Both the position numbers and the translations under genes were made by a program. The notes beneath the pieces were generated by a model. That model worked only from the letters and a program-made list of their open reading frames with translations. It did no database searches and had not been told where the DNA came from. Positions 1 to 64,000 of a stretch of DNA of 64,000 nt are shown in pieces (within the stretch, counting starts at the first letter, position 1; each line of letters begins with the position of its first letter). The stretch covers positions 342,605 through 406,604 of the forward strand of contig JALCSW010000002.1 in the NCBI GenBank assembly GCA_022653695.1. Reading direction: 5' to 3'. The DNA is from Bacilli bacterium (lineage in GTDB: Bacteria; Bacillota_I; Bacilli_A; RFN20; CAG-826).

Positions 1-51
1 ACGGGTCCCCTTGCCGCCCGCAAGAATCATCGCAGCCATTTCTGTGCCCAT
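1..51 (-). CDS. Partial CDS (first 17 codons only, continues beyond left edge): NTP-transferase-type sugar-phosphate nucleotidyltransferase
   Basis: The reverse strand from ATG at 51..49 reads MGTEMAAMILAGGKGTR and runs off the window. ILAGGxGTR is the glycine-rich N-terminal signature of GlgC/RmlA/GalU-type nucleotidyltransferases. GAGGT lies 9 nt upstream. Alternative in-frame ATGs are at 39 and 30. Too short for a firm call. Confidence 0.4.
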   Translation of the reverse strand, partial: MGTEMAAMILAGGKGTR

Positions 52-174
52 GAGTCAACGACCTCGCTTCATTGTTTATGATAGCACACCTCGCGCGCGT
101 GAAGGGGATAGAAACCCCAACAAAAGAAGAAAAGCGCTTACCCGTTTCCTTCATGAAGGAAGCCATCAAAGTGT

Positions 175-203
175 TTGCACTGGATATACCTTTATGGTAT
201 ATT
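175..203 (+). promoter_or_regulatory. Sigma-70-type promoter for rpmB
   Basis: TTGCAC (175-180), 17 nt, TATATT (198-203), with TG at 195-196 (extended -10 context). The short leader holds a GCGCG/CGCGC hairpin (211-224) and an AAGAGGT RBS (228-234). Confidence 0.45.
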
Positions 204-240
204 CGTTAACGCGCGATTGCGCGCATCAAGAGGTAGAGTT

Positions 241-528
241 ATGTCAAGAGTTTGCCCCGTTAGCGGGAAAGGGCCTTTGTCCGGAAACAACCGCAGCCAC
301 AGCGTTCGCGCGACCCGTCGCGTCTGGAACGTCAACCTTCAGAAATATAAGCTGAACATCAACGGCAAGATGGTTGAGGTCCGCATGTCGGCCCGCGCCT
401 ATCGGGCCCTCAACAAGAACGCCTCCAAGAAAGAGGCCGCCAAAGCCGTCGAGGCGCCGGAAGAAAAGAAACCCGAGGCCGTCGAGGCGGAAGCCCCGAA
501 AGCCGAAGAGAAGAAAGAATCAAAATAG
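241..528 (+). CDS. rpmB: 50S ribosomal protein L28 (bL28) with a C-terminal K/E/A/P-rich extension
   Basis: ATG at 241 is 6 nt after AAGAGGT. MSRVCPVSGKGPLSGNNRSHSVRATRRVWNVNLQ matches the bL28 core. ORF-track entry 175..528 begins at an upstream alternative codon inside the promoter. The last ~35 aa (NKNASKKEAAKAVEAPEEKKPEAVEAEAPKAEEKKESK) go beyond a typical ~60-aa L28. Confidence 0.9.
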   Translation: MSRVCPVSGKGPLSGNNRSHSVRATRRVWNVNLQKYKLNINGKMVEVRMSARAYRALNKNASKKEAAKAVEAPEEKKPEAVEAEAPKAEEKKESK

Positions 529-540
529 GTTTTTTCGTCA

Positions 541-576
541 AAAAAGACCCCTTCATAAGAAGGGGTTTTTCTTTTC
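541..576. terminator. Bidirectional intrinsic terminator between convergent rpmB and the rpe-operon tail
   Basis: 8-bp stem ACCCCTTC (547-554) / GAAGGGGT (559-566) with loop ATAA. It is flanked by an A-run (541-545) and a T-rich run TTTTCTTTTC (567-576). Confidence 0.6.
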
Positions 577-583
577 GCTTGTT

Positions 584-1276
584 CTAGTCAACGACGATGA
601 AAGCGAGGCCGAGGATGAGAAGAGACGATCCGACGATGTAGACGGCATAGACCAACCACTCCGAAAAAGCCATGACGAACGGTCGCGGCCGCCTTAGGCG
701 GAAGGTGCCATCGGGTTGGCTTTCCCTTTTCATCGTGGCCCAATGGGCGAGTTTGGGGTTCGCCAGAACCAAAACCAGGAAAAAGGCGAGGACGAAAAGG
801 ACGATCGCGAGGACAAGGGCCGCCGCCTCGACGCTTTCCTCGCCGAGCGCGTGTTGGTTAAGAAGGAAAATGCCGCCCATGAAAAGCGTCAGCAGCGCCA
901 AGGCGTCACCAAGGAAAAAAAGGGCGACGTGCCTTTTGGGCTCGCCCGCCGGAACGAGGGAAAGCAACGTGAGGGCGAGGAAAGCGAAAAGGGCGATGAA
1001 GGCCATGGCGAGGGGAAAGGCCATCTGACCCCATCCGTCCCCATAGATTGAGGTCAGGAAATAGGCTTCCGCGGCGACGGGGCATAGGAGGGCGGAGATT
1101 TGGAGGATTCGGGCCGAAAGACGATACGGACCCCTTGAATCGCCATACAGCTCATAAGGGAAATACGTAAGGAAATCATAGTCTTCCTTGCCGTTTTTCT
1201 TGCCCAGGAAACCCATTAGTGGGGCAAGTCCGCCCAAGATGAGGCACGCAATCGCGAGGGGAAGGTAAACCGCCAT
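584..1276 (-). CDS. Polytopic membrane protein, unknown function
   Basis: 230-aa ORF with about six hydrophobic segments. Its ATG shares 1 nt with the rpe stop (TGATG), implying co-expression with the upstream operon. No catalytic motif recognised. Confidence 0.6.
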   Translation of the reverse strand: MAVYLPLAIACLILGGLAPLMGFLGKKNGKEDYDFLTYFPYELYGDSRGPYRLSARILQISALLCPVAAEAYFLTSIYGDGWGQMAFPLAMAFIALFAFLALTLLSLVPAGEPKRHVALFFLGDALALLTLFMGGIFLLNQHALGEESVEAAALVLAIVLFVLAFFLVLVLANPKLAHWATMKRESQPDGTFRLRRPRPFVMAFSEWLVYAVYIVGSSLLILGLAFIVVD

Positions 1277-1968
1277 CAGCGCGCGCCTTTCAGGACGGCG
1301 TCCATCCGTTCTTTCATGTCCGAATGCCCATATAGGTAACTGCCCGCGACGAGAAGGTCGGCCCCGGCCTTAAGGCACGCGGGCCCCGTCAAGGCGTTGA
1401 TTCCCCCATCGACCTCAAGGATCGGCCGTTTCGAAAAAGGAAGCCGATCGATTTCCTTCCTTAACGCGAGAAGGCGAGTTAGGCTCGCGGGGATAAAAGG
1501 CTGGCCCCCCTTGCCGGGCTCCACCGACATGAGAAGAACGAGCCCCGCCTCCTTTAAATATGGGAAAATCGCCTCGACGGGGGTCAGGGGTTTGATCGAG
1601 ACGCCGACCGTCCCGCCGGCGCCTTTGATGGCGGCGATGGTTTTTCGAAGGCAAGGCCCGTCGGGGCAGGCCTCGAAATGGAACGTGAGGATGTCGGCCC
1701 CCGCCTTCACGTACGAGGCGGCGCTGGCCCAAGGTTTCTCGATCATGACGTGAACGTCATTCACCATATGGTGTTTGTCGTGGATTTCCTTCACGAAATC
1801 GAGGCCGAAGGAGACGTTGGGGACGAAACGCCCATCCATCACGTCGATGTGGATGAAATGGCAGCCCAAGCGCTCAGCCTTTCGGGTCTCCTCGACGAGC
1901 CGCGAATGATCGGCGGCCAATAGCGAGGGCGAAAAGGCCGGATACGAAAACGAACGGAGGTCGATCAT
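1276..1968 (-). CDS. rpe: Ribulose-phosphate 3-epimerase
   Basis: SPSLLAAD, HIDVMDGRFVPN, MSVEPGKGGQ and VDGGIN motifs. ATGA overlap with the kinase stop (1965-1968). Confidence 0.9.
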   Translation of the reverse strand: MIDLRSFSYPAFSPSLLAADHSRLVEETRKAERLGCHFIHIDVMDGRFVPNVSFGLDFVKEIHDKHHMVNDVHVMIEKPWASAASYVKAGADILTFHFEACPDGPCLRKTIAAIKGAGGTVGVSIKPLTPVEAIFPYLKEAGLVLLMSVEPGKGGQPFIPASLTRLLALRKEIDRLPFSKRPILEVDGGINALTGPACLKAGADLLVAGSYLYGHSDMKERMDAVLKGAR

Positions 1969-2843
1969 TTGAAGCCGAAGAGCCTCGAGAAGAAACTCTT
2001 CCTTTCCGCGAACGAACGCTCATCCTTCATCGCCTCGGCGATCGTCTCATGCATCTCGAGGGCGGACAAGAACCGCTCCTCCGGGCGTTTCCGGCAGGCT
2101 TTGACGACGATTTTGTCGACCGCCTTCGGGACGGAAGGGGTTATTTTGCTCGGCTCGGGGAAATGGTTTTTGATTTGCTTGATGGCCACATCCTCGGGCG
2201 TGGGGCCGTCGAACGGCACGCTGCCGGTCAAAATCTCGTAGAAGACGATGCCCATCGAGTAGATGTCGCTCGCGACGCCCGAGGGTTTGCCCATGAGGAT
2301 TTCGGGCGCCGTATAGTAAACGGTGCCGCTCACCGCGTCGCCTTTGGCGGCCTCGCCCACCACCACCGAGATCCCGAAATCTGATATCTTGATGCTGCCG
2401 TCGCTCAGGTAGAAAAGGTTGTCGGGCTTGATGTCCCGATGGATGATGCCATGCTCATGGATGTACTGGACCCCGCTCGTGAGCTGAAGCATGACTTCGC
2501 AACTCTCTAGCGGGGAAAGGCTATGGATCGGCGAGAAGTTGAGCTTGTCGCGCAGCGTCTGCCCTTTGATGTACTCATTGGCCATATAGGGGCGCCCATC
2601 GACGACGCCCTGCCCGTAGACTTTGACGATGTTGGGGTTGTTGAGGCTCGCCGCGGCGATGCACTCGCGCTGAAAGCGATGGACGTTCTCGGGATTGCTC
2701 ATCATGTCCTCGCGCATGACCTTGAGCGACACGGTCCGGCGGGCGATGACGTCCATCGCCTCATATACGTCGGCCATGCCACCATGGGCGATGCGGCCCG
2801 TGACGTGGTAGCGGCCGTCGACGCGATCACCGACGCGGATCAT
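1965..2843 (-). CDS. prkC: Hanks-type Ser/Thr protein kinase, kinase domain only (no TM segment, no PASTA repeats)
   Basis: Start chosen at the internal ATG 2843 (MIRVGDRVDGRYHV...). The ORF-track extension to 2996 overlaps the phosphatase gene and is Arg/Pro-rich. Motifs: VSLKV (Lys), HRDIKPDN, DFG, TAPE. 292 aa, ending about 30 aa after the kinase core. Confidence 0.85.
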   Translation of the reverse strand: MIRVGDRVDGRYHVTGRIAHGGMADVYEAMDVIARRTVSLKVMREDMMSNPENVHRFQRECIAAASLNNPNIVKVYGQGVVDGRPYMANEYIKGQTLRDKLNFSPIHSLSPLESCEVMLQLTSGVQYIHEHGIIHRDIKPDNLFYLSDGSIKISDFGISVVVGEAAKGDAVSGTVYYTAPEILMGKPSGVASDIYSMGIVFYEILTGSVPFDGPTPEDVAIKQIKNHFPEPSKITPSVPKAVDKIVVKACRKRPEERFLSALEMHETIAEAMKDERSFAERKSFFSRLFGFK

Positions 2844-3591
2844 GGATGCTGGCCTCCCAATAGGCGACGCCTTCGTTGTCGCTCCCGCCGTTGGCGTTGG
2901 CCTCGTTGATGAGGCCCATCGCCTTCTGATCGGCCCGTTCGTCGGTCGAAAGTATCGCTTCGATCGCGGGCACGGGGATCGAGTTGTAGACCCCATCGCT
3001 GCATAGAAGAAGCGTCTCCCCGCGATAGGGGCGGGAGGAAAGGGTCAAGGAAACGCTGGGGTTGATGCCAAGGGCGTTCATGAGAACGTGGCGCTCAGGG
3101 TGGGAAAGGGCCTGCTCGGGCGTGATTTTGCCCGTATTGAGAAGGTATTGGACGTAAGTCTGGTCCTCGGTCAATTGCCGTAGTTTGCCGTCTTTGAGCG
3201 CGTAAGCCCGCGAATCGCCGATGTTGGCGATAAGAAGGCGCCGGCCGCTTATGAGGGCGGCCACCATCGTGGTGCCCATGCCCTTATAGGCGGGGTTGGA
3301 TTCGGCTTCGTTGAAAATGGCCCTGTTGGCGGTTTTGGTGGCTTTGGTGATCCAAAACCGATCGGACGCCGCCAAAAGATGGCGGTGCTTCCTTTTGAAA
3401 CTGGAGGCTAAGGAATCCACCGCGATCTTGCTCGCGACGTCGCCCTTGTTGGCTCCGCCCATCCCATCGCAGACGACGAGGAAAGCCTCGCCGGAGGCGC
3501 TCATCCCCACAAACGCTTGGTCTTCGTTGGATTGCCGGACTTTCCCGATGTCGGTCCTGAACGCGAAGGAGCCGGAATAATCGTTCCTCAT
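2827..3591 (-). CDS. prpC: PP2C-family Ser/Thr protein phosphatase
   Basis: Start at ATG 3591 (MRNDYSGSFAFRTDIGKVRQSNEDQ), which forms an ATGA overlap with the rlmN stop. Motifs: VCDGMGG, LCSDG, GGSDNEG. 17-nt overlap with the kinase start. Confidence 0.85.
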   Translation of the reverse strand: MRNDYSGSFAFRTDIGKVRQSNEDQAFVGMSASGEAFLVVCDGMGGANKGDVASKIAVDSLASSFKRKHRHLLAASDRFWITKATKTANRAIFNEAESNPAYKGMGTTMVAALISGRRLLIANIGDSRAYALKDGKLRQLTEDQTYVQYLLNTGKITPEQALSHPERHVLMNALGINPSVSLTLSSRPYRGETLLLCSDGVYNSIPVPAIEAILSTDERADQKAMGLINEANANGGSDNEGVAYWEASIHDPRR

Positions 3592-4631
3592 TTCTTCGCC
3601 CTCTCGTATTTGACCCTGAGCTGACCGCAGGCGGCGTCGATGTCGGTGCCGAACTCTTTGCGGACGGTGCAATTGACGCCGCGCTTCATGAGGCGGTCGG
3701 CGAAAGCCCGGACCGTTTTCTCGGGGCTTCGCTCAAAAGGCTTTTCCTTGACGGGGTTGTAAGGGATCAGATTCACGTAGGCGAGCGTTCCTCTAATAAG
3801 GTCGCTCAGTTCGTCGGCGCAGGCAAGGGAGTCGTTGACGCCTTTAAGAAGGATGTACTCGAAGGTGACGCGGCGCCCGCCGGCATCCTCGTAGCGTTTC
3901 ACCGCCGCCAAGAGATCCTTGAGGCCGTAACGGGAGGCGATCGGCATGATCTTTTTTCGGATTTCGTCGGAAGGGGCATGCAAGGAAATGGCCAAATTGA
4001 TCTGAAGGCCCTCTTTGCCGTATTTGTCGATCCCATCGACGAGCCCACAGGTGCTGACGGTGATGTGGCGCGCGCCGATCGCGAAGCCTTTGGCCTCGTT
4101 CATGACGCGGATGAACTTCATGAGTTCGTCGTAATTGTCGAACGGCTCGCCCGTTCCCATCACCACGATGTGCGAGACCCTTTCCCCCTCTTCGGCGAGA
4201 AGCTGGTTCATGAGGTAAACCTCGCCCACCATTTCGCTGGCCTGAAGGCCCCGCTCCTTTTTTAGGAGGCCCGAAGCGCAAAAGGCGCAGCCCATGTTGC
4301 AGCCAACTTCGCTGCTCACGCACACGACGTTGCCATAGTCATAGCGCATCAAAACCGTCTCGACTTTGCTGCCGTCGGCCATCTCAAGCAGGAGTTTGAT
4401 GGTGCCGTCGCTAGCGTCCTGACGGCGGAAGATTCGAGGAAGATCGAGGCAGTAATCGCCTTCAAGGGTCGCCCGAAAAGCCTTGGAGACGTCGGTCATG
4501 GCTTCGAAAGAGAGGATGCGCTTGACGTAAATCCATTCGTAGAGTTGGCGGGCCCGGTAGCGGGTCTGCCCTTGAGCGAGCATCTCCTCCTCCAAAGCGG
4601 GCAAGGGGTATTCGAAGAGGTTCTTTTTCAT
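3588..4631 (-). CDS. rlmN: 23S rRNA/tRNA adenine-C2 methyltransferase RlmN (radical SAM)
   Basis: Radical-SAM CNMGCAFCASG, GTGEP, and C-terminal AACGQL. 347 aa, the typical size. Confidence 0.9.
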   Translation of the reverse strand: MKKNLFEYPLPALEEEMLAQGQTRYRARQLYEWIYVKRILSFEAMTDVSKAFRATLEGDYCLDLPRIFRRQDASDGTIKLLLEMADGSKVETVLMRYDYGNVVCVSSEVGCNMGCAFCASGLLKKERGLQASEMVGEVYLMNQLLAEEGERVSHIVVMGTGEPFDNYDELMKFIRVMNEAKGFAIGARHITVSTCGLVDGIDKYGKEGLQINLAISLHAPSDEIRKKIMPIASRYGLKDLLAAVKRYEDAGGRRVTFEYILLKGVNDSLACADELSDLIRGTLAYVNLIPYNPVKEKPFERSPEKTVRAFADRLMKRGVNCTVRKEFGTDIDAACGQLRVKYERAKK

Positions 4632-4660
4632 GATGGTGTCGGTTTCTTGCCAAAAAACGG

Positions 4661-5995
4661 CTATTTGGCGGCCTCCGCGCTCATGGGACTCTCGACGGGG
4701 GCAGCGGCCCCCGCGATGGCTTCGGCGGGAACGCCCTCCTTGACGAGCGGGGTTTCCTTTTTCATCGCGGCGTAGTAAAGGGCGGTGTCGAGTTCGTCAA
4801 AGGGGAAAAACTGCTCCTCTTTCACGAGTTTGAACTCGGGATGGCGGAGCAGGAAGTCCTGAACCGTCGCATGCCCCTCTTTCTTCGAGACCGTGTAGAT
4901 CATGTAGATGTAGGTGCCTCCTTCGTCGACGTACTTGGAAAGGCCTTCGAGCATCGCCTTCTCCTCGGCGAAAAGCTCATCCATGCCCTCCTTTTTGAAA
5001 TGAAGGAGGTAGTCGGGGGACTCGCGGATAAGATCGAAGTTCGAACTGTCGGGGGCGGCGATGACGAGATCCTGAGGGCGGCTGATGCTCGCCTCGAGGG
5101 CCGAAGGGTCCCCGGCGAAGAAATTCACGTTCTTGAGCCCAAGCTCCCGGATCATCCGACTCACGTCGGCGTATTTCTGAAGGTCGTAAACCCCGAGGTT
5201 CATCCCGATGGAGGAGCCATAGGTCTCGACGACTTCCTTGAGGATCGAGCTGTCGCGATTGCCGTTAAAAAGAAAAACCTCGCTCGGTTCCTGGACTTTG
5301 AACTCGTCGATGATTTTCTTCGTCGCGAGTTTCTCGAGGAAGACTTGCTCGGCGAGGAACTCGGGCAGTTTGCGAAGCGGCGTCCTGCCGCCGAGGAAAA
5401 GCATGTCCTTAATCGGGGATTTGGCGTAATCGCTGTTGTTGTTCATGAGCTGTTCGGGCGTGATCATGGCGGTTCTTACGCGAACGGCGTTGATGAGGGG
5501 ACGATTGTTTTTCTTCAGGATTTTGTAGGTCGTCCCATAGCCATAATGCTCCCAAATCTTAAGCACCCACTCCGGGGTGTTGTAGCGAAGGGAAAGGTAT
5601 TTGTTGGAACTTTTGGGTAGCTTGGGGGGGATATAGTTGGCCGGATCGGCGGCTTTATCGATGAGCGGCGCCGCGAGGGCCATTTTTTCCTCGCCGAGTT
5701 TTTCGAGCAAAGCCGCTTTCATATCGGCGGCGGGGACGCGTTTGAAGAAATAGAGGTCGCCTAAGCCCAAAGCCAAGACGCGCCGATCGGCGATCTCGTA
5801 GCCTTCGAGCGGTTCGGTGAGGTAGCCGAAAAGGAGGTGATGCCTCAGCTCGCAGCCGACCAACCCCGCCACCAAAGGGCGCATTGGCCGAAGCGGCTGG
5901 TTGGTTTGGAAGACTTTGCGCAAAGCCTCGCCGAAGGGGACGTCGTTATCGAGAATGTCCCCAAGGATCCGTTCCGACAAATCGAGTTCCTGCAT
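4661..5995 (-). CDS. RsmB/Sun-family (16S rRNA m5C methyltransferase) homolog with degenerate catalytic motifs
   Basis: 444 aa, the same size and locus position as Bacillus RsmB. It has a NusB-like N-terminus and a central YNTPEWVLKIWEHYG block. Expected motifs are replaced: DxCAAPGGK becomes FLFNGNRDS, DAPCSG becomes AAPDSS, and TCS becomes TVS. Confidence 0.7.
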   Translation of the reverse strand: MQELDLSERILGDILDNDVPFGEALRKVFQTNQPLRPMRPLVAGLVGCELRHHLLFGYLTEPLEGYEIADRRVLALGLGDLYFFKRVPAADMKAALLEKLGEEKMALAAPLIDKAADPANYIPPKLPKSSNKYLSLRYNTPEWVLKIWEHYGYGTTYKILKKNNRPLINAVRVRTAMITPEQLMNNNSDYAKSPIKDMLFLGGRTPLRKLPEFLAEQVFLEKLATKKIIDEFKVQEPSEVFLFNGNRDSSILKEVVETYGSSIGMNLGVYDLQKYADVSRMIRELGLKNVNFFAGDPSALEASISRPQDLVIAAPDSSNFDLIRESPDYLLHFKKEGMDELFAEEKAMLEGLSKYVDEGGTYIYMIYTVSKKEGHATVQDFLLRHPEFKLVKEEQFFPFDELDTALYYAAMKKETPLVKEGVPAEAIAGAAAPVESPMSAEAAK

Positions 5996-6016
5996 GATGA
6001 ACCTCCCTGTTGGATT

Positions 6017-6559
6017 TTATTTCTTCGCTGGCTTTTTGCCAGAAGAAGCCTTTTTCGCGGCGATCTTTCCTTCAAGCCCCTCAAGCGCGTTCCCTAAGAA
6101 AATCTGATTCGGATCGTCCGGGTCGAGGTCGCTCCGGTCGCGCGGATTGGCATCCGGGTCGGCGAGCGTCTCGTCGACTTCCTCTTCCTCCTCCTCGACG
6201 TCGACGAGATTGTCCTTCGCGATGAAGCGCGGGTAATCCTCGTTGATTTGTTCGTGATAGCGTTCGATCGGGAAATAGACGAATTCGATTTGGACGTTGA
6301 TGGAGAAATCCTTAAGGGTCTTAAGGAGATAGGAGGCGATCTTGTCCTCCACCACCTGAACCTTCATCGGAGCCCTGACGATAACGTAGGCGTTCCAACT
6401 CGTTTGGTCGATTCCTTCGTGGAAAAGGGAGGCGTTGGGGCAATAGAAATTGATCTCGTCCCCATCGCATTCGTAGAGCTGGGCGAGGTTGGCGGTATTA
6501 TCTTTGCTGTAACGGGCGACCACGAATTGGTCAAGACCCAAAACGGAGATGGTTATCAT
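6017..6559 (-). CDS. Hypothetical protein: small alpha/beta N-domain (DUF1904-like by eye) plus an acidic, then basic, disordered tail
   Basis: 180-aa ORF between priA and the rsmB homolog. The N-terminal ~115 aa (MITISVLGLDQFVV...IEFVYFPIERYHE) resemble the tautomerase-fold DUF1904 pattern from memory only. The tail is DVEEEEEEVDE...DPDDP...KKASSGKKPAKK. Confidence 0.45.
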   Translation of the reverse strand: MITISVLGLDQFVVARYSKDNTANLAQLYECDGDEINFYCPNASLFHEGIDQTSWNAYVIVRAPMKVQVVEDKIASYLLKTLKDFSINVQIEFVYFPIERYHEQINEDYPRFIAKDNLVDVEEEEEEVDETLADPDANPRDRSDLDPDDPNQIFLGNALEGLEGKIAAKKASSGKKPAKK

Positions 6560-6596
6560 AATGAAAAATCCTTTTGCGCGATTGGATTATATCATA

Positions 6597-8792
6597 TTAA
6601 TAATCCAACGGGTCCACATCTATCGCGATATCGACGCCGCCTTTCCCGCCGTAGCGGGAGACAAGGCTCCTCAAAGACGGCCGCAGAAGATCCGGTTTTT
6701 TGCTCTTGATGAGAAGCATCCTCCGATACTTACCCTTGTTCATGAGGTAGAAAGGCGGCAAAGGGCCGACGACGGAAACGGTCGCCAGGTTTTCGCTAAG
6801 GAGGGCTCGCTTGAAATCGCCGGAACTCGCCACCGCCTTCTCCTCGGAAAGGGAAGAGAAGACGAGCAAAAAGAGGTAAACGTAGGGCGGATATTGCTGG
6901 GCGCGACGCTCCTGCATCTCGCGGGCGAAAAAGGACTCGTAATCCTGCTTGGCCCCGTAAACGATCGCGTAATGGCTCGGGTTGTAGCTTTGGATGATGG
7001 CTTCGCCCGGCTTGCTCGAGCGGCCGCTTCGCCCGGCGGCTTGGGCGATGAGCTCGAACGTCCTTTCGGCGGCCCGATACGTCGGAAGGGCCAGGCCGAT
7101 GTCCGCCAAAACGACGCCCGAAAGGGTGACGTTGGGGAAGTCGTGGCCTTTGGCGATCATTTGGGTTCCGACCAAAATATCGTACTTCCCATCGCGGAAT
7201 TCGCGAAGGATCCGCTCAACGTTCCTGCTGACTTTGCCCACGTCGCTGTCGAGACGGGCGACCTTCACGCCGGGGAAGAGGTCGTTCAGTTCCTTCTCGA
7301 CCCTTTCGGTCCCGTATCCCGTCCGCATGAGGTTATCGGCCCCGCATTCGGGGCAACGGGCCGGGAACGGGGCGACGTAACCGCAATGATGGCACTTGAG
7401 CATGTTGTCGCTTTGGTGATACGTGAGGTTCCCGCCGCAACTAGGGCACAGGAAAAGATGCCCGCAATGGGGGCAGATGATGTTGGTCCAATAGCCTCTC
7501 CGGTTGATAAGGAGGATTATTTGCTCCTTTTTGTCGAGCTTCTCCCTTATTTTGACGAGGAGCGGGCCGGATATTTTCTCGCTGTCCTTCGTGAAATTGC
7601 GGCGATCCGTGAGATCAACGATCGTCGTCGTGGGCATGATCTGGTCATGGATCCGATGCCGCATCTCGGCATAGCCGTAGACGCCCCGCATGGCACGGGC
7701 CTTGGTCTCGAGGGAAGGGGTCGCGCTTCCCAAAACGACTTTGGCTTTTTCCTGGCGGCCCCGCATGATGGCGACTTCCCGGGCATGGTAATAGGGGGCG
7801 TTATCCTGCTTGTAGCTATCGACGTGTTCCTCGTCGAGGACGATAAGGCCGATGTTCGGCAAAGGGGCGAAGACGGCGCTGCGGGCCCCGACGACGATGG
7901 GGGCCTCGCCTTTGGCGATGCGACGGTATTCGTCGTAACGTTCCCCCGGGGTCAACTCGCTATGGAGGATCGCCACTTTATTGCCAAAACGGCGCGAAAA
8001 ATACTCGACCATGGCCGGCGTTAGGTTTATCTCGGGGACCAGCATCAAAACGCTCTTGCCCTCCTTAAGGACCTTTTCGCTGAGGCGCAGGTAGACTTCG
8101 GTTTTGCCACTTCCGGTGACGCCTTCGAGAAGCACCACCTCCTTCTCCGAAGAAAGGATCGCCTCGTAGGCTTGCCGCTGCTCGATCGTCATTTCGTGCG
8201 GTTCCTCGCGTTCCTCGGGCGGAATCTTGTAACGGCGCCTTTCCTGGCGGAAGAGGCGGACGCGCCCAGATTCGACGAGTTTGTTCAAAACCGCCGGCGA
8301 ACCGGCCTCTTTCCGAAGAATCGGGTGATTGGCGGCGACGAGGCGCAACATCTCCGTTTGCTTGGGGGTGAGCCCACTCTCGGAGGCGGAGACCAAATCG
8401 ACCATGGTCTCATAGGCGATTTTGGGCCCATGGAGCGAAGAGAGCTTCGGCGAGAGCGACTGAGGCAACATCGCCTGCAGAACGGTGATGAGAGGCGACA
8501 GGTAGTAATCGCTCACCCGCTTGGCCAAATCCATCAAGGCGTCCGTCAGAAGCGGTTCCTCATCGATCACGTCGATGATTTTTTTGATCGGATAACCGTT
8601 TTTCGCCTCGAGCTCATCGGGCGTCAGATCGCTTTCGGCGACGCCGGTGACGAACCCCATGATGGGGCGGCCGGCGAAATCGATGAGGACGCGAAAGCGC
8701 GGCTCGACGCGCTTGGGTCCCTCATATAAATAGGAAAAAGTCCGGTCCAAGGCCCGAGCTCCGTACTGGGTGAGCACATCGAGGATAAGCAC
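6597..8792 (-). CDS. priA: Primosomal protein N' (replication restart helicase PriA)
   Basis: Walker A GVTGSGKT, DEEH box (LDEEH), and zinc-binding CPHCGHLFLCPSCGG...CHHCG...CPECG. 731 aa. Confidence 0.9.
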   Translation of the reverse strand: MLILDVLTQYGARALDRTFSYLYEGPKRVEPRFRVLIDFAGRPIMGFVTGVAESDLTPDELEAKNGYPIKKIIDVIDEEPLLTDALMDLAKRVSDYYLSPLITVLQAMLPQSLSPKLSSLHGPKIAYETMVDLVSASESGLTPKQTEMLRLVAANHPILRKEAGSPAVLNKLVESGRVRLFRQERRRYKIPPEEREEPHEMTIEQRQAYEAILSSEKEVVLLEGVTGSGKTEVYLRLSEKVLKEGKSVLMLVPEINLTPAMVEYFSRRFGNKVAILHSELTPGERYDEYRRIAKGEAPIVVGARSAVFAPLPNIGLIVLDEEHVDSYKQDNAPYYHAREVAIMRGRQEKAKVVLGSATPSLETKARAMRGVYGYAEMRHRIHDQIMPTTTIVDLTDRRNFTKDSEKISGPLLVKIREKLDKKEQIILLINRRGYWTNIICPHCGHLFLCPSCGGNLTYHQSDNMLKCHHCGYVAPFPARCPECGADNLMRTGYGTERVEKELNDLFPGVKVARLDSDVGKVSRNVERILREFRDGKYDILVGTQMIAKGHDFPNVTLSGVVLADIGLALPTYRAAERTFELIAQAAGRSGRSSKPGEAIIQSYNPSHYAIVYGAKQDYESFFAREMQERRAQQYPPYVYLFLLVFSSLSEEKAVASSGDFKRALLSENLATVSVVGPLPPFYLMNKGKYRRMLLIKSKKPDLLRPSLRSLVSRYGGKGGVDIAIDVDPLDY

Positions 8793-8806
8793 AAAGGAAT
8801 TATAAC

Positions 8807-9400
8807 TTACTTCGTCGTAGACGAACGGGCGAGTTCGATTTCCTTGCGGATGATGCCTTGGATCTCGCTGGCGGCCCGCTCCACGCTGTCATTGGTCACC
8901 ACGTATTTGTAATGGGCGCTCATGCCCATTTCCTTCTTGGCTTTCTTAAGCCGCTCCTCGATGCACTTTTCCCCTTCCGTGCAGCGTCCGCGGATGCGGG
9001 CCTCAAGATCCTGAAAGCTCGGAGGCATGAGGAAAATGGAGACGACGTCCTGATCCTTCAGCCGATCAAGGACCTGAAGGGTCCCGTTGACTTCGATCTC
9101 GAGGATGACGTTTCTGCCCTCGAGGCGCTTTTCCTCCGCCTTGTCGAGCGGGGTGCCGTAATGGTGCCCGACGAAACAGGCATGCTCCAAAAGGTTGCCG
9201 CGCCTAAGATTGTCGGCGAATTCCTTTTCGCTCACGAAGAAATATTCCCGGCCGTTGACTTCACCCGGCCGTTGCTCGCGGGTGGTGAGCGAAATGCTGT
9301 ACCACAAATTCAAAGAGGGGTCTTTCATGACCGCTTGCCGAATGGTGCCTTTCCCGACTCCGCTCGGTCCCGATATGATGATCAAAAGCCCTTTTGCCAT
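8807..9400 (-). CDS. gmk: Guanylate kinase
   Basis: P-loop GPSGVGKGT, the TTREQRPGEVNGREYFF motif, and 197 aa. Confidence 0.9.
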   Translation of the reverse strand: MAKGLLIIISGPSGVGKGTIRQAVMKDPSLNLWYSISLTTREQRPGEVNGREYFFVSEKEFADNLRRGNLLEHACFVGHHYGTPLDKAEEKRLEGRNVILEIEVNGTLQVLDRLKDQDVVSIFLMPPSFQDLEARIRGRCTEGEKCIEERLKKAKKEMGMSAHYKYVVTNDSVERAASEIQGIIRKEIELARSSTTK

Positions 9401-9417
9401 AGGTGTGTGTAGTGCTA

Positions 9418-9446
9418 ATTATAGAGACAACGTCCATCCCTTACAA
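9418..9446 (-). promoter_or_regulatory. Sigma-70-type promoter for the gmk-priA string
   Basis: On the minus strand: TTGTAA (9446-9441), 17 nt, TATAAT (9423-9418). The gmk ATG at 9400 lies 17 nt downstream with no Shine-Dalgarno in between, so the leader is very short. Confidence 0.5.
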
Positions 9447-9458
9447 AGGAAATATATG

Positions 9459-9486
9459 AAAAAACGGGCTTTTTAGCCCGTTTTTG
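9459..9486. terminator. Bidirectional intrinsic terminator (downstream of degV)
   Basis: Stem ACGGGCT (9464-9470) / AGCCCGT (9475-9481) with loop TTTT. Flanked by A6 upstream and T5 downstream. Confidence 0.6.
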
Positions 9487-9651
9487 GATGCGCTTTGGCG
9501 TTAGGCGCCTCAAAACGCCCCCAATTCCGCCATCAACGATTGGCTAAGCGGGGGTCCACGTTTCGGCTTTTTGAGCAAACAAGAGCGTGAATCCCTGCCT
9601 TTTCGCCAAGCGACGCGCTAAGCGATAAGCCTCCGCGAAAACCACAGTTCG

Positions 9652-10515
9652 TCAATTCGGGGTTACCGGATGGTCGCCGTCGGCGTAAAACTGAACCCCA
9701 AGAACGTTCGGCCCCGCGTGAAAGGAATTCGTGGGCGAAGCCTGACAGACGTTGACTTCCTTAAATCCGGCGGCGAGGACTTTGGCCTTGGCTTTCTCAA
9801 GGATCGCCGGATCCATGGTGGAATAGTCGAAGAAACAGATTTTCTTATCGAGGCAAGGATGGGTGGCGAGCATGTCGTCGACATAAGCCAAAACGCATTT
9901 CTCGAGGCCGCCGCGGAATTTCTTGCCGACGGCGAATTTGCCCTCTTTGTCGCAAAGGATCTCAGGCTTAAGCTTCAAAAGGTTGGCGGCGAACATCACG
10001 AGTTTCGTGCAACGGCCGCCTTTATAAAGGAAGTCGAGACGATCGAGCTGAAACGAACACTGAACGGCGTCCCGACGCTCCAAAACGCGGGAGACGACCT
10101 CCTCAAAAGGATAGCCGGCGTCGATAAGCTCGCGGGCATAGAGGGCCTGAAGGGCGATGCCCCCGCTCGTGCAATGGGAGTCGATAACGACGATGTTGGG
10201 GTTGCCCCCCGCGGCCGCCACGGCGTTGTTATAACCGCTCGAAAGCCCGCTCGAAATGGTGAAATGGATGATTTTCGCATGGTTCTTCAAAAGGTCGGCG
10301 AAATGCCGCTCAAGTTCGCCGATGTTGCAGGCGCTGGTGTGGCAAAGGATCCCCGTCCGCAAAGTGAACGAGAAGAGATCCTGATTCGTGAACTTGTCGT
10401 CAAAGCCTTCCTCGTCGCCTTTCTGAACGTGGAAACGCAAAGTGTGGATATCGTATTTCTCAAGATCTTCCTTCCGAAGATCGATGGTGCTTTCGGCGGA
10501 GATGGCAATTGACAT
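9652..10515 (-). CDS. DegV-family fatty-acid-binding protein
   Basis: 287 aa. The overall DegV pattern (MSIAISAESTIDL..., ...HFTISSGLSSGYNNA..., ...HAGPNVLGV) and size fit the family. GAGGA RBS 9 nt upstream. Confidence 0.85.
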   Translation of the reverse strand: MSIAISAESTIDLRKEDLEKYDIHTLRFHVQKGDEEGFDDKFTNQDLFSFTLRTGILCHTSACNIGELERHFADLLKNHAKIIHFTISSGLSSGYNNAVAAAGGNPNIVVIDSHCTSGGIALQALYARELIDAGYPFEEVVSRVLERRDAVQCSFQLDRLDFLYKGGRCTKLVMFAANLLKLKPEILCDKEGKFAVGKKFRGGLEKCVLAYVDDMLATHPCLDKKICFFDYSTMDPAILEKAKAKVLAAGFKEVNVCQASPTNSFHAGPNVLGVQFYADGDHPVTPN

Positions 10516-10591
10516 AAATCTATTCCTCGAAACTATATTATCTAGTTTCGCTTACCAGTTCAACTGGGAAACCCTTATCGGAGGCTGAGGA

Positions 10592-10600
10592 TGCTATACT
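10592..10600 (+). promoter_or_regulatory. Extended -10 box placed for a leaderless rqcH transcript
   Basis: TGcTATACT (TG 10592-10593, TATACT 10595-10600) is followed by exactly 6 nt and then the ATG at 10607. No Shine-Dalgarno is possible. Confidence 0.45.
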
Positions 10601-10606
10601 ATTTTC

Positions 10607-12037
10607 ATGCCATTGAGCGCGAAAGAACTAAGCGAACATGTCAAGGCGGTGGAATCGAAAGCCAAAGGCCGTCGCCTTTTCCGCGTCGTTTCGTATAGCG
10701 AATCGGCGTTTTTCGCGATTCTCTCGGGCAAAGACCCAAAACGGCTCGTCATCGTCCTTTCCGACGAGGACCCGCGGATTTACCTCGCGCCGGACGGGAC
10801 CGAGGCGCCCACTTTGGAAAGCAAGTTCGCCGATCTTCTTCGGAAAGAGCTCGCGAACGCCTGCCTCGCCGACGCCAAGACGATAAACGAAGATCGGGTG
10901 GTTCGCCTTTCCTTCTCCGTCGTCAACGCCGTCTATAAAGAGGAAAAGAGAAACCTCTATTTCGAGCTCATCCCCCACCACGCCAATCTGATCCTCACCG
11001 CCGCGGATGACAAAATTCTGGGGGCTTTCCGTCAGGGCAGCCTTGAGGATGAGCGGCCTCTACTACGGGGAACCCTCTACCAAAGCCCAAGGAAAAAGCC
11101 GTTCGCCAAAGAGGAAAAAGGCGGATTCGACGAAAACTTCTATGAGGAAGAGTGCCTTAGGAAGGAAAGCGACCTCGCCGCGCGGCGGAAAAAAGACCGC
11201 TTTGGCTACCTTCTTGAGGACCTCAAGCGCCAAAAAAGGCTCCTTGAGCGGAAAATCCGCGCCATCGAGGGCGATCTCGCCAACGCCAAAACGCACGTAG
11301 GGGACGGAGCCTACGGCGATTACATCTTCATGAACATGGGCGACTTGCCCCAAAAGGCCGCCTCCTTATCCGTCGACGGAAAGGAAATACCCCTCGATCC
11401 GAGGCGCAACTTATCGCAAAACGCCCAACTTTTCCATAAAAGGGCGAAGAAGGCCAAAGCCACCCTCGCCATGGGCGCAAGCAACCTTCGGAAAGCGGAA
11501 GCCGAATTGGCGGCGACGCGAGAGGACCTCGCCCTCCTCGAAAAGGCCGACGAAGAAGGGCTCGAGGGGCTCGCCTCCTCATGGGGGCTCGAACCCGCCC
11601 GCCGAGCCGGAAAGAGAAAAGACGTCCGGAAGGCTTCCTTCCGCCTTCCCCATGGAATCGCCCCTCGCGTCGTCGACTACAAGGGGACCAAGATCCTCTT
11701 TGGGAAATCGGCCAAGGAAAACGACTGCCTGACTTTCCTTCTCGACACGAGCAAGGGGCACGCTTGGCTCCACGTCGAAGGAACGACCGGTTCGCACGTC
11801 ATGATCAAAAAGGACGACCCCAGCGAAGACGAGATCCGTTTGGCCGCGGAAATCTGCCTTTTGAATTCGGGGCTCGAATCGGGCGAAGTGATGGTCGCTC
11901 GGCGCGGCGACGTCCGAAAAGGACGCGCGCCCGGGCAAGCCATCGTGAAAACGTTTCGGACGATTCGCCTGAAAGAGGTCTCGCCTCTGGCCAAAGACCT
12001 TCTCCGGCAAGCCAAGAAAGCGGAACTCGCCCGATGA
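10607..12037 (+). CDS. rqcH: RqcH / NFACT-family ribosome quality-control protein (FbpA-like)
   Basis: NFACT-N features (INEDRVVRLSF with the DR pair, ELIPHHANLIL), a coiled-coil middle, and an NFACT-R/DUF814 block WLHVEGTTGSHVMIK. 476 aa, shorter than Bacillus RqcH. Confidence 0.8.
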   Translation: MPLSAKELSEHVKAVESKAKGRRLFRVVSYSESAFFAILSGKDPKRLVIVLSDEDPRIYLAPDGTEAPTLESKFADLLRKELANACLADAKTINEDRVVRLSFSVVNAVYKEEKRNLYFELIPHHANLILTAADDKILGAFRQGSLEDERPLLRGTLYQSPRKKPFAKEEKGGFDENFYEEECLRKESDLAARRKKDRFGYLLEDLKRQKRLLERKIRAIEGDLANAKTHVGDGAYGDYIFMNMGDLPQKAASLSVDGKEIPLDPRRNLSQNAQLFHKRAKKAKATLAMGASNLRKAEAELAATREDLALLEKADEEGLEGLASSWGLEPARRAGKRKDVRKASFRLPHGIAPRVVDYKGTKILFGKSAKENDCLTFLLDTSKGHAWLHVEGTTGSHVMIKKDDPSEDEIRLAAEICLLNSGLESGEVMVARRGDVRKGRAPGQAIVKTFRTIRLKEVSPLAKDLLRQAKKAELAR

Positions 12038-12825
12038 GGGAAGCACATTCCTTATACCGTCGCCTCACGGGGAGGGCCGCCCGAAGCGCGACCGCCCTGG
12101 AAGGCGGCCTTTCCAACGGCAGCTACCTCATCAACGGAACGGAGGTTCTGCGCGTCAAGCTTCCTTCCGACCCCGTGTTCTACCGCCCGCGCGACGAACG
12201 CGAGATCATTGAGGCGGCCGCTTCGATCGGTCTAGCGCCGCTTCTCATCGCCTTCGACGGGGAAACGGGCGACATGGTGAGCGAATTCGTGGAGGGAACC
12301 CCGTTCCTAGGGCCTGAAGCCACCGTCGAGGAGGTCGCCTCCATCGTCTCTGCCCTTAAAAGAATGCACGCCATCGGAGGGGGATTCGCCCCTTTCGATC
12401 TATGGGGCCGTTACGAAGAATACGAGAAGGAAGCCGGCGTCGCCGCCCTTCCGGGCGAAAAAGCGCTCAAGGAACGAGTCCAGAGAACCTTCGAAGGCGA
12501 ACCCTTGGTCCTTTGCCATAATGACGTGGTCCGAGGCAACGTCCTCAAAAGAAAAGACGGAAGCCTGATCCTCGTCGATTACGAATTCGCGGGCCTCAAC
12601 TACGCCGAATTCGATTTCGCGAGCCTCTATAGCGAGAACCGCCTCGACCCACGCGTGAGGAAAAAACTTCTTAGCCAAGGGGACGCGAAGACCGTTCTCA
12701 TGATCAAGGTGGCCAACCGCCTATGGCATTATTGGGCGCTCGCCCGCTACAAGGCCACCGGAAAACGGGTTTTTCGGGAAATCGCGGACGAGAAACTCGC
12801 CGCCGTCCTGAATGAAGAGCCCTAG
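12034..12825 (+). CDS. Choline/ethanolamine-kinase-like (APH-fold) phosphotransferase
   Basis: Start at ATG 12034 (MREAHSLYRRL), in ATGA overlap with the rqcH stop. The ORF-track extension from 11581 lies inside rqcH. Brenner-type HNDVVRGNVL and LVDYEFAG motifs. Confidence 0.75.
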   Translation: MREAHSLYRRLTGRAARSATALEGGLSNGSYLINGTEVLRVKLPSDPVFYRPRDEREIIEAAASIGLAPLLIAFDGETGDMVSEFVEGTPFLGPEATVEEVASIVSALKRMHAIGGGFAPFDLWGRYEEYEKEAGVAALPGEKALKERVQRTFEGEPLVLCHNDVVRGNVLKRKDGSLILVDYEFAGLNYAEFDFASLYSENRLDPRVRKKLLSQGDAKTVLMIKVANRLWHYWALARYKATGKRVFREIADEKLAAVLNEEP

Positions 12826-12827
12826 CC

Positions 12828-14630
12828 TCAGGGCCGCTTCGTCTCTTTTGGCGGCCCAAGGGGCTTTTTTTCGCGCTTAAGGAAGCCGACGAGGAAAAGG
12901 GCGAGGAAAACCAAGAAAGCCACGACGAAGCCGATCGAGAAGCCGGCCATGTCGATGCCAACGTCCATCCAACGAGCCCCACGCTCAAGGGAAGGGATAA
13001 GCTGAACGGCTTCGCTCGTCAGGGCGGTGAGAAAACCGATCCCGAGATTCGTCAAGGCGAATTTCCACCACTCTTTCCTAAAAGGGCCTTCGAAAAAGGA
13101 GTGCCAGAAAAGGCAGCCGAAAACCCCAAGGCAAAGGAACAGGCCAAGATGACCGATGTTTTTCCTGACCCAAATGTGGAAACTCGCGTTCTCGGGGGAG
13201 ACCGTCGCGGGGCTCACCATGACGGAAAAGGACACGGAAAGGGACGGGTCGGCCTCACTGCGGACGGTAAGGGAATAATCCCCCGTCGCCGGGAACGACA
13301 GCGTGAGGGAACTCGTGTTCTCCCCATAAACGAGGACGTCCCCCTCGAGGTCGTCGACCGTCAGGTTGGAATCCGTCGGCGCGGTTCCCCCGAAATCGCC
13401 TTTGAGGTAGACGCTCGTGGTCTTCTCGACCCTGATGGAGGAAGGAAGGGCCCGAAAGGACTGAGCCTCGCCGGTCGAAGTGGCGTAAAGCAAACTCATT
13501 GAGGATGGGACGATCTCGCTCGTCTCGGCCTCGATGGCCGCCTCGGCGCTTGGCTCGGCGCGAAGGGCGGCATGAACGATGAAGGCGCCCTTTTCGCGAT
13601 AGCCTTGGATATGGCACACGGAATCGCCCGCGGAGACGATGCGGGCTTTGAGGCCGTATTCGTTGCCGGTGAGCCACCACCGGACGGAGGGATCGGCCCC
13701 TTCGGCGAGGCCCGAAACGCGCGCGGCGAAGGAGGCCCCGTATTTCGCGGCGTCTTCGCCATAGTCAAGCAAGCGGACCTCGCCTGAGGTTTTTTCGATT
13801 CCCAGCGAAGCGCCCCCCGGGCTTGGCAAGGCCCCCGCGACGGTCAAGCGGCAAGTTTTGTCGCCGACCCGAAGGAGCGAGGAGCCCTCGCCGACGGCTC
13901 GGACGTTGCCATATTCGTCAATCGTGGCGACCCTCTCGTCGCCGGAAGAGTGCTCAAGAAGGGTCGGATCGTAGTAACGGAGGAACTTCGTCATGTCGAT
14001 TTGGCTCGATTCCCCCGGGCCCACCGTGACTTCCATGGTCTCGTTGACACGGAGGGAAGTCGCGGGGAAATCCACCGCGTAATCGTCCGGGGCGGGCAAA
14101 GCCACCGCATCGAACGCGTAGAAATAAGGGGGGAGCTTGCCGGCGACGATTTTTATCTCGGCCCCTTCGCACGGGGAACTTGGGACGATGCGCACGACAT
14201 GGTTGCCGGTGTCGACGGAATAGGCGAAGGAGTCGCCCCCTTTGGCCGCGGTCACCTCGAAAGTTCCGTCCTCGACGCCGATTTTCCCATAGGGGTAGGA
14301 AACCTCAAACCAAAGGCGGGTCGTCGTTCCGACGGCGATTTGGGGAACCCCGTCGATCGAGGGAAGGTAAGTCGTGTCGCCTTCGACTCCGTCTTTGAGG
14401 GCGATCGCCGTCGGCTCGATGACCTCGGCGGTCGCGTTCCCGCTTCCGAGGTTAACGAAAAACGCCACCGCCTGCGCAACTAATTCGCTTTGGGACGAGG
14501 AAATATCCCCCGGCAAGCAGGATTGCACGAGGATGAAAGCGCCGAAGAAGGCATAGAAAGCGAGAAAGGCCCAAAAGGAGGCCTTTCTTTGACTTGGTTT
14601 ATTTTCCTTCGTCAGGGAACTCTTCCTCAT
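12828..14630 (-). CDS. Surface protein: N-terminal anchor, Ig-like (Big_2-like) region, C-terminal VanZ-like membrane domain
   Basis: Start at ATG 14630 (MRKSSLTKENKPSQRKASFWAFLAFYAFFGAFIL), 32 nt inside the ppa 3' end. Big_2-like segment DERVATIDEYGNVRAVGEGSSLLRV. The C-terminus VRKNIGHLGLFLCLGVFG plus 3 more TM helices fits the VanZ pattern. Confidence 0.65.
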   Translation of the reverse strand: MRKSSLTKENKPSQRKASFWAFLAFYAFFGAFILVQSCLPGDISSSQSELVAQAVAFFVNLGSGNATAEVIEPTAIALKDGVEGDTTYLPSIDGVPQIAVGTTTRLWFEVSYPYGKIGVEDGTFEVTAAKGGDSFAYSVDTGNHVVRIVPSSPCEGAEIKIVAGKLPPYFYAFDAVALPAPDDYAVDFPATSLRVNETMEVTVGPGESSQIDMTKFLRYYDPTLLEHSSGDERVATIDEYGNVRAVGEGSSLLRVGDKTCRLTVAGALPSPGGASLGIEKTSGEVRLLDYGEDAAKYGASFAARVSGLAEGADPSVRWWLTGNEYGLKARIVSAGDSVCHIQGYREKGAFIVHAALRAEPSAEAAIEAETSEIVPSSMSLLYATSTGEAQSFRALPSSIRVEKTTSVYLKGDFGGTAPTDSNLTVDDLEGDVLVYGENTSSLTLSFPATGDYSLTVRSEADPSLSVSFSVMVSPATVSPENASFHIWVRKNIGHLGLFLCLGVFGCLFWHSFFEGPFRKEWWKFALTNLGIGFLTALTSEAVQLIPSLERGARWMDVGIDMAGFSIGFVVAFLVFLALFLVGFLKREKKPLGPPKETKRP

Positions 14631-15141
14631 AAGCGGCGATGCCTCGCGCGATGGCCTCCCTAGCGGCGGCGCGGCCGCGGATCTCATGGACCACGGTGCG
14701 CTTGCCGTGCTCAAGCTCTTTGTAGACGGTGAAGAAATGCATGATCTCGTCGCTCACGTGCTGGGGCAACTCGGAGATATCCTTATAAGCGGAATAGAGC
14801 GGGTCGTGGGCGCAGATGGCGATGATCTTCTCGTCAAGCGAGCCGGTGTCGTCCATCTCCAAGATGCCGATGGGGAAGGCTTGGGTAAGCGCGAGGGGGA
14901 CGATGGGCTCGCTCGAGATGACGAGGACGTCGAGGGGGTCGCCATCATCGCTTAAGGTATGGGGAATGAAACCGTAATTCTGAGGGTAATGGGTCGAAGT
15001 ATAAAGGATCCGGTCAAGGATCAGAGCCCCGGTCGCCTTGTCGAGTTCGTACTTGTTTTTCGAACCGGCGGGGATCTCGATGCAGGCGATGAATTCGTCG
15101 GGTTTGACGCGAGAGCCGGAAACGGCATGCCAAATGTTCAT
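14599..15141 (-). CDS. ppa: Inorganic pyrophosphatase, family I
   Basis: IEIPAGSKNKYELD, YPQNYGFIP and DGDPLDVLV motifs. 180 aa. Confidence 0.9.
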   Translation of the reverse strand: MNIWHAVSGSRVKPDEFIACIEIPAGSKNKYELDKATGALILDRILYTSTHYPQNYGFIPHTLSDDGDPLDVLVISSEPIVPLALTQAFPIGILEMDDTGSLDEKIIAICAHDPLYSAYKDISELPQHVSDEIMHFFTVYKELEHGKRTVVHEIRGRAAAREAIARGIAAYEEEFPDEGK

Positions 15142-15239
15142 GATTAAGCCTCTTTAAGGAAGTAACAACAATAGATTATGCCATGGCGGGAAGGGAAAGG
15201 AAACCACCCACGCGCGCGAAAAAGCGGTACACTAGAGCC

Positions 15240-16061
15240 ATGAAACGGAGCCTATGCGCCCTTGGGGCGATTTCCCTTCTTTGCCTGAGCGGCTGCTCGA
15301 ACGGCACGCCCTATTGCGACGCGAACGGGGAAATCGCGGAAACGGCCTCGACGTATCGCGAAGCGATGGTCGAGGAGAGGGCCTCCTCCCTGATCGCCCG
15401 GGCCCAAGCCGGGGAAACGGTCTATTTCTTTCACGCCTCCTCGACGTGCCCCGCCTGCTCACGCTACGAAAGCGCCATCGCCGCCGGGTTGGCGAAAACC
15501 AATCTCCGCGTCTCGTTGCTTTATCGCTCCAGCGAAGCGGGGTTCGACGAAACGGCCTATTGGGCCGACGTCAGCCTTCTGCAAGCGGCGTACCCGAGCG
15601 ATGAAGGGGGGACGACGGGCTTTCAGGACAATTACCCCCGTTTTTATCGCCTTCAGAAGGATACCTGCGAGATTCTGTCCTTTAACGCCTACGCCGACAG
15701 CGGGAATTCCTTTTCCTCGTACTTGGGGCGGGTTTCCAACCTCAACGGCCTCACCCATTTCCGGACCTACGAGAAGGCCGCCTCTTTCGCCGCGAGGAAT
15801 TCCTGCCCGCTTTACCTCTATGACGAGACCGACGCCGAAGCCTTCGCCTTTTATTTCGCGGAAATCCGTTCCCGGGGCCAAAAAAGGGAAACCCCCTTCG
15901 CCATCCTCGATTTCGCCGAGATGAACGATGGGCAAAAAACGGCCGCTTTGGCGGGCTTTTCGCTTGAGAGCTACGTTCCTATGATTCGTCTGGGCCAAAC
16001 CGTCCGCGCCATAAAAAGCGAAGCGGCTTCCGCCGCCTCGCTCGTCGCTTCCTACTACTGA
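15240..16061 (+). CDS. Lipoprotein with a thioredoxin-like CxxC motif
   Basis: Start at ATG 15240 (MKRSLCALGAISLLCLSGCSNG) with lipobox LSGC. CPAC in YFFHASSTCPACSRYE. TACACT lies 6 nt upstream of the ATG. The ORF-track start 15183 adds a basic, non-signal extension. Confidence 0.65.
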   Translation: MKRSLCALGAISLLCLSGCSNGTPYCDANGEIAETASTYREAMVEERASSLIARAQAGETVYFFHASSTCPACSRYESAIAAGLAKTNLRVSLLYRSSEAGFDETAYWADVSLLQAAYPSDEGGTTGFQDNYPRFYRLQKDTCEILSFNAYADSGNSFSSYLGRVSNLNGLTHFRTYEKAASFAARNSCPLYLYDETDAEAFAFYFAEIRSRGQKRETPFAILDFAEMNDGQKTAALAGFSLESYVPMIRLGQTVRAIKSEAASAASLVASYY

Positions 16062-17285
16062 TCACTTCGTCTTTTCGCGGACGAAGGCGTCGAAGGCCAA
16101 CCCGTCTTCGTACTTCCTGAATTTGGCGTAGTAATAGGTGTCGCCCATCGCTAAGGCCATATGGATCGGGTAACGCCCGTACATGCACATCGAATCGTGG
16201 TATTTGGCGAGGATCTCGCTTTCGGTGTGGGCGTATTCGCGTTTGTCCTTTCTGGCGGAGGCGAAGGCATAGAATTTTTCCTTATCCATGTTCTGGCGGT
16301 TCTCGTCATAGCAAACGACGTCCGCGTAAATCTCGTAGCAGCTCACCGAATTGGCGTAATCGATAAGATCGGGGGTGTAGCCGCCGGCGGGTCGCATATT
16401 GCATTCCAAGGCGACGAACTCGCCTTTTTTGGCGAAGCCCGGCTTGTCCTCACTCAGCACGAAGAACTCGATGTGGAAGAAGCGTTGCCGGATGCCGAAG
16501 GCTTTGACGACCGCCCTCCCGGTCTTCTCGAAAGCCTTCCCGTCGATGTCGTGGAAAGGAAGCGCGAAAGGGTTGTTGTAATAATAGTAATCGAGGTCAT
16601 CGTTGACGACCTTGGCCACCGCGGTGGTGAAGTGGTCGCTCGTGCAAAAAACGACGTCGCTGTGCGAATCGCAGATGCCGTCGAAGGAAACGATGATGCC
16701 TTCGATATACTCCTCCACGATGTAGGTCTCGGGAAGGCTTTTGCTCAGGAAACGCCTGAGGGAGTCTTCGTCGCGAAGGGCGAAGGACCCGTTGGCCCCC
16801 ACCCCAACGTTGGGTTTCACGAACACCGGATAGCCGACCTCTTTGGCGAAGCGAAGGGCTTCCTCGAGGTCTTTCGGCCCGTCGACGAGGGTGTAGCGCA
16901 TCGTCTTGGCCCCGCCGAGGCGGAAGCACTCCTTCATCGCCGATTTGGCTTTGATCTTCGTCATGTCGGCGGGGAGAAAACCGCTATCGAGGCCAAGGGC
17001 CTCGCGAAGTTTGGCGTCTTGGGAGAGCCACCACTCGTTATCGCTTTCGATGAAACCGATTTTCCCGTATTTGCCCTGATAGTACCGGCAAGCCTTCAGC
17101 ATCTCGGGATAGTTGGAAAGATCGCGCACGAAATAGTACTCCGTGAGGGCCTTCTTGAGCCGCGGATGGACGTCGTAATACGGGGAATCCCCGATGCCGA
17201 GGACGTTGACTCCGTGGTCTTTGAGGGCTTCCACCCATTTGAAATAACGGATCGGGAAGTTGGGGGACACGAAGATGAAGTTCAT
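16062..17285 (-). CDS. ATP-grasp domain protein, substrate unknown
   Basis: 407 aa. It has a pre-ATP-grasp N-domain and a central ATP-grasp pattern (KAKSAMKE..., YPVFVKPNVGVGANG, YIVEEYIEG, ALECNMRPAGG). It starts 26 nt after the atpC stop on the same strand. Confidence 0.75.
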   Translation of the reverse strand: MNFIFVSPNFPIRYFKWVEALKDHGVNVLGIGDSPYYDVHPRLKKALTEYYFVRDLSNYPEMLKACRYYQGKYGKIGFIESDNEWWLSQDAKLREALGLDSGFLPADMTKIKAKSAMKECFRLGGAKTMRYTLVDGPKDLEEALRFAKEVGYPVFVKPNVGVGANGSFALRDEDSLRRFLSKSLPETYIVEEYIEGIIVSFDGICDSHSDVVFCTSDHFTTAVAKVVNDDLDYYYYNNPFALPFHDIDGKAFEKTGRAVVKAFGIRQRFFHIEFFVLSEDKPGFAKKGEFVALECNMRPAGGYTPDLIDYANSVSCYEIYADVVCYDENRQNMDKEKFYAFASARKDKREYAHTESEILAKYHDSMCMYGRYPIHMALAMGDTYYYAKFRKYEDGLAFDAFVREKTK

Positions 17286-17311
17286 TTTTCTTGCCTAAAC
17301 GACGCCTGCGG

Positions 17312-19137
<1,826 letters not shown>

Positions 19138-19998
19138 TTAACTGGCATTGGCTCCGCCAACGACCTCGGTGATCTCCTGGGTGATGGCGTTCTGCCGCGC
19201 TTTGTTGTATTCGATCTGCAATTTGCCAAGTATCTCGTCGGCGTTGTCGTTCGCGTTATCCATCGCCGTGCGGCGCGAAGCCTGCTCGCTCAATTGGCTG
19301 TCAAGCAAACGGTCGTAGAAGACCGAGGCGAGGTACTCGCTCATGAAATGGTGGATGAGGTGGCGGGGCGCCTCGTCGAAGAGAGGGGGGCAATACTCCT
19401 CCCCCGGCCACTTCTCCTGCTTGATCTGAACCGGCAAAAGCTGGAAGCGGATCGGCGTGAAGGTTATCGAGTTGACGTAACGCGTGAAGATGACGTAAAT
19501 GCGGGCGTATTTCCTGGCGTTGAAATCGTCTTTCAGACCCAAGCAAAGTTTCTGGATGGAATCGAGGTCAAGCGAAGCCAAGGACAGCTTCTCGAAATCG
19601 TGGTCGATGTTTTTGTAGGTATCGTCGTTCGCGTAATGGTGAGTGGCCTTTAGGCCGAGCGGGGCGATGACGTCCGTCGGTTTGGCGCATTTGGAAACCC
19701 ATTTGAAGACTTCGTTGTTGTAGCCCCCGCAAAGGCCGAGGTCGCTGCTGATGCAAATGAAAAGGTTCGGCAAATCGCCTTCGTTGGGACGCCCATAGTG
19801 GGAAGCCGTGCCGGAATCGTGGGCGAAAAGCTCGCCCATGAGCGACTCGAATTCGCGGCTGTAAAGCCGTTCCTTGGACGAGGCCGATAAGAGCTTCTTA
19901 AGTCGCACCGTGGAGATGAGTTCCATCGCCTTGGTGATCTTCTCGGTGCTCTTGACGGAGGTGATCCGATGTTTTGTTTTGCTGAGCCCGACCGACAT
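19138..19998 (-). CDS. atpG: F1 ATP synthase gamma subunit
   Basis: N-terminal RITSVKSTEKITKAMELIS and C-terminal NKARQNAITQEITEVVGGA helices. 286 aa. Confidence 0.9.
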   Translation of the reverse strand: MSVGLSKTKHRITSVKSTEKITKAMELISTVRLKKLLSASSKERLYSREFESLMGELFAHDSGTASHYGRPNEGDLPNLFICISSDLGLCGGYNNEVFKWVSKCAKPTDVIAPLGLKATHHYANDDTYKNIDHDFEKLSLASLDLDSIQKLCLGLKDDFNARKYARIYVIFTRYVNSITFTPIRFQLLPVQIKQEKWPGEEYCPPLFDEAPRHLIHHFMSEYLASVFYDRLLDSQLSEQASRRTAMDNANDNADEILGKLQIEYNKARQNAITQEITEVVGGANAS

Positions 19999-20000
19999 CC

Positions 20001-21506
20001 TTATTTCCTGATTTCCTTGTAGGCGGCGATGGCTTTGTCGAGTTTCTTCGACAAATCGTCGTCAAACTTCTTGTCTTTCCTCAGTTTTTCGACGAGGTCG
20101 CGGTCGTTGTCCTTAAGGTAAGAGACAAGCCCTTCGAGGAACGATCCGACCTGCTCAAGCGGCAAATCGTCGAGGAACCGCCCTTTGACGGCGTAAAGCT
20201 CAAGCTCTTCGTCCTCCATGGGAAGAGGGGCGAAGTTCTTTTGCTTCAGGGCTTCGGTGACGACGGCCCCATGAGCGAGGATCTTCTTGGTCTCGACGTC
20301 GAGGTCGCTGCCGAATTGGCTGAAGGAAAGGTTCTCGCGGTAATTGGCGAGCTCGATCTTGAGCGATCCGGCGACCTGCTTCATGGCTTTCGTCTGCGCG
20401 GCGGAACCGACGCGGGAGACGGAGAAGCCACTGTCGACGGCCGGGCGTTGGCCGGCCGTGAAATAATCGGTGACCAGAAAAATCTGACCATCGGTGATGG
20501 AGATGACGTTCGTCGGGATGTAGGCGCTGATGTCGCCGGCCTGGGTCTCGATGATCGGCAAAGCCGTTATCGAGCCGCCGCCGTATTCCGGGGCGAGTTT
20601 GCACGCCCGCTCAAGAAGGCGCGAATGGAGATAGAAGATGTCGCCCGGATAAGCCTCGCGGCCCGGCGAGCGGCGCAGAAGGAGCGAAAGGGCGCGGTAA
20701 GCGACCGCGTGCTTGCTGAGATCGTCGAAAACGATGAGGACGTCCTGGCCTTTTTCCATCCATTCCTCGGCCATCGCCATGCCGGCGAAGGGGGCGATGT
20801 ATTGCTGTGGGGCCGATTCGCTGGCCGAGGCGTTGACCACGGTGACATAGTCGAAGCAGCCTTTTTCCTTGAGTTTGGCCACCAAAGAGGCCACGGAGGA
20901 GTTCTTCTGGCCGACGGCGACGTAAACGCAGTTGACGCCCTTGCCCTTCTGATTGACGATCGTGTCGATCGCGATCGAGGTTTTGCCGGTTTGGCGGTCG
21001 CCGATGATGAGTTCGCGCTGCCCGCGGCCGATCGGGATGATGCTGTCGACGGCCTTGAGGCCGGTCTCGAGCGGGGTATCGACCGATTTTCGTTTCATGA
21101 CGCCCGGGGCGATGCGCTCGATCGGGCGGGTTTTGCCGTAGGAAATGGGGCCAAGGCCGTCGATCGGGAGGCCAAGCGGGGAGACGACGCGGCCCAAAAG
21201 GCCGTCGCCCACCGGAACCTCGACGACGCGATTCGTGCGCTTAACGGTATCGCCTTCCTTGATGGAGAGCTCCGAGCCGAGAAGCACGGCGCCGACGTCC
21301 TCGGCGTTGAGGTTCATGACCATGCCGTAAACGTCGCCCGGGAAAAGAAGGAGCTCGCCCAGCATCGCGTCCTTGAGGCCATAGATAAGCGCGATGCCGT
21401 CGCCCACGGATATGACCGTGCCGACGTCATCGTCTTCGAGTTGCCCCTCGAATCCTTTGATTTGCTCTTTGATAAGGGATGATATTTCCCCAGCGTTCAG
21501 ATTCAT
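20001..21506 (-). CDS. atpA: F1 ATP synthase alpha subunit
   Basis: Walker [10 protein letters not shown], a [18 protein letters not shown] block, and 501 aa. TAATG 1-nt overlap with the atpH stop. Confidence 0.95.
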
Positions 21507-22048
21507 TAGCGGATTCCTCCTTCAAGCAGACTTCTATGCAAATCGCTCAGTTTCCTTTCGAGCGATCCGTCGAACACTTTTCCCGCGATCGCGACTTTGA
21601 CGCCGCCCAAGATGGCGGGATCGACGCGATTGCGGAGCGCGGCTTTCTTGCCGAGCGCTTTCCCAATGGCCTCTTCCAAAGCGGCCATCTCCTCCTTCGA
21701 GAGGGGATAAACGCTGTAAGCGAGGCCTTCCTCGACCCCCAAGCCTTCGTTCACGAGGGACGAAAACTGGGCGGTTATTTCCCGAAAATAGCCGACGGCG
21801 TGGTTCTTGACGACGGTTTTCATGAATGGCGCGAGGCTTTTGAGGCCCTTCCCCCACAGCTCGTCGATAAGTGCGTAAAGCCGCTCCTTGGGAATGGCGT
21901 AGGATTTCAGCGTCTCCAAAAGGGCGGGGTCGCCCGCCAAAGAGCCGTCGATGCCCCTCAGGGCGTCCTGATATTCCTTGGCTTTCCCCTCTTCGAGCGC
22001 GAGCCCGTAGAGGGCCGAAGCGAAAGAGGCGGCCTTATCCTCAAACAT
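21506..22048 (-). CDS. atpH: F1 ATP synthase delta (OSCP) subunit
   Basis: 180 aa, positioned between atpF and atpA. The C-terminal [17 protein letters not shown] pattern is typical of delta. Confidence 0.75.
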
Positions 22049-22616
22049 CCTTCTCGCCCTTCTTGACTTCCTTCACGAAGTCGCTCACGAGTTTCTCGTT
22101 GTCGCTCTTGCCCAGTTCGCGCCCGATGACCTGCTTCGAGGCGGCGAGGGCCACGTCGACGATTTCGCGACGGACCTTCTCTTTCGAGGCTTCCTCGGCT
22201 TGCGCGATGGCCAGATCGGCGTCTTTTTTCTTCCGGACGGCCTCGGCCATGGCCTCGTCGGTGATGGCTTTGGCGCTCACTTCGGCATTGGCTTTGGCCT
22301 TGCCGACGATTCGGGCGCCTTCTTTGCGGGCGTCTTCGATGAGCCGGTCGCTTTCGGCGGCCTTCCGCTCATTGATGGCTTTGGCCTTCTCGCTGTCCCT
22401 GATGTTGTGCTCCACGTAGTCCTTCCGGGCTTCGATGTTCTTCTTGACGGGTTTGTAGGCGATGAAATAAACCGCGAGGAAAAGAACGATCAAGGCGAGG
22501 AAGTTGATGAGAAAGCTCCAACCGTTGGGGAAGAGTTTCTTTAAGATGTCGTCGCTCGTGATCGGGGTGCTGCCGCCGATGATGACGGCTTGTTGGTAAA
22601 CCCACGAAAACAGCAT
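22041..22616 (-). CDS. atpF: Fo ATP synthase b subunit
   Basis: A single N-terminal TM (FLINFLALIVLFLAVYFIAY) is followed by a long charged A/E/K-rich helix. Operon position supports the call. Confidence 0.75.
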   Translation of the reverse strand: MLFSWVYQQAVIIGGSTPITSDDILKKLFPNGWSFLINFLALIVLFLAVYFIAYKPVKKNIEARKDYVEHNIRDSEKAKAINERKAAESDRLIEDARKEGARIVGKAKANAEVSAKAITDEAMAEAVRKKKDADLAIAQAEEASKEKVRREIVDVALAASKQVIGRELGKSDNEKLVSDFVKEVKKGEKDV

Positions 22617-22619
22617 GCG

Positions 22620-22862
22620 TTAAGCCGTGGCCCGTCCACCTAAGACGAACATGATGAGGATCGCCACGATCAAGCAGTAAATGGCGGTCGACTCGTCGAG
22701 CGCGACGGCGAGCAGCATCGTGCGTTGCAGCTTCGGCTGCATCTCCGGATTGCGGACCATGCCGTCGATCGAATGGCAGCAGATCAGACTTTCTCCGATG
22801 GACGACAAGCATCCGAACGCGACGCAGATGGCCGCGCCAATGGCTACCAAACCCAAACTCAT
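22620..22862 (-). CDS. atpE: Fo ATP synthase c subunit (Na+-type ion-binding signature)
   Basis: Start at ATG 22862 (MSLGLVAIG...), preceded by AAGGAGGA. An 80-aa hairpin with loop RNPE and helix-2 LDESTAIY. The ORF-track start 22937 is an upstream extension. Confidence 0.85.
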   Translation of the reverse strand: MSLGLVAIGAAICVAFGCLSSIGESLICCHSIDGMVRNPEMQPKLQRTMLLAVALDESTAIYCLIVAILIMFVLGGRATA

Positions 22863-22893
22863 AATGAATTCCTCCTTAAATTTGGTATTTCCC

Positions 22894-23715
22894 TTATTCC
22901 TTGGCTGAAACCGGGCGAGGGCTCGGCCCTTCCACAAGGGAAGGCCCTTCCTCGGCCGGCTTCTCCTGAGCGATCCATAGAGCCGAGAGGCTCATAAAGA
23001 CCAGCGTCTGGACGAAGCCAGTGAATAAGTTGAAATAAAGATTGAGGATGCCCATCGGTATCGGAGCCAGGAAAATGGACGTCCACATATAAGTGCCGTT
23101 AAGAGGCACGACGCTCGAGAAAATGGCCATGCTGGCCTTGCCGAGGGCCCATTGGATGAGCCCGATGATGATGGTGCCGCTGAGGCAGTTGCCGAACATA
23201 CGGACGGCGGTCGAGATGATCGGGGTCCACATCGTGATGAGGTTGATCGGCAGAAAAATCGAAATCGGCTCGATATAGCGATGGAAATAATGCCAATGGT
23301 TGTATTTGACGGCGAAGAACTGAATCAAAATGAACATGATGATCGAAAGGCAAAGCGGGGCGGCGAGCCAATCGATGACGGAGGGCATGCCCGTGATGCC
23401 CCAGATGAAACCAAGGAAAAGATAGCTTGCGAGAGCGAGGAAATAGCCGGTCATCCTGTCCCAGCCGGGACCCATCATCCCCTCGACCCACTCGCCGAGT
23501 TTCTCGACGGCGAGCTCAACGACCATATAGGCGCCTTTGGGCCGCTCGAGATACAGTTTCTTCTTGTAGATGATCCGGGCGTGGACGCCCACCACGATCG
23601 CCACCACGATCAAAAGGAAAATGATGAGGAGGGAACTGAATAGCGATGCGTCGAGGTCCCACGACCACATGGACGCCAAACGGTCTTTGTATGTCATCGT
23701 GGTGGTCAGGATCAT
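22894..23715 (-). CDS. atpB: Fo ATP synthase a subunit
   Basis: Essential-Arg motif RMFGNCLSG, about 5-6 TM helices, and ATGA overlap with the atpI-like stop. C-terminal P/E-rich tail. Confidence 0.85.
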   Translation of the reverse strand: MILTTTMTYKDRLASMWSWDLDASLFSSLLIIFLLIVVAIVVGVHARIIYKKKLYLERPKGAYMVVELAVEKLGEWVEGMMGPGWDRMTGYFLALASYLFLGFIWGITGMPSVIDWLAAPLCLSIIMFILIQFFAVKYNHWHYFHRYIEPISIFLPINLITMWTPIISTAVRMFGNCLSGTIIIGLIQWALGKASMAIFSSVVPLNGTYMWTSIFLAPIPMGILNLYFNLFTGFVQTLVFMSLSALWIAQEKPAEEGPSLVEGPSPRPVSAKE

Positions 23716-24230
23716 TCCACTTCGCCTTCGGAAGAATCGCCTTTCGTTTCTTCGTCAGTCGGGGATAAAGTATGGATTTTGCTTTGCCCTTTTTCGCCAT
23801 GGAGGTTCGAAAGGATCAGCACGAGCGGCATCGGGATGATGGCGAGCATCGTCCCCCAGAACGACAGAAGATCCCAGCCCCCGAACCATTCCGGCTTGAA
23901 GGTGCAGATGGCGCTCACGACGAGGACGGCGATGTATAGCGCCATGCGCGCGCTCATGAAAAGAACCGATTTGACGGTCATTCCGCTAGGCGTTTGGCCC
24001 ATCAGCATGTCCGGGAGCTTGGAAATCGACCAATAGGAGAAAAGCGAGACGAGGGCCCCGGCCAGCCATCCCCAATTCCACATGCTGAGACGAAAGAAAA
24101 ACAAAGGGATCAGAAGGACGAACACGATGCCGTAAAAGGCGGCAAGAAGGACAAAGTCCTTCTTTATTGGGTCCATGCGAGCGAAGCGTTGGGCGAAGTT
24201 AAGTTTCGGTTCTTTCTCTTTCTGGTCCAT
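23712..24230 (-). CDS. atpI: AtpI-like small membrane protein (first gene of the atp operon)
   Basis: 172 aa with 4 hydrophobic segments, translationally coupled to atpB. The assignment rests on position and topology only. Confidence 0.5.
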   Translation of the reverse strand: MDQKEKEPKLNFAQRFARMDPIKKDFVLLAAFYGIVFVLLIPLFFFRLSMWNWGWLAGALVSLFSYWSISKLPDMLMGQTPSGMTVKSVLFMSARMALYIAVLVVSAICTFKPEWFGGWDLLSFWGTMLAIIPMPLVLILSNLHGEKGQSKIHTLSPTDEETKGDSSEGEVE

Positions 24231-24287
24231 AGGCTTACCTATGGTAAGGGCTTTGGCTTAAAAAGTCAACGCGAGGAAAAGTGAGGA

Positions 24288-24304
24288 AAGCCCTATCAGG
24301 GCTT
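24288..24304 (-). terminator. Weak hairpin between pfp and atpI (possible attenuating terminator)
   Basis: AAGCCCT / AGGGCTT 7-bp stem with a 3-nt loop. On the minus strand it is followed by TCCTCACTTTTCC. The T-run is poor, so read-through is likely. Confidence 0.3.
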
Positions 24305-24325
24305 CCCCGCCAAATGGGCCAATTG

Positions 24326-25525
24326 TCAGGAAACCTTTGCGAGCTTGAGGTGGGCGCTTTGAAAGACGCCGTCGCCCCACTCGATCCGGCTTTCCCCGGC
24401 GATGAGGGGGCGGATATACTGCCGAAAGCCCTCGCTGAGGCGCGTCGAATCGACGATCCATTCAAGAGGGACTTTCTTCTCCTGGTTGGCCACTAAGCCG
24501 ACGTCGCCCAAGAAGAAGCTGGATTTATAGGGGTTGTTGCTTTCCCGACGGATGCAAACCATATAGCCCGTTTTGCCGGCCAAAACGGCTTTGACCGCGA
24601 ATTCGCTGACGGCGATGGCCTCTTTTTTCTCGGACTCGCTGGCGAGGGCCGGATCGGCTCGCTGAGGAAGCGATAGTTCCATGACGCGGGTGCCGTAACC
24701 GAGGTTTTCCTTGATGCTCTGCGAGAGGGAAACGCTCACCCCCTCAAGTTGCACGTGGCCGAAACTGTCGATGTCGGCGCCGTTACGGCGCGTGACGGGC
24801 AAGCCTTCGGAAAGGGCCACGACGACGTTGCCCTTCCTTTCGTAAATGCGTTTGACGTCGCGGAGGAACCCATCTTCGTCCCATTTCGTCTCCGGAAGGT
24901 AAATAAGATCGGGCCGCTCCCCTTCCGGCAACACGTCGACGCTGGCGGTGAGCCAACCGGCGTTGCGCCCCATGATCTCAATGAGGAGAACCTTGCCCTT
25001 TTTGTAGGCCTGGTTGTCGATGACCGCCATCTTGGTGAAGTTGATAATGTGCTTGGCGGCGCTCGCGAAACCTAAGGAATGATCGGTCAGAACGAGGTCG
25101 TTGTCGACTGTCTTCGGGATGCCGATGACGCGGATGTCGCAATTCGTCATGGCGAAAAAACGGGAGAGCTTATAGCAAGTGTCCATCGAATCGTTGCCGC
25201 CGTTGACCAAAATGTAGCCGATGTTGCGCCTCTTGATGGTCGCGAGGATCTTATCGAAATCCGGATCCTCGAATTTCGGGAGCATGTGGCGGCTCGAGCC
25301 AAGGGCGGCGCCGGGGGTCTGCTTCAGGAGCTCGACTTCGTGGGGGTCTTCTTGGCGGAGGTCGACGAGGTCGTCGCCGATAAGCCCTTCAACGCCGTGA
25401 AGGGCGCCGTAAACACCGCCCAGTTCCTCATGCCTCAGCGCCTCTTTGATAACGCCATAGAATGAGCAGTTGATGACGGTCGTCGGACCGCCCGATTGAA
25501 AATAGACTAGCGCTTTCTTCTCCAT
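24326..25525 (-). CDS. pfp: 6-phosphofructokinase, predicted PPi-dependent type
   Basis: PFK fold (FQSGGPTTVIN, GGNDS, IGIPKTVDNDL). Asp occupies the position of ATP-PFK Gly104 (GGNDS) and Lys the position of Gly124 (PKTVDND). These are the two residues classically linked to PPi specificity. Confidence 0.85.
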   Translation of the reverse strand: MEKKALVYFQSGGPTTVINCSFYGVIKEALRHEELGGVYGALHGVEGLIGDDLVDLRQEDPHEVELLKQTPGAALGSSRHMLPKFEDPDFDKILATIKRRNIGYILVNGGNDSMDTCYKLSRFFAMTNCDIRVIGIPKTVDNDLVLTDHSLGFASAAKHIINFTKMAVIDNQAYKKGKVLLIEIMGRNAGWLTASVDVLPEGERPDLIYLPETKWDEDGFLRDVKRIYERKGNVVVALSEGLPVTRRNGADIDSFGHVQLEGVSVSLSQSIKENLGYGTRVMELSLPQRADPALASESEKKEAIAVSEFAVKAVLAGKTGYMVCIRRESNNPYKSSFFLGDVGLVANQEKKVPLEWIVDSTRLSEGFRQYIRPLIAGESRIEWGDGVFQSAHLKLAKVS

Positions 25526-25528
25526 AGT

Positions 25529-26077
25529 TCAGAAAATGATGCCTTTCTTTGACGTGCCGTCGATCGTTTCGATCTCAAGGCGACGAAGGGCGGCGATGGC
25601 GTGGCCCTCAGCCTCCCGATCCCCGCTTCCCGAAGCCGACAAGTCCACCACGATGTGGGCGTTCGGCGCGGCGGTTTTGGCGATGATCGCGTTGGCGATG
25701 ACGCAAATCGAGAGGTCAAGCCCGCATAAGACGATTTCGCGGTAAGCGCCTTTCTTAAGGTAATCGAGCAAAGCCTCGCTCCCAAACGTGCCCTTCTCAA
25801 ACACCCGATGGGCGGAGGCCATCTCCTCGAGATCGCCGTAAAAACGGGCTCCCGGAGTGCCGCGAAGGCAATGGGGGATGGGCAAGTTCCGCCCTTCTTC
25901 CGTATGGAGATAATCGTCTTCGCGCACGTCGCGGGTGAAGACCACCTCGTCCCTGGAATCCTCGAACTCGGAAATGAGTTCCTTGACCCGCGGATAAAAA
26001 GAGGCCGCCTTGGGAAAGCCAAGCGGCCCGTCGACGAAGTCATTTTGGAAATCGACCACAACCAACAAACGTTTCAT
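25529..26077 (-). CDS. pncA: Nicotinamidase/pyrazinamidase (isochorismatase-family cysteine hydrolase)
   Basis: LLVVVDFQNDF (Asp) and CGLDLSICV (nucleophile Cys). 182 aa. Confidence 0.8.
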   Translation of the reverse strand: MKRLLVVVDFQNDFVDGPLGFPKAASFYPRVKELISEFEDSRDEVVFTRDVREDDYLHTEEGRNLPIPHCLRGTPGARFYGDLEEMASAHRVFEKGTFGSEALLDYLKKGAYREIVLCGLDLSICVIANAIIAKTAAPNAHIVVDLSASGSGDREAEGHAIAALRRLEIETIDGTSKKGIIF

Positions 26078-26086
26078 AACCCCGTT

Positions 26087-26116
26087 ATTTTAGCGCGCCT
26101 GAACCCCTTTTGCCAA
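26087..26116 (-). promoter_or_regulatory. Promoter for the pncA-pfp(-atp) string, near-leaderless geometry
   Basis: Minus strand: TTGGCA (26116-26111), 18 nt, TAAAAT (26092-26087). The ATG at 26077 is only 9 nt downstream, with no SD. Confidence 0.45.
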
Positions 26117-26165
26117 ACACATTAGGACCCTGAATATTTGATGGCGGATCCGAACGTGAAAGCGC

Positions 26166-26193
26166 TTGCAATGGGGGCGATACCTGCTAGAAT
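26166..26193 (+). promoter_or_regulatory. Promoter for the uridine-kinase-like gene
   Basis: TTGCAA (26166-26171), 16 nt, TAGAAT (26188-26193), with TG at 26185-26186. The ~70-nt leader has an imperfect hairpin (AACGCGACCC...GGGGTTCGCGTT) and a GAGGAG RBS. Confidence 0.5.
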
Positions 26194-26268
26194 AATCCAA
26201 CGCGACCCGTTGGCTTATGGGGTTCGCGTTTCGTTAATCGGGGAATTGGGAAAAGAGGAGAAGGAAAA

Positions 26269-27918
26269 ATGTCATTTACCGTCAAATTCAATGGAAAAAC
26301 GGGGACTTTCGAGAAAAAAGTCGCCTTGCTGGACCTTATCAAGGACGCTCCCAACTGCCGCGATTTCATCTGCGCCAAAGTCAATAACCGCGTCCGCGAA
26401 CTGACCTACGAAGTTTATTATGACGCCGACGTCGAGTTTCTGACGCTCGCCGACCACGATGCCGTCAAGGTCTATGAGGCCTCGCTCCGCTACGTCGTGG
26501 CGATGGCCTTCGCCCGCTGCTACCCCAAACTGCACGTCCGCTTCGCCTACAACGTCTCGCGTTGCGTGTCGATCCATCTCCTCGATCCGAACGCCGTCGG
26601 CGACACCGCGATGCTAATAAAACTCAACAAGGAACTCGAGAAAATCGTCGCCGCCGATTTTCCGCTGAAACGCGAGATCGTCCCCGACGAGAAAGCCTAC
26701 GAAATCTATGAGGAGTGCAATTTCCCCGACAAGACCGCCATCCTTAAATACCGCCCCGAGAAAACCGTCCACTTCTATGAGTGCGACGGCTACCTCAACT
26801 ACATGTTCAGCCACATGGTCCCCTCGACCGGGTACCTGAAGTCCTATAAGCTCCGCCTGTACGCGCCGGGCTTTCTGCTCCAATATCCGCGGAGCGAGAC
26901 TGGCGGCGAGATCCCGCCTTTCGAGGACGCCCCCACTTTCGGGCGCACCCTCAAGGAATCCCATGACTGGGCCAAGGTCGTCGGCGTCGACACGGTCGCC
27001 CGCATCAACCAGGAAATCGAGCAGGCCGGCGAAGTCGAGTTCATCAACATCTGCGAGGACCGCCACAACCGCATGCTCGCCGAACTGGGCGAACTGATCG
27101 AGGATGGCATCGACAACATCCGCCTCGTCTGCGTCGCCGGACCCTCGAGCTCCGGCAAGACGACGTTCGCCAACCGCCTGCGGATCGAGTTGCTGAGCCG
27201 CGGCATTCGGCCGATCCGCATCTCGATCGACGATTATTACAAACCGAAGGGCGAAGCGCCCCTCGGCGAAGACGGAAAGCCAGACCTCGAGAGCATAAAC
27301 GCCCTCGATATCGAGTATTTCAACCAAAACATGCTCGATCTCATCAACGGAAAGGAGACCGAACTCCCGAAGTTCGATTTCGCGTTGGGTCACCGCGTCT
27401 TCGGCCGCAAGGTCAAAATCGGCAAGGACGAACCGATCATCGTCGAAGGCATCCACGCCCTCAACGACAAGCTGACCGCCTCCATCCCGAAAAACAGCAA
27501 GTTCAAAATCTTCATCTCACCGCAGGCCCAAGTCAATCTCGACGACCATAACCCGATGAGTTTGACGGACCTTCGTCTGCTCCGGCGGATGGTGCGCGAC
27601 AAAAAGTTCCGCGGCGCCCCCGCCGAGGAAACCCTCAGCATGTGGCCGAAGGTCCGCGCGGGCGAGTTCAAATGGATTTACAGCACCCAAGAGGGCGCCG
27701 ATTACGTCTTCAATTCGTTCCTTCCTTATGAGTTGCCGGTCATGAAGAAATACGCGATGCCGTTACTGGGAGCCATCGATCGGGATTCGCCGTATTTCCC
27801 CGATGCCGAACGCCTCATGCGGCTCTTGAAGTTCTTCGTTGACATGCCAGATGAGTGGGTGCCGTGCAATTCCCTCATGCGAGAGTTCATTGGCGGTTCC
27901 TGCTACGCGGACGTCTGA
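26269..27918 (+). CDS. Uridine/nucleoside-kinase-family protein with an N-terminal TGS/ThrRS-like domain
   Basis: 549 aa. P-loop GPSSSGKTTFANRL sits in the C-terminal PRK/Udk-like half. The N-terminal ~250 aa resemble the TGS plus second-additional-domain arrangement seen fused to Udk in Bacillota. Confidence 0.75.
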   Translation: MSFTVKFNGKTGTFEKKVALLDLIKDAPNCRDFICAKVNNRVRELTYEVYYDADVEFLTLADHDAVKVYEASLRYVVAMAFARCYPKLHVRFAYNVSRCVSIHLLDPNAVGDTAMLIKLNKELEKIVAADFPLKREIVPDEKAYEIYEECNFPDKTAILKYRPEKTVHFYECDGYLNYMFSHMVPSTGYLKSYKLRLYAPGFLLQYPRSETGGEIPPFEDAPTFGRTLKESHDWAKVVGVDTVARINQEIEQAGEVEFINICEDRHNRMLAELGELIEDGIDNIRLVCVAGPSSSGKTTFANRLRIELLSRGIRPIRISIDDYYKPKGEAPLGEDGKPDLESINALDIEYFNQNMLDLINGKETELPKFDFALGHRVFGRKVKIGKDEPIIVEGIHALNDKLTASIPKNSKFKIFISPQAQVNLDDHNPMSLTDLRLLRRMVRDKKFRGAPAEETLSMWPKVRAGEFKWIYSTQEGADYVFNSFLPYELPVMKKYAMPLLGAIDRDSPYFPDAERLMRLLKFFVDMPDEWVPCNSLMREFIGGSCYADV

Positions 27919-27946
27919 TTCCTTTCCGAGGGATCGCCCGGCATTA

Positions 27947-27991
27947 CGGGGCTTTTGCCCCGAGGCCGGGCTTTCTTTTTCGCCGAAAAAG
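27947..27991 (+). terminator. Two stacked hairpins downstream of the udk-like gene (possible terminator)
   Basis: CGGGGC-TTTT-GCCCCG (27947-27962), then CTTTTTC-GCC-GAAAAAG (27975-27991) with a T-rich stretch between them. No clean U-tract follows the GC stem. Confidence 0.35.
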
Positions 27992-28192
27992 GGCCACGAA
28001 AGAGAAGGCCGATCAGGCGGGAGGCCAAAAAGGGGGACGGCGAAAGAAAACGGCTCTTGAAGAACCCGTTTTTGCCATAGCGGGTTCCTCGGCTCGCAAA
28101 GCGCGAAGACGCTATCCACGGGCGAGGCCTCCCTTGATGAGGGTCCATAGCGAAAAAGATCCTAACTCTTCTTTTCGTTCGGGTTTTGAGGA

Positions 28193-29344
28193 TTACGCCT
28201 GGCTTTTCGCGGCTTCGCTTTTCTTTTTGGAGGCGGAAGTGAGGTCAGCCAAACGCTTTTTCTCGTACGCGTAGACCGCCATGAGCTCGCCGAAATAAAG
28301 TTGCCGCATCGCGATGTACTGCTTCTGCTCAGCCTCAGGAACGGTCGACAGGTAAATCGAACTGAAGATTTTCTCGAGGCGGAAGAAGGACTCGTAGAGA
28401 TTGATCATGCTGACGAGGTAGAAATAGTTCTTGCGGGAATAGATGAGCAAAGCGGAACTGTGGGCGATCTCGCTCGACATCTCATAGACTTTCGAGTAAT
28501 TCGTGAGACCCGCCATGCGCTCGACGCCGTCGCGGAAATTGAACTTGAAACCCTCCGTCGAGGCGTAATCCTTGGCCCCGGTGAGCCAGCCGTACTCGAT
28601 GAAGCGCTTCATGTCCTTGCTCTTGAGGCCGAGCGAGCGCATCTCCCCCTTGATTTGGACGAAGACCGCGTCGGTTTCCTCTTTGCTGGGCAAACCGCCG
28701 CGGAAAGCCAAGGCGTAGGTGAGGTGCTTCAGGTATTCGTCGATGACGGGCTTGCCGTATTTGACGATGACCGCCAAGATGCATTCGTTCTCGTGGAGGG
28801 TCCGCCAAGTGGAGAAGGCCTCCGTCTCGAAACCCGAGGTGAGAAGGTCCACCATGCATTCGGACATGGAGAAGGCTTTGCTGATGATGTCCACCACCAG
28901 CGTCTCCTTGGGATCGCCCCGTTTGTAACGGGACAGCATCCCCTGAATGAAATTGAGGTAAATGGATATCGTCGAGATCTCGGGAAGGAAACGGGAGGCG
29001 AAACGGCCGTTCTTGTAGGCCAAGTGCTCGTTCGTGAAATACTTGTCGAGCGCCACCGAGATGGTCAGTTGGACGTATTTGTCGTCCTTGACGATGTCGG
29101 CCTCTTTCTTGTCGGGGTGCATCATGAGGTAAAAGGAATGCTCATTGACGAGATAGAGGACGAGCTGCGTCGAGTTGATCGGCATCGCCGCGAGGGCCCC
29201 GTAGGCTTTCTTGAGCTCCTGCGAGCCTTCCATCGCGGCGAGGTAGGCATCGTAAAGGAAATCGCGCGAAAGGTTCTCGGGGACCCGAAGCCCCTTCAGA
29301 ACGTCAAGAAACTGCCCTTTCGTGAAAATCGTTTCGCTTGCCAT
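28193..29344 (-). CDS. Hypothetical protein (383 aa), last gene of the addB-addA string
   Basis: Uninterrupted ORF starting 4 nt after the addA stop. Predicted helical and soluble, with a basic C-terminal tail (SASKKKSEAAKSQA). No motif I can assign. Confidence 0.6.
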   Translation of the reverse strand: MASETIFTKGQFLDVLKGLRVPENLSRDFLYDAYLAAMEGSQELKKAYGALAAMPINSTQLVLYLVNEHSFYLMMHPDKKEADIVKDDKYVQLTISVALDKYFTNEHLAYKNGRFASRFLPEISTISIYLNFIQGMLSRYKRGDPKETLVVDIISKAFSMSECMVDLLTSGFETEAFSTWRTLHENECILAVIVKYGKPVIDEYLKHLTYALAFRGGLPSKEETDAVFVQIKGEMRSLGLKSKDMKRFIEYGWLTGAKDYASTEGFKFNFRDGVERMAGLTNYSKVYEMSSEIAHSSALLIYSRKNYFYLVSMINLYESFFRLEKIFSSIYLSTVPEAEQKQYIAMRQLYFGELMAVYAYEKKRLADLTSASKKKSEAAKSQA

Positions 29345-29348
29345 GGCT

Positions 29349-32300
29349 TCATTGTAGCGCGCGGAGGCGAGCCTGTCCCAAAGAAAGGAGGTATTTCTCC
29401 ACGGGAAGGCCCGTGACTTTGCGGACGTAGGAAGCGTAGGCCTCCACCTGCCTCGCGTAGGCCGGATCGTCGATGGAACGGCTCTTGTAGTCGACGATCA
29501 CCGCTTTCATGGGATAAAGGATCAGCAAATCGATGGACCCATGCGCGTTTTCCTCAGGGTCGAAATAGGCGTATTCGTGAAAAACCTCGGCATCCGAAAG
29601 ATCGGCGAAGATGGGCAGCCGAAGAACTTTTTCGATCAGGTTGCGTTCCTTTTCGTCTTTGATCCAACCGACGTCCTTGCTCTTAAAATCGGTGAGTTCC
29701 ATGTCGCGATGGAGGCGCGTGCCATAGGCGAGGGCCGCCTCGTCGGGGAGCTCGAGCGAGCGCTTGCTCGGACGGACGTGAGCGGACGCAACGGGTTTTT
29801 CCTCCACGCGGCGGAACGGGAAAGAGTTTTTCCTGGAAGTCTCTTGCCCCGCGATCTTCGACAGCGGGACGACTTCCTTTTCCTTGCGCGTCCCAAAGCG
29901 CGACAAAGACAGGAAATCAAGAAGGCATGAGGGGCTTTCAAGGCCTTCGATGGGCTCTTTCCTGTCGGTTGGGGCAAGCAGAATCAGTTTCTCCTGCGCC
30001 CGGGTGAGGGCGACGTAATAGAGACGCAACTCCTCGCTCGTGTGGGCGGCGATCTCCTCCTCGCGGAGCAGGACGTGGAAGATGTTTTGGGGCTCTCCCC
30101 CGTCGAGCAGCGGGATCACGAGGCCCCGTTTCCCCGACGAAAGATAGGCTCCCTTGAAGTCGCCGAAATTGAACCGCTTCCCTTCGCCGGGGACGTAGAC
30201 GATCTTGTATTCAAGGCCCTTGGAGCTATGGATCGACATGAGCGAAACCGCGGAGGGCGAGGAAACCGCGCTCTCGAGCGGCATCTTGACCTCGTAATCC
30301 TTAAGGCGGTCGAAATAGGCGTCGAAATCCCGAAGGCTCAGGCCGAACCGGTCGAGGGAAGAGGCCAGTTTGACGAACCCCTGCAGTTCCGCGTAACCGT
30401 CCTTGACGTCGGTGAGGGTCCTCAGTTTGTCGACGAAACCGAACTCGTCGATGATCCATTCGGTCAATTCGCTTAGGGAAGCGTTCCCGCTTTCCTTTTT
30501 TTTCGCGCGGATGGTCTCAAAGAGGGGGCTCTTCAGGTATTTCTTGCTCGTGAGGTCATCGTAGAGGTCGGGGTCCTTCCGCCCATAGAGGAAACTCCGC
30601 ATGAGGGAAAGATAGCCGTGCTCGTTGCTGGCCTCGCGTCCCGGCTCATCGAGATGGGCCAGCAAAGAGACAAGGCGTCGGAAAACCATGGTTATGTCAA
30701 GCGAGGAGGCGTCGTCCGTGGAATCGGCCTCAAGCGGGATGCCCGCCTCAAGGAAAACCTTCCGATAAACGTCGAAATTGCCTTTCGTGATGTCCAAGAT
30801 GGCGAAATCGCCCCAGTTCGCGGGTCCTAAGCAAGCGGGTTTCCCGCGCGGGGTTCTCAAAACCTCATAGCCGCCCTTCACCTTCTCGAGGATATCCTCG
30901 GCTATAAGGCGCGCTTCGGCCTCAGCCCCCGACATCTCCTTCGGCTTCTCGTAGGAATATATTTCCAGATGGTGGTCCTCATCCCCGGAAACCTCATAGG
31001 CCTTGTTGCCGTAGACGAGCGATTGGCGGTTCCGATAATCGATCCCGCCGAGTTCCTTCCTCATGATGGGGCTGAAGATGGCGTTGATATCCTCAAGGAC
31101 CTCTTTCCGGCTCCGGAAATTCTCCGCCAAGGTGATGAGGGTCCCGCCATCATGGCGCTCATAACGCTCGCGCTTGGAGGAGAAAAGGGTCGGGTTGGCG
31201 TTCCGGAAAAGATAGATCGATTGCTTGATGTCCCCGACGGCGAAGACGTTCGTTCCGCCCGAAAGGGCGTCGATGAAGGATTCCTGAAGGTCAGACGTGT
31301 CCTGATATTCGTCGATCATGACGTAATGGTATTTCCGGCGCAGCTCCGAAAGGGGGCCGGGCAAAGAAACGATCTTTCGCGCCATGGTGGCGATGTCGGC
31401 GAAGCCGTACATGCCCGCCTCTTTTTTCCGCGAGGAAAGGCGCCGCTCGAGCTCGGAGGCGGCCCCGACGAAAGCGTCCACATACGGTTTCGTCAAAAGA
31501 TAACGGTCCTTGATTTCCTGGCGGCTCCCCGCCGCGTTTGCGTAGCCAAGAAGTTCCTTGTAACGCTTCGCGATGGCGGTATGGGTGGTTTTGTCGTTAT
31601 CTATGGAATCGTTCTTCTTGACCAGAATTTTTCTTGGAAAAGGCGCGGCCTCACGGAAGGCTTTGACGAAAGCGTCGAAGCCTTCGTTTCCTAGAATCGC
31701 CTGGATGAAGGCGGTCTCCACCTCGCTTTGCCCGGGGTTCTCATAATGGGCTTTCCCCGCCTCCGAAAGGGCCCTCAATCCATCGCGGAGCAGTTTCTCG
31801 AACTCCGCGGTGGCTTCGTCGATATAGGAATCGGAGAAATAGCGGCCGTCATAATGGGCGTAAAAGCCCATCTTGTCGCTTTGCCGGTCTCCGAGCGAGT
31901 CAAGCGAAAGGACGGCTTCGCGAACGTGGTCGTCATTCTTCACGCAGGCAAGCTTCGCGAAAGCGGAAATCGGGTTGTCGCCCCGCTCGTAATACTCGTC
32001 AAGGATTTCGTCAAGCAGACGATTCTTCTCCACCGCGAAAACGGAATCGTCGACGATATCGGGCTTTTCGTTGACCCCGATGTCGTAATGGTAACGGGAC
32101 ACGAGTTGGTGGGCAAAGGCGTCGAAGGTCATGATGGAAGCCCCTTCGACCGCGCCCGAAAGATGCCGCAAAGCGGGATCGGAGAGGATCTTCTTGCGGA
32201 CCTTGTCCTTCATTTCGGCGGCGGCTTTGTCGGTGAAAGTGAGGACCAGAAGGCTATCGAGGCCCGCCCCCTTGCCGGGGTCTTCCTCGTGGTCTTTCAC

Positions 32301-32426
32301 GAGGCGGAACACCCGTTCGGTCAAAACGGCGGTCTTGCCGCTTCCGGCGCCGGCGGCGACGAGGAAGTTGCCTTCCCCGGCCTCGATGGCGGCACGTTGG
32401 GAGGCGGTCCATTTCGGGGCGCTCAT
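29349..32426 (-). CDS. addA: ATP-dependent helicase/nuclease AddA (UvrD/PcrA-like plus C-terminal PD-(D/E)xK nuclease)
   Basis: Walker A AGAGSGKT, DEYQDT, the helicase motif VALTRA, and C-terminal nuclease GSIDLLILY...VIVDYKS. ATGA overlap with the addB stop. Confidence 0.9.
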   Translation of the reverse strand: MSAPKWTASQRAAIEAGEGNFLVAAGAGSGKTAVLTERVFRLVKDHEEDPGKGAGLDSLLVLTFTDKAAAEMKDKVRKKILSDPALRHLSGAVEGASIMTFDAFAHQLVSRYHYDIGVNEKPDIVDDSVFAVEKNRLLDEILDEYYERGDNPISAFAKLACVKNDDHVREAVLSLDSLGDRQSDKMGFYAHYDGRYFSDSYIDEATAEFEKLLRDGLRALSEAGKAHYENPGQSEVETAFIQAILGNEGFDAFVKAFREAAPFPRKILVKKNDSIDNDKTTHTAIAKRYKELLGYANAAGSRQEIKDRYLLTKPYVDAFVGAASELERRLSSRKKEAGMYGFADIATMARKIVSLPGPLSELRRKYHYVMIDEYQDTSDLQESFIDALSGGTNVFAVGDIKQSIYLFRNANPTLFSSKRERYERHDGGTLITLAENFRSRKEVLEDINAIFSPIMRKELGGIDYRNRQSLVYGNKAYEVSGDEDHHLEIYSYEKPKEMSGAEAEARLIAEDILEKVKGGYEVLRTPRGKPACLGPANWGDFAILDITKGNFDVYRKVFLEAGIPLEADSTDDASSLDITMVFRRLVSLLAHLDEPGREASNEHGYLSLMRSFLYGRKDPDLYDDLTSKKYLKSPLFETIRAKKKESGNASLSELTEWIIDEFGFVDKLRTLTDVKDGYAELQGFVKLASSLDRFGLSLRDFDAYFDRLKDYEVKMPLESAVSSPSAVSLMSIHSSKGLEYKIVYVPGEGKRFNFGDFKGAYLSSGKRGLVIPLLDGGEPQNIFHVLLREEEIAAHTSEELRLYYVALTRAQEKLILLAPTDRKEPIEGLESPSCLLDFLSLSRFGTRKEKEVVPLSKIAGQETSRKNSFPFRRVEEKPVASAHVRPSKRSLELPDEAALAYGTRLHRDMELTDFKSKDVGWIKDEKERNLIEKVLRLPIFADLSDAEVFHEYAYFDPEENAHGSIDLLILYPMKAVIVDYKSRSIDDPAYARQVEAYASYVRKVTGLPVEKYLLSLGQARLRALQ

Positions 32427-34783
32427 TTTCTCTCCTCCGGTTTCTTTTTCTCCGGCTTTTTAAGGCGAACGTAATCTTCCTCTTTGCGGAAGCACACGTC
32501 GCGATAGGGACAATACTCGCAGGCGTCCACTTCGCCTTCCACCTTCTTCGGGGCGATTTGGAATTCGGAGCGGCGGATCTTCGCGTCGCTGTCGAGCAGC
32601 CTCTTCTTCGCCTCAAGCCCGAAGGCGTTCAGTTCCTCGGCGCTCTTATGGGTCGAGCCGTTCGCGTTCGAGCGGCACGAGAAGCCTTTCTCCGGCGCGT
32701 AAGAGTACCCTTTGATGTAGTCGTTTCCGACGAACAAAGGGTCAAGACTCCTGAGGGCGGACGGATCGGCGAGGAAAACGCCGCGAAGAGGGAACGTCCC
32801 GTTCGCGAAATCCTCCTTCTCCCCGCGCTTATCCGCGGGACCGCCGGGCAGGATGTCGGCGATGAACAATCCCAGCAAGGGTCGCTTCGAGAAGTCGGGA
32901 TCGATCGAGCAGGCGTAGGCGTAGAAAGGCAGCTGCAGCGAAAAACCAAGCGGAACGAGGGCCTGGTTCAGGTATTGCCTGTCCGAGGTTTTGTAATCGA
33001 GGAGGGTGAGATAGCCTCGCTCCCCCGTCTCAATGGCGAGGTCGATGCGGCCGTTGATGCCAACAAGGGGGCGATCGGGCACGGTGGCCCGAAAGGTTTT
33101 CTCGGGGGCGAAGGAGGGGCGCTCCATTTGCTCAAAATGGCTTCGATGGAACTTGACCGCCTCTAGGCAATAAGGCTTGTCGCCCTCCAAAAGGGTCCTT
33201 TCCATCGCGGAGAAAGGGTTGCTCGCCGCCTCGGAAGCCACGGACGCCGCCCAGGAGGCCTCGAAATCGAATCCAGGCTCGATAGCCGCCTCCATGACCG
33301 CGTGGAAGACGTTGCCTAAGGAACTTGCGAAGGAAGGGGCGCGGTCGTTCAATCCCAAGACCCGCTCAAGATAGTAACGAAACGGGCATTCGAGGAAACT
33401 TTTCAAAGCGGAATAGGAGTAGGAGCGGGGCGCTGAGGGATCGACCGAAGCGAAAGGCGTGAAACCCGAACGATAGGTGTCATAGGTCGCCGTAACGCTG
33501 CCCGCCAAATAGGCAAGCGAGGGGTCCTCATAAAGGTATTTTCGCTTTTTATCGAGAAGGGAGCAAAGATAAAAGGCGCCTTTTTGCGAGGAATATTCGT
33601 AGGGCGATTCCTCGTTGAAAACGATTTCGTAACCCTCTTCCCGCGTGAAAGAGGCGGGCAAAAAGAAACTCTTCTCGTAACGTTCGTGAAGGGAAAGGAA
33701 GCGAACCTGCGGACCTTTGAGGAGGGCGGACAGTTCGGCGAGCCGCTCGCGGTTAAGGACCGAGGAGACGGGGAGGCCCGCCTCTTTCTTCTCCGCGTCG
33801 CTCAGGAAGTCGCTGTCGCGATAGGACTTCGGGTAAACCCCGAGGGCGCAGTTGACGAGATAGAGGTGAGCCCCCGGCCGCGGATAATAGGAGGCCTGAA
33901 GATGGACGAGGTTGGAAAGCGCGGCCGTTTTGGGAAGTGAGGCCCGGGCGATTTCCTCGTATAGCGAAACGCCATCCCCCCGCACCCCCGCGAAACGCGT
34001 GGCGAACCGGCGGATGGTCTCGAGGTCGGGGTCCAGGGGGAAAGAGGCGCCCAAGCGGTCCAAAGCCCCTTGAAGGGTCCCCTCCTTCAGAAATTCCTTA
34101 AAAGCCCGGAAGATCGGACGGTCATAAAGGCGGCCTGCGCCTTTCCTTTCTACGGCCACCCCGTAATAGCGGCCATAGTCGCGGAAGAGGGGGAAATACG
34201 ACTCGTCGGCCCCGAGGATATAAATGTCGTCGGGGCGCGTTCCGCTTTCGACGTCGTGGCAAATCTCGTTGAAAAGGCGCCGCGTTTCGTCGAAGACATC
34301 CTCGTATTCGCGGACCTTCCGCGTCACTTGGTTCGCCCGTTCCGGCGGCAGAATATGGGGCTTTCGCGCGGAAAATCCCCGCAAAAGCCGCTCAATCCGT
34401 TCCGTGTCGGCGTATCCATAGACATAAATCTCGCGGTTAAGGAAAGCCCGTTCCGGCGAACCACGGAGCCAAATGAGGCCCTCTTCGACGAGTTCGTCGC
34501 GGAGTGCAACCAGCCCGTTCAGTTTGGGGGAGGCGTAAGATGGGGCCCTAAGTTTCGAGAGCCACTTCAATTCGTCTTTGGCGAGGGAATAGCCATGCCC
34601 TTTCTTAAGAAGGGAAACGAGGGCCCGATCGTCGTACTGGTAAGCCAGCAAACCTTCCAAATCCTCGCGGCTATAGAGAGAGAAATCCTTATGGGGATCT
34701 CGGCGCCGGAACGAAAGGAAAAGATCCTTGCTCTCCTCGGGGCAAACGACGACACAATGGTTTACGAAGGTTTCCACGTCCAT
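32423..34783 (-). CDS. addB: AddB-like nuclease subunit (short form, no Walker A)
   Basis: C-terminal RecB-type nuclease GRIDLAIE...LLDYKTS. Fe-S cysteines FLECPFRYY plus CEYCPYRDVC (C...CxxCxxxxxC). 786 aa, with no GxGKT in the N-terminal half. Confidence 0.8.
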   Translation of the reverse strand: MDVETFVNHCVVVCPEESKDLFLSFRRRDPHKDFSLYSREDLEGLLAYQYDDRALVSLLKKGHGYSLAKDELKWLSKLRAPSYASPKLNGLVALRDELVEEGLIWLRGSPERAFLNREIYVYGYADTERIERLLRGFSARKPHILPPERANQVTRKVREYEDVFDETRRLFNEICHDVESGTRPDDIYILGADESYFPLFRDYGRYYGVAVERKGAGRLYDRPIFRAFKEFLKEGTLQGALDRLGASFPLDPDLETIRRFATRFAGVRGDGVSLYEEIARASLPKTAALSNLVHLQASYYPRPGAHLYLVNCALGVYPKSYRDSDFLSDAEKKEAGLPVSSVLNRERLAELSALLKGPQVRFLSLHERYEKSFFLPASFTREEGYEIVFNEESPYEYSSQKGAFYLCSLLDKKRKYLYEDPSLAYLAGSVTATYDTYRSGFTPFASVDPSAPRSYSYSALKSFLECPFRYYLERVLGLNDRAPSFASSLGNVFHAVMEAAIEPGFDFEASWAASVASEAASNPFSAMERTLLEGDKPYCLEAVKFHRSHFEQMERPSFAPEKTFRATVPDRPLVGINGRIDLAIETGERGYLTLLDYKTSDRQYLNQALVPLGFSLQLPFYAYACSIDPDFSKRPLLGLFIADILPGGPADKRGEKEDFANGTFPLRGVFLADPSALRSLDPLFVGNDYIKGYSYAPEKGFSCRSNANGSTHKSAEELNAFGLEAKKRLLDSDAKIRRSEFQIAPKKVEGEVDACEYCPYRDVCFRKEEDYVRLKKPEKKKPEERK

Positions 34784-34810
34784 TTTAACCGTTTTCTTTT
34801 TCGCGAAAGG

Positions 34811-36295
34811 TCAGTCCCTTGGCTTATAAACCCGGGTGGCTTTCACGGCCATCCGCCAACCCCGATACAGGCGGCGGGCTTCCTCTTCCTTCATGGAAGG
34901 ATAGTACATTTTCGCGGAGGCGTGATTGACCTCGATCTCATGGCAATCTTTCCAGAACCCGCAGCCGAGGCCAGCGAAATACCCCGCCCCAAGCGCGGTC
35001 GTCTCGATGCACTTCGGGATGCGGACCTCGCATTGAAGGATATCGCTTTGGAACTGCATGAGAAGGCCGTTGGCCGAGGCCCCGCCGTCGACTTTGAGGA
35101 CTTTGAGGTCGAGATGGGCCTCCCGCTTCATGGTGTCGATCACGTCCTTGGACTGGTAGGCGATGCCATAGAGGGCCGCCCTCGTGATGTTGTGGCGGTC
35201 GGCCCCGCGGGTCAATCCGAAGATGGCCCCGCGCGCCTCGTCGTCCCAGTAAGGCGTCCCTAGACCGACGAAAGCCGGCACGACGTAGACCCCGGCGGTG
35301 TCGGGGGCGCGCTCGGCGTAGCCTTCGCTGTCGGCGCTGTGCTTGATCCAGTCCATCTGATCGCGAAGCCACTGCACCACCGCCCCGCCGATGAAGACGG
35401 AGCCCTCGAGGGCGTAAGTGACTTCTCCGCCAAGGCGCCACGCCACCGTCGTCAGGAGGCCGTGTTTGCTGATTATCGGCTTCTTTCCGGTGTTCATGAG
35501 CATAAAGCAGCCGGTGCCGTAGGTGTTCTTGCTGTCGCCTTCCTTGTAGCAGCATTGCCCGAAGAGGGCGGCTTGCTGGTCGCCGGCGACCCCGCAAATA
35601 TGGACGCGCCCATTGAAGAAAGAGGCCTCGCCATAGTCGCTCGCGTTGTCGCGGACCTCCGGCAGCATCGACATCGGGATGTCCCAGATTTTGCATAGCT
35701 CCGGGTCCCACTTCATGTCGAAGATGTCGTAAAGCATCGTGCGGGAAGCGTTGCTTACGTCGGTATAATGGGAAGCCCCTTGGGTCATTTTGTAGATGAG
35801 CCAACTGTCGACCGTGCCGAAAAGAAGCTCGCCGCTCTCGGCCCTTTTCTGAGCCCCGCGGACGTGGTCGAGGATAAAACGGATTTTGGAGGCGCTGAAA
35901 TAGGGGTTCATCCGCAACCCCGTCTTTTTGGCGATGTAGGAAGTGAAACGCTCCCGCTTGTCGCAAAGGCTTTTGGTTTCTTTGCTCTGCCAAACGATGG
36001 CCCGGTAGATGGCTTTGCCGGTCCGCTTATCCCAAACGATCGAGGTCTCGCGCTGATTGGTGATCCCGATCGCGGCGATGTCGCTCATTTTGGCCCCGGA
36101 CACGATGAGGATCTCGTTGATGACGTCGACGACGCTCACCCAAATCTTGTCGGCGTCCTGCTCGACCCAGCCCGGTTTCGGGTAAAGGCACTCGACGGGA
36201 CGCTGCGCCTTGAAGGCTTCCTCCCCTTGCCGCGAAATCAAAATGGCACGAGTGGACGTCGTGCCTTGGTCAATGGCCAAGATGTACTTTTTCAT
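34811..36295 (-). CDS. glpK: Glycerol kinase
   Basis: MKKYILAIDQGTTSTRAIL, GITNQRETSIVWD and VDGGASAN motifs. 494 aa. Confidence 0.95.
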   Translation of the reverse strand: MKKYILAIDQGTTSTRAILISRQGEEAFKAQRPVECLYPKPGWVEQDADKIWVSVVDVINEILIVSGAKMSDIAAIGITNQRETSIVWDKRTGKAIYRAIVWQSKETKSLCDKRERFTSYIAKKTGLRMNPYFSASKIRFILDHVRGAQKRAESGELLFGTVDSWLIYKMTQGASHYTDVSNASRTMLYDIFDMKWDPELCKIWDIPMSMLPEVRDNASDYGEASFFNGRVHICGVAGDQQAALFGQCCYKEGDSKNTYGTGCFMLMNTGKKPIISKHGLLTTVAWRLGGEVTYALEGSVFIGGAVVQWLRDQMDWIKHSADSEGYAERAPDTAGVYVVPAFVGLGTPYWDDEARGAIFGLTRGADRHNITRAALYGIAYQSKDVIDTMKREAHLDLKVLKVDGGASANGLLMQFQSDILQCEVRIPKCIETTALGAGYFAGLGCGFWKDCHEIEVNHASAKMYYPSMKEEEARRLYRGWRMAVKATRVYKPRD

Positions 36296-36319
36296 ACGTC
36301 AATTATAGTGAGGTCACCC

Positions 36320-36691
36320 TTAGAGAAAAAGGGCAATCCCGCACGGGCTTTTCGTCGGGTCGGCCTCGAAGATGGCTTTGCCGGCCCGATAGGAATGAAC
36401 ATAGAGGAAAACGATGAGGACAAGCAAGGTTATGAGAACCGCGAAAAGGACCTTGACCGACATTTTCCGCGTCGGCGGGAGCACCGAAGCGAGGCCCAGC
36501 AAGCCAAAGAGGGCCTCGAAGGCCACGTAAAGATAAACGCGGGAGCCGATGACGGCGTCCATCGAGTCGTAATAGGTCAAATCCGTCGCGGCGTCATAGA
36601 ACGTATAGACCGGAACGAAAGAAAGGGCCACGGTGAGGATTCCGGCGACGAAGACGGCAAGGGCCAAAACGGCGACTTTCTTTCGGGTCAT
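36320..36691 (-). CDS. Small membrane protein (4 predicted TM), unknown function
   Basis: 123-aa hydrophobic ORF packed between pepP and glpK on the same strand. Confidence 0.5.
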   Translation of the reverse strand: MTRKKVAVLALAVFVAGILTVALSFVPVYTFYDAATDLTYYDSMDAVIGSRVYLYVAFEALFGLLGLASVLPPTRKMSVKVLFAVLITLLVLIVFLYVHSYRAGKAIFEADPTKSPCGIALFL

Positions 36692-36715
36692 GGTGGATAT
36701 AAGGACGGCGAGGCC

Positions 36716-38002
36716 TTAGCGGCGGGTCAGGATCCTTTCCAAGTCGGCCTTTTCCTTCGGGATGGCGGCGGTCAATACCTCGCAGCCGCCTTTCGTGATC
36801 AACAAATCGTCCTCGACGCGAACGCCTAGGCCCTTTTCCTTCATGTAGAGGCCGGGCTCGTCGCTGATGACCATACCCGGGGCAAGGGGCACTTTCTTGT
36901 ATTGCCGATCCAAGGGATTTAAGTAGGGGTCGTGGGTGTCGAGGCCGATGAAATGGCTGACGCTATGGAAATAATAACGGATGATGTCTTCCTTTTTGGA
37001 AATGAAGCCGGCGGCGAGGCATTCGCTCGCGAGGTATTCGACGGCCGCGTTCTGCAGATCCTCGATCGTGAGGCCGGGCTGAGCCATCGCGGCGATCATT
37101 TTGTTGCATCCGAGGACGATCGAATAGACTTTGGCCTGCTCGGGCGTGAAGCGGCCCGAGACCGGAATGGTTCGGCTCACGTCGGCGCAATAGAAGTTCT
37201 TCCTCGCGCCCAGATCCATCAGCAAAAGGCTGTTGGGCCTCACGGTGTCCATCGGGGTCGGGTAATGGAGGCAGGCGGCGTGGACGCCGCTCGCCATGAT
37301 GGTATAGAAGGAAAGGCCCTCGTAGCCGTTGTCGTCGTTGATGACGTGAAGGAATTCGTCGGCGAGCTCGTATTCCTTGACGCCCGGCTTGGCTTTCGCC
37401 ATGACCGCGGCGATGCCGAGTTTGGTCGAGGAGATGGCGCTTCGCAATTCGTTTATTTCGTTATCGCTCTTAACGAGGCGCAGCGTCGTGACGAGGGGAT
37501 AGAGATCCAGCACCTCGAGTTTTGGGAAAACCGTCAAAAGAGTTTTCTCGTATTCGTGGGTGGAGGTGGCCTCCGCGATCTTGATCTCGCGGTCGCGGTC
37601 CAAATATATCTTCCGGACGTCCCCGAATTCCTGAAAGGCCGGGTTGAGGATGCCGTTGATCTTGCCCTCGAACGATTCGGACATGAGGATGTTATGGATT
37701 CCGCTCCGCTCACGGGCCTCTTCGACGCTCAGGCGCTTGCCATACCATTTCTCCTTGCTTTCGTCGAAAGGAAGGATGAAGAGGAATTCCTTCGTCTCGC
37801 CCATGGTTTTGGCGAGAAGCAAGACGCTCCCCTCTTGGGAGATGCCGCTAAGATAGAGGAAGTTGCGGTTGATCTCAAAAGGCGCCTCCTCGTCGGCGCT
37901 GCTGACTTTGGGCACGCCGCCAAAGGAAACAAGAATCGAATCTTCGTCCATGGCCTCGATCAGCTTCCGCCGCCTATTCTCGAATTCGCCGCTGGGTATC
38001 AT
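36716..38002 (-). CDS. M24B Xaa-Pro aminopeptidase/dipeptidase
   Basis: Pita-bread fold metal ligands in context: DLGARKNFYCADVSRT, HSVSHFIGLDTHD, EPGLY, VRVEDD. 428 aa. Confidence 0.85.
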   Translation of the reverse strand: MIPSGEFENRRRKLIEAMDEDSILVSFGGVPKVSSADEEAPFEINRNFLYLSGISQEGSVLLLAKTMGETKEFLFILPFDESKEKWYGKRLSVEEARERSGIHNILMSESFEGKINGILNPAFQEFGDVRKIYLDRDREIKIAEATSTHEYEKTLLTVFPKLEVLDLYPLVTTLRLVKSDNEINELRSAISSTKLGIAAVMAKAKPGVKEYELADEFLHVINDDNGYEGLSFYTIMASGVHAACLHYPTPMDTVRPNSLLLMDLGARKNFYCADVSRTIPVSGRFTPEQAKVYSIVLGCNKMIAAMAQPGLTIEDLQNAAVEYLASECLAAGFISKKEDIIRYYFHSVSHFIGLDTHDPYLNPLDRQYKKVPLAPGMVISDEPGLYMKEKGLGVRVEDDLLITKGGCEVLTAAIPKEKADLERILTRR

Positions 38003-38615
38003 GCTCCGCCCTCCTCAGGATTTCCCGCCCTTCGTCTTTGCCGACGATCCTCACTTCCGGGGGCAAAGCCTCCGCGAATGACCCAACTAGTCTAGCATCT
38101 AGAAGCAAAGAAAACTTCACCGAAGAGGAAAAAACCTCATCGGTGAAGGAATATCCGCGCGAAAGGGCCTCGCTCCTCACCTTCATGTAGGAATCGTAGG
38201 GGCCTTCCAAACGCAGGCGGCAAGCGGGGACGATTTCCAAAAGGGAAGCCTTCGCGACGGCGGCCTCCCCCACGCCGAGATAGACGCGCTTCAGCCGGCC
38301 GAGCCCAAGCTTCGTGCCACCGAAATAGCGGACCGCGACGAGGCAAACGCGACGCAATCCCTTTTCGCGCAACAGATTGAGGAAAGGCAGGCCGACGCTC
38401 CGCGGCGGCTCGCCGTCGTCGCTGAAACCTTCAAGGCCCTCCGTTCGAAAGGCATAGCAGTAATGGGCGGCTTTCGGATAATCCTTCCGCGCTTTTTGAA
38501 GAAGGGCCGCGAAGGAGGCTTCGTCCTCGCAGGGGGAAAGCAAAGCGATGAAACGCGACGAAAGGACTTTGGACTCGGCCGAGGAAAAACCTTCGATCGA
38601 AAGCGGAAAACCCAT
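37974..38615 (-). CDS. yigZ: IMPACT/YigZ (UPF0029) family protein
   Basis: HYCYAF...SDDGEP...GLPFL...VAVRYFGGTKLGLGRL pattern. 213 aa. 29-nt overlap with the pepP start. Confidence 0.75.
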   Translation of the reverse strand: MGFPLSIEGFSSAESKVLSSRFIALLSPCEDEASFAALLQKARKDYPKAAHYCYAFRTEGLEGFSDDGEPPRSVGLPFLNLLREKGLRRVCLVAVRYFGGTKLGLGRLKRVYLGVGEAAVAKASLLEIVPACRLRLEGPYDSYMKVRSEALSRGYSFTDEVFSSSVKFSLLLDARLVGSFAEALPPEVRIVGKDEGREILRRAEHDTQRRIRE

Positions 38616-38625
38616 CGGCGGAACC

Positions 38626-41600
38626 TTATGGCGCCGCCAAAGCCGGGTCGGTGGCCGCGTCGTAGACGTGAACGCCGTTCCAGGCGTTGATTTTGTCGAG
38701 GAACGCGTCGCCTTCGTAGGCTTTGGCGAAGATGTAGGCCGCCTCGCTCGGGATTTTCATGAAGACGGAGCCCGTCCGGAAGAGATCGCATAGGCTTGAG
38801 ACCTCTTCGAAGGCGATCTGATCCGCGGTGAGATGGCCATAGAAAGGATACGAGGCCCCATGGTGGGCATCGTAGGGGTAAGTGTCCTCGGGATCGCCGG
38901 CGTCGCCGAGGGCGATGCGGCCCGCGGAGACGATGGTCCCGATCGATTTGACGCGATCGAGCAAAGTCGAAAGGCCGTTGGCCAAAGCGGTGCTATAGCC
39001 CGAAACGCCGGTTGAGATGATCGTCAAAGCCGAAGCGATCTTGGCGGGAAGGGCCTCGTAAAGGAGACGCGAGGAGTTGATGGCGGCGACAAGGCCTTCG
39101 ATCCTGCCCTGGGCGAAATCGTTATCGGTCGCGGAAACGGCGTTTCTGTGGTAAGCCCCGCCGACGTCCTCGTCGAATTCGTTGACGAAATAGCCGCTCA
39201 CGTCGAAAGTGCTGACTTGGAATCCGGAAACCCCACTGATGAAATCCTGCAGTTTCTTGCCGACGGTGGCTAAGGCCTGGGACTCATCCGTCCAAGCTTT
39301 CCGGGCCCCTGCGTCAAGGAGGTAGTCCTCCCCGCCCGTCTTGGACAGGAGGACGGTGAGGGAAGTTTGCCCGTTCGCCGAGTCGGCGGCGGCGCTGAGC
39401 TCGTCCATCACGTCCGAAACGCTTTGGCCCACGAAGGCCGATTCGCTGAATCCAAGGGCCTCAAGAGCCGCGTGCCGGTCGTTTCCTTCGTAAGGCGGAA
39501 GCGGGCTCGAACCGTCGCCGATCTCCGTTACCAAAGCGGACACGGCCGCCTCGGCTTCCTCAAGGAGGGCGCCGTCCTCTCTTTCCAAAGCCCCGCTAAG
39601 ATGGCCTATCCGGTTGATTTGCCTCTCAATCGCCACGGTATCGGGGTTGCCGCCGCCGTCGAGATAGAATTCCGCCTTCTCGAGCAGGTCCTCCATCTGG
39701 TTTTCGCAGGCGGTGAAGCCGTTGCCGTTGCGGATCGCGGCATTCTCCGGAAGCGAATTGAAGACGGACGATTCGGCGATTTGGCTCAAAAGCGGGTAGA
39801 GGAAATACTCCGGCGAGGCGGTGTCGATCTGGATGTCGCCCGCCGAAAGGTTCCCCGAAGCGCCGACGAGGCCGTACTTGTCGTCGAGGATGACGTACAT
39901 GAGGCCCGACATGCAGTCCGTCTCGAATTCGCGTTGCTCGGGGCTGCAGGCCCATAGGTAGAGGATGTTGGCCCCGGTGAGGGCGCTGCCCGCGCTCGCC
40001 AAAGCCCCAAGAGCCTGCTGGAAAAGGTGATACGTCAGGACCTTGCCGAACGCCTTGGAACCGCAGACGACCCCGAGGAGGGCGTCATAGTCCGTGGGGT
40101 TGATGAGGCTGATGTCGCTGCTGGCCTTGAAGCTATCGACGCCGCCGATATATTCGCATCGGCGCACTATTTCCTCGAAATTGTCGCATTCCGCGGCCCA
40201 CTTGCTCGTTTCGAAGACGGGGTTGGAGTATTCCCCCGTCGAATCGTCATATGTCCAGTAACGGTACTCGCCATCGCTGAAGTAACTGTCGTATCCCGTT
40301 TCCCCGGAACCCACGTAAGCGACCTTTTCGAACTCCTCGAGGAGGGTCGAATAGGTGAAGGCGGAAGCCTCGCTCGGGTTGGCGCCCGTCGATTCGTCGA
40401 TATCGCAGAAATACGCGCTTGGGCCCGCGGTTCCAAAGGAAGCGATCAACTTATCCTGGAAAAACCGCGGGAAAAGGTATTCCTTGCTTAGGATTGTGGT
40501 CCCGTCGGAGGCGTAGTTCGTCTTCACGAACATTTGCGACTGACTGAGCGTGTAAAGGATCTGCGCCACGCACGTCGGGTCGCTGTCGAGATATTGGATA
40601 TTGGAGAAATCGCCGATTTCGCTCGCGAAGCGAACAAGCGTGTCGAGGGCTCTCCCTTCGGTAGCCCAACTCGTCACGTTGGCGAACGTGACGTCGGAAA
40701 GATCCGCCGAGGACAGGCTCGTGACGACCGGCAAAACGGTCTTGTCGAGGACTTGGGAGAAGACTTTCCTCATGATGAAGGAATCGTCGACGTGGGAGAA
40801 AAGCTCCTCGAAATCGACGCCTCGAAGGGCGGCGATATCGAGGCTGGACCCCGAGTAATCCGACAAGGTGGAAACGAGTCCGCTGCTGACTAGCGAAACG
40901 ACGCAATCGACGAAGGCGTCAGCCTCATCGGCCGCATTGAAATCGAGGGAAGAGAGATATTCCTGCGTGATAAGGTAATCGTCGCCCATCGCCCCAAGGG
41001 CCTTGTTGACGACGAGGAGGAAGTTCGTGTTCTTGACAATTCCGCCGCCTTCTTGACTCACATCCGGGTTAAGGATCGGCGAGGTGGCCATGAACCTAAG
41101 GAGTTCCTTAAACTGAGTGGCATAGCCGGAGCTCGGATCGGACAAAGGCGCCAAAACGGCCTCAAGGTTCTTACCCGTCAGGGATCCGGAACTCGAAAGG
41201 TTCGTCACGAAGCGGATAAGGTCGCCGCAATCGCCGAACGTTCTCAGCAAATCGGCCAAGGACTGGCCCAAGCCCTCCTCCGGGAAGGTCGGATCGACCC
41301 ATCCTTCGCCCATGGCGGAAGAAAAGGTTTTCCCCAGCAAAGAGGAGAACACGCCTTTCATGATCTTTGGGAGGACGACCGAATCGTCGATGGCCCTCAT
41401 GGCGTTCTCAAGATCCGCCAACAGCCCGTCGTCGATGCCGTTGAATTTGCCATTGGGGTCGTAGTCGATGCCCGGCAAATCGCCATAATGCTTGATGAAA
41501 GTCTTGCCGATGCCACCGTCGACGGGGTTGCCTTCCCCGTCTTCGCCCGGAGCGACGAGGGCGTTCACGATTTTGAACATCGCGTTGAATTCCCCCTTAA

Positions 41601-43512
41601 ATTCCAAAGTCGTGTCAAGGGAAGCGATCGCCTCGTCCAAGCCGTCGACCGTGACGTCCATGGTCGAGGAAACGGCGCCGCTGAGAATCTTTAGCAGACG
41701 CGGCATCGCGTTGGCGAGGAACGTGCTGTCGAGCAGGCACGTCGTGCCCGTGCTCTTGCCGGTAACCGGATCGATGTTCGTAAGTTCTCCCGTCGTGGGA
41801 TCCACATCGCCCACGATCGCGCTTTCGAGGACCCGCGGATGGTCGAAGAGCAAATCGGAGACGTAGTTGTCGGTCGTTATCGTGTTGGCGGCGATGCGAG
41901 TCGCGATCTGCGGAATGAAATCGGCCACGCCCTCATCGGCGAGATTGCCGTTAAGATCGGCGATGGTGTTGTAAACGGACTTTATCTCCTCACCGAATTT
42001 GATGGAGGCATAACTTGCCGGCAAAGCGTCCGGAAGGCCGTCGCCGTCGTTATCCCATTCCGGGTTGCCGTTGCCGTCGGAATCGGATGTGTCGACGGAA
42101 GGCAAGAAGTCGGAGAGGTCGATCGAAGTCGAGTTCCGGGGCCCGGCCTCGACGAGGGACTGCGCGGATTTGCACGCCGTGACGTAAAGGGCCGACTGAA
42201 GCAGTTTATTGAGGAAGGCCCAGGAATTGGAATCCAGGTCGTCGAGGACCTTGTTGAACTTAGTGACATGGGTCTCGTCGAAAAGGGCGGCGATGCCATC
42301 GCCATTGAGCCCCACAGGGCTCTCCTCGTTCTCAGGATCGAAGAAAACGTCGATGATGCCGGCGTCTTGGATGTCCTTGACCAACTGGGCGAGGTTCCCA
42401 ATCCCGTCCGCCCAGTTAACGTGGGAAGTGTCGATGCCCTCATTGGTCGCGACATAAGACTCAACGGCTGGCAACGAAAGGACAATCTCCACGCCGATCG
42501 GGAGAAGGGCCGTGAAGAAATCGCTGTCGGCCAAAGCGTAGATAAAATCAGGCAGATAACGGCTGGCGGCGAAAGTGAGAAAACCCACCTCGTTCATGTT
42601 GCCTTCGTCGAAAAGCCCGCCCTTAAGGAGGGCGGAAGCCGCTTTCGTGACGTCGCCCAGCAAACCGCCGATGGATACCTTCGCGTTCGCGGCCGAATTC
42701 GCCACCGGGGCGCTCGTGAAGAAGTTGACGAGTTGCTCATCGAACGATTCGTTCTCGTCGTTGCGGGCGTAAGAACCGAAAAACACCTTTGAGAAAAGAG
42801 AATCGTCATAGGTGTCGAGGGCCGCTTTGACGGTCGAATAGGCGGGCCCGTCCGCCACTACGGAAGCCTCTTCGCCTCCATCGGCCCCTTCTAGGCCATG
42901 GGCGATTGAGTTGACTAAGGAAGTGAAGGGGGTGAGGAGCATCGCCATGAGAACGCCGACGATGGCGACTTCCTCGAAAGCGCTGGCGATCTTCCCTTTT
43001 TTATAAGAGGCCTTCCGCTGCTTTTTCGGAATGATGTGCTTGAAGGCGAGATGCCAGAGAAGAAACACGAGAAACGAGCCGAGAATAATGACGATGATGG
43101 CGTCCACCACCATCATGGCGAACTTGATGACGCTCGTGGCGAGGGCCGTCGCCAAAGCCGCGATCGAATCCGGCGAACCGACGTTGAAGGCTTTGGAGAC
43201 CTCCGACACGAAACTGTTTATCGTGCCGAAAACGGTGGTGACCGTGAAATCGATCGGCGTTCCGTTGACGTTCGTCGACAGCGAGGGTCCGACCCACTGG
43301 GCGATGTTCAGCCCGCCGACGGCGTTCGCCTGAGCCGGCAAGGTGGCGAAGGCGATGACGATGAGAATCGTGAAAGCGATGAGGCGATACGTCCCATACC
43401 GCCATCCGCGCAAAAGGCCGCGCAGGAAACCCAGCGCCAAAAAGACGACTATGGCCACGAATGCCCAAAGGAGAACCTGCGATTCGATTTGCACGATTTG
43501 GTCGATGTCCAT
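38626..43512 (-). CDS. Giant membrane-anchored acidic protein (1,628 aa), unknown function
   Basis: A single uninterrupted ORF. The first ~200 aa hold 4 hydrophobic helices, and the first two (LLWAFVAIVVFLALGFLRGLLRGW...) are reminiscent of CvpA-type domains. The remaining ~1,400 aa are D/E/S/G-rich and non-repetitive, with one DxDxDG-like motif (DNDGDGLPD). Confidence 0.8.
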   Translation of the reverse strand: MDIDQIVQIESQVLLWAFVAIVVFLALGFLRGLLRGWRYGTYRLIAFTILIVIAFATLPAQANAVGGLNIAQWVGPSLSTNVNGTPIDFTVTTVFGTINSFVSEVSKAFNVGSPDSIAALATALATSVIKFAMMVVDAIIVIILGSFLVFLLWHLAFKHIIPKKQRKASYKKGKIASAFEEVAIVGVLMAMLLTPFTSLVNSIAHGLEGADGGEEASVVADGPAYSTVKAALDTYDDSLFSKVFFGSYARNDENESFDEQLVNFFTSAPVANSAANAKVSIGGLLGDVTKAASALLKGGLFDEGNMNEVGFLTFAASRYLPDFIYALADSDFFTALLPIGVEIVLSLPAVESYVATNEGIDTSHVNWADGIGNLAQLVKDIQDAGIIDVFFDPENEESPVGLNGDGIAALFDETHVTKFNKVLDDLDSNSWAFLNKLLQSALYVTACKSAQSLVEAGPRNSTSIDLSDFLPSVDTSDSDGNGNPEWDNDGDGLPDALPASYASIKFGEEIKSVYNTIADLNGNLADEGVADFIPQIATRIAANTITTDNYVSDLLFDHPRVLESAIVGDVDPTTGELTNIDPVTGKSTGTTCLLDSTFLANAMPRLLKILSGAVSSTMDVTVDGLDEAIASLDTTLEFKGEFNAMFKIVNALVAPGEDGEGNPVDGGIGKTFIKHYGDLPGIDYDPNGKFNGIDDGLLADLENAMRAIDDSVVLPKIMKGVFSSLLGKTFSSAMGEGWVDPTFPEEGLGQSLADLLRTFGDCGDLIRFVTNLSSSGSLTGKNLEAVLAPLSDPSSGYATQFKELLRFMATSPILNPDVSQEGGGIVKNTNFLLVVNKALGAMGDDYLITQEYLSSLDFNAADEADAFVDCVVSLVSSGLVSTLSDYSGSSLDIAALRGVDFEELFSHVDDSFIMRKVFSQVLDKTVLPVVTSLSSADLSDVTFANVTSWATEGRALDTLVRFASEIGDFSNIQYLDSDPTCVAQILYTLSQSQMFVKTNYASDGTTILSKEYLFPRFFQDKLIASFGTAGPSAYFCDIDESTGANPSEASAFTYSTLLEEFEKVAYVGSGETGYDSYFSDGEYRYWTYDDSTGEYSNPVFETSKWAAECDNFEEIVRRCEYIGGVDSFKASSDISLINPTDYDALLGVVCGSKAFGKVLTYHLFQQALGALASAGSALTGANILYLWACSPEQREFETDCMSGLMYVILDDKYGLVGASGNLSAGDIQIDTASPEYFLYPLLSQIAESSVFNSLPENAAIRNGNGFTACENQMEDLLEKAEFYLDGGGNPDTVAIERQINRIGHLSGALEREDGALLEEAEAAVSALVTEIGDGSSPLPPYEGNDRHAALEALGFSESAFVGQSVSDVMDELSAAADSANGQTSLTVLLSKTGGEDYLLDAGARKAWTDESQALATVGKKLQDFISGVSGFQVSTFDVSGYFVNEFDEDVGGAYHRNAVSATDNDFAQGRIEGLVAAINSSRLLYEALPAKIASALTIISTGVSGYSTALANGLSTLLDRVKSIGTIVSAGRIALGDAGDPEDTYPYDAHHGASYPFYGHLTADQIAFEEVSSLCDLFRTGSVFMKIPSEAAYIFAKAYEGDAFLDKINAWNGVHVYDAATDPALAAP

Positions 43513-43620
43513 TTATCGATTATTTTTTAGGAACTCTAAAGAGTTTCCTTCGTCAATAAATTATGTTCTTCTTTCGCGCGGGAAAGCAATTAAAATATAC
43601 TTACGTAAGCAAGCGCGCCC

Positions 43621-44481
43621 ATGAAAAACCTTTTCACGAAAATCACATGCCCCGAGTGCGGGAAGGGATACGACCCCGCCGAGAGAGAATGCCCCCACTG
43701 CCACGCCCCAAACCCTTCTTACGACCGCGGCAATGGGTGGGATGAAGTCACCGTGACGAGCTTCGGCGAGGAGATAGCGCTTTTCCTCATCGGGTCGATC
43801 GGGCTGACCATCGTGGCGTTTTTGCTCTCCTATGCCCTCCAATCGATCGCCAAAGGAGCCTTCGCCGCCGAAGGGCTGAGCGGAGAAGGCCTCCATAGCG
43901 CCCTCGTCGCCTATGTCACGACCGCCTCCTACAGCGCCTATTTGAATCTGGGGGCCTATTTCATCCTCTTTATCGTCTTGCTCATCGTCCTCGGACGCAA
44001 CATCTACAAAATAACGGCCAAATTCAAGCAAAAAAGAACCTATCTTGGCTTTCTTATTGGCATTGGCATGATGATGATAACGGGCTTCCTTTCCTTGCTC
44101 CTATCCTCAAAAAGCAACGCCAACCAAACCACGGTGGAATCCGTCGAAGCCTATGCCCCGGGGGCTTCCCTTCTCGTCATCGGACTCGTCGGTCCTTTCT
44201 GCGAGGAACTCACCTATCGCGTCGGCCTCTACACCTTCTTGAAACGAATCAACTGGGTCTTTGCCCTCATCGTCACAAGCCTTGTCTTCACGTTCATCCA
44301 TTTCGACTTCCAGGCGGTTTCCTCAGTCAACGAATGGCGCAATGTTCCCGTTTATTTCACGATGGCCCTCATCCTCACTTTCACCTATGAGAAAATGGGT
44401 TTTGGGGCATCTTTCCTCGCCCATGCGACCAACAATTTCCTCGGCATCCTGATAACCATCATCGCCAGCAACATCCAATGA
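43621..44481 (+). CDS. CPBP-family intramembrane glutamic endopeptidase with an N-terminal zinc ribbon
   Basis: CPECG...CPHC ribbon, then TM helices carrying EELTYR, FIHF and HATNNF (the CPBP/Abi motifs). Confidence 0.8.
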   Translation: MKNLFTKITCPECGKGYDPAERECPHCHAPNPSYDRGNGWDEVTVTSFGEEIALFLIGSIGLTIVAFLLSYALQSIAKGAFAAEGLSGEGLHSALVAYVTTASYSAYLNLGAYFILFIVLLIVLGRNIYKITAKFKQKRTYLGFLIGIGMMMITGFLSLLLSSKSNANQTTVESVEAYAPGASLLVIGLVGPFCEELTYRVGLYTFLKRINWVFALIVTSLVFTFIHFDFQAVSSVNEWRNVPVYFTMALILTFTYEKMGFGASFLAHATNNFLGILITIIASNIQ

Positions 44482-45437
44482 CGCAAAACCGTTACCGCTC
44501 CCAAAACCTCAGCGAATTCTGGCTCAAGATCATCGCCCTCGTCGCGATGAGCTTCGACCATATCGGCGTTTTCCTTAACGATTACAGCGGATCTTTCGCC
44601 AACTCGGGAGCCGTCAGCACGACCGCCCTCGTCTTCCGCATCGTCGGCCGGTTGGCCTTCCCGCTTTTCGCCTTCATGCTCGCCGAAGGGCTCCGCCACA
44701 CCCACGACAAGGGAAAATACCTCATGCGCCTCTTTGACGTGTTCGCCCTTATTTTCGTCGTCGAGTTGGTTCTTTACGTCCTGAACCTCAACGGAATCGG
44801 GAACTTCGGGGTCCCTTCCTCCCAAATCTTCACCTCACTCGTTCTTTATGCCCTCTTCGCCTGCCTCGTCGAAAGAAAGGACTGGATGAGGTGGCTCACC
44901 GCCTTGCCCGTCGCCTACATTCTCCTATCCTACGCGGCGGACATCTGCACCCTTTATTACGCGAACGCGACCGCGGAGTCGGTCCGCTTCGCCCTCAGTT
45001 GGCAGAACTATTTCCCTCTGTTCGTCCGCGCCCAGTATTCGCTCTTTGGCTTTTTGGTTTTCCTTGGTTTCTACTACGCGCGGCCCTTCGCCGACCGCTT
45101 CGTCAAAAAAAGCCTGAGCCTCGACGAAAAAGGGTTGGCCGAATATCAGGCGACTTCCGACTATCAGCGGCTTCTCAACATCGCCGGAGCCACTTCCCTC
45201 TCGGTCGTGACGATTATTTTCTGGGGTCTCAGCTACATCGCCACCGAGGCGGCCCCTTACACGTTCGACGTCTACAAAATGGGACTCCAGACCTATGGGC
45301 TTCTCTCCGCTCTCCTTATCCTGTGCTACAACGGCAAGCGCGGCTACGACTCCAAATGGTTCCGCGCCTTCAACTATCTGTACTATCCGGTGCATATCGC
45401 TATCATCGCGCTCGTCTTTGCATTAGTATTCAATTGA
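44478..45437 (+). CDS. TraX-family membrane protein
   Basis: FWLKIIALVAMSFDHIG N-terminal signature and a polytopic 319-aa protein. ATGA overlap with the CPBP gene stop. Confidence 0.75.
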   Translation: MTQNRYRSQNLSEFWLKIIALVAMSFDHIGVFLNDYSGSFANSGAVSTTALVFRIVGRLAFPLFAFMLAEGLRHTHDKGKYLMRLFDVFALIFVVELVLYVLNLNGIGNFGVPSSQIFTSLVLYALFACLVERKDWMRWLTALPVAYILLSYAADICTLYYANATAESVRFALSWQNYFPLFVRAQYSLFGFLVFLGFYYARPFADRFVKKSLSLDEKGLAEYQATSDYQRLLNIAGATSLSVVTIIFWGLSYIATEAAPYTFDVYKMGLQTYGLLSALLILCYNGKRGYDSKWFRAFNYLYYPVHIAIIALVFALVFN

Positions 45438-45456
45438 TCGAAAGGAGATCAAGCAT

Positions 45457-45765
45457 ATGATTCAACACATCGACAAAGCCATCGACTTCGACAAAGCCAT
45501 CGCCAACCCAAAAGTGCTGGTCGATTTCTTCGCCACTTGGTGCGGCCCGTGCAGCATGCTTTCCCCTGTTGTGGAGAAAGTCGCCGCCGACCACCCGGAA
45601 CTGACCGTCGTCAAGGTCGACGTCGACCAAGCCCCCGAGCTCGCCGCCCGCTACAGCGTCTATAGCATCCCCGCCCTCTTTTACATCGAGGACGGCAAAC
45701 TGGTCGACAAGCGCGTCGGATACATAGACGAGCGCTCCGTCAAGGCTTTCTGCCGCCTCAAATAG
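45457..45765 (+). CDS. trxA: Thioredoxin
   Basis: WCGPC active site, 102 aa, AAAGGAG RBS. Confidence 0.9.
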   Translation: MIQHIDKAIDFDKAIANPKVLVDFFATWCGPCSMLSPVVEKVAADHPELTVVKVDVDQAPELAARYSVYSIPALFYIEDGKLVDKRVGYIDERSVKAFCRLK

Positions 45766-45778
45766 GATCGCGAAATCC

Positions 45779-45812
45779 AAGCGGGGCGCGAAAACCCCGC
45801 TTTTCTTTTCCT
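45779..45812 (+). terminator. Intrinsic terminator after trxA
   Basis: AAGCGGGG (45779-45786) / CCCCGCTT (45795-45802), loop CGCGAAAA, followed by TTTTCTTTTCC. Confidence 0.7.
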
Positions 45813-45817
45813 CGCGA

Positions 45818-45846
45818 TTGCCCTCCAAAGGGGCTTGTGTTATATT
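45818..45846 (+). promoter_or_regulatory. Promoter for the tRNA-Asp/tRNA-Gly pair
   Basis: TTGCCC (45818-45823), 17 nt, TATATT (45841-45846), with TG at 45838-45839. tRNA-Asp begins 17 nt downstream. Confidence 0.5.
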
Positions 45847-45862
45847 CTTTCTCGCAGCCAAT

Positions 45863-45939
45863 GGACCATTGGTGTAGCGGTCTAACATGCCTCCCTGTCA
45901 CGGAGGAGATCGGGGGTTCGAATCCCCCATGGTCCGCCA
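45863..45939 (+). tRNA. tRNA-Asp (anticodon GTC), CCA encoded
   Basis: Cloverleaf by hand: acceptor GGACCAT/ATGGTCC, D-arm GTGT-AGCGGTCTA-ACAT, anticodon arm CCTCC-CTGTCAC-GGAGG, T-arm GGGGG-TTCGAAT-CCCCC, discriminator G, CCA. Confidence 0.9.
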
Positions 45940-45942
45940 CTT

Positions 45943-46016
45943 GCAGGTGTAGTTCAGTGGCAGAACATCAGCCTTCCAAGCTGATTATGCGGGTCCGATT
46001 CCCGTCACCTGCTCCA
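45943..46016 (+). tRNA. tRNA-Gly (anticodon TCC), CCA encoded, non-canonical T-loop
   Basis: Acceptor GCAGGTG/CACCTGC, D-arm GTTC-AGTGGCA-GAAC, anticodon arm TCAGC-CTTCCAA-GCTGA, T-arm GCGGG-TCCGATT-CCCGT, discriminator T, CCA. The T-loop reads TCC where TTC is near-universal. Confidence 0.8.
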
Positions 46017-46031
46017 AACGTTAAGGTTCTT

Positions 46032-46057
46032 GAGCCATCCGATAGGCTCTTTTTTTG
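46032..46057 (+). terminator. Intrinsic terminator after the tRNA pair
   Basis: GAGCC (46032-46036) / GGCTC (46045-46049), followed by T7 (46050-46056). Confidence 0.6.
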
Positions 46058-46330
46058 CGTTTTGGGCTTTTTGCGCCTTTCTCGCGTTAGCTCCTTTTCG
46101 AGCTTTCTGGCTATTTTCGTTTCCTCGTCTTGGCGGGCCTGGGCGTAGATGTTGAAAAGCGTTTCCGTGTTCGCGTGGCCCACCTTTTTCGTTATGCCCT
46201 GCGGAGAAGCCGTCGTAGAGCAGGCCGGTTATGCGGCTATGCCGCTGGTGGTATACACGTATTCTACGGATCTAGGAACCTTCCAGCGGAGGGCAACAAC
46301 GAGTCGCCATCGCCCGCTCCGTTTATAAGC
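46058..46330 (-). pseudogene. Decayed tyrosine-recombinase (phage-type integrase) remnant abutting tRNA-Gly
   Basis: The minus strand gives VYHQRHSRITGLLYDGFSAG (46250-46197, HxxRH box). After a frame change it gives ITKKVGHANTETLFNIYAQ (46195-46139, the GHxxxxxTxxxYxx box with the catalytic Tyr). Upstream are a stop codon, a [12 protein letters not shown] fragment in another frame, and a strongly shortened spacing. The open frame then runs through the terminator into the tRNA. Confidence 0.45.
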
Positions 46331-46471
46331 GCCCTGCCCCCATTTTGGCCGACGAGCCGACGGGAGCCCATTTACCAAGCCCTGTCTCTTCGTTCGTCCC
46401 CGCCTCAACGCTCAGGGTGGTTTCCAAGAAAAAGTTGATTCTCCGATTCGTTCCTTTAAACTAATGTTCCT

Positions 46472-47359
46472 ATGGTAAACGGAAAAGTCGTGATTCTCCT
46501 ATGCCTCATCGCCTCTTTGGTCTTGATGGGTTGCACAAAGCACGATTCTGGTTCCTCATCTATGGAAGCGCCGCAATCGTCGGGCTCATCGACCGCCTCT
46601 TCGCTTTCTTCGAGTTCCGACGCGAGTTCGCGCCCTTCGTCCTCGAGCTCCGATTTCGGCGGTTACTACTCTTCCATAAGCGATTCCTTGACCAACGGTC
46701 TTAACGGCACCCTCAGAACCTCGCTGACCAGCCTTATCCAGCCTTCCGCCTACTATTCCTATAGCGGAAGCGGCTCGGGCGATCTTGGTTATGAGCTCGA
46801 GAACTTCGATGAGGATCCCAAAAACGCCTCCAACATGTATATGTTCTACCTTAACGTCTCCATCCCCAAAGAGACCTCTTCCGCCGGAACCTGGAACCGC
46901 GAGCATGTCTGGCCCCAATCCCTTTCGGACGACCTATATGGCAAAAGCGGAGGCGGGGCCGACGCCCTCCACATCCGCCCGACCGTTGAAGCCACCAATT
47001 CCCGCCGAGGCAACCTCAAATACGGCGAGGCCGCTTCGGGCTCCCCCGCCACGCTCGACTTCCGGGGGACCACCTATACCTACGCCCATACGACTTCCTC
47101 CTATTTTGAGCCGAGCGACGAGGTGAAGGGCGACTGCGCCCGCATCGTTTTCTATATGTACGTTTGCTACTTCGCCAATCGCGGCACCCCCATCGCCAAC
47201 TGCTGCGAATCGATCGCCCGCATGGTCGAATGGAGCGAGCTCGATCCGGTCTCGGAGCTTGAGGCCCACCGCAACGACTGCGCCCAAAGAAGCCGCCAAA
47301 GGAACCGGAACCCCTTCGTCGATCACCCCGAATGGGTCAGAAGGATCTTCGAGGCATGA
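46472..47359 (+). CDS. Secreted lipoprotein nuclease, endonuclease I / Bsn-like family
   Basis: Signal plus lipobox VLMGC, a Ser-rich linker, then TWNREHVWPQS and DALHIRPTVEATNSRRGN (the endonuclease I motifs). TAAACT lies 9 nt upstream of the ATG. Confidence 0.8.
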   Translation: MVNGKVVILLCLIASLVLMGCTKHDSGSSSMEAPQSSGSSTASSLSSSSDASSRPSSSSSDFGGYYSSISDSLTNGLNGTLRTSLTSLIQPSAYYSYSGSGSGDLGYELENFDEDPKNASNMYMFYLNVSIPKETSSAGTWNREHVWPQSLSDDLYGKSGGGADALHIRPTVEATNSRRGNLKYGEAASGSPATLDFRGTTYTYAHTTSSYFEPSDEVKGDCARIVFYMYVCYFANRGTPIANCCESIARMVEWSELDPVSELEAHRNDCAQRSRQRNRNPFVDHPEWVRRIFEA

Positions 47360-47946
47360 ACAAAGAAATCGTTCTGGCGACCAACAACAAAAACAAACTT
47401 CGCGAATACCGCGAGATCCTTTCGCCGCGGGGCTACGTGGTCTATTCGCCCGGCGACTTGAACCTTGACAGCGATCCCGAGGAAACGGGAACGACCTATC
47501 GCGAGAACGCCTTCATTAAGGCCAAAGCCCTCATCGGTAAGGTGAATTGGCCCGTCATCGCCGACGACTCGGGCCTTGAGATCGAAGCCCTAGGGGGATT
47601 CCCCGGCCTTCGTAGCGCCCGCTACGCCGCTTCGCTTGGGGGCGACTATAAGAAGGTCTGCGCAACGATTCTAAGAAAGCTGGAAGGCGAAAAGAACCGC
47701 AGGGCCGCCTTTCTTTGCACGATCTGCCTTTTGGAAAGAAAGGATGCCAAGCCTCTTTATTTCGAGGGCCTTTGCCCCGGGAGCATCACCGATTCCTATA
47801 AGGGGAACGGCGGCTTCGGCTACGACCCGATCTTCCACTGCGTCGATCCCGACCTTGATTTCGGGACCGCGAGCGAAAAGGAAAAGAACGCGGTGAGCCA
47901 CCGCGCCCGGGCGTTAAGGAAGCTGCTCGTCTATCTCTCGATTTAA
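47356..47946 (+). CDS. rdgB: dITP/XTP pyrophosphatase (RdgB/HAM1 family)
   Basis: Start at ATG 47356 (MNKEIVLATNNKNKLREY), in ATGA overlap with the nuclease stop. Motifs: DDSGLEIEALGGFPG, GFGYDPIF, SHRARA. Confidence 0.85.
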   Translation: MNKEIVLATNNKNKLREYREILSPRGYVVYSPGDLNLDSDPEETGTTYRENAFIKAKALIGKVNWPVIADDSGLEIEALGGFPGLRSARYAASLGGDYKKVCATILRKLEGEKNRRAAFLCTICLLERKDAKPLYFEGLCPGSITDSYKGNGGFGYDPIFHCVDPDLDFGTASEKEKNAVSHRARALRKLLVYLSI

Positions 47947-48617
47947 AGAACCGTGTAAAGAAGGCCGCAGACGATGAGGGCCTCACCCAATAAATACGTC
48001 AGCATGATCCAGAAATCCCGCCGTCTCAAGTCGTGGCGGAACAGCGTCAGCGCCAAGGTGCAATCGCTTATGATGAAAGAGACGGCCCCGGCGAGGACGA
48101 GACCGAACCATTTCGCGTAGCCCCAGCACGTCCCTTGCAAAGCGATGAGGGCCACCGAAATCAGGATGGTGCTATAGAGGACGCCGATCGCGGTGAACGG
48201 CTTGCTCTTCTTGGTGAAGAAATAGATCGTCGGGGCCGCGATGAGCTCGACGAGGACGGCCACGAGGATCATATAGCCGTAAACCGGCCAATCGAGCAGC
48301 CCCGCCCCGCCCATGATAAGCAGCATCTCGATGACGTAGCAGGCGTGCCCAAGGAAGAAGGAGGCCGCCCCAAGGGCCAAGAAAGAGCGCTTGCTCTTCC
48401 ACAAAAGCAAAACGTCGCCCGCCATGCCAAGAAAAGCCCCCATGTAAATGAGGGGTTCCTTTGGCGCCGCGCACGCCGCGGCCAAGGCAAGGAAAAGAAG
48501 GCAGAAGGGTTTGCTGCGGCGGCGGCCCCGCTCCCATTCGTTGTATCCGCAGACGAGATTGACCGCCGAGGCGGCGAGAAAGAGGCCGAAGAAAACGTAA
48601 GCGAAGATCCAGTTCAT
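47943..48617 (-). CDS. YhhN-family (lysoplasmalogenase-like) membrane protein
   Basis: 224 aa, polytopic. AGDVLLLW and FFLGHACY motifs are typical of YhhN. Its stop overlaps the rdgB stop (TTAA). Confidence 0.65.
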   Translation of the reverse strand: MNWIFAYVFFGLFLAASAVNLVCGYNEWERGRRRSKPFCLLFLALAAACAAPKEPLIYMGAFLGMAGDVLLLWKSKRSFLALGAASFFLGHACYVIEMLLIMGGAGLLDWPVYGYMILVAVLVELIAAPTIYFFTKKSKPFTAIGVLYSTILISVALIALQGTCWGYAKWFGLVLAGAVSFIISDCTLALTLFRHDLRRRDFWIMLTYLLGEALIVCGLLYTVL

Positions 48618-49426
48618 TCGCCTTTTGGCCCCTTGGGTCCTCCCTCTTCGTCCTTCTTTTCGGCCCGAAGGCCCCTCTTGCGTCTATTTTCGGCGACACG
48701 CGTCTCATTGTCGAGCTTCAAAACGGCGAGGTATTCGCGCATCAGTTGGCTGAAATCCTCCATTCTTTGGGAGAACGGGAAAATCCAGTTGGCGTGCCTT
48801 TTGATCCTCTTGAAATGGTCTTGGATGGAAATCTTGATCTTGTCCCAATCGACGACCAATTTCCGATTGGCGACGGCTTGACGGATTTTGGCGTAAACGC
48901 CCAAGTTGTAGCCCAGGTCGACGAAGAGGACCCCGTAGCACACCCCTTCCGCGGTGGCGAAGGCGATGAGGTTCTCCATCACGAAATCCGTCATCGCGAC
49001 AAACGCGGGGTTGAGGATCAAAACGTAAAAAGCGCCCACGGAAAGCCAAATCAAGCTGAAAAGCGGGCAAATGATGCCCTGAACGTTGCCCCAACGGCCG
49101 CTGTAATCCCATAGTTTGACCTTCAAGCCCTTGATGAAGATCAATCCGGCGAGGTATTCGATGAGGGTCATCGCGATTCCGATGCAAACGATCTCCGTCG
49201 CCGTGGCCCCAACCGCCGAAGGGATGAAGCTCTCCCACGTAATCATGTTCGAGAAAAGGTAAAGGGCCGCGAGCCCAAACCCATAGAGAGGAAGAAGGGG
49301 CCCGGTGAGGAAACCGGGATTGACCCACTTGCGCTGGCTGACGAAGCGACGGAAAAAAAGCTCTATGACCCAACCGGCCATCCCGCCTAAGAAAAAAAGG
49401 AAACTGTAGCGGAAGAAGAAGTCCAC
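48614..49426 (-). CDS. CmpB-like (DUF1113 / putative ABC-transporter type IV) membrane protein
   Basis: GTG start at 49426. N-terminal FFLGGMAGWVIELFFRRF pattern, 4-6 TM helices, basic C-terminal tail. Confidence 0.6.
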   Translation of the reverse strand: MDFFFRYSFLFFLGGMAGWVIELFFRRFVSQRKWVNPGFLTGPLLPLYGFGLAALYLFSNMITWESFIPSAVGATATEIVCIGIAMTLIEYLAGLIFIKGLKVKLWDYSGRWGNVQGIICPLFSLIWLSVGAFYVLILNPAFVAMTDFVMENLIAFATAEGVCYGVLFVDLGYNLGVYAKIRQAVANRKLVVDWDKIKISIQDHFKRIKRHANWIFPFSQRMEDFSQLMREYLAVLKLDNETRVAENRRKRGLRAEKKDEEGGPKGPKGE

Positions 49427-49432
49427 ATAGGG

Positions 49433-49441
49433 ATTCTATCA
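49433..49441 (-). promoter_or_regulatory. Extended -10 box placed for a leaderless transcript of the CmpB-like gene
   Basis: Minus strand TGaTAGAAT (49441-49433), then 6 nt (CCCTAT), then GTG at 49426. Confidence 0.4.
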
Positions 49442-49551
49442 TAGGTGTCCCATAAAGGAACGCATATCATGGAAAGGGGCCAGCCAATCGATGTTTTTAG
49501 GCGCTTCAACTGAACAAAAAAGTCCATCATGGGCCTTGAATAAGGAAAAAA

Positions 49552-51072
49552 TCAGCCGATGGTCGAATAGAGATAGCCGGGGCCGTTGAGCGAGTCGATG
49601 AGGAAGGTCACCTTGTTGCTGCCGGCGGCCAAAGTCCTTTTGATGACGACGGGGCTCCCGCGGAATTGCTTGATAACCGTCGCGTCAGCGTAATAGTATC
49701 CACCCATATCAATGTCTTCTATCGTGGCCGTGTCGGGATAAAGATCGGCGGGAAAACCCGCGATGGCGACCGGCGAAAGCGGATCGCCCGTCACGGAATC
49801 GAGCTCATCGCAGCAAAAAGCGCTCGAGACGACGTCGCCTCCGAACCCGGAAACGGCGATGATGATCATCTTGTGGAACTTCTCGGTGATCGTATAAGCG
49901 TCGCCGCGGTATTTCGCCGTCTCCGCGGCGGCGGCTTCCTCCGTGACGCCTTTGGCGAGCTCCTCGCTGAAGAACTTAAGGGAGAACTCGTCATTCGCGG
50001 TCTCGTAAGCGGCGACCCACACGAAAACCGGGTCTTTCCTTTCGTTCATGGCGCCGATGTCGACCCAACGCTCGACCGGGACGCCCGAACGGTTGGCTCC
50101 TTTGACGAGGCAATAAAGTTCGTTGACCCGCTTCCCCGTAACCGCATCGATATGCCCATCGAGGAAAAGATCGCCCGCCATATGCTCGGAAATCGTTGGC
50201 AAAGAAGTGGCGGAATGGTCCGCGTCGCCGGTGAATTTGACGCCCGGGGCGAGGCTCGTGAACACCGCTGCGGAATACTCCTCGTCGGCGTTTCCGTCTT
50301 CGTCAAGATCCTCGAAATCGTCTTGGATCGTCCATCCTTTGAAATCGGAGACATATCCGTAATCCGGATGGCCGCTGAGCCCATGGCCCGTTTTGGCCTC
50401 GAATTCGGAGGCGGTGAGGATTGAGTAGTCGGGGCAAGCGGCCCCCACTTCGTCGCCAAAAGACACCGTTTGGCTGATCATTTCGTTATTGACGTCGCGA
50501 GCGTAATCGACCCCGTCCATGTATTCGAAGGCAAGGGCGAAAAGCCTTTCGGCAAAATGGGCGTAAACGCGAAGTTCTTTGTCGAGAATCGCGTAATGGC
50601 CCGAAGAAGCCCCTGCGCTCGCGGAGGAAACCTCTCCGCTCGAGGAAACCCCTTCCGCGCTCGAAACGTCGGCCCGAAGAAGCCCCGCCGCCGAAGCGGA
50701 AGACCCGGCCGAAACGTCCACTCCGTGGGCGGCGACGTATTCGGCGCTGATATTGTAGAGATCGGCTTTCTCGCCCCACGTGCCGTCGGTGTTTTTGAAA
50801 TACCAGCCATCGAAAACGTAATAATGGCCGACATCAGCCGTACGAAGGGACTCATAATCGTAAGCCGCGCCATAGGAAGCCTCGTCATGGAAGATAGCGC
50901 TTTGCCCGTCTTGGAAATAGGCGTAACCGCATTCCCTGACCGGATCGGCGTCGTCGAAATAACGGACGGTATAGAAGTTCGCGGTCGGCGCATAGGGCTC
51001 GCTCGCGTAGGAACAGCCGCCCAAAAGAAGGGCGAGGGCGGCGAGGGCGGTGGCGAGAAAACGCTTTTTCAC
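49552..51072 (-). CDS. Lipoprotein with Listeria-Bacteroides (Flg_new-like) repeats
   Basis: Start taken at GTG 51072 (VKKRFLATALAALALLLGGCSYAS, lipobox LGGC). Two xxFxGWxx repeat signatures (YVFDGWYFKNTDG, DFKGWTIQDD) and a Ser/Ala-rich spacer. The ORF-track start 51162 adds a non-signal extension. Confidence 0.6.
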   Translation of the reverse strand: MKKRFLATALAALALLLGGCSYASEPYAPTANFYTVRYFDDADPVRECGYAYFQDGQSAIFHDEASYGAAYDYESLRTADVGHYYVFDGWYFKNTDGTWGEKADLYNISAEYVAAHGVDVSAGSSASAAGLLRADVSSAEGVSSSGEVSSASAGASSGHYAILDKELRVYAHFAERLFALAFEYMDGVDYARDVNNEMISQTVSFGDEVGAACPDYSILTASEFEAKTGHGLSGHPDYGYVSDFKGWTIQDDFEDLDEDGNADEEYSAAVFTSLAPGVKFTGDADHSATSLPTISEHMAGDLFLDGHIDAVTGKRVNELYCLVKGANRSGVPVERWVDIGAMNERKDPVFVWVAAYETANDEFSLKFFSEELAKGVTEEAAAAETAKYRGDAYTITEKFHKMIIIAVSGFGGDVVSSAFCCDELDSVTGDPLSPVAIAGFPADLYPDTATIEDIDMGGYYYADATVIKQFRGSPVVIKRTLAAGSNKVTFLIDSLNGPGYLYSTIG

Positions 51073-51208
51073 AAGGATATTATCCCTAAAACGGAAGGCG
51101 ACGAAAAGAAAAAACGCGCATACGGGAGCCGAAGCGCGAAAAGAAATTGCCCACTCGCGCACACGAGGTTATACTATTTCAGCAATCATTTTGAGCGAGG
51201 AATCCTAA

Positions 51209-51664
51209 ATGAAACAGAAAAAAGATGCCGTTACCACGTTCCTGATCGTGACCACCGCCTTGATGGCCACCATCGCGCTGTTCGTTCTCTTCGGCGACGC
51301 CTTTAAGGATGCGTCCCGTTATTCGGGCTTCTACGTCATGTTCGGCAAGAGCATCGACAACCGCGAAGCGGTGCCGGGCCTTATCGTCGGCTTTGCCGTT
51401 CTGATCCTGTCGATCGTTCTTCCGTTCACGTCGAGGATCTTCGATAGCAAAGGCAAGATGTTCGTCTTTGGCCTTGAGACCATTCTCCTCGTCGCCGCCG
51501 CCGTTATCTTCCTTTTCTCGGCTCAGCTGTTCCAAGCCGCCAACAACACGAGCGTGACTTGGGATTGGGGTTTGGGAGCCGGCACCATCTGCTGCATCAC
51601 TTTCTCTTTCATCGGCGCCGCCTTCAGCGCGCTGGCCTTCCTTCGCGCGAAACACGCGAAGTGA
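51209..51664 (+). CDS. Small membrane protein (4 TM), unknown function
   Basis: 151-aa hydrophobic ORF. GAGGAA RBS and an upstream TATACT -10 candidate. Confidence 0.55.
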   Translation: MKQKKDAVTTFLIVTTALMATIALFVLFGDAFKDASRYSGFYVMFGKSIDNREAVPGLIVGFAVLILSIVLPFTSRIFDSKGKMFVFGLETILLVAAAVIFLFSAQLFQAANNTSVTWDWGLGAGTICCITFSFIGAAFSALAFLRAKHAK

Positions 51665-51684
51665 TCGGAAAACATCTTAAAATA

Positions 51685-51713
51685 AAAGCCCTTCGGTTCT
51701 TCCGAGGGGCTTT
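51685..51713. terminator. Bidirectional terminator between convergent genes
   Basis: 12-bp stem AAAGCCCTTCGG (51685-51696) / CCGAGGGGCTTT (51702-51713) with one G-T pair. T-rich flanks on both strands. Confidence 0.6.
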
Positions 51714-51715
51714 CC

Positions 51716-52144
51716 TTATAATCCCGGATAGCCTTTTTCTTTAAGGGCGGCCACCACCTCGTCCGCCACCGCCGGAAGGTCCTTGACGATGCGCTCGCCC
51801 CAGTAGCGGAGGACCGTGTAGCCTTCCTCTTTCAGTTTGGCGTTCACCTCGGCGTCCCGGGCGCGATTGCGTTCGATTTTCCTGACCCAATACTCCTTAT
51901 GGCGTTTGAGCGATTTCCTGGCGACCTCGAAATTCTTGCCATGCCAAAACTCGCTGTCGCAGAAAACGACGACCTTAAGGCCCTTCCAGGACAAATCGGG
52001 ATGCCCGTATATGTACTTGCTGTTGCAACGGTAACGGATGCCGCGCTTCGTGAGTTCGTGGCGTAACGCCATCTCGATTCCGGTGTTCTTACCCCGGATC
52101 CGCGACATCGTGTAATGGATCGTCTCTTCGCTCCGCTTCTCCAT
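51716..52144 (-). CDS. vsr: Very-short-patch repair endonuclease (Vsr family)
   Basis: Start at ATG 52144 (MEKRSEETIHYTMSRIRGKNTGIEMALRHELTKRGIRYR). GHPDL, VVVFCDSEFWHG and NRARD motifs match Vsr. The rest of ORF-track entry 51716..52507 is antisense to the GNAT gene. Confidence 0.8.
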   Translation of the reverse strand: MEKRSEETIHYTMSRIRGKNTGIEMALRHELTKRGIRYRCNSKYIYGHPDLSWKGLKVVVFCDSEFWHGKNFEVARKSLKRHKEYWVRKIERNRARDAEVNAKLKEEGYTVLRYWGERIVKDLPAVADEVVAALKEKGYPGL

Positions 52145-52192
52145 ACCCGACAATGATAGAGCAAAAACCCGAAAATGGGGTATAGTAAACGC

Positions 52193-52735
52193 ATGCTCCG
52201 CCTCACCCATGCCGATAGCAAGGACCTTCCCGCCGTCATGAAGCTTTTCCGGCGCGTCCGCGCCTCGCTCGCGGAGGAGGGCAACGCCATGTGGGAAGAC
52301 GGCTATCCCGACGAAACCGACTTCGAAAAAGACGTCGGCGGCCATTGCCTCTATATCGCCAAAAGCGGCGGCCGCGTCGTCGGTTCCGTTTCCGTCGGCT
52401 TCGATCCCCTCGCGGATTTCTTCCCCCTCAGCAAAGACAGCCGCAAACTTTTGGCCTTGCTCGACAAATGCTCGGCCAAGGAGGAAGACAGCTTGCTTAT
52501 CATCCACCGGCTCATGGTCGATCCCATGGATCGCCGCAAAGGCGTCGCGAGCGACCTCGTCGATTACCTAAAAGGCCTTTATCCCCATCGCCTTTGGATC
52601 TTTTCCGCGACCCCTTCCAACGCCGCGGCGATATCCTTCTACGAAAAGAAAGGATTCCTGAACCTGGGGCCCTACGACTTCGAGTTCGGCGCCTTCTCGC
52701 GGCAGATTCTTTTCTGCAGCCCCCACACGCGGTGA
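52193..52735 (+). CDS. GNAT-family N-acetyltransferase
   Basis: HRLMVDPMDRRKGVAS (acetyl-CoA loop) and FYEKKGF. Start taken at ATG 52193 (MLRLTHAD), 6 nt after TATAGT (52181-52186). The alternative ATG at 52175 would lie upstream of that -10. Confidence 0.75.
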   Translation: MLRLTHADSKDLPAVMKLFRRVRASLAEEGNAMWEDGYPDETDFEKDVGGHCLYIAKSGGRVVGSVSVGFDPLADFFPLSKDSRKLLALLDKCSAKEEDSLLIIHRLMVDPMDRRKGVASDLVDYLKGLYPHRLWIFSATPSNAAAISFYEKKGFLNLGPYDFEFGAFSRQILFCSPHTR

Positions 52736-54466
52736 TCAGGAGGCGAATTGCGACGTATAAAGCTCGTAATAGAAGCCCTTTTTCGCCATGAGTTGATCAT
52801 GGTTGCCCCGCTCGAATATCTCCCCGTCTTTCATGACCAGGATGAGATCGCTTGAGCGGATGGTCGACAGACGGTGGGCGACGACGAGGCTCGTCTTGCC
52901 CTTCATCAGGGTCTTGAAGGACTCATTGAGGGTGGCTTCGGTCCGCAAATCGATGTTGCTCGTGGCTTCGTCAAGGATGACGATCTCGGGCTTGAGGAGC
53001 ATGACCCGCGCCACGCAGATGAGCTGCTTCTCCCCGACGGAGAGGCCCGACGAATCGGAAATGAAGGTGTCGTAGCCATGGGGCAAACGGCCGATGAAGC
53101 CCGCCGCCTGGGCCATTTTGGCCGCCACCTCGACTTCCTTCAGGCTCGCCTCGGGCTTCGCGTAAGCGATGTTGTCGCGGACCGTGCCCCTAAAAATCCA
53201 GGTATCCTGCAAAACCATGCCGATGTGGCTGCGGAAAGAGGCCTTCTCCAAATCCTGAGTCGATATCCCGTTCGCGTAGAAGGCCCCGTTTTGGGGATCG
53301 TAGAAGCGCATCAGCAAATTGATGAGGGTCGTCTTGCCGCAACCCGTCGGACCGACGAGGGCGATCCGATGGCCCTTATGGATATCGAGCGAGAAGTCCT
53401 TGATGATTTTCCGCGAGGGATCGTAAGAGAAATCGAGGTTCTTCGCCTCCAAACGATCGACGGGGCCCGAAAGGGCTTTTTTCCCTTCGTTGACGTCGCG
53501 GGGGGCCTTGACGGCGGCGTCGATCCGCCTAAAGGAAGCGTAAGCGTAGTCGATATCCGCCACGACGTCGCTGATTTCGTTGAAAGGCTGCATGTAGTTG
53601 GCGGCGTAAACGAGGAACGCCGAGAGGTCGCCAACGGCGAAGGCAACCCCGAGTTTGACGTCCTTGATGATAAAGAGGACGCCGGCCGTGATGACGATCG
53701 CGTTGATCGAATAGTTGATGAGACGGGTCGAGGGGTTGATAAGGCTGGCCCCGATCGCGGCCTGGTAGCTGTTGCCCCGGAACCGCTCGTTGAGGGCGTC
53801 GAAGTCGTTTTCGCGGCTCTTCTTAAGGCCGAGCGTCTCCACTGCCTCGCGGTTATTAAGGCTCTCGAGCGAGAAACCCGACAATTTGCCCGAATCGGAA
53901 GCCTGAGCCTTGAAAAACCGGGAGTTGTGGCGGCTCACGAAACGGGAAACCACCATGCTTAAGGGCGTCAACCCGACGACGATGAGGGCGAGGGCCCAAT
54001 TGAGGTAGAACATGAAGCCAAGGGTGATGGCGATCGCGACGACCCCGTCGAAAAGGGCCGTGAAGCCAAGGACCAAGCCGTTCTGCACGTTCTCGACGTC
54101 GTTGACGAGGACCTGCACGAGATCGCCCCGTTCCTTGGAATCGAGGTAGGAGACCGGCGCCCCCAGGTAACTCCCATCCACGAGCAAGCGGATCCGCTTG
54201 ACGACGTTTTGGCCCACGAGGGCGGTCAGGAAATCGAAGGCGAAGCGGAAAAGGGTCCCTATCGCCACGAGGACGACGATGACCATGACGTAGCGGCCGA
54301 GCCGCTCCATGTCGACGGCGCCTTTGGCGAATTCGTCGATGGCCTTGCCGGCGAGGAACGGAACGGAAAGCTTGGCTCCGATGGCGAGGAAAGCGCACGC
54401 GAGCGCAAACCCTAGCTTCAGGCGCGAGCCAACCAAATACGGTTGCAATTCCTTGATCTTTTTCAT
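52736..54466 (-). CDS. ABC exporter half-transporter (TMD-NBD), consensus NBD with a deviant signature motif
   Basis: Start at ATG 54466 (MKKIKELQPY), in ATGA overlap. Walker A GPTGCGKTT, signature LSVGEKQL, Walker B VILDEATS, H-loop AHRLST. Confidence 0.85.
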   Translation of the reverse strand: MKKIKELQPYLVGSRLKLGFALACAFLAIGAKLSVPFLAGKAIDEFAKGAVDMERLGRYVMVIVVLVAIGTLFRFAFDFLTALVGQNVVKRIRLLVDGSYLGAPVSYLDSKERGDLVQVLVNDVENVQNGLVLGFTALFDGVVAIAITLGFMFYLNWALALIVVGLTPLSMVVSRFVSRHNSRFFKAQASDSGKLSGFSLESLNNREAVETLGLKKSRENDFDALNERFRGNSYQAAIGASLINPSTRLINYSINAIVITAGVLFIIKDVKLGVAFAVGDLSAFLVYAANYMQPFNEISDVVADIDYAYASFRRIDAAVKAPRDVNEGKKALSGPVDRLEAKNLDFSYDPSRKIIKDFSLDIHKGHRIALVGPTGCGKTTLINLLMRFYDPQNGAFYANGISTQDLEKASFRSHIGMVLQDTWIFRGTVRDNIAYAKPEASLKEVEVAAKMAQAAGFIGRLPHGYDTFISDSSGLSVGEKQLICVARVMLLKPEIVILDEATSNIDLRTEATLNESFKTLMKGKTSLVVAHRLSTIRSSDLILVMKDGEIFERGNHDQLMAKKGFYYELYTSQFAS

Positions 54467-56202
54467 TGGGCCCGCACCTGCATTTCGTAAATCTCTCGAT
54501 AAAGCGGGCATGAGGCCAGCAGTTCCTGGTGGGTGCCCGTCCCGACGATTCGGCCTTCCTCATAGACCATGATCCGATCGCAACCCGTGAGCGAGGTGGC
54601 GCGCTGGGAGACGATGATTTTGGTGAGGTTCTTCCGTTTGGCCAGATTGGCGCGCACCTTCTTGTCGCTCAGGTAGTCGAGGGCGCTCATGCTGTCGTCG
54701 AGGATGAGGACGTCCCCGCCGTGAAGAAGGCCGCGGGCGATAAGAAGCCGTTGCCGCTGCCCGCCCGAGAGGTTGGCCCCGCCCTGCTCGATCGGGTGGT
54801 CCAAAAAGTCGCCGTAGCGGGACACGAATTCATAGGCCAGAGAATCCTTTAGGGCGCCGACGAGCTCCTCCTCGGCGGCATCGGGTTTGCCCAAAAGGAG
54901 ATTGCTCCGCACGGTGCCAAGGAAAAGCGCGGGCTTTTGGGAAACGAACGAGATTTCCCGACGAAGCGAATCGAGATCGTATTCCTCAAGGGGCAAGCCC
55001 CGGTAAAGGATGCGGCCATGGCTCGGCTCATAAAGCCGCTCCAGGAGGGCGATGGTCGAGCTTTTGCCGCTGCCGGTTCCGCCGATGAGGCCGACGGTCG
55101 AGCCGGAGGCGATGGCGAAGCTCAAACCGCGGACGGCCGGCTTGCCGCCTTCTTGCCCATAGGTGAGCGAGACGTCCTGAAAAACGACGAGCGGGGCGCC
55201 CGCCACGGCGTCTTTTTCGCCCCAAAGGGCCCGATTCTCGATGGCGGGCTTGAGGTCAAGGAAAGCGTCGACGCGGCGTTTGCTCGCGAAGGCCTTGTTG
55301 AGCGAGACGATGAGGCGCGAGAACATGACGAGGGCCGCCAAAGAGGAAGTGAGATAGGAAATGAGGGCGATGACGCTTCCTGAAGTGAAGGTGGATGAGC
55401 CGCCGCCGATGAGGCGCCCCCCCAGATACACCACGATGGCGATCCCGAGGTTGATGAAGAAAAAGGTGAGCGGGTTGATGAAGGCGTTTATCTTGCCGAT
55501 GGAGATGCCATCCTGACGGTACTTCTCGCTGGCTTGGTCGAACTTGGCCTTCTCGAACCCCTCTTTGTCGAAAGCCCGGATGGGGCGGGCGCCCTTAAGC
55601 GAATCGCTCCCGAGGGCGCTGATGCCGTCAAGGTCGCTTTGGAGGGCGGCGTAGCGTTTCGGGGACAGGGCGACCACCGCCCCGAGGACGGCGCTCGAAA
55701 GAAGGATGACGACCAAAAAAACGAGGCCGGCCCGATAGTCGACGACGAAACTCAAAACCGTGGACCCGAGGATGAGCATCGGGCTGCGGGCCAGCAAACG
55801 CATATACATCATGACCCCGTTTTGAAGGATGAAGGCGTCGCTGTTGATGAGGGTGAGCGCCTTTTCTTTCCCGAAACCGTCGACTTGCTTGTCGCTCAAT
55901 TCGCCAAGATGGGCGAACATCCTCTTGCGCAGATCGTAACCGTAATCGGCGCTGACGCGGGAAGCGAGCCATTGGGCGATCATGGTGACCCCAAAGCCAA
56001 GGACGGCCATCCCCAGCATGACGGCGCCCAGGACCAAGGTGTATTCCCAATCCTTGTTGGCGACCCCGCGATCGATCATGTATTTGGTGAGAAACGGCGT
56101 GAAAAGCTCGCTCGCCACCTCGAAAAGCTTCAAAAGGGGCCCGATGATGACCTGGACCTTGTATCTCTTGAGCGGCTTAAGGCTCGGGGAGTTCCTGAAC
56201 AT
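54463..56202 (-). CDS. ABC exporter half-transporter (TMD-NBD), degenerate catalytic site
   Basis: Walker A GGTGSGKSS and signature LSGGQRQR. Walker B LILDDS has Asp in place of the catalytic Glu. The H-loop reads SQRATS, with Gln in place of His. Confidence 0.85.
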   Translation of the reverse strand: MFRNSPSLKPLKRYKVQVIIGPLLKLFEVASELFTPFLTKYMIDRGVANKDWEYTLVLGAVMLGMAVLGFGVTMIAQWLASRVSADYGYDLRKRMFAHLGELSDKQVDGFGKEKALTLINSDAFILQNGVMMYMRLLARSPMLILGSTVLSFVVDYRAGLVFLVVILLSSAVLGAVVALSPKRYAALQSDLDGISALGSDSLKGARPIRAFDKEGFEKAKFDQASEKYRQDGISIGKINAFINPLTFFFINLGIAIVVYLGGRLIGGGSSTFTSGSVIALISYLTSSLAALVMFSRLIVSLNKAFASKRRVDAFLDLKPAIENRALWGEKDAVAGAPLVVFQDVSLTYGQEGGKPAVRGLSFAIASGSTVGLIGGTGSGKSSTIALLERLYEPSHGRILYRGLPLEEYDLDSLRREISFVSQKPALFLGTVRSNLLLGKPDAAEEELVGALKDSLAYEFVSRYGDFLDHPIEQGGANLSGGQRQRLLIARGLLHGGDVLILDDSMSALDYLSDKKVRANLAKRKNLTKIIVSQRATSLTGCDRIMVYEEGRIVGTGTHQELLASCPLYREIYEMQVRAQ

Positions 56203-56211
56203 CGTTCTCTC

Positions 56212-57600
56212 CTAAGCCTTGCCCCCGCCGTCCTTGAGTTGCTTGCGCTTGATGGGGCCGCGAAAGAAAACCAGCGAAAGAACGGGCCTTTCGTTGCCCC
56301 CCTCATCCACTATGAAATCCCAACCGTCGGTGGAGTTTCCGCCGATTTTGCCGAAAACGGCGCCGTTGCCGACCCTAACGTCGCTGACGTCGACGAAATC
56401 CCAATGGATCGATCCAGGCACGAAACCGCAGAACAAATTGCCGGCATCCACCACCAGCGCGGGAACGCGGGCGGCGATGTCGAATGAGCATTCATGGGCC
56501 TCTTTGTCGAAGTCGACCCCGGAAATGGCCCCGCCCTGAAGGGTCAGGAAAGAAGGGGAGGAGGCGACTTCCCCGATCGTGTCGTCGAAAGTGTCGTTAT
56601 CGAAAACCGGATCCTGGCGCATAAGGCTGAATTTTTTGGCCAAATCGGCGATTTTCTTCGTGACTTCCCTTAGCGTCATTTCGCTTTCCGCGGTGGCTAG
56701 ACCCGCCGACCTCATGAGCTCAAAACCGAATTTGGCGTACAGGAAGTAACGAAGGGCCACGCGGGGATCCTTGCCAAAAGGCGTCCCATAGAGGAAGAAG
56801 ACCCCCAAACGGAAGGCCACGTCCGGAAAAACGTTTATCTCCTTGCCGCCGCTGGCGACGAAACGAGCGTAGCAGTCGGGCCAAACGCTCGAGAGCACGT
56901 CAAAGGCGAACTCCTGGTTTTTCTCCACGAAAACCCCGCGGATGTAGCAGTCGGCGAAATGGACGAGGGCATCCATGGAACCCATGGCCATGCCTTTGGC
57001 GTAGCATTCGTAAGCCCCTCTGGGATCCTCTTTGCCAAGCGCCCCGCTTTCGCTCAGTTTCCCAAGGCGGGTCAGCGCCCCCCCGTCGCTGGAAAGGCAT
57101 TTCATCGCGAAATAGGAAAAGGCCGCTTTGGGGTCGGCGGGCGTGAATTCGCTCCCGTTTTCGTAAAGTTCGCCCAAATCGTAGGCGGCTTGGCTGTCGC
57201 CGCGGCCCGCCAAAAGGGAGAGATATTGGATGTAGAGGTTCTCGTTCACCCGCTTGTGGGTGATGGCCCCGCGTTTGTAGCGCTCGACGTATTTGAGGGC
57301 CGCGTCGGGGTGCTTTCCCATGTAATCGTCGCCATAATAGGCAAGGTTCAGCTCTTTTAGGTCCGCCTTGCCAAAAGGGATGCCGCAAGCGTCGCCGATG
57401 ACGGCGTCCATGCCGCAAATGGGGCAGATGGCGGTCACCCCATCCTTGTCGTTGACCCAGTCGTTCACGTCCCGGGCGCTATAGCTTTGACGGCAAAAAT
57501 AGCAAGAGCAGGTCTTGCTTTTGATGATTTCGATCTCGTTGTGCTTGGAGTGTTTGGCAAGCTCCATCAGTTCCTTCTCGTTTTTCATAAGTGTAATCAT
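56212..57600 (-). CDS. Sel1-repeat (SLR/TPR-like) protein with an N-terminal Cys-rich module and an unknown C-terminal domain
   Basis: Start at ATG 57600 or 57588 (MITLMKNEKEL). CSCYFC...CPICG cluster. Several Sel1-like units follow (AAYDLGELYENG, AFSYFAMK, GAYECYAKGMAMGSMDAL). The ORF-track start 57753 is an upstream extension. Confidence 0.65.
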   Translation of the reverse strand: MITLMKNEKELMELAKHSKHNEIEIIKSKTCSCYFCRQSYSARDVNDWVNDKDGVTAICPICGMDAVIGDACGIPFGKADLKELNLAYYGDDYMGKHPDAALKYVERYKRGAITHKRVNENLYIQYLSLLAGRGDSQAAYDLGELYENGSEFTPADPKAAFSYFAMKCLSSDGGALTRLGKLSESGALGKEDPRGAYECYAKGMAMGSMDALVHFADCYIRGVFVEKNQEFAFDVLSSVWPDCYARFVASGGKEINVFPDVAFRLGVFFLYGTPFGKDPRVALRYFLYAKFGFELMRSAGLATAESEMTLREVTKKIADLAKKFSLMRQDPVFDNDTFDDTIGEVASSPSFLTLQGGAISGVDFDKEAHECSFDIAARVPALVVDAGNLFCGFVPGSIHWDFVDVSDVRVGNGAVFGKIGGNSTDGWDFIVDEGGNERPVLSLVFFRGPIKRKQLKDGGGKA

Positions 57601-57682
57601 AACACGGCGGCGCGGGTGCGCGCGAAGCAAGACTTCCCCCACTGGCGAAGCCCCGCCAGGAAAGATACAATCATAGATAAAG

Positions 57683-58645
57683 ATGAAAAAGAAAATCCTC
57701 GCCGTTCCTTTTTTCGGAATCCTCGCCCTTTTGCTCGTCTTCGCGGCCCTCATCGCCGTCGGAACCGTCTATGACCTCCGGATTTCCGAGGCGTTCGTCC
57801 GACTCGGCAACCCCTTCGGGATGGCTTTCGCTTTGATTGGCAAGTATCCCGCTTACGCTCTCCTTGGGGCCTCCGGCATCCTTTTTTTCCTCAGCAGGCG
57901 GGGAAAGAAAGGGGCTTTCGGCCAAGCCGTCTCGTTTCTCCTCCTGTTTGGGCTTCCTCTAATCGCCGGAGCCCTTTATGGGTACGACGACATCCACGAA
58001 AGCCTTTCGAGCGCCGCGCTTTCTTGCCTCTTGGGGATCGCGGGGCTCGCCCCCGCCGAAATCGGCCTTTATTTCCTTTTTAGGAATGCCGAGGGGAAAG
58101 AGGCCTTCAATGCCGGGATGGCTTTTTTCTTTTCCTTCGTCATCGTCCTCGCCCTTTGCTTTTTGCTCAAAAGCGCCGCGAGCCGGCCGCGGTATCTTTT
58201 CCTCGTCTCAATGGAGGGAGGGACGCGGTACTATCAGCCTTGGTACTCCTTCAACAACGCGGTGAGGGAAGCCTTTCCCGACGAGAACCCATCGAGTTTC
58301 GCCTCATGGCCCAGCGCCCATGCGGCCCTCGCCTCCCTCGCCGTTCTCACCGCCCTTTTCCCACGTCTCAACGGAAAGTTGAAAGGGAAAGGCGCGTATT
58401 TTTTCCTCATTGGCGAAATATGGGCCCTGCTTGTCGCGCTCGCCCGCCTTTCGGATGGCTCGCACTTCCTTAGCGACGTCTCCTGGGGCGCTTTGATCGG
58501 CACCGGAATCGGAACGCTCGTGGCCTATCTTATCTATGGTCGCGGATTCGAACGGAAAGAGGGAAAGCCACTTAGAAAAACCAAGAGGGTGAAAGCCAAG
58601 CGCCGCGGCGAAAAGGAAGGCGGCGCCTTCGAAATCGACCTCTAG
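57683..58645 (+). CDS. PAP2-family membrane phosphatase
   Basis: The three PAP2 motifs: KSAASRPR, SWPSAHA, ARLSDGSHFLSDV. 320 aa, polytopic, with a basic tail. Confidence 0.8.
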   Translation: MKKKILAVPFFGILALLLVFAALIAVGTVYDLRISEAFVRLGNPFGMAFALIGKYPAYALLGASGILFFLSRRGKKGAFGQAVSFLLLFGLPLIAGALYGYDDIHESLSSAALSCLLGIAGLAPAEIGLYFLFRNAEGKEAFNAGMAFFFSFVIVLALCFLLKSAASRPRYLFLVSMEGGTRYYQPWYSFNNAVREAFPDENPSSFASWPSAHAALASLAVLTALFPRLNGKLKGKGAYFFLIGEIWALLVALARLSDGSHFLSDVSWGALIGTGIGTLVAYLIYGRGFERKEGKPLRKTKRVKAKRRGEKEGGAFEIDL

Positions 58646-58740
58646 GGACGTGAACCGCCGGCATGGCGGCCCCCTTTATCCTCCCGCCTTCTTTTTTTCT
58701 TATGGGAAAGGGGCGAGAAACCAATTAGAATGTTTCCGTT

Positions 58741-59628
58741 ATGCCAGCCTCAGCGGGGACTAGGAAACTGAAATTGCCATCACGCTCCCCCACTAAGGAG
58801 CGGATCTTCGAACTCGACTTCATCCGCGGCGCGCTGATGCTGCTGCTCGTTCTTTATCATTTGGCCTACACCCTCGGGAGCGTGAGCCAGTTCTTCCGTT
58901 ACCTCGGAGACGGCCCCGAACCGGCTTGGGTCGTTAACGGCAGCGCCTTCTGGCATTCCTTCTGGTACAGCCAGCCGCTCCTCGTGTTCCAGCTTCTTTT
59001 CTCCAGTTCCTTCTTCTTCCTTTGCGGCGTTTCCTGCGGCTTTTCCCGTCATAACGCCCGGCGGGGCTATTGGCTGCTTTTCATCGCCATGCTCGAGACG
59101 ATCTTCCTTTCCGCCCTCAACCACTACCTCGGCATCGACGTCAACGTCTACATCGGCCTGCTCCACGCCCTTGGGATCGCGATTCTCTTCTACGCCCTCG
59201 TGGACCGCTTCTTCAAGAGCCTTTGGGTCGACTTCTCCCTCGGCGTCCTCTTCCTTGTCCTCTTCGCCCTCTTCTACAACTTCCATGTCCGCTACGATCT
59301 GACGGGCACCGTGATCCAGCCTAATCCTTATTTCTACAAGACCCCGAGCGAGGCCGTCGCCCATTTGGGCGAGCTTTTCCTCGGTTACGCCACGGCGGGT
59401 TCGGACAGTTGGAGCCCGATCCGCCTGTCCGCTTTCGTCTTCCTCGGGGCCTCCGCCAGCAAGGCCCTATACAAGAGGAAGGACAGCCTTTGGAAACCGT
59501 CTTGGCGAAACTGCGTGAGCCCCATCACGTTCTTAGGCCGCCACAGCCTCGTCGTCTATTTGGCCGAGCAAATAATCGTTTTGGCGATTATGTGGTGCGT
59601 TTTGGCTCCGTTTGGTTATACTTTCTAA
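58741..59628 (+). CDS. DUF1624 / HGSNAT-like membrane acyltransferase
   Basis: ERIFELDFIRGALMLLLVLYH N-terminal signature and about 9 TM helices. TAGAAT (58726-58731) lies 9 nt upstream of the ATG. Confidence 0.7.
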   Translation: MPASAGTRKLKLPSRSPTKERIFELDFIRGALMLLLVLYHLAYTLGSVSQFFRYLGDGPEPAWVVNGSAFWHSFWYSQPLLVFQLLFSSSFFFLCGVSCGFSRHNARRGYWLLFIAMLETIFLSALNHYLGIDVNVYIGLLHALGIAILFYALVDRFFKSLWVDFSLGVLFLVLFALFYNFHVRYDLTGTVIQPNPYFYKTPSEAVAHLGELFLGYATAGSDSWSPIRLSAFVFLGASASKALYKRKDSLWKPSWRNCVSPITFLGRHSLVVYLAEQIIVLAIMWCVLAPFGYTF

Positions 59629-59633
59629 TTGAT

Positions 59634-61220
59634 ATGAACACAACCCTATACGCCCAATTCCATCAAGCCGAGGAAGGCTTCCCCCACGAAGAGGCCGTCC
59701 GTTACGAAGGCCGGGTCTGGACGTATGAGCGGCTCAACAAAGAAATCCTCCTCACCGCGGGAAAGCTCGCCGGACTCGGGTTCAAGAAGGGCGATTTGGC
59801 GATGATCGCGCTGCCGAACTGCTTCGCCTCGTTGCTTCTTTTCTACGCGGTGAACGCCCTCGGAGGCGTCAGTTACCCCATCCATCCCCGCACTCCGGCC
59901 GAACAGCTCAAATCCTACCTTAAGCGCAGCCATCCGAAACTCGTCTTCGTCCTCGGTAGAGAGGCCAACCTCATCCATGAGGCCCTGCGCGGGGAAAACG
60001 TCTCCTGCGTCTCGGTAAACCCGTTCTTTGGGGCCGGGCTCCTTAAAAGGATCGCCTACCATGGTTTCTCCCGCCTCGAGAAAGGGATCCTGCGTTTCTC
60101 TTCCCTTAAGAGCGAGAGGATCGACGTCGAAAGGGGCGCGGAAAGCGACTTGGCCATTTGCCTCAACACCGGCGGCACCTCCGGCGAGCCCCGCATCGTG
60201 GCCCTTCAAAACGGAACGATCAACCGCTTGGGCCGCAAAGGCTATCCGCTCATCGGCGGCAAAGTGACCGCCATCAAAATGCTCACGGTCGTCCCGCTTT
60301 GCCACGGATTCGGGCTCGTCATGGGGATCCATACCCCGCTTTCCAACGGGGCGAGCACCGTCCTCATGAACCGCTTCTCGACCAAAACCGCCATCCGCCT
60401 CATCAAAAAAGGGCAGGCCACCGCCATTATCGGCGTGCCGGCGCTCTTCAACGCTTTGCTCTCCAAAGACGCTTTCGCGGGCAAATGGCTCCAAAAGCAG
60501 ATCATCGCCTTCGTCGGGGGCGATTCGGTTCCCGAAAGCCTGCTGACCCGCTGGAACGAAACGATGGAGAAATTCCAAAGCCCGGCCCGGCTTTACCAAG
60601 GCTACGGCCTTACCGAAACCGTGAACGTCAGCAACGTCAACACCGCCAAAAAGCATCGTCTAGGCAGCGTCGGGACGCCTCTTCCGGGGTTGAGCGAAAT
60701 TATCGTCGACCCCAAGACCAACGCCGTGCTTCCGCCCTTGGCGCATGGAGAGATCCTGATCGCGGGCGACACCCTCATGCAAGGGTATCTCGACGGAGGG
60801 GAGAGCGGCTTCGTCGAGGTTGGGGGGACCCGTTACGTCAAAACCGGGGATTATGGCTACTTGGATGAGGACGGATACCTCTTTTTCGAGCAAAGGCTCC
60901 GCCGCATCGTCAAAATCAAAGGCGAGACCGTCTGCCCAAGCCAAGTCGAGAAGGTCGCCCTCTCCTTTTACGAGATTTACGAAGCCTATGCCTATGGGGT
61001 CCCCGACGAGCGGAACGGCCAGGCGATGCATCTGGCCCTCGTGTTCCGGGAAGGCTACGAAAGCGGCGACGCCTCTTTGCTTCTCGACAACCTTTCGACC
61101 CGCCTTAAGAAGAGCCTGCCCGCCTTCGCGATCCCAACCAAAACGTTTTTCCTGAAGTCCCTGCCCAAGACCGCGGTCGGCAAAATCGACGAAGTCGCGA
61201 TCCTAGCCCTCGATAAATAG
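59634..61220 (+). CDS. AMP-dependent synthetase/ligase (acyl-CoA/acyl-AMP ligase family)
   Basis: Start at ATG 59634 (MNTTLYAQFHQAEE). The ORF-track extension from 59409 overlaps the previous gene. Motifs: NTGGTSGEPR (AMP-binding), YGLTE, TGDYGYLDEDGYLFF, and KTAVGKID near the C-terminus. Confidence 0.85.
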   Translation: MNTTLYAQFHQAEEGFPHEEAVRYEGRVWTYERLNKEILLTAGKLAGLGFKKGDLAMIALPNCFASLLLFYAVNALGGVSYPIHPRTPAEQLKSYLKRSHPKLVFVLGREANLIHEALRGENVSCVSVNPFFGAGLLKRIAYHGFSRLEKGILRFSSLKSERIDVERGAESDLAICLNTGGTSGEPRIVALQNGTINRLGRKGYPLIGGKVTAIKMLTVVPLCHGFGLVMGIHTPLSNGASTVLMNRFSTKTAIRLIKKGQATAIIGVPALFNALLSKDAFAGKWLQKQIIAFVGGDSVPESLLTRWNETMEKFQSPARLYQGYGLTETVNVSNVNTAKKHRLGSVGTPLPGLSEIIVDPKTNAVLPPLAHGEILIAGDTLMQGYLDGGESGFVEVGGTRYVKTGDYGYLDEDGYLFFEQRLRRIVKIKGETVCPSQVEKVALSFYEIYEAYAYGVPDERNGQAMHLALVFREGYESGDASLLLDNLSTRLKKSLPAFAIPTKTFFLKSLPKTAVGKIDEVAILALDK

Positions 61221-61265
61221 AAGCAAAACCCTTTTCGCGAAGAAGCGGGATTCGGCGAGGAAACG

Positions 61266-62334
61266 TCAACTATCGCCGCTGGTTCTAGCTTTTTTGGTTC
61301 GCTTCTTCGCGAAAACCCAAACGAGTTGGACGAAATAATTGATCACGAAAAGGATGGCATCGACGACGATCTTGATGAGGATCAGGCTGCTGGGGAGATA
61401 ATCGAAAGCGTACACGAGCGCGATCCCCAATCCCATGTTCACGAAATACAAAGCGGCGTATTTGGCGATCTTCCCGCCAACGTCGCCCGAATGGGGGAAG
61501 ACGAGGAAATTGTTCGCGCAGAAATTCAAAGGTCCCGAAATGAGGCGGGAAATAACGATGGCGAGGGCGATCTTCCAGCCCGCGAGTTCCGGCAGGACGC
61601 CAAAGAAAAGGGCCGCCAAACCTTCGTCGACGCCGAAGCTCGCCAAAGCGACGAGGGTATATAGAATCGGGGTTCGGTAAATCCTAAAAGAATCGACGAC
61701 CGGGTCGAAATGGCTGTCTTTGTTGTCGTCGTAGATGGTTTGGATACCTAGCTGCACCACGCGGGTCTCCCGCGCCGCCTCAAGAAGGAAATTCATCTCG
61801 TAATCGTAACGGGAGCCCTTGACTCGCAAGGCCAGCGGGAAAAGGGAAGCCGGGATCCCCCGGAGCCCCGTTTGGGTGTCACGAAGTTTGACGTGGGCGG
61901 CGAGAAGGAAATAAAGGCTCGAGAAACGGTTGCCCCAACGGTTGGGCCGCGGAACGTTTTTTCCCGAGAAATCGCGAACCCCCATGACGAGGGAGCCGGG
62001 GTTGGCCTCGAGGGGCGTCCCGAACCCGCAGAATGTCTTCGTAGGCGTGCTGGCCGTCCCCGTCCGCCGTCACGACTCCGCCGATGTCGGGGCGGTTCGC
62101 CCGGATGAATTCGAAAGCGGTTTTGAGGGCATGGCCTTTCCCGGCGTTTTCGGGATAGGAGATGACTTCGAACCCCGGAAGGGCCCGGATCTCGTCGAAA
62201 AGCGGCCGGCTCGCCTCCCCACTGCCGTCATCCACCACCACGAACGCGGAAAAATCCTTTGGATTCATGCGCTTGAGGAAAGGCACGACCTTGTCGTTAG
62301 GCATGTAAATGGGGATCAAAAGGGCTTGTTTCAT
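61266..62334 (-). pseudogene. Frameshifted bifunctional GT2 glycosyltransferase / GtrA-family gene
   Basis: ORF-track entries 61879..62382 and 61266..61985, in different frames, together encode one protein. Frame A reads MKQALLIPIY...VVVDDGSGE...TADGDGQHAYEDILRVRDA and then turns to Arg/Pro-rich nonsense. Frame B resumes LEANPGSLVMGVRDFSGKNVPRPNRWGNRFS, followed by a C-terminal 4-TM GtrA-like domain. Removing one G from GGGG at 62012-62015 restores ...RVRDALEANPGSLVMG.... The span is 1069 nt (3n+1). Confidence 0.7.
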
Positions 62335-62404
62335 GATCGGTTGAATCCGCGACGGGAACCTCGGCCAAGAAAACGGAGGCATGGGACGGAAACGGCGAGA
62401 AACC

Positions 62405-62818
62405 TCAAAAGATGCCGCGCCTCATGATGGCGATGAGTTTATCCATGTCGGTCGAAAGGGGGTAATCGGCGAGCCGCGGGGGCGTGATCCAAAAGACCTC
62501 GCCCTCATCCCCAGGCGTCAAGGCACCTTCGTAGCGGTTCGTCCGGTAAAGGGCCGCCACGTGGCGCACCCCCTTTTTGGGTTCGTTCCATTCGTAGACG
62601 CCGACTTCCTCGATCTGCGAGACGGTCAAACCCGTCTCCTCCTTCATCTCGCGGACCACCGAGGAGGCCATCGTCTCGTCTTTTTTGACGTGCCCGCCCG
62701 GAAAAGTGAGGCCCGGCCAGTCGCTTTTCGTCCGATTCTCGACGAGAAAACTGCCATCCGCGCGGTAGACCATGCACATATTCGTCAAGATGACGCGCTC
62801 GTTCAGTTTCATACCCAT
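62405..62818 (-). CDS. NUDIX hydrolase (MutT-like)
   Basis: Nudix box GGHVKKDETMASSVVREMKEETGL. 137 aa (or 135 from the second ATG at 62812, which lies 8 nt after TAAACT). Confidence 0.85.
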   Translation of the reverse strand: MGMKLNERVILTNMCMVYRADGSFLVENRTKSDWPGLTFPGGHVKKDETMASSVVREMKEETGLTVSQIEEVGVYEWNEPKKGVRHVAALYRTNRYEGALTPGDEGEVFWITPPRLADYPLSTDMDKLIAIMRRGIF

Positions 62819-62904
62819 TGAGTTTAATCTTCCGCGCGTGCGAGCGAAAGGAAAAACCCGCCGAGGTTGCCCGAGCCATCGTTTTTTCGCCCCCTCCCGC
62901 GCGA

Positions 62905-63918
62905 ATGCGCCATAATAGACCCGTGATTTTCCGTTTGAACGAAGCCGACGAAAGGAAATTCGGGGAACTCCTCTCCGTTTTCGACGCCAACGTCAGAGCC
63001 AGCGAGGCCTTGAACGAAAAGATGAAGGAAGCCGACCGCTCCTTGCTTAAGGAAGCCCGGGTTTTGAGACCCGAGGCCTACCGCCTCGACCCTTATTCCG
63101 AATCCGTGAAACCCGCCCGGCGGAAGTTCGGCTCGTGGGAGCTCACCTACGAACGCTATCGGCCGCGTCAGGTTTTCCTAAGCGACGCCGTCGCCTCTCT
63201 CGGCGCCCCTTTCTATGCGGAAAAGAACCCGCTTGGGTATTTCCCGCGCCCCTACGAATACCTGTGCCTCAAGGAAAGGGGGCGCACGTGGATGAGCGTG
63301 ATCCCCCACGAGATCAACACCATGCGCGCGCCTCTTTCCCGAATGAAGGGGCGCGTCGTCGCGATGGGCCTCGGACTTGGGTATTTCGCGTTCCGTTGCC
63401 TCCTTAAAAAGGAAGTCAGCCATCTTACCGTCGTCGAGAAAGACCCGCGTTTGATCCGCGTCTTCCGCGAATCGCTCGCGCCTTTCTTCCCGAACCTCGG
63501 GAAGTTGAGGCTTGTTGAAGGGAACGCTTTCGACGAGGCGACGGTCGGCCCCCTGTTAGAAGAGGCCGACTCCGTTTTCTACGACACCTGGCACGACGAG
63601 GACGACGGCTTGGCGATGCTGGGCGAGGCCTACCGGGCGGAAGCAAGATGCCCCCATGCCCATTTCGAGTATTGGATCGAGGGGAGTCTGCTCGCCTATT
63701 ACCGCCGCGCGCTCATCGTTTTGCTCGACGCCGCGGACCACTACCCTGAGGAAAAAGAGGAGGATGACGAACTGACATCGGCCACCAAAGCTGCGCTGAA
63801 GGAGACGAGGTTCCGCTCCTTCCGCGACATCGTCTCCCTCCTTGACGACGCAAGCCTTAAGAGCCTTTTGGGGCGCCTCGCCAAAGAAAGAAGCGGGGGC
63901 CCGCTTATGCTAAACTGA
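62905..63918 (+). CDS. Class I SAM-dependent methyltransferase / spermidine-synthase-like protein
   Basis: VVAMGLGLGYF (GxGxG) and VVEKD (acidic end of strand 2). Start is uncertain: ATG 62905, or GTG 62923, which sits 6 nt after CATAAT (62911-62916). The ORF-track TTG at 62818 is unlikely. Confidence 0.6.
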   Translation: MRHNRPVIFRLNEADERKFGELLSVFDANVRASEALNEKMKEADRSLLKEARVLRPEAYRLDPYSESVKPARRKFGSWELTYERYRPRQVFLSDAVASLGAPFYAEKNPLGYFPRPYEYLCLKERGRTWMSVIPHEINTMRAPLSRMKGRVVAMGLGLGYFAFRCLLKKEVSHLTVVEKDPRLIRVFRESLAPFFPNLGKLRLVEGNAFDEATVGPLLEEADSVFYDTWHDEDDGLAMLGEAYRAEARCPHAHFEYWIEGSLLAYYRRALIVLLDAADHYPEEKEEDDELTSATKAALKETRFRSFRDIVSLLDDASLKSLLGRLAKERSGGPLMLN

Positions 63919-63923
63919 AAGCC

Positions 63924-64000
63924 ATGCCCAATATCCTGACCCATTACACGTTCGCCAAAAAGAACGTTCTCGACCCCTCCCCCGGGCATCTGGACGCCAC
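63924..64000 (+). CDS. Partial CDS (first 25 codons), unknown
   Basis: ATG at 63924 gives MPNILTHYTFAKKNVLDPSPGHLDA and runs off the right edge. TAAACT lies 7 nt upstream. No call is possible from this fragment. Confidence 0.3.
   Translation, partial: MPNILTHYTFAKKNVLDPSPGHLDA

Follow-up and report, generated by a model that had tools for sequence, protein, structure and literature searches.

A candidate Na+-type two-carboxylate c subunit in the F1Fo ATPase of an uncultured RFN20 bacterium

In the 64,000-nucleotide stretch of Bacilli bacterium DNA analyzed here and referred to as the window (GenBank assembly GCA_022653695.1, contig JALCSW010000002.1, positions 342,605 to 406,604), the minus strand carries an intact atp operon, the genes of which follow the F-type order atpI-like, B, E, F, H, A, G, D and C, with all open reading frames unbroken. 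The first gene (23712..24230; minus strand, as for all features below) encodes an atpI-like membrane protein of 172 aa whose position is kept in relatives; it gave no Pfam match and only a weak one to NCBIfam MG406 (E 1.3e-4, below the cut-off). It is followed by atpB (22894..23715), encoding an a subunit of 273 aa (PF00119, E 1.8e-25), by atpE (22620..22862), encoding the c subunit of 80 aa plus stop, by atpF (22041..22616), encoding a b subunit of 191 aa (PF00430, E 1.4e-18), and by atpH (21506..22048), encoding a full-length delta subunit of 180 aa (PF00213, E 1.4e-33). The operon continues with atpA (20001..21506; alpha subunit, 501 aa), assigned from its ORF and the Pfam families recorded for an identical gene, atpG (19138..19998; gamma subunit, 286 aa), assigned from its ORF and identical contigs, atpD (17695..19125; beta subunit, 476 aa), of Bacilli type according to its best solved relatives, and atpC (17312..17698; epsilon subunit, 128 aa), based on the gene call on identical contigs and a match to TIGR01216 (E 3.3e-14). 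Ahead of the atpI-like gene, a consensus scan revealed a putative regulatory region (24241..24308) consisting of a terminator-like hairpin after pfp (24308-24284) and then a promoter-like TTGACT-17-TACCAT (24269-24241). The operon was found in none of the RNA runs searched.

Regarding the a subunit, the stator arginine is R172 in the motif AVRMFGN; it aligns with the Arg of the chloroplast and PS3 a subunits, and RMFGN is common to relatives. A Na+ signature was also considered in this subunit, namely a Glu nine residues past the stator Arg, a position occupied by Thr or Ser here and in relatives; this Glu was rejected as a Na+ marker because many H+ enzymes are without it too. Among solved beta subunits, AtpD matched 2QE7 with 720 bits, 6N2Y and 1SKY with 709 and 701 bits, and 6Q45 with 685 bits; these entries are from Caldalkalibacillus thermarum (2QE7), Bacillus PS3 (6N2Y and 1SKY) and F. 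nucleatum (6Q45). With F1 closest to Bacilli enzymes among the solved entries, the operon therefore looks vertically inherited rather than imported. Assignment as an N-type ATPase was discarded, since delta is present, the gene order is F-type and the corresponding c-subunit model, TIGR03322, scored 36 bits versus a cut-off of 130.85.

The plus-strand translation of 22620-22862 is nonsense and atpE is therefore located on the minus strand, the translation of which is letter for letter the 80-residue protein quoted in the initial annotation. A Shine-Dalgarno sequence, AAGGAGG (22871..22877, read 22877-22871), lies 8 nt upstream of the ATG at 22862, and an identical protein is present on 8 metagenome contigs. 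AtpE matched the Pfam family ATP-synt_C (PF00137) with an E-value of 2.6e-15 and 56.8 bits, for a cut-off of 24, and its AlphaFold model (pLDDT 92) comprises helices 3-37 and 39-79, with N38, which corresponds to Q46, at the turn. It thus has the hairpin of F-type c subunits, with two helices and a polar R-x-P loop. This loop, R37-N38-P39 (22746..22754), served as alignment anchor, R37 and P39 being invariant and the modelled helix break falling at residue 38. The essential carboxylate is E57, in the middle of helix 2, which is invariant and aligned with E65 of 3ZK1 and 1YCE. The F1Fo ATPase of this uncultured RFN20 bacterium is complete and of Bacilli type, and AtpE is its genuine c subunit. 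When the hairpin model was used for a fold search, Na+ rings and H+ rings were both among the matches, so that this search does not discriminate between them.

The spacings proposed in the initial annotation hold at the codon level: counting from R37, E24 lies 13 residues before and E57 20 residues after, followed by S58, T59 and Y62. The degenerate glycine motif that had been remarked on in helix 1 is likewise present (G17-x-L19-x-S21-x-G23-x-S25), as is the extra Asp before the helix-2 Glu, Asp56 being directly N-terminal of E57. Only the number of cysteines has to be corrected, from four to five (positions 13, 18, 28, 29 and 63).

With HMMER, residues 3-72 of AtpE aligned ungapped on 11-80 of the F. 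nucleatum c subunit (3ZK1) and residues 4-72 on 12-80 of that of I. tartaricus (1YCE), while BLASTP against an I. tartaricus c-subunit sequence placed residues 7-72 on 15-80, again ungapped. The offset is constantly 8, so that E24 corresponds to E/Q32, L55 to V63, D56 to A64, E57 to E65, S58 to S66, T59 to T67 and Y62 to Y70. Gap-free alignments to both solved Na+ rings thus bear out the previous claim that the spacings reproduce positions 32, 65, 66, 67 and 70, and leave the Glu, Ser and Thr on the binding positions. In helix 1, the segment G17-C-L-S-S-I-G-E24-S25 (22788..22814) contains the second carboxylate, E24, at Na+-ring position 32, and in helix 2 the ion-site segment L55-D56-E57-S58-T59-A60-I61-Y62 (22677..22700) corresponds to V63-A64-E65-S66-T67-G68-I69-Y70 of I. 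tartaricus. The published criteria for Na+ rings (Dzioba/Mulkidjanian) are a helix-1 E or Q together with helix-2 E[STQ][STQ]xxY (bioRxiv 10.64898/2026.10.01.756066), and AtpE has both, with E24 and E57-S58-T59-A-I-Y62. Moreover, AtpE shows the two-carboxylate pattern of F. nucleatum, position 32 being Glu instead of Gln and the S/T/Y set being complete.

The F. nucleatum ring provides the reference for such a two-carboxylate site, with its ligand geometry described and its helix-1 Glu found, by simulation and vesicle assays, to be constitutively protonated, with only Na+ being transported (PMC3692424). Judged from the sequence, each c-c interface of the RFN20 ring would form a Na+ site of this type, in which E57 would be the transported-ion carboxylate and E24 its helix-1 partner, by analogy constitutively protonated and fulfilling a role like that of Gln32. 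The direct Na+ ligands would be the carbonyl of L55 and the hydroxyl of S58, with T59 presumably holding the liganding water and Y62 locking E57.

These residues are strongly conserved. In 133 relatives with identities down to ~55%, which were chosen as carrying D-E and in which Asp56 is hence invariant by selection, E24 is found in 132, S58 in 128 (Thr in the other 5), T59 in 117 (Cys in 14, Ala in 2) and Y62 in all 133; in helix 1, 124 of them have G17, 127 have S20 and 132 have G23. As the mean column identity is only 62% in an alignment of 39 c subunits while the ligands are near-invariant in the 133 relatives, the Na+ signature is more than a coincidence. In an alignment of relatives (A1), A54, L55, D56, E57, S58, I61 and Y62 are invariant, as are R37 and P39, and conservation of the ligands extends to species-level genomes, in which at least 499 related loci have them. 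Asp56 is also present in every RFN20-type c-subunit sequence seen. The exact coding pattern for ALDESTAIY occurs in 84 stretches of a species-level genome collection, 11 of which were translated, yielding five c subunits and six sequences that are not. Neighbouring lineages have GE...ETTxIY (records labelled Erysipelotrichaceae) or GQG...ES[SA]AIY (records labelled Mycoplasma). In a library-wide phmmer search, multi-hairpin c subunits dominated, and the single-hairpin representatives mostly had E/Q...E[ST]xxIY too.

The source organism is close to the GTDB family CAG-826, genus UBA4951, order RFN20: a 94%-identical c subunit is encoded by the metagenome-assembled genome UW_MP_BACIL4_1 (RFN20;CAG-826;UBA4951) from anaerobic lactose-fermenting reactors, and reactors kept at pH 5.5 yielded relatives whose c subunits are 86-94% identical. 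The sequencing runs containing this DNA are from bioreactor sludge, landfill and wastewater. RFN20 is an uncultured order of small-genome fermenters, mostly without peptidoglycan genes, occurring in gut, rumen and bioreactors. Its members are predicted acetate and H2 producers, with mraY in 14% and murG in 5% of genomes (PMC7301438).

Since every known Na+-binding residue is present in AtpE, the enzyme is probably Na+-coupled; the ligand alignment and the published sequence criteria thus support what had been inferred before for this ATP synthase. We propose, with a probability of about 60%, that it is Na+-coupled and runs mainly as an ATP-driven Na+ pump. Under cytoplasmic conditions, that is, millimolar Na+ and near-neutral pH, the ring would be expected to load Na+ and not H+. 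As for the direction, the host is a sugar fermenter from a lineage mostly without peptidoglycan synthesis and with no known respiratory chain, and the enzyme therefore most likely works mainly backwards. Extrusion of Na+ would set the membrane potential and keep cell Na+ low, stabilize cell volume according to the pump-leak principle and energize Na+ symport. The earlier expectation that a Na+ enzyme would reshape the bioenergetics of the organism is overstated, RFN20 being fermenters in which a Na+-pumping ATP hydrolase is likelier than an ATP maker. Among the ORFs of the window scanned with Pfam (uncertain and membrane ORFs), none was a Na+ transporter.

The pH of 5.5 in the habitat of close relatives is a point against this reading, H+ competing better there and an H+-extruding ATPase being useful. 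It favors an enzyme that is H+-coupled or mixed H+/Na+, in which E24, S58, T59, Y62 and D56 would be the polar network of a hydrogen-bonded proton site and which, like the ATPase of lactic acid bacteria, would pump out protons to regulate the cytoplasmic pH of an acidic fermenter. Two carboxylates are indeed insufficient for Na+ specificity, as the H+-specific ring of B. pseudomallei illustrates (PMC5376962), and H+-coupled two-carboxylate rings are expected in S. pneumoniae and M. tuberculosis (PMC3692424); moreover, ~12% of the family have Cys or Ala at T59, for which the published criteria rate Na+ coupling as only 'possible', and the extra Asp56 may alter selectivity, as may the degenerate glycine motif. 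However, the rings shown to be H+-specific all lack at least one residue of the S/T pair, whereas AtpE carries the full ligand set, conserved over hundreds of species. Furthermore, a pump loads from the cytoplasm, where Na+ should exceed H+ by roughly 10^4-10^5. To our knowledge, the full-motif F-type enzymes that have been tested, those of I. tartaricus, P. modestum, A. woodii and C. paradoxum, are all Na+-coupled, which also speaks against a proton enzyme. The same is true of the full-motif enzyme of F. nucleatum (PMC3692424), and we consider H+ or mixed coupling unlikely.

Na+ coupling could also serve mainly ATP synthesis, with Rnf or a Na+-translocating decarboxylase building a sodium-motive force that F1Fo converts to ATP, on the model of F. 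nucleatum, P. modestum or A. woodii. All subunits are present, delta and epsilon in full length, and F. nucleatum makes ATP in this way with the same motif (PMC3692424). What makes this alternative rather improbable is that neither the window nor ~2 Mb of related loci contains a Rnf-like gene: a tblastn search with an E. coli RsxA sequence and a regular expression for the RnfD/NqrB motif gave no match in the window and these loci, which are atp neighbourhoods, and neither Rnf nor an antiporter was met when ~30 kb around the atp operon of a relative were walked. In addition, Rnf is well preserved only in Izemoplasmatales and the 'wastewater group', not in RFN20 (PMC7301438).

Besides the ligands proper, AtpE combines an invariant Asp56 with a degenerate glycine motif, neither of which is known from the reference c rings compared. 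The GxGxGxGxG packing motif of the solved Na+ c11 rings is reduced in AtpE to G17 and G23, which bears on ring packing and size and not on the ion ligands. For Asp56, a bolder proposal, to which we give low odds, is that it supplies the ion site with a third carboxylate. The fifth Na+ ligand in F. nucleatum is a water bound by the backbone carbonyl of position 64 (PMC3692424). By helical-wheel reasoning, the side chain of Asp56, at this very position, would point inward beside T59, towards Ser20 and Ser21 of the inner helix, where it might replace the fifth-ligand water or assume the role of T67. Such a third carboxylate would explain why T59 is changed to Cys or Ala in 12% of the family while D56 never varies, as well as the larger residues at positions 19 and 21 of the glycine motif in nearly all members. 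RFN20 rings would then represent a variant with three carboxylates, differing in Na+ affinity or in its dependence on pH and perhaps in ring size, and possibly an adaptation to acidic, Na+-rich fermentations.

A Na+-type F1Fo in such bacteria is an already known idea, having been predicted before for related wall-less bacteria, and several gut Firmicutes as well as Thermotoga have been listed as having the two-carboxylate Na+ motif (PMC3692424). To ATP synthase specialists, the Na+ type itself is expected, and only the invariant Asp beside the transported-ion Glu and a ring without the glycine motif would be new. If a Na+-pumping F1Fo is the correct reading, RFN20, an abundant uncultured order of gut, rumen and bioreactors, would run its membrane on sodium, not protons, and the enzyme would double as the volume-control pump of largely wall-less cells. 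This would bear on metabolic models, on cultivation media (Na+ requirement, ionophore sensitivity) and on the question of which molecule is the 'primary Na+ pump' in mycoplasma-like bacteria.

Among known systems, the H+ enzymes of Bacillus PS3 and Caldalkalibacillus thermarum come nearest, of those solved, in the F1 beta subunit (709-720 bits). The PS3 c subunit also ranks among the best PDB matches to AtpE (E 3.8e-10), both proteins starting with MSLG and having a similar IxG(I/M)xRxPE loop, but the PS3 protein is H+-coupled and has a helix-1 Asn and helix-2 E-A-L-P, without the Ser/Thr pair or the Tyr. The H+-specific N-type c17 ring of Burkholderia pseudomallei resembles AtpE in its helix-1 and helix-2 Glu and in the Tyr at +5 (residues E30, E61, T62, M63 and Y66; PMC5376962). 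It differs in that E-T-M-x-x-Y is missing the +2 ligand and in its N-type operon without delta, in contrast to the F-type operon with delta found here.

Closer to AtpE, the c11 rings of I. tartaricus and Propionigenium modestum (1YCE, 2WGM) share the ligand positions V63 O, E65, S66, T67 and Y70 with the offset of 8, but have Gln at position 32 where AtpE has Glu, and neither the Asp at position 64 nor the loss of the glycine motif. The F. nucleatum c11 ring (3ZK1/3ZK2) has the same helix-1 Glu, helix-2 E-S-T-x-I-Y, R-x-P loop and spacing over a 70-residue ungapped alignment, and is likewise built from a single-hairpin F-type c subunit encoded in an F-type operon. Identity is only ~32%, and AtpE differs by Asp56 for Ala64, GxLxSxGxS for GxGxGxGxG, Ser20 for Pro28 and its five Cys. 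Unlike in F. nucleatum, the likely direction is hydrolysis, since the host is a sugar fermenter and the stretches examined, which cover part of the genome, revealed no decarboxylase. Physiologically, a parallel is offered by Acholeplasma, the F1Fo of which was predicted to be of Na+ type from AtpE motifs, A. laidlawii having a (Na+-Mg2+)-ATPase that extrudes Na+ (PMC4221730), while in mycoplasmas a primary ATP-driven Na+ pump serves volume control (PMC6445581). Na+ pumping of the kind favored here has been measured in A. laidlawii, for its Na+-ATPase, and in Mycoplasma gallisepticum, for its primary Na+ pump. Although Acholeplasma belongs to another order, Acholeplasmatales, possesses V-type ATPases too and is likened here on the basis of its published description, it is a wall-less or wall-poor member of the same Bacilli/Mollicutes radiation, with a Na+ type deduced from the AtpE motif and a proposed ATP-driven extrusion of Na+.

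The 80-residue AtpE is the exact minus-strand translation of positions 22620-22862, identical to the sequence first quoted and matched by the Pfam ATP-synt_C model (E 2.6e-15), as the initial annotation had it; the plus-strand reading of the same interval gives nonsense. Only its cysteine content had to be corrected, with five residues (13, 18, 28, 29 and 63) instead of the four claimed. AAGGAGG stands 8 nt ahead of the ATG (22862), and a longer TTG-initiated ORF was rejected as atpE because close homologues begin at the Met encoded by this ATG. The gene lies in an uninterrupted minus-strand operon of nine genes, which runs from an atpI-like membrane protein gene (23712-24230) through atpB (22894-23715), atpE, atpF (22041-22616), atpH (21506-22048), atpA (20001-21506), atpG (19138-19998) and atpD (17695-19125) to atpC (17312-17698). 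Between pfp and the operon, a consensus scan picked out a terminator-like hairpin with an 11-pair stem (24308-24284) and, after it, a promoter-like TTGACT-17-TACCAT (24269-24241), suggesting that the atp genes may be driven by their own promoter and not by read-through from pncA-pfp. A search for RNA data on the operon returned none. At the other end, atpC is immediately followed by a stand-alone, co-oriented ATP-grasp gene (16062-17285). In two related atp loci, the post-atpC gene occupies 15578-16801 (L081) and 15567-16796 (L086). The latter, from a more distant RFN20 relative whose c subunit (P0029) is 77% identical in our alignment A1, is of similar length (409 aa) with no Pfam match on record.

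Regarding the ion site, an HMMER search against all PDB sequences aligned residues 3-72 with 11-80 of the Fusobacterium nucleatum c ring (3ZK1) and residues 4-72 with 12-80 of the Ilyobacter tartaricus ring (1YCE), while BLASTP to the I. tartaricus c sequence placed 7-72 on 15-80, all of them gap-free. The offset is 8 throughout, the equivalences being E24=E/Q32, L55=V63, D56=A64, E57=E65, S58=S66, T59=T67 and Y62=Y70. An AlphaFold model (pLDDT 92.2) has helices at 3-37 and 39-79 with a break at N38, which corresponds to Q46 of the R-Q-P loop, and the structure-based register therefore agrees with the sequence alignment. Hence the residues initially assigned to the Na+ ligand positions keep these positions when compared with Na+ c subunits. 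AtpE also carries the features by which Na+ rings are recognized, E/Q in helix 1 and E[STQ][STQ]xxY in helix 2; when the model served as a fold query, both Na+ and H+ rings came up, and the comparison does not tell the two types apart. In the F. nucleatum ring, Na+ is liganded by Glu32, the Val63 carbonyl, Glu65, Ser66 and one water, itself fixed by Thr67 together with the carbonyl of Ala64; Glu65 is hydrogen-bonded by Tyr70 and Ser66, and Glu32 remains protonated (PMC3692424). By alignment, the window c subunit holds the full set of Na+ ligands and, as far as sequence can go, a Na+ site is supported.

This site is widely conserved. Searching 5.8 billion clustered proteins yielded 98 relatives, of which 39, 58-94% identical, were aligned; the columns average 62% identity, and those without variation include G17, G23, E24, R37, P39, A54, L55, D56, E57, S58, I61 and Y62, with T59 conserved in at least 90%. 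When the relatives were pooled with genes read from related loci (133 sequences with the D-E pair), Y62 was present in all, E24 and G23 in 132 each, S58 in 128 (Thr in 5), S20 in 127 and T59 in 117 (Cys in 14, Ala in 2). Scanning the prokaryotes at one genome per species turned up at least 499 loci encoding relatives. The exact ALDESTAIY coding pattern was met in 84 stretches, and almost all of these belong to rumen, gut and bioreactor MAGs of uncultured Bacilli, 'Mollicutes' or 'Erysipelotrichaceae'; five of 11 such matches translated were c subunits and six were not. The conservation of the ligands across relatives argues that the Na+-type signature is a family trait held by selection.

Two further peculiarities pointed out in the initial annotation held up. 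The helix-1 glycine motif is degenerate, cut down to G17 and G23, position 19 being Leu/Phe and position 21 Ala/Ser; this reduction may alter ring packing or size. The extra Asp, D56 (22695-22697), directly precedes the ion-carrying E57, is invariant in the RFN20-type family (alignment A1) and corresponds to position 64, the residue that in F. nucleatum holds the liganding water through its carbonyl; it stays constant while T59 is replaced by Cys or Ala in ~12% of members (DESC, DESA). None of the PDB c subunits displayed by the HMMER search has Asp at this position, and no other PDB c subunit is known to us to carry one. In E. coli, c positions 55, 62, 65, 69, 72 and 73 cross-link to subunit a. 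A helical wheel built from them would orient position 64 inward, along a stripe of small residues (G60, A64, G68, S71 and A75 in I. tartaricus; A52, D56, A60, C63 and A67 in the window c subunit), and this stripe would pack against the inner helices, next to T59 and facing S20/S21. The invariance and position of D56, together with the reduced glycine motif, are the basis for considering a 'three-carboxylate' ion site including Asp56, which we regard as quite improbable. A few other Bacilli MAGs (loci L039, L047, L048 and L049) likewise have the D-E pair, there combined with ETT motifs and an intact GxGxG.

A c subunit 94% identical (P0002) is encoded on a 237,851-bp contig of MAG UW_MP_BACIL4_1, assigned by GTDB-Tk to Bacilli; RFN20; CAG-826; UBA4951 and recovered from anaerobic reactors in which milk permeate was fermented at pH 5.5 (PMC9302107). 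The identical window protein is found on JGI and Logan contigs from similar samples, sequencing runs with the window DNA come from bioreactor sludge, landfill and wastewater, and another c subunit (P0007) is 86% identical. Candidatus Enteromonas, whose atpE is 64% identical, belongs to RFN20/CAG-826 (PMC8035907). These matches give independent confirmation that the host belongs to RFN20. RFN20 adjoins Erysipelotrichales, RF39 and Mycoplasmatales, is predicted to make acetate and H2, and seldom carries mraY (14% of genomes) or murG (5%) (PMC7301438). Several records of RFN20-type atp operons (e.g., L002, L006, L007, L029 and L031) apparently bear wrong organism names, with titles such as Escherichia coli, Faecalibacterium prausnitzii, Alistipes communis, Parasutterella or Bacteroidales ('cleanbin' assemblies).

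We propose, with a probability of about 0.6, a Na+-coupled F1Fo running mainly as an ATP-driven Na+ pump; Na+ as coupling ion, taken alone, is quite probable. The enzyme is complete, including the stator Arg (R172 in AVRMFGN of the a subunit). Na+ would be bound at every c-c interface in the F. nucleatum fashion: E24 would be protonated, and E57 would ferry the ion past R172. As the host would be a sugar fermenter from a lineage without known respiration, the enzyme probably mainly hydrolyses ATP and expels Na+. The same pump would also stabilise volume in cells mostly without a wall, as reported for mycoplasmas with their primary ATP-driven Na+ pump (PMC6445581). The a subunit itself is very divergent (best PDB match E 4e-8 over 67 residues); it shares with those of related loci L002-L062 the motif RMFGNxxxG(T/S) and extra sequence between the last two helices and, unlike the PS3, chloroplast and E. 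coli proteins, these a subunits lack the Glu nine residues past the stator Arg.

H+ or mixed H+/Na+ coupling despite the motif could be argued from the acidic habitat of relatives (pH 5.5), from the missing T59 in 12% of them and from a possible effect of Asp56; moreover, two carboxylates by themselves do not create a Na+ site, the two-carboxylate ring of B. pseudomallei being H+-specific. However, the full and conserved ligand set speaks against it, as does the fact that a pump loads from the cytoplasm, where Na+ far exceeds H+, and we consider such coupling rather unlikely. Na+-driven ATP synthesis powered by Rnf or a decarboxylase appears more doubtful still: Izemoplasmatales and a wastewater group are the only lineages reported to retain Rnf well (PMC7301438), neither the window nor ~2 Mb of related loci, all atp neighbourhoods, showed an Rnf-like gene (motif scan; tblastn with an RsxA query), and none turned up within ~30 kb of one relative's atp operon.

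The enzyme looks, by sequence affinity, like a vertically inherited Bacilli F1Fo and no imported Na+ operon. This appears from three features. The best solved matches of the beta subunit are 2QE7 (720 bits) and 6N2Y/1SKY (709/701 bits), which we take to be Caldalkalibacillus thermarum and Bacillus PS3, versus 685 bits for 6Q45, presumably F. nucleatum. Against the N-type ATPase model, the c subunit scores far under cut-off. The first operon product, a 172-aa membrane protein without Pfam match, bears a weak likeness to the MG406 family of mycoplasmas (NCBIfam NF033688, E 1.3e-4, under cut-off); its position is kept in relatives and it probably fills the AtpI role. Library-wide, the top scores for the 80-aa query went to giant c subunits (P0100-P0108) of 5-13 fused hairpins and up to 1,042 aa. 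A Candidatus Peribacteria MAG (L113, contig CAYGAB010000053.1) has a whole F-type atp operon on 6.7 kb (43.5% GC), whose c gene (minus strand, ~5567-5593) reads GYGE...MALDESTAIY, the same site as in the RFN20 family; horizontal transfer, convergence or binning error may each account for it in this CPR bin.

Neighbouring lineages carry variant Na+-type motifs, GE...(V/T/D/I)ETTxIY in MAGs labelled Erysipelotrichaceae or Bacilli and GQG...ES(S/A)AIY in MAGs labelled Mycoplasma, indicating a trait common to the whole radiation and described before. In three Acholeplasma species, an 'F1FO-type Na+ ATPase' was deduced from AtpE motifs and tied to the Na+-extruding (Na+-Mg2+)-ATPase of A. laidlawii (PMC4221730), and the two-carboxylate Na+ motif is listed for Ruminococcus albus, Eubacterium siraeum, Butyrivibrio, Thermotoga and others (PMC3692424). 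This kind of enzyme is already known, and the window's version adds one structurally interesting variant feature.

Follow-up and report, generated by a model that had tools for sequence, protein, structure and literature searches.

A family of giant acidic membrane-anchored proteins, candidate surface fibres or coats of a probably wall-less bacterial lineage

What would a bacterium that is probably without a wall do with a gene of this length? The question is raised by what is by far the longest gene within the window (the whole 64-kb stretch of DNA that was analysed), and that gene is real. A sequence-only reading of the stretch had noted a single unbroken 4.9-kb ORF, and this was borne out, as the ORF starts with ATG and encodes 1,628 residues without interruption (Table 1). 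Such a length is unusual for the genome, and one related metagenome contig appears chimeric, both of which could favor an assembly chimera (a danger the reading itself had raised), an ORF fusion or a pseudogene in decay. That explanation is nevertheless refuted, and we give it a negligible chance. GenBank holds a 100 % identical “hypothetical protein” from a Bacilli MAG (MCI2111532.1, our P0041) on a 504-kb contig, and a gapless ortholog of 94 % identity (L001) sits on a 238-kb contig of another MAG. Measured against that ortholog, dN/dS is 0.118 over the whole length and, by 100-aa window, 0.12 in each window to residue 1300 and <=0.35 beyond. Composition is even along the gene, collinear full-length homologs of 43-94 % identity come from independent assemblies, and eight homologs align collinearly over the full length. 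The gene is genuine and evolves under purifying selection.

Table 1. Positions in the window of the giant gene, its protein regions and its closest neighbors
Feature	Position	Strand	Details and basis
Giant gene, whole	38626..43512	-	1,628 codons and stop; ORF and 100 % match to MCI2111532.1
N-terminal membrane domain, aa 1-207	42892..43512	-	Hydropathy, AF2, invariant residues, loop charges
Membrane-proximal “head”, aa 208-695	41428..42891	-	Alignments A1 and A2; AF2
DxDxDGxxD loop, aa 474-495	42028..42093	-	Regex; DSDGNG...DNDGDGLPD
Repeat module 1, aa ~699-888	40849..41418	-	jackhmmer; module HMM i-E 7.8e-5; hhalign 81 %, E 1.2e-5
Repeat module 2, aa ~900-1140	40093..40815	-	jackhmmer, module HMM; hhalign 99.9 %, E 5e-34
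Repeat module 3, aa ~1144-1293	39634..40083	-	jackhmmer, module HMM; ends with SxVFNS...TAxE
Variable linker, aa ~1294-1400	39313..39633	-	Alignment A1; omega 0.34 at aa 1301-1400
C-terminal helical bundle, aa ~1401-1628	38629..39312	-	Omega 0.2-0.35
Downstream coupled genes	36716..38615	-	yigZ/Impact_N 37974-38615, pepP 36716-38002; Pfam
Divergent intergenic region, 108 bp	43513..43620		Common to the giant and CPBP genes; presumed promoter region
Divergent unit	43621..45765	+	CPBP/Rce1-like 43621-44481, TraX 44478-45437, thioredoxin 45457-45765; Pfam

Neither is the gene an orphan, as it had been called. An initial search produced 32 homologs, and a profile search then gathered 349 cluster representatives (E<=1e-3), mostly of 1,400-3,000 aa and all unnamed; the 146 full-length members range from 1,408 to 2,996 aa. 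The giant protein belongs to a large family, as yet without a name, of acidic and helical giants, and the companion suggestion that the window holds a new protein family has stood up well. Searches of Pfam, NCBIfam and PDB sequences with the full protein returned noise alone, and the profile searches, structure prediction and Foldseek comparison (PDB and BFVD) that the sequence-only reading had proposed matched no already characterised family. No Pfam family was common to eight long homologs and 17 long representatives, and no NCBIfam family was shared by three long homologs. The isolated Pfam matches were a Big_3 domain in one homolog (P0005) and one weak DUF match each in three of the 17 long representatives. 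A profile search of the PDB with the alignment of residues 1-1100 was topped by alpha-catenin (E 0.007, over 170 residues), a match regarded as helical-bundle noise, and such a protein goes unmentioned in two RFN20 genomics papers, PMC10868615 being one. The marks of a new family are all present: at the N-terminus G32, G36, R166, K167 and P195, which are invariant in 25 sequences, then the motifs DTYDNS and NVTDWxxEG, the modules of ~200 aa, and the placement of the gene between those for CPBP and YigZ. The gene diverges faster than its housekeeping neighbors (25-59 % identity, versus 60-88 % for GlpK and 41-80 % for PepP), and within the protein conservation is highest in the membrane domain and lowest at the C-terminus. 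Two giant copies on contig Ga0183098_10020 suggested paralogy. On that contig, however, the entire housekeeping block also occurs twice, at different divergence, a sign of chimerism or concatenation, and paralogy was rejected on this ground. With profile A4, a homolog search by word index gave only eight close relatives and, with the N-terminal-domain profile A5, none, probably through saturation of the candidate prefilter; neither outcome is informative.

On the question of how the protein sits in the cell, hydropathy and AF2 agree with the sequence-only reading that there are four hydrophobic helices at the N-terminus, i.e., within the first ~205 residues. The AF2 helices span residues 3-33, 37-56, 114-160 and 174-207, with a small outside sub-domain formed by a beta-hairpin (77-90) and a helix (94-108), and by hydropathy there is no strongly hydrophobic segment beyond residue 351. 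The high conservation of this domain includes its inferred cytoplasmic loops, FLRGLLRGWRYGTYR and LLWHxAFKHIIPKxxRKASYKKGK. Among the 146 full-length members, the median net charge is +3 for loop 1-2 and +7 for loop 3-4, the inferred cytoplasmic side, and it is negative at the N-terminus, in loop 2-3 and in the segment that follows TM4. This charge distribution, together with a C-terminal Big_3 Ig-like domain in P0005 (E 7.8e-10), argues that the large domain faces outside, as the earlier claim of surface exposure had it, with both the N-terminus and the C-terminus out. The four-helix domain would then anchor the protein in the cytoplasmic membrane, and TM4, following the strongly basic loop KHIIPKKQRKASYKKGK, would be the signal-anchor by which the other ~1,400 residues are exported. 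A signal-peptidase cleavage past TM4, between SIA and HG, was dropped as a candidate because the -3/-1 positions vary in the family alignment.

The opposite arrangement would make the large domain a membrane-tethered scaffold within the cytoplasm, comparable to the cytoskeletal giants of some mycoplasmas. Wall-less bacteria do require shape determinants inside the cell, and known solenoid-like or bundle-like folds are mostly intracellular, those among the non-significant matches including karyopherins and the alpha-catenin noted above. We nonetheless consider it highly improbable: the positive-inside rule opposes it strongly and consistently in the 146 members, AF2 predicts four membrane helices rather than three or five, with helix 114-160 unbroken, and one relative ends in the Big_3 domain.

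That the membrane domain is so strongly conserved, cytoplasmic loops included, hints at a role beyond that of an anchor, and these loops could link the giant to intracellular partners. Taken further, the membrane domain might be the functional core (a channel, a flippase-like or CvpA/DedA-like protein, or a partner hub), with the ectodomain accessory or regulatory. The gene always adjoins those for CPBP and TraX, both of them polytopic membrane enzymes, and there are faint profile matches that lean this way. VTT/DedA (PF09335, gathering score 33.9 bits) has a sub-threshold match to residues 122-204 of the isolated N-terminal domain (19.3 bits, E 0.0017), only two of seven family N-terminal domains matching it (19 bits and E 1.4e-4 at best), and the best Colicin_V match in any relative is that of P0028 (PF02674; 13.5 bits against a gathering score of 29.3, E 0.074). 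All of these fall below the curated thresholds, however, transporters are seldom made of four helices alone, and purifying selection on an ectodomain that takes up about 85 % of the protein argues against its being a mere appendage, leaving this a doubtful alternative. The specific resemblance of the first helices to CvpA-type domains, drawn from sequence, was not sustained by profiles, as Colicin_V had no match in the query at E<=1 or in the seven N-terminal domains at E<=10. Both have a four-helix membrane domain of ~200 aa and a basic, Gly-containing turn past TM1 (GFLRGLLRGW), but in the query the four TM segments, contained in ~207 aa, are followed by a 1,400-aa domain, and we know of no CvpA protein with a giant ectodomain.

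The ectodomain, of ~1,400 aa, has a pI of about 4.1 (4.05-4.74 in 200-aa tiles past the membrane domain, and 4.05-4.66 for the whole ectodomain in each of the 146 full-length members). It had been described as rich in D, E, S and G, of which the acidity is correct (D+E 13.6 %, S 9.3 %, G 8.6 %), but the commonest residues are A (10.8 %) and L (10.3 %); the Cys residues said to be scattered are indeed so, 13 in number and all past residue 446. Membrane-proximally there is an acidic, mostly helical head with the family-wide motifs DTYDNSxFSKVFF, DFLP, CLLDS and PGIxFDPxG, which weakly matches the repeat module (hhalign 32 %). Within the head, the stretch likened to thrombospondin does contain one match to DxDxDGxxD, a type of motif that binds Ca2+ (DNDGDGLPD, residues 487-495; the motif arose in 108 of 20,000 shuffles), but the likeness goes no further: AF2 models the loop as coil, just 14 of the 178 long members have it, which makes it specific to a subfamily, and Pfam TSP_3 has no match in the protein, whereas thrombospondin type-3 regions are tandem arrays of the motif.

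Beyond the head, from residue ~700, the protein consists of cryptic repeats of ~200 aa, and the description of it as non-repetitive is therefore wrong, although plain self-BLAST detects no repeats and a module profile is needed to reveal them. The long homologs have tandem repeats of ~205-215 aa, and a profile built from the distal repeats of these homologs only matched the query at residues 700-821, 900-1007, 1167-1280 and 1469-1512, scoring 8.7-16.2 bits, where 200 shuffles reached no more than 2.3 bits. In hhalign comparisons with the module, residues 895-1100 gave a probability of 99.9 % and residues 695-895 one of 81 %. Module 2 carries the family-invariant residues N945, W949, E952, G953 and F995, and collinearity of the query with long homologs extends to about residue 1290. 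Past this point there is a poorly conserved linker under relaxed constraint and a helical bundle that includes a partial fourth module (the match at 1469-1512); the additional 600-1,200 aa of long members, and their FSYSxVASxIxA-like C-terminal end, are absent from the query. The AF2 tiles, of fair confidence (pLDDT 77.7 and 79.7; pTM 0.57 and 0.78), which agree in 94 % of secondary structure where they overlap, give the ectodomain 58 % helix and 4 % strand. Foldseek queries with the whole models (829-1,100 residues) had no match at E<=0.001 for either tile in the PDB or for tile 2 in BFVD, the top, non-significant matches being solenoid-like, i.e., karyopherins, FANCI and neurofibromin (E 0.04-1, TM 0.09-0.2). 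Both the repeat architecture and the character of these matches are consistent with an elongated ectodomain.

RFN20 bacteria are common and uncultured in gut, rumen and fermenter communities. The idea of a streamlined, wall-less lineage, put forward from the sequence, agrees with the genomic literature: the MAG with the 94 % ortholog, UW_MP_BACIL4_1, the one relative for which taxonomy is stated, is assigned to RFN20; CAG-826; UBA4951 and has a genome of about 1.6 Mb (PMC9302107). Peptidoglycan deficiency is predicted for CAG-826 and absence of sortases for RFN20, several RFN20 families having a predicted loss of peptidoglycan independent of that of mycoplasmas (PMC10868615). The hosts are probably wall-less gut or fermenter bacteria of the order RFN20.

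The general idea of a scaffold, adhesin or envelope organiser is in keeping with the evidence, and from the architecture and distribution described here we infer, at about an even chance, a more specific role: a modular protein that forms a fibre or coat at the cell surface, membrane-anchored and with a rod-like or fibre-like ectodomain. The exported part would form a very acidic helical array, a conserved head followed by a chain of modules. Module number differs among species, from three to nine, and the length of the projection would therefore vary with it. In cells having neither wall nor sortases, such proteins would make up the outer coat. They could keep other surfaces at a distance or shield the cell, and their variable distal ends might bear binding functions. 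If binding were instead the whole purpose, the helical stalk would present a distal region to host mucus, feed particles or other cells, and the giant would be a dedicated adhesin, a colonisation factor rather than a structural protein. An acidic modular domain facing outside, a distal end that varies in length and sequence, variable module number, a C-terminus under relaxed constraint and the Big_3 at the tip of P0005 would all suit an adhesin. Yet neither the query nor any of 17 long relatives has a known binding domain, purifying selection acts along the whole protein, and the gene keeps to a single place in all the loci examined, when adhesins are typically patchy, multi-copy or phase-variable; we regard the dedicated adhesin as unlikely. 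Were the protein either a coat or the main adhesin, this predicted outside-facing acidic helical protein, of about 1,400-2,800 residues across the family, would offer a first handle on RFN20 envelope biology, a candidate antibody or cell-sorting target for enrichment, and, for protein-family catalogues, an apparently new helical module of ~200 aa and a likewise new four-helix anchor domain. Were it merely a lineage-specific hypothetical surface protein, the gain would mainly be that dark sequences, a few hundred in number, become better annotated.

There are precedents for parts of the proposed surface fibre or coat. The Gli349, Gli521 and Gli123 proteins of Mycoplasma mobile are giant surface proteins of a wall-less Mollicute and, compared by description only, share with the query very large size, lineage restriction, anchoring by terminal TM segments and, on the reading proposed for the query, elongated projection from the surface. 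The query differs in its four-helix N-terminal anchor, its ~200-aa helical modules, having no evidence of motility, and being one gene with no second giant in its context, rather than part of a multi-gene machinery. The Gram-positive membrane proteins YhgE/Pip, EsaA and YueB likewise combine a polytopic anchor with a long, mainly helical extracellular part, but there the ectodomain is inserted after TM1 and before a TM bundle at the C-terminus, whereas in the query all four TM helices precede it; the query has no Pfam or NCBIfam match to the YhgE/Pip/EsaA families, and a Foldseek match with 7np7_D4, a chain of an ESX-5 membrane complex, falls short of significance at E 1.7. The long stacked-helix arrays of HEAT/ARM proteins and helical-bundle rods (karyopherins, beta-catenin, alpha-catenin/talin), the fold class to which the top, non-significant Foldseek and PDB-profile matches belong, are eukaryotic and intracellular, unlike this bacterial protein, and the HEAT/ARM unit is shorter than ~200 aa. 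Nor does the query show the familiar signals for surface attachment: LPXTG proteins have a C-terminal sorting signal and hydrophobic tail, whereas no [LS]Px[TSA][GANS] motif occurs anywhere in the giant and its C-terminus (...DAATDPALAAP) is not hydrophobic, and unlike Mollicute-type lipoproteins, with their lipobox Cys signal peptide, it has no lipobox in its first 60 residues, its first Cys being residue 447.

The genomic neighborhood of the giant is as the sequence-only reading described it. The gene heads a tight minus-strand string of 15,320 bp, with gaps of -29 to +27 nt (10 nt from the giant to yigZ, -29 nt from yigZ to pepP), and Pfam agrees on the neighbors named, i.e., YigZ/Impact_N, PepP, an FGGY kinase (glpK), AddB and AddA, followed by DUF5677, and in the divergent unit TraX, thioredoxin and an intramembrane, Rce1-like CPBP protease with a Zn-ribbon. 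Synteny, which the reading had proposed as a check, extends well beyond this genome: the order CPBP-TraX-Trx / giant-YigZ-PepP is kept in all 31 loci wherever the flank is present, over a GC range of 32 to 57 %. Such an arrangement may be merely stable genome backbone, and a functional tie of the giant to the CPBP, TraX and thioredoxin genes is conceivable. The most far-reaching proposal, which we hold to be doubtful, sees in the family what chiefly bears the load or organises the envelope of peptidoglycan-deficient RFN20 bacteria, a protein “exoskeleton” or glycocalyx scaffold tied to wall loss. Its cytoplasmic loops would couple the outside array to the division or shape machinery, and its maturation would depend on CPBP, the acyltransferase-like TraX and thioredoxin. 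Such a scaffold would have arisen with wall loss or have enabled it. No strong Shine-Dalgarno is visible in the 108-bp intergenic region, which also has no match to a consensus promoter, and a scan for consensus promoters and terminators around the giant gene gave nothing above shuffles. The tRNA and Rfam scans returned two genes only, tRNA-Asp and tRNA-Gly, both downstream of trxA.

The window ORF scan confirmed a single long gene, and its product was found to be identical (100 %) to MCI2111532.1 (LKK13_04220, "hypothetical protein [Bacilli bacterium]"), on a 504-kb contig. A second MAG bears a 94 % ortholog without gaps on a 238-kb contig, and eight more homologs (1,528-1,681 aa, 43-59 % identity) align with the query from end to end. 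Against the 94 % ortholog, dN/dS was 0.118 overall (Nei-Gojobori), with 100-aa windows at 0.02-0.17 as far as aa 1300 and at 0.21-0.35 over the last 330 aa. The identical GenBank protein, gapless ortholog, low dN/dS and full-length homologs therefore excluded a pseudogene and the assembly chimera that the sequence-only reading had listed for checking; independent assemblies carry full-length copies, the gene is by these comparisons a real one, and the chance of an artefact is negligible. The protein has a pI of 4.19, with A, L, S, G and D abundant. Its four hydrophobic segments, which that reading had placed in the first ~200 aa, all fall within the first ~205 residues by hydropathy and are AF2 helices, and beyond them every 200-aa tile has a pI of 4.05-4.74, so that the remaining ~1,400 aa are acidic and S/G/D-rich as described, with A and L abundant as well. 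The scattered Cys (13, all beyond residue 446) and the single DxDxDG-like stretch also stood, the latter as one exact DxDxDGxxD match (DNDGDGLPD, aa 487-495), a pattern that recurred in 108 of 20,000 shuffles. A TSP-3 repeat protein was rejected, as there is only the one motif, present in 14 of 178 long members; the loop lies in the head and is confined to a subfamily.

Coordinates of the giant gene, the parts of its product, and other features of the window and related contigs
Feature	Sequence	Coordinates	Remarks
Giant gene	window	38626-43512 (-)	ATG start, 1,628 aa
Membrane domain	giant protein	aa 1-207	AF2 helices 3-33, 37-56, 114-160, 174-207
Head	giant protein	aa ~208-695	helical apart from short low-confidence acidic linker, aa 210-218, at start
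Modules	giant protein	aa 699-888, 900-1140, 1144-1293, partial 1471-1512	jackhmmer
CPBP-TraX-thioredoxin unit	window	43621-45765 (+)	
tRNA-Asp(GTC), tRNA-Gly(TCC)	window	45863-46016 (+)	3 nt between them
IS1595-family transposase gene	related locus L002 (JGI contig Ga0574372_01256)	8822-9799	
First block copy (L011)	Ga0183098_10020	607932-631177	
Second block copy (L031)	Ga0183098_10020	51044-74031	
Ser/Thr protein kinase ORF	window	1965-2996 (-)	343 aa
PP2C phosphatase gene	window	2827-3672 (-)	
NFACT_N (RqcH-like) ORF	window	10607-12037 (+)	476 aa
APH/choline-kinase-like ORF	window	11581-12825 (+)	414 aa
VanZ-like ORF	window	12828-14714 (-)	628 aa, TTG start
Vsr ORF	window	51716-52507 (-)	263 aa, GTG start; Vsr mismatch endonuclease domain at aa 129-194
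Pfam-blank ORFs (E<=1e-5)	window	49552-51162 (-), 62818-63918 (+), 15183-16061 (+), 584-1276 (-), 6017-6559 (-), 23712-24230 (-)	172-536 aa

The membrane domain is the best-conserved part of the protein, with G32, G36, R166, K167 and P195 invariant in 25 diverse family sequences, near-invariant loops (FLRGLLRGWRYGTYR and LLWHxAFKHIIPKxxRKASYKKGK), and, in the AF2 model, a small beta-hairpin and a helix separating TM2 from TM3. Its earlier likening to CvpA did not survive profile searches, Colicin_V having no match in the query (E<=1) or in seven family N-terminal domains (E<=10) (one homolog, P0028, had a single sub-threshold match); matches to DedA/VTT were weak and under the curated threshold. 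Motifs found family-wide in the head are DTYDNSxFSKVFF, DFLP, CLLDS and PGIxFDPxG. Past it, modules start at aa ~700: tandem repeats of 205-215 aa are evident in long homologs, and a jackhmmer profile seeded from one such unit counted 3-9 units per protein. As a control for circularity, an HMM built exclusively from distal units of long homologs scored 8.7-16.2 bits against the query (maximum 2.3 bits in 200 shuffles), and hhalign assigned aa 895-1100 to the module with 99.9 % probability and aa 695-895 with 81 %. These matches argue that the protein is repetitive, its repeats diverged, contrary to its description as non-repetitive.

Nor is it an orphan, as had been thought. The initial protein search produced 32 homologs, mostly 2,230-2,800 aa at ~28 % identity and all unnamed, and a family profile built on aa 1-1100 of six relatives matched 349 of 1.84 billion representatives at E<=1e-3, 192 of them at E<=1e-30. 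Twenty looked up bore no name beyond "hypothetical protein", no Pfam or NCBIfam family matched the query or was shared by its long relatives, and none of the papers in the library searched describes the protein. Its sequence is already public, but unannotated. Full-length members in hand (n=146) span 1,408-2,996 aa, with a median of 2,244. The long forms match query residues 1-1290 collinearly over their N-terminal 1,200-1,300 aa and then extend 600-1,200 aa further, an alignment by which the query is a short form of the family. In many long forms (e.g., P0017-P0026, P0030, P0009) the C-terminal ~12 residues are conserved as an F-S-Y-S-x-V-A-S-[IL]-I-x-A-like end, which could serve as a docking strand or sorting signal and is missing from the query and its short-form subfamily.

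AF2 was run on two overlapping tiles with a 25-sequence alignment each, aa 1-1100 (pLDDT 77.7, pTM 0.57) and aa 800-1628 (pLDDT 79.7, pTM 0.78), whose secondary structure agrees at 94 % of the overlap; the ectodomain is predicted to be 58 % helix and 4 % strand. Foldseek, the check proposed for a new family, returned no PDB match at E<=0.001 and nothing from BFVD. Its top PDB matches were generic alpha-solenoids (transportin, Cse1, CRM1, FANCI/FANCD2, neurofibromin, beta-catenin, Nup192) at a non-significant E of 0.04-1 and TM of 0.1-0.2, and the best PDB sequence-profile match was alpha-catenin (E 0.007), all of which we take to indicate fold class only. The giant protein defines a sizeable dark family in which the anchor domain and the ~200-aa helical module both appear to be new.

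The surface exposure proposed for the large domain gained support from two sides. Across the 146 members, median net charge is +3 in loop 1-2 and +7 in loop 3-4, and negative in the N-terminus, in loop 2-3 and just past TM4, which by the positive-inside rule points to an N-terminus and giant C-terminal domain outside the cell. The same charge pattern makes a cytoplasmic scaffold very improbable. In addition, the C-terminus of the relative P0005 is a Big_3 Ig-like domain (E 7.8e-10), of a type found in secreted and surface proteins, and this backs the outside location independently of charge. With its basic leader, TM4 resembles a signal-anchor that stays uncleaved; a lipobox and an LPXTG signal were looked for in the protein and neither is present.

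The host fits the streamlined, possibly wall-less lineage suggested from sequence. The MAG with the 94 % ortholog, UW_MP_BACIL4_1, is classified as Bacilli; RFN20; CAG-826; UBA4951, with a genome of ~1.6 Mb (PMC9302107), and a comparative study predicted the RFN20 families CAG-826 and CAG-288 to be without peptidoglycan and RFN20 without sortases (PMC10868615). Outside the giant gene the window is housekeeping DNA of a reduced genome, including an F1Fo ATPase operon, PriA, Gmk, RlmN, PFK and ABC exporters. Firmicutes PrkC usually has a TM and PASTA extension, for which the window's Ser/Thr kinase ORF, adjoined by a PP2C phosphatase gene, has no space beyond its kinase domain, and this fits a lineage without peptidoglycan.

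We hold, with roughly even confidence, that the giant protein is a membrane-anchored, strongly negative helical fibre that would project outward and form or organise the outermost layer of cells probably lacking a wall or sortase-anchored proteins. Its reach would be set by the number of modules, while the membrane domain and the cytoplasmic loops, both conserved, would hold it in place and perhaps contact partners inside; the step from an outside modular helical protein to a coat, spacer or adhesin is one that we infer. Mollicutes likewise have giant TM-anchored repetitive surface proteins in wall-less cells, and the kind of protein is thus precedented. That the membrane module is the functional part and the ectodomain accessory would suit the conservation pattern, but the module has no profile match whatever and the ectodomain is under purifying selection, leaving this reading distinctly unlikely.

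The giant gene heads a minus-strand string of 15,320 bp with intergenic gaps of -29 to +27 nt (giant, YigZ/Impact_N, PepP, small membrane protein, FGGY kinase, AddB, AddA, DUF5677), divergent from genes for a CPBP/Rce1-like protease, TraX and thioredoxin, all identified as before. In 31 fetched loci (GC 32-57 %, giant-protein identity 24-93 % by best tblastn segment), it lies directly between CPBP-TraX-thioredoxin and yigZ-pepP wherever the flank is present, which argues that it is one gene at one fixed place, inherited vertically. This same conserved position in every locus speaks against a dedicated adhesin, an unlikely alternative to the fibre. Across non-conspecific loci the giant protein (25-59 % identity) diverges faster than GlpK (60-88 %) or PepP (41-80 %), at a rate about equal to CPBP, TraX, YigZ and AddAB. 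One locus has an IS1595-family transposase gene within the CPBP/giant divergent gap. The 776-kb contig Ga0183098_10020 holds two copies of the Trx-TraX-CPBP / giant-YigZ-PepP-GlpK-AddB block (PepP 78 % vs 60 % and giant 52 % vs 27 % identity to the window); paralogy was rejected, as the whole housekeeping block is doubled at unequal divergence, and the contig looks like a chimera or concatenation of two related genomes. All related loci have the CPBP-TraX-thioredoxin unit divergently beside the giant gene, and a functional link, e.g., processing or acylation of the giant protein, is possible; its protease has an N-terminal Cys-x2-Cys Zn-ribbon-like start, MKNLFTKITCPECGKGYDP, and the two tRNA genes lie immediately downstream of trxA.

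Elsewhere in the window, the NFACT_N and APH/choline-kinase-like ORFs overlap by ~450 nt in different frames, with one start probably mis-called, or a frameshift. The VanZ-like ORF matches Pfam only in its C-terminal domain (E 2.3e-7) and is unannotated over its first ~500 aa, and ~128 residues before the Vsr domain are likewise without a Pfam match. The largest unannotated ORF after the giant gene is one of 536 aa with a GTG start.
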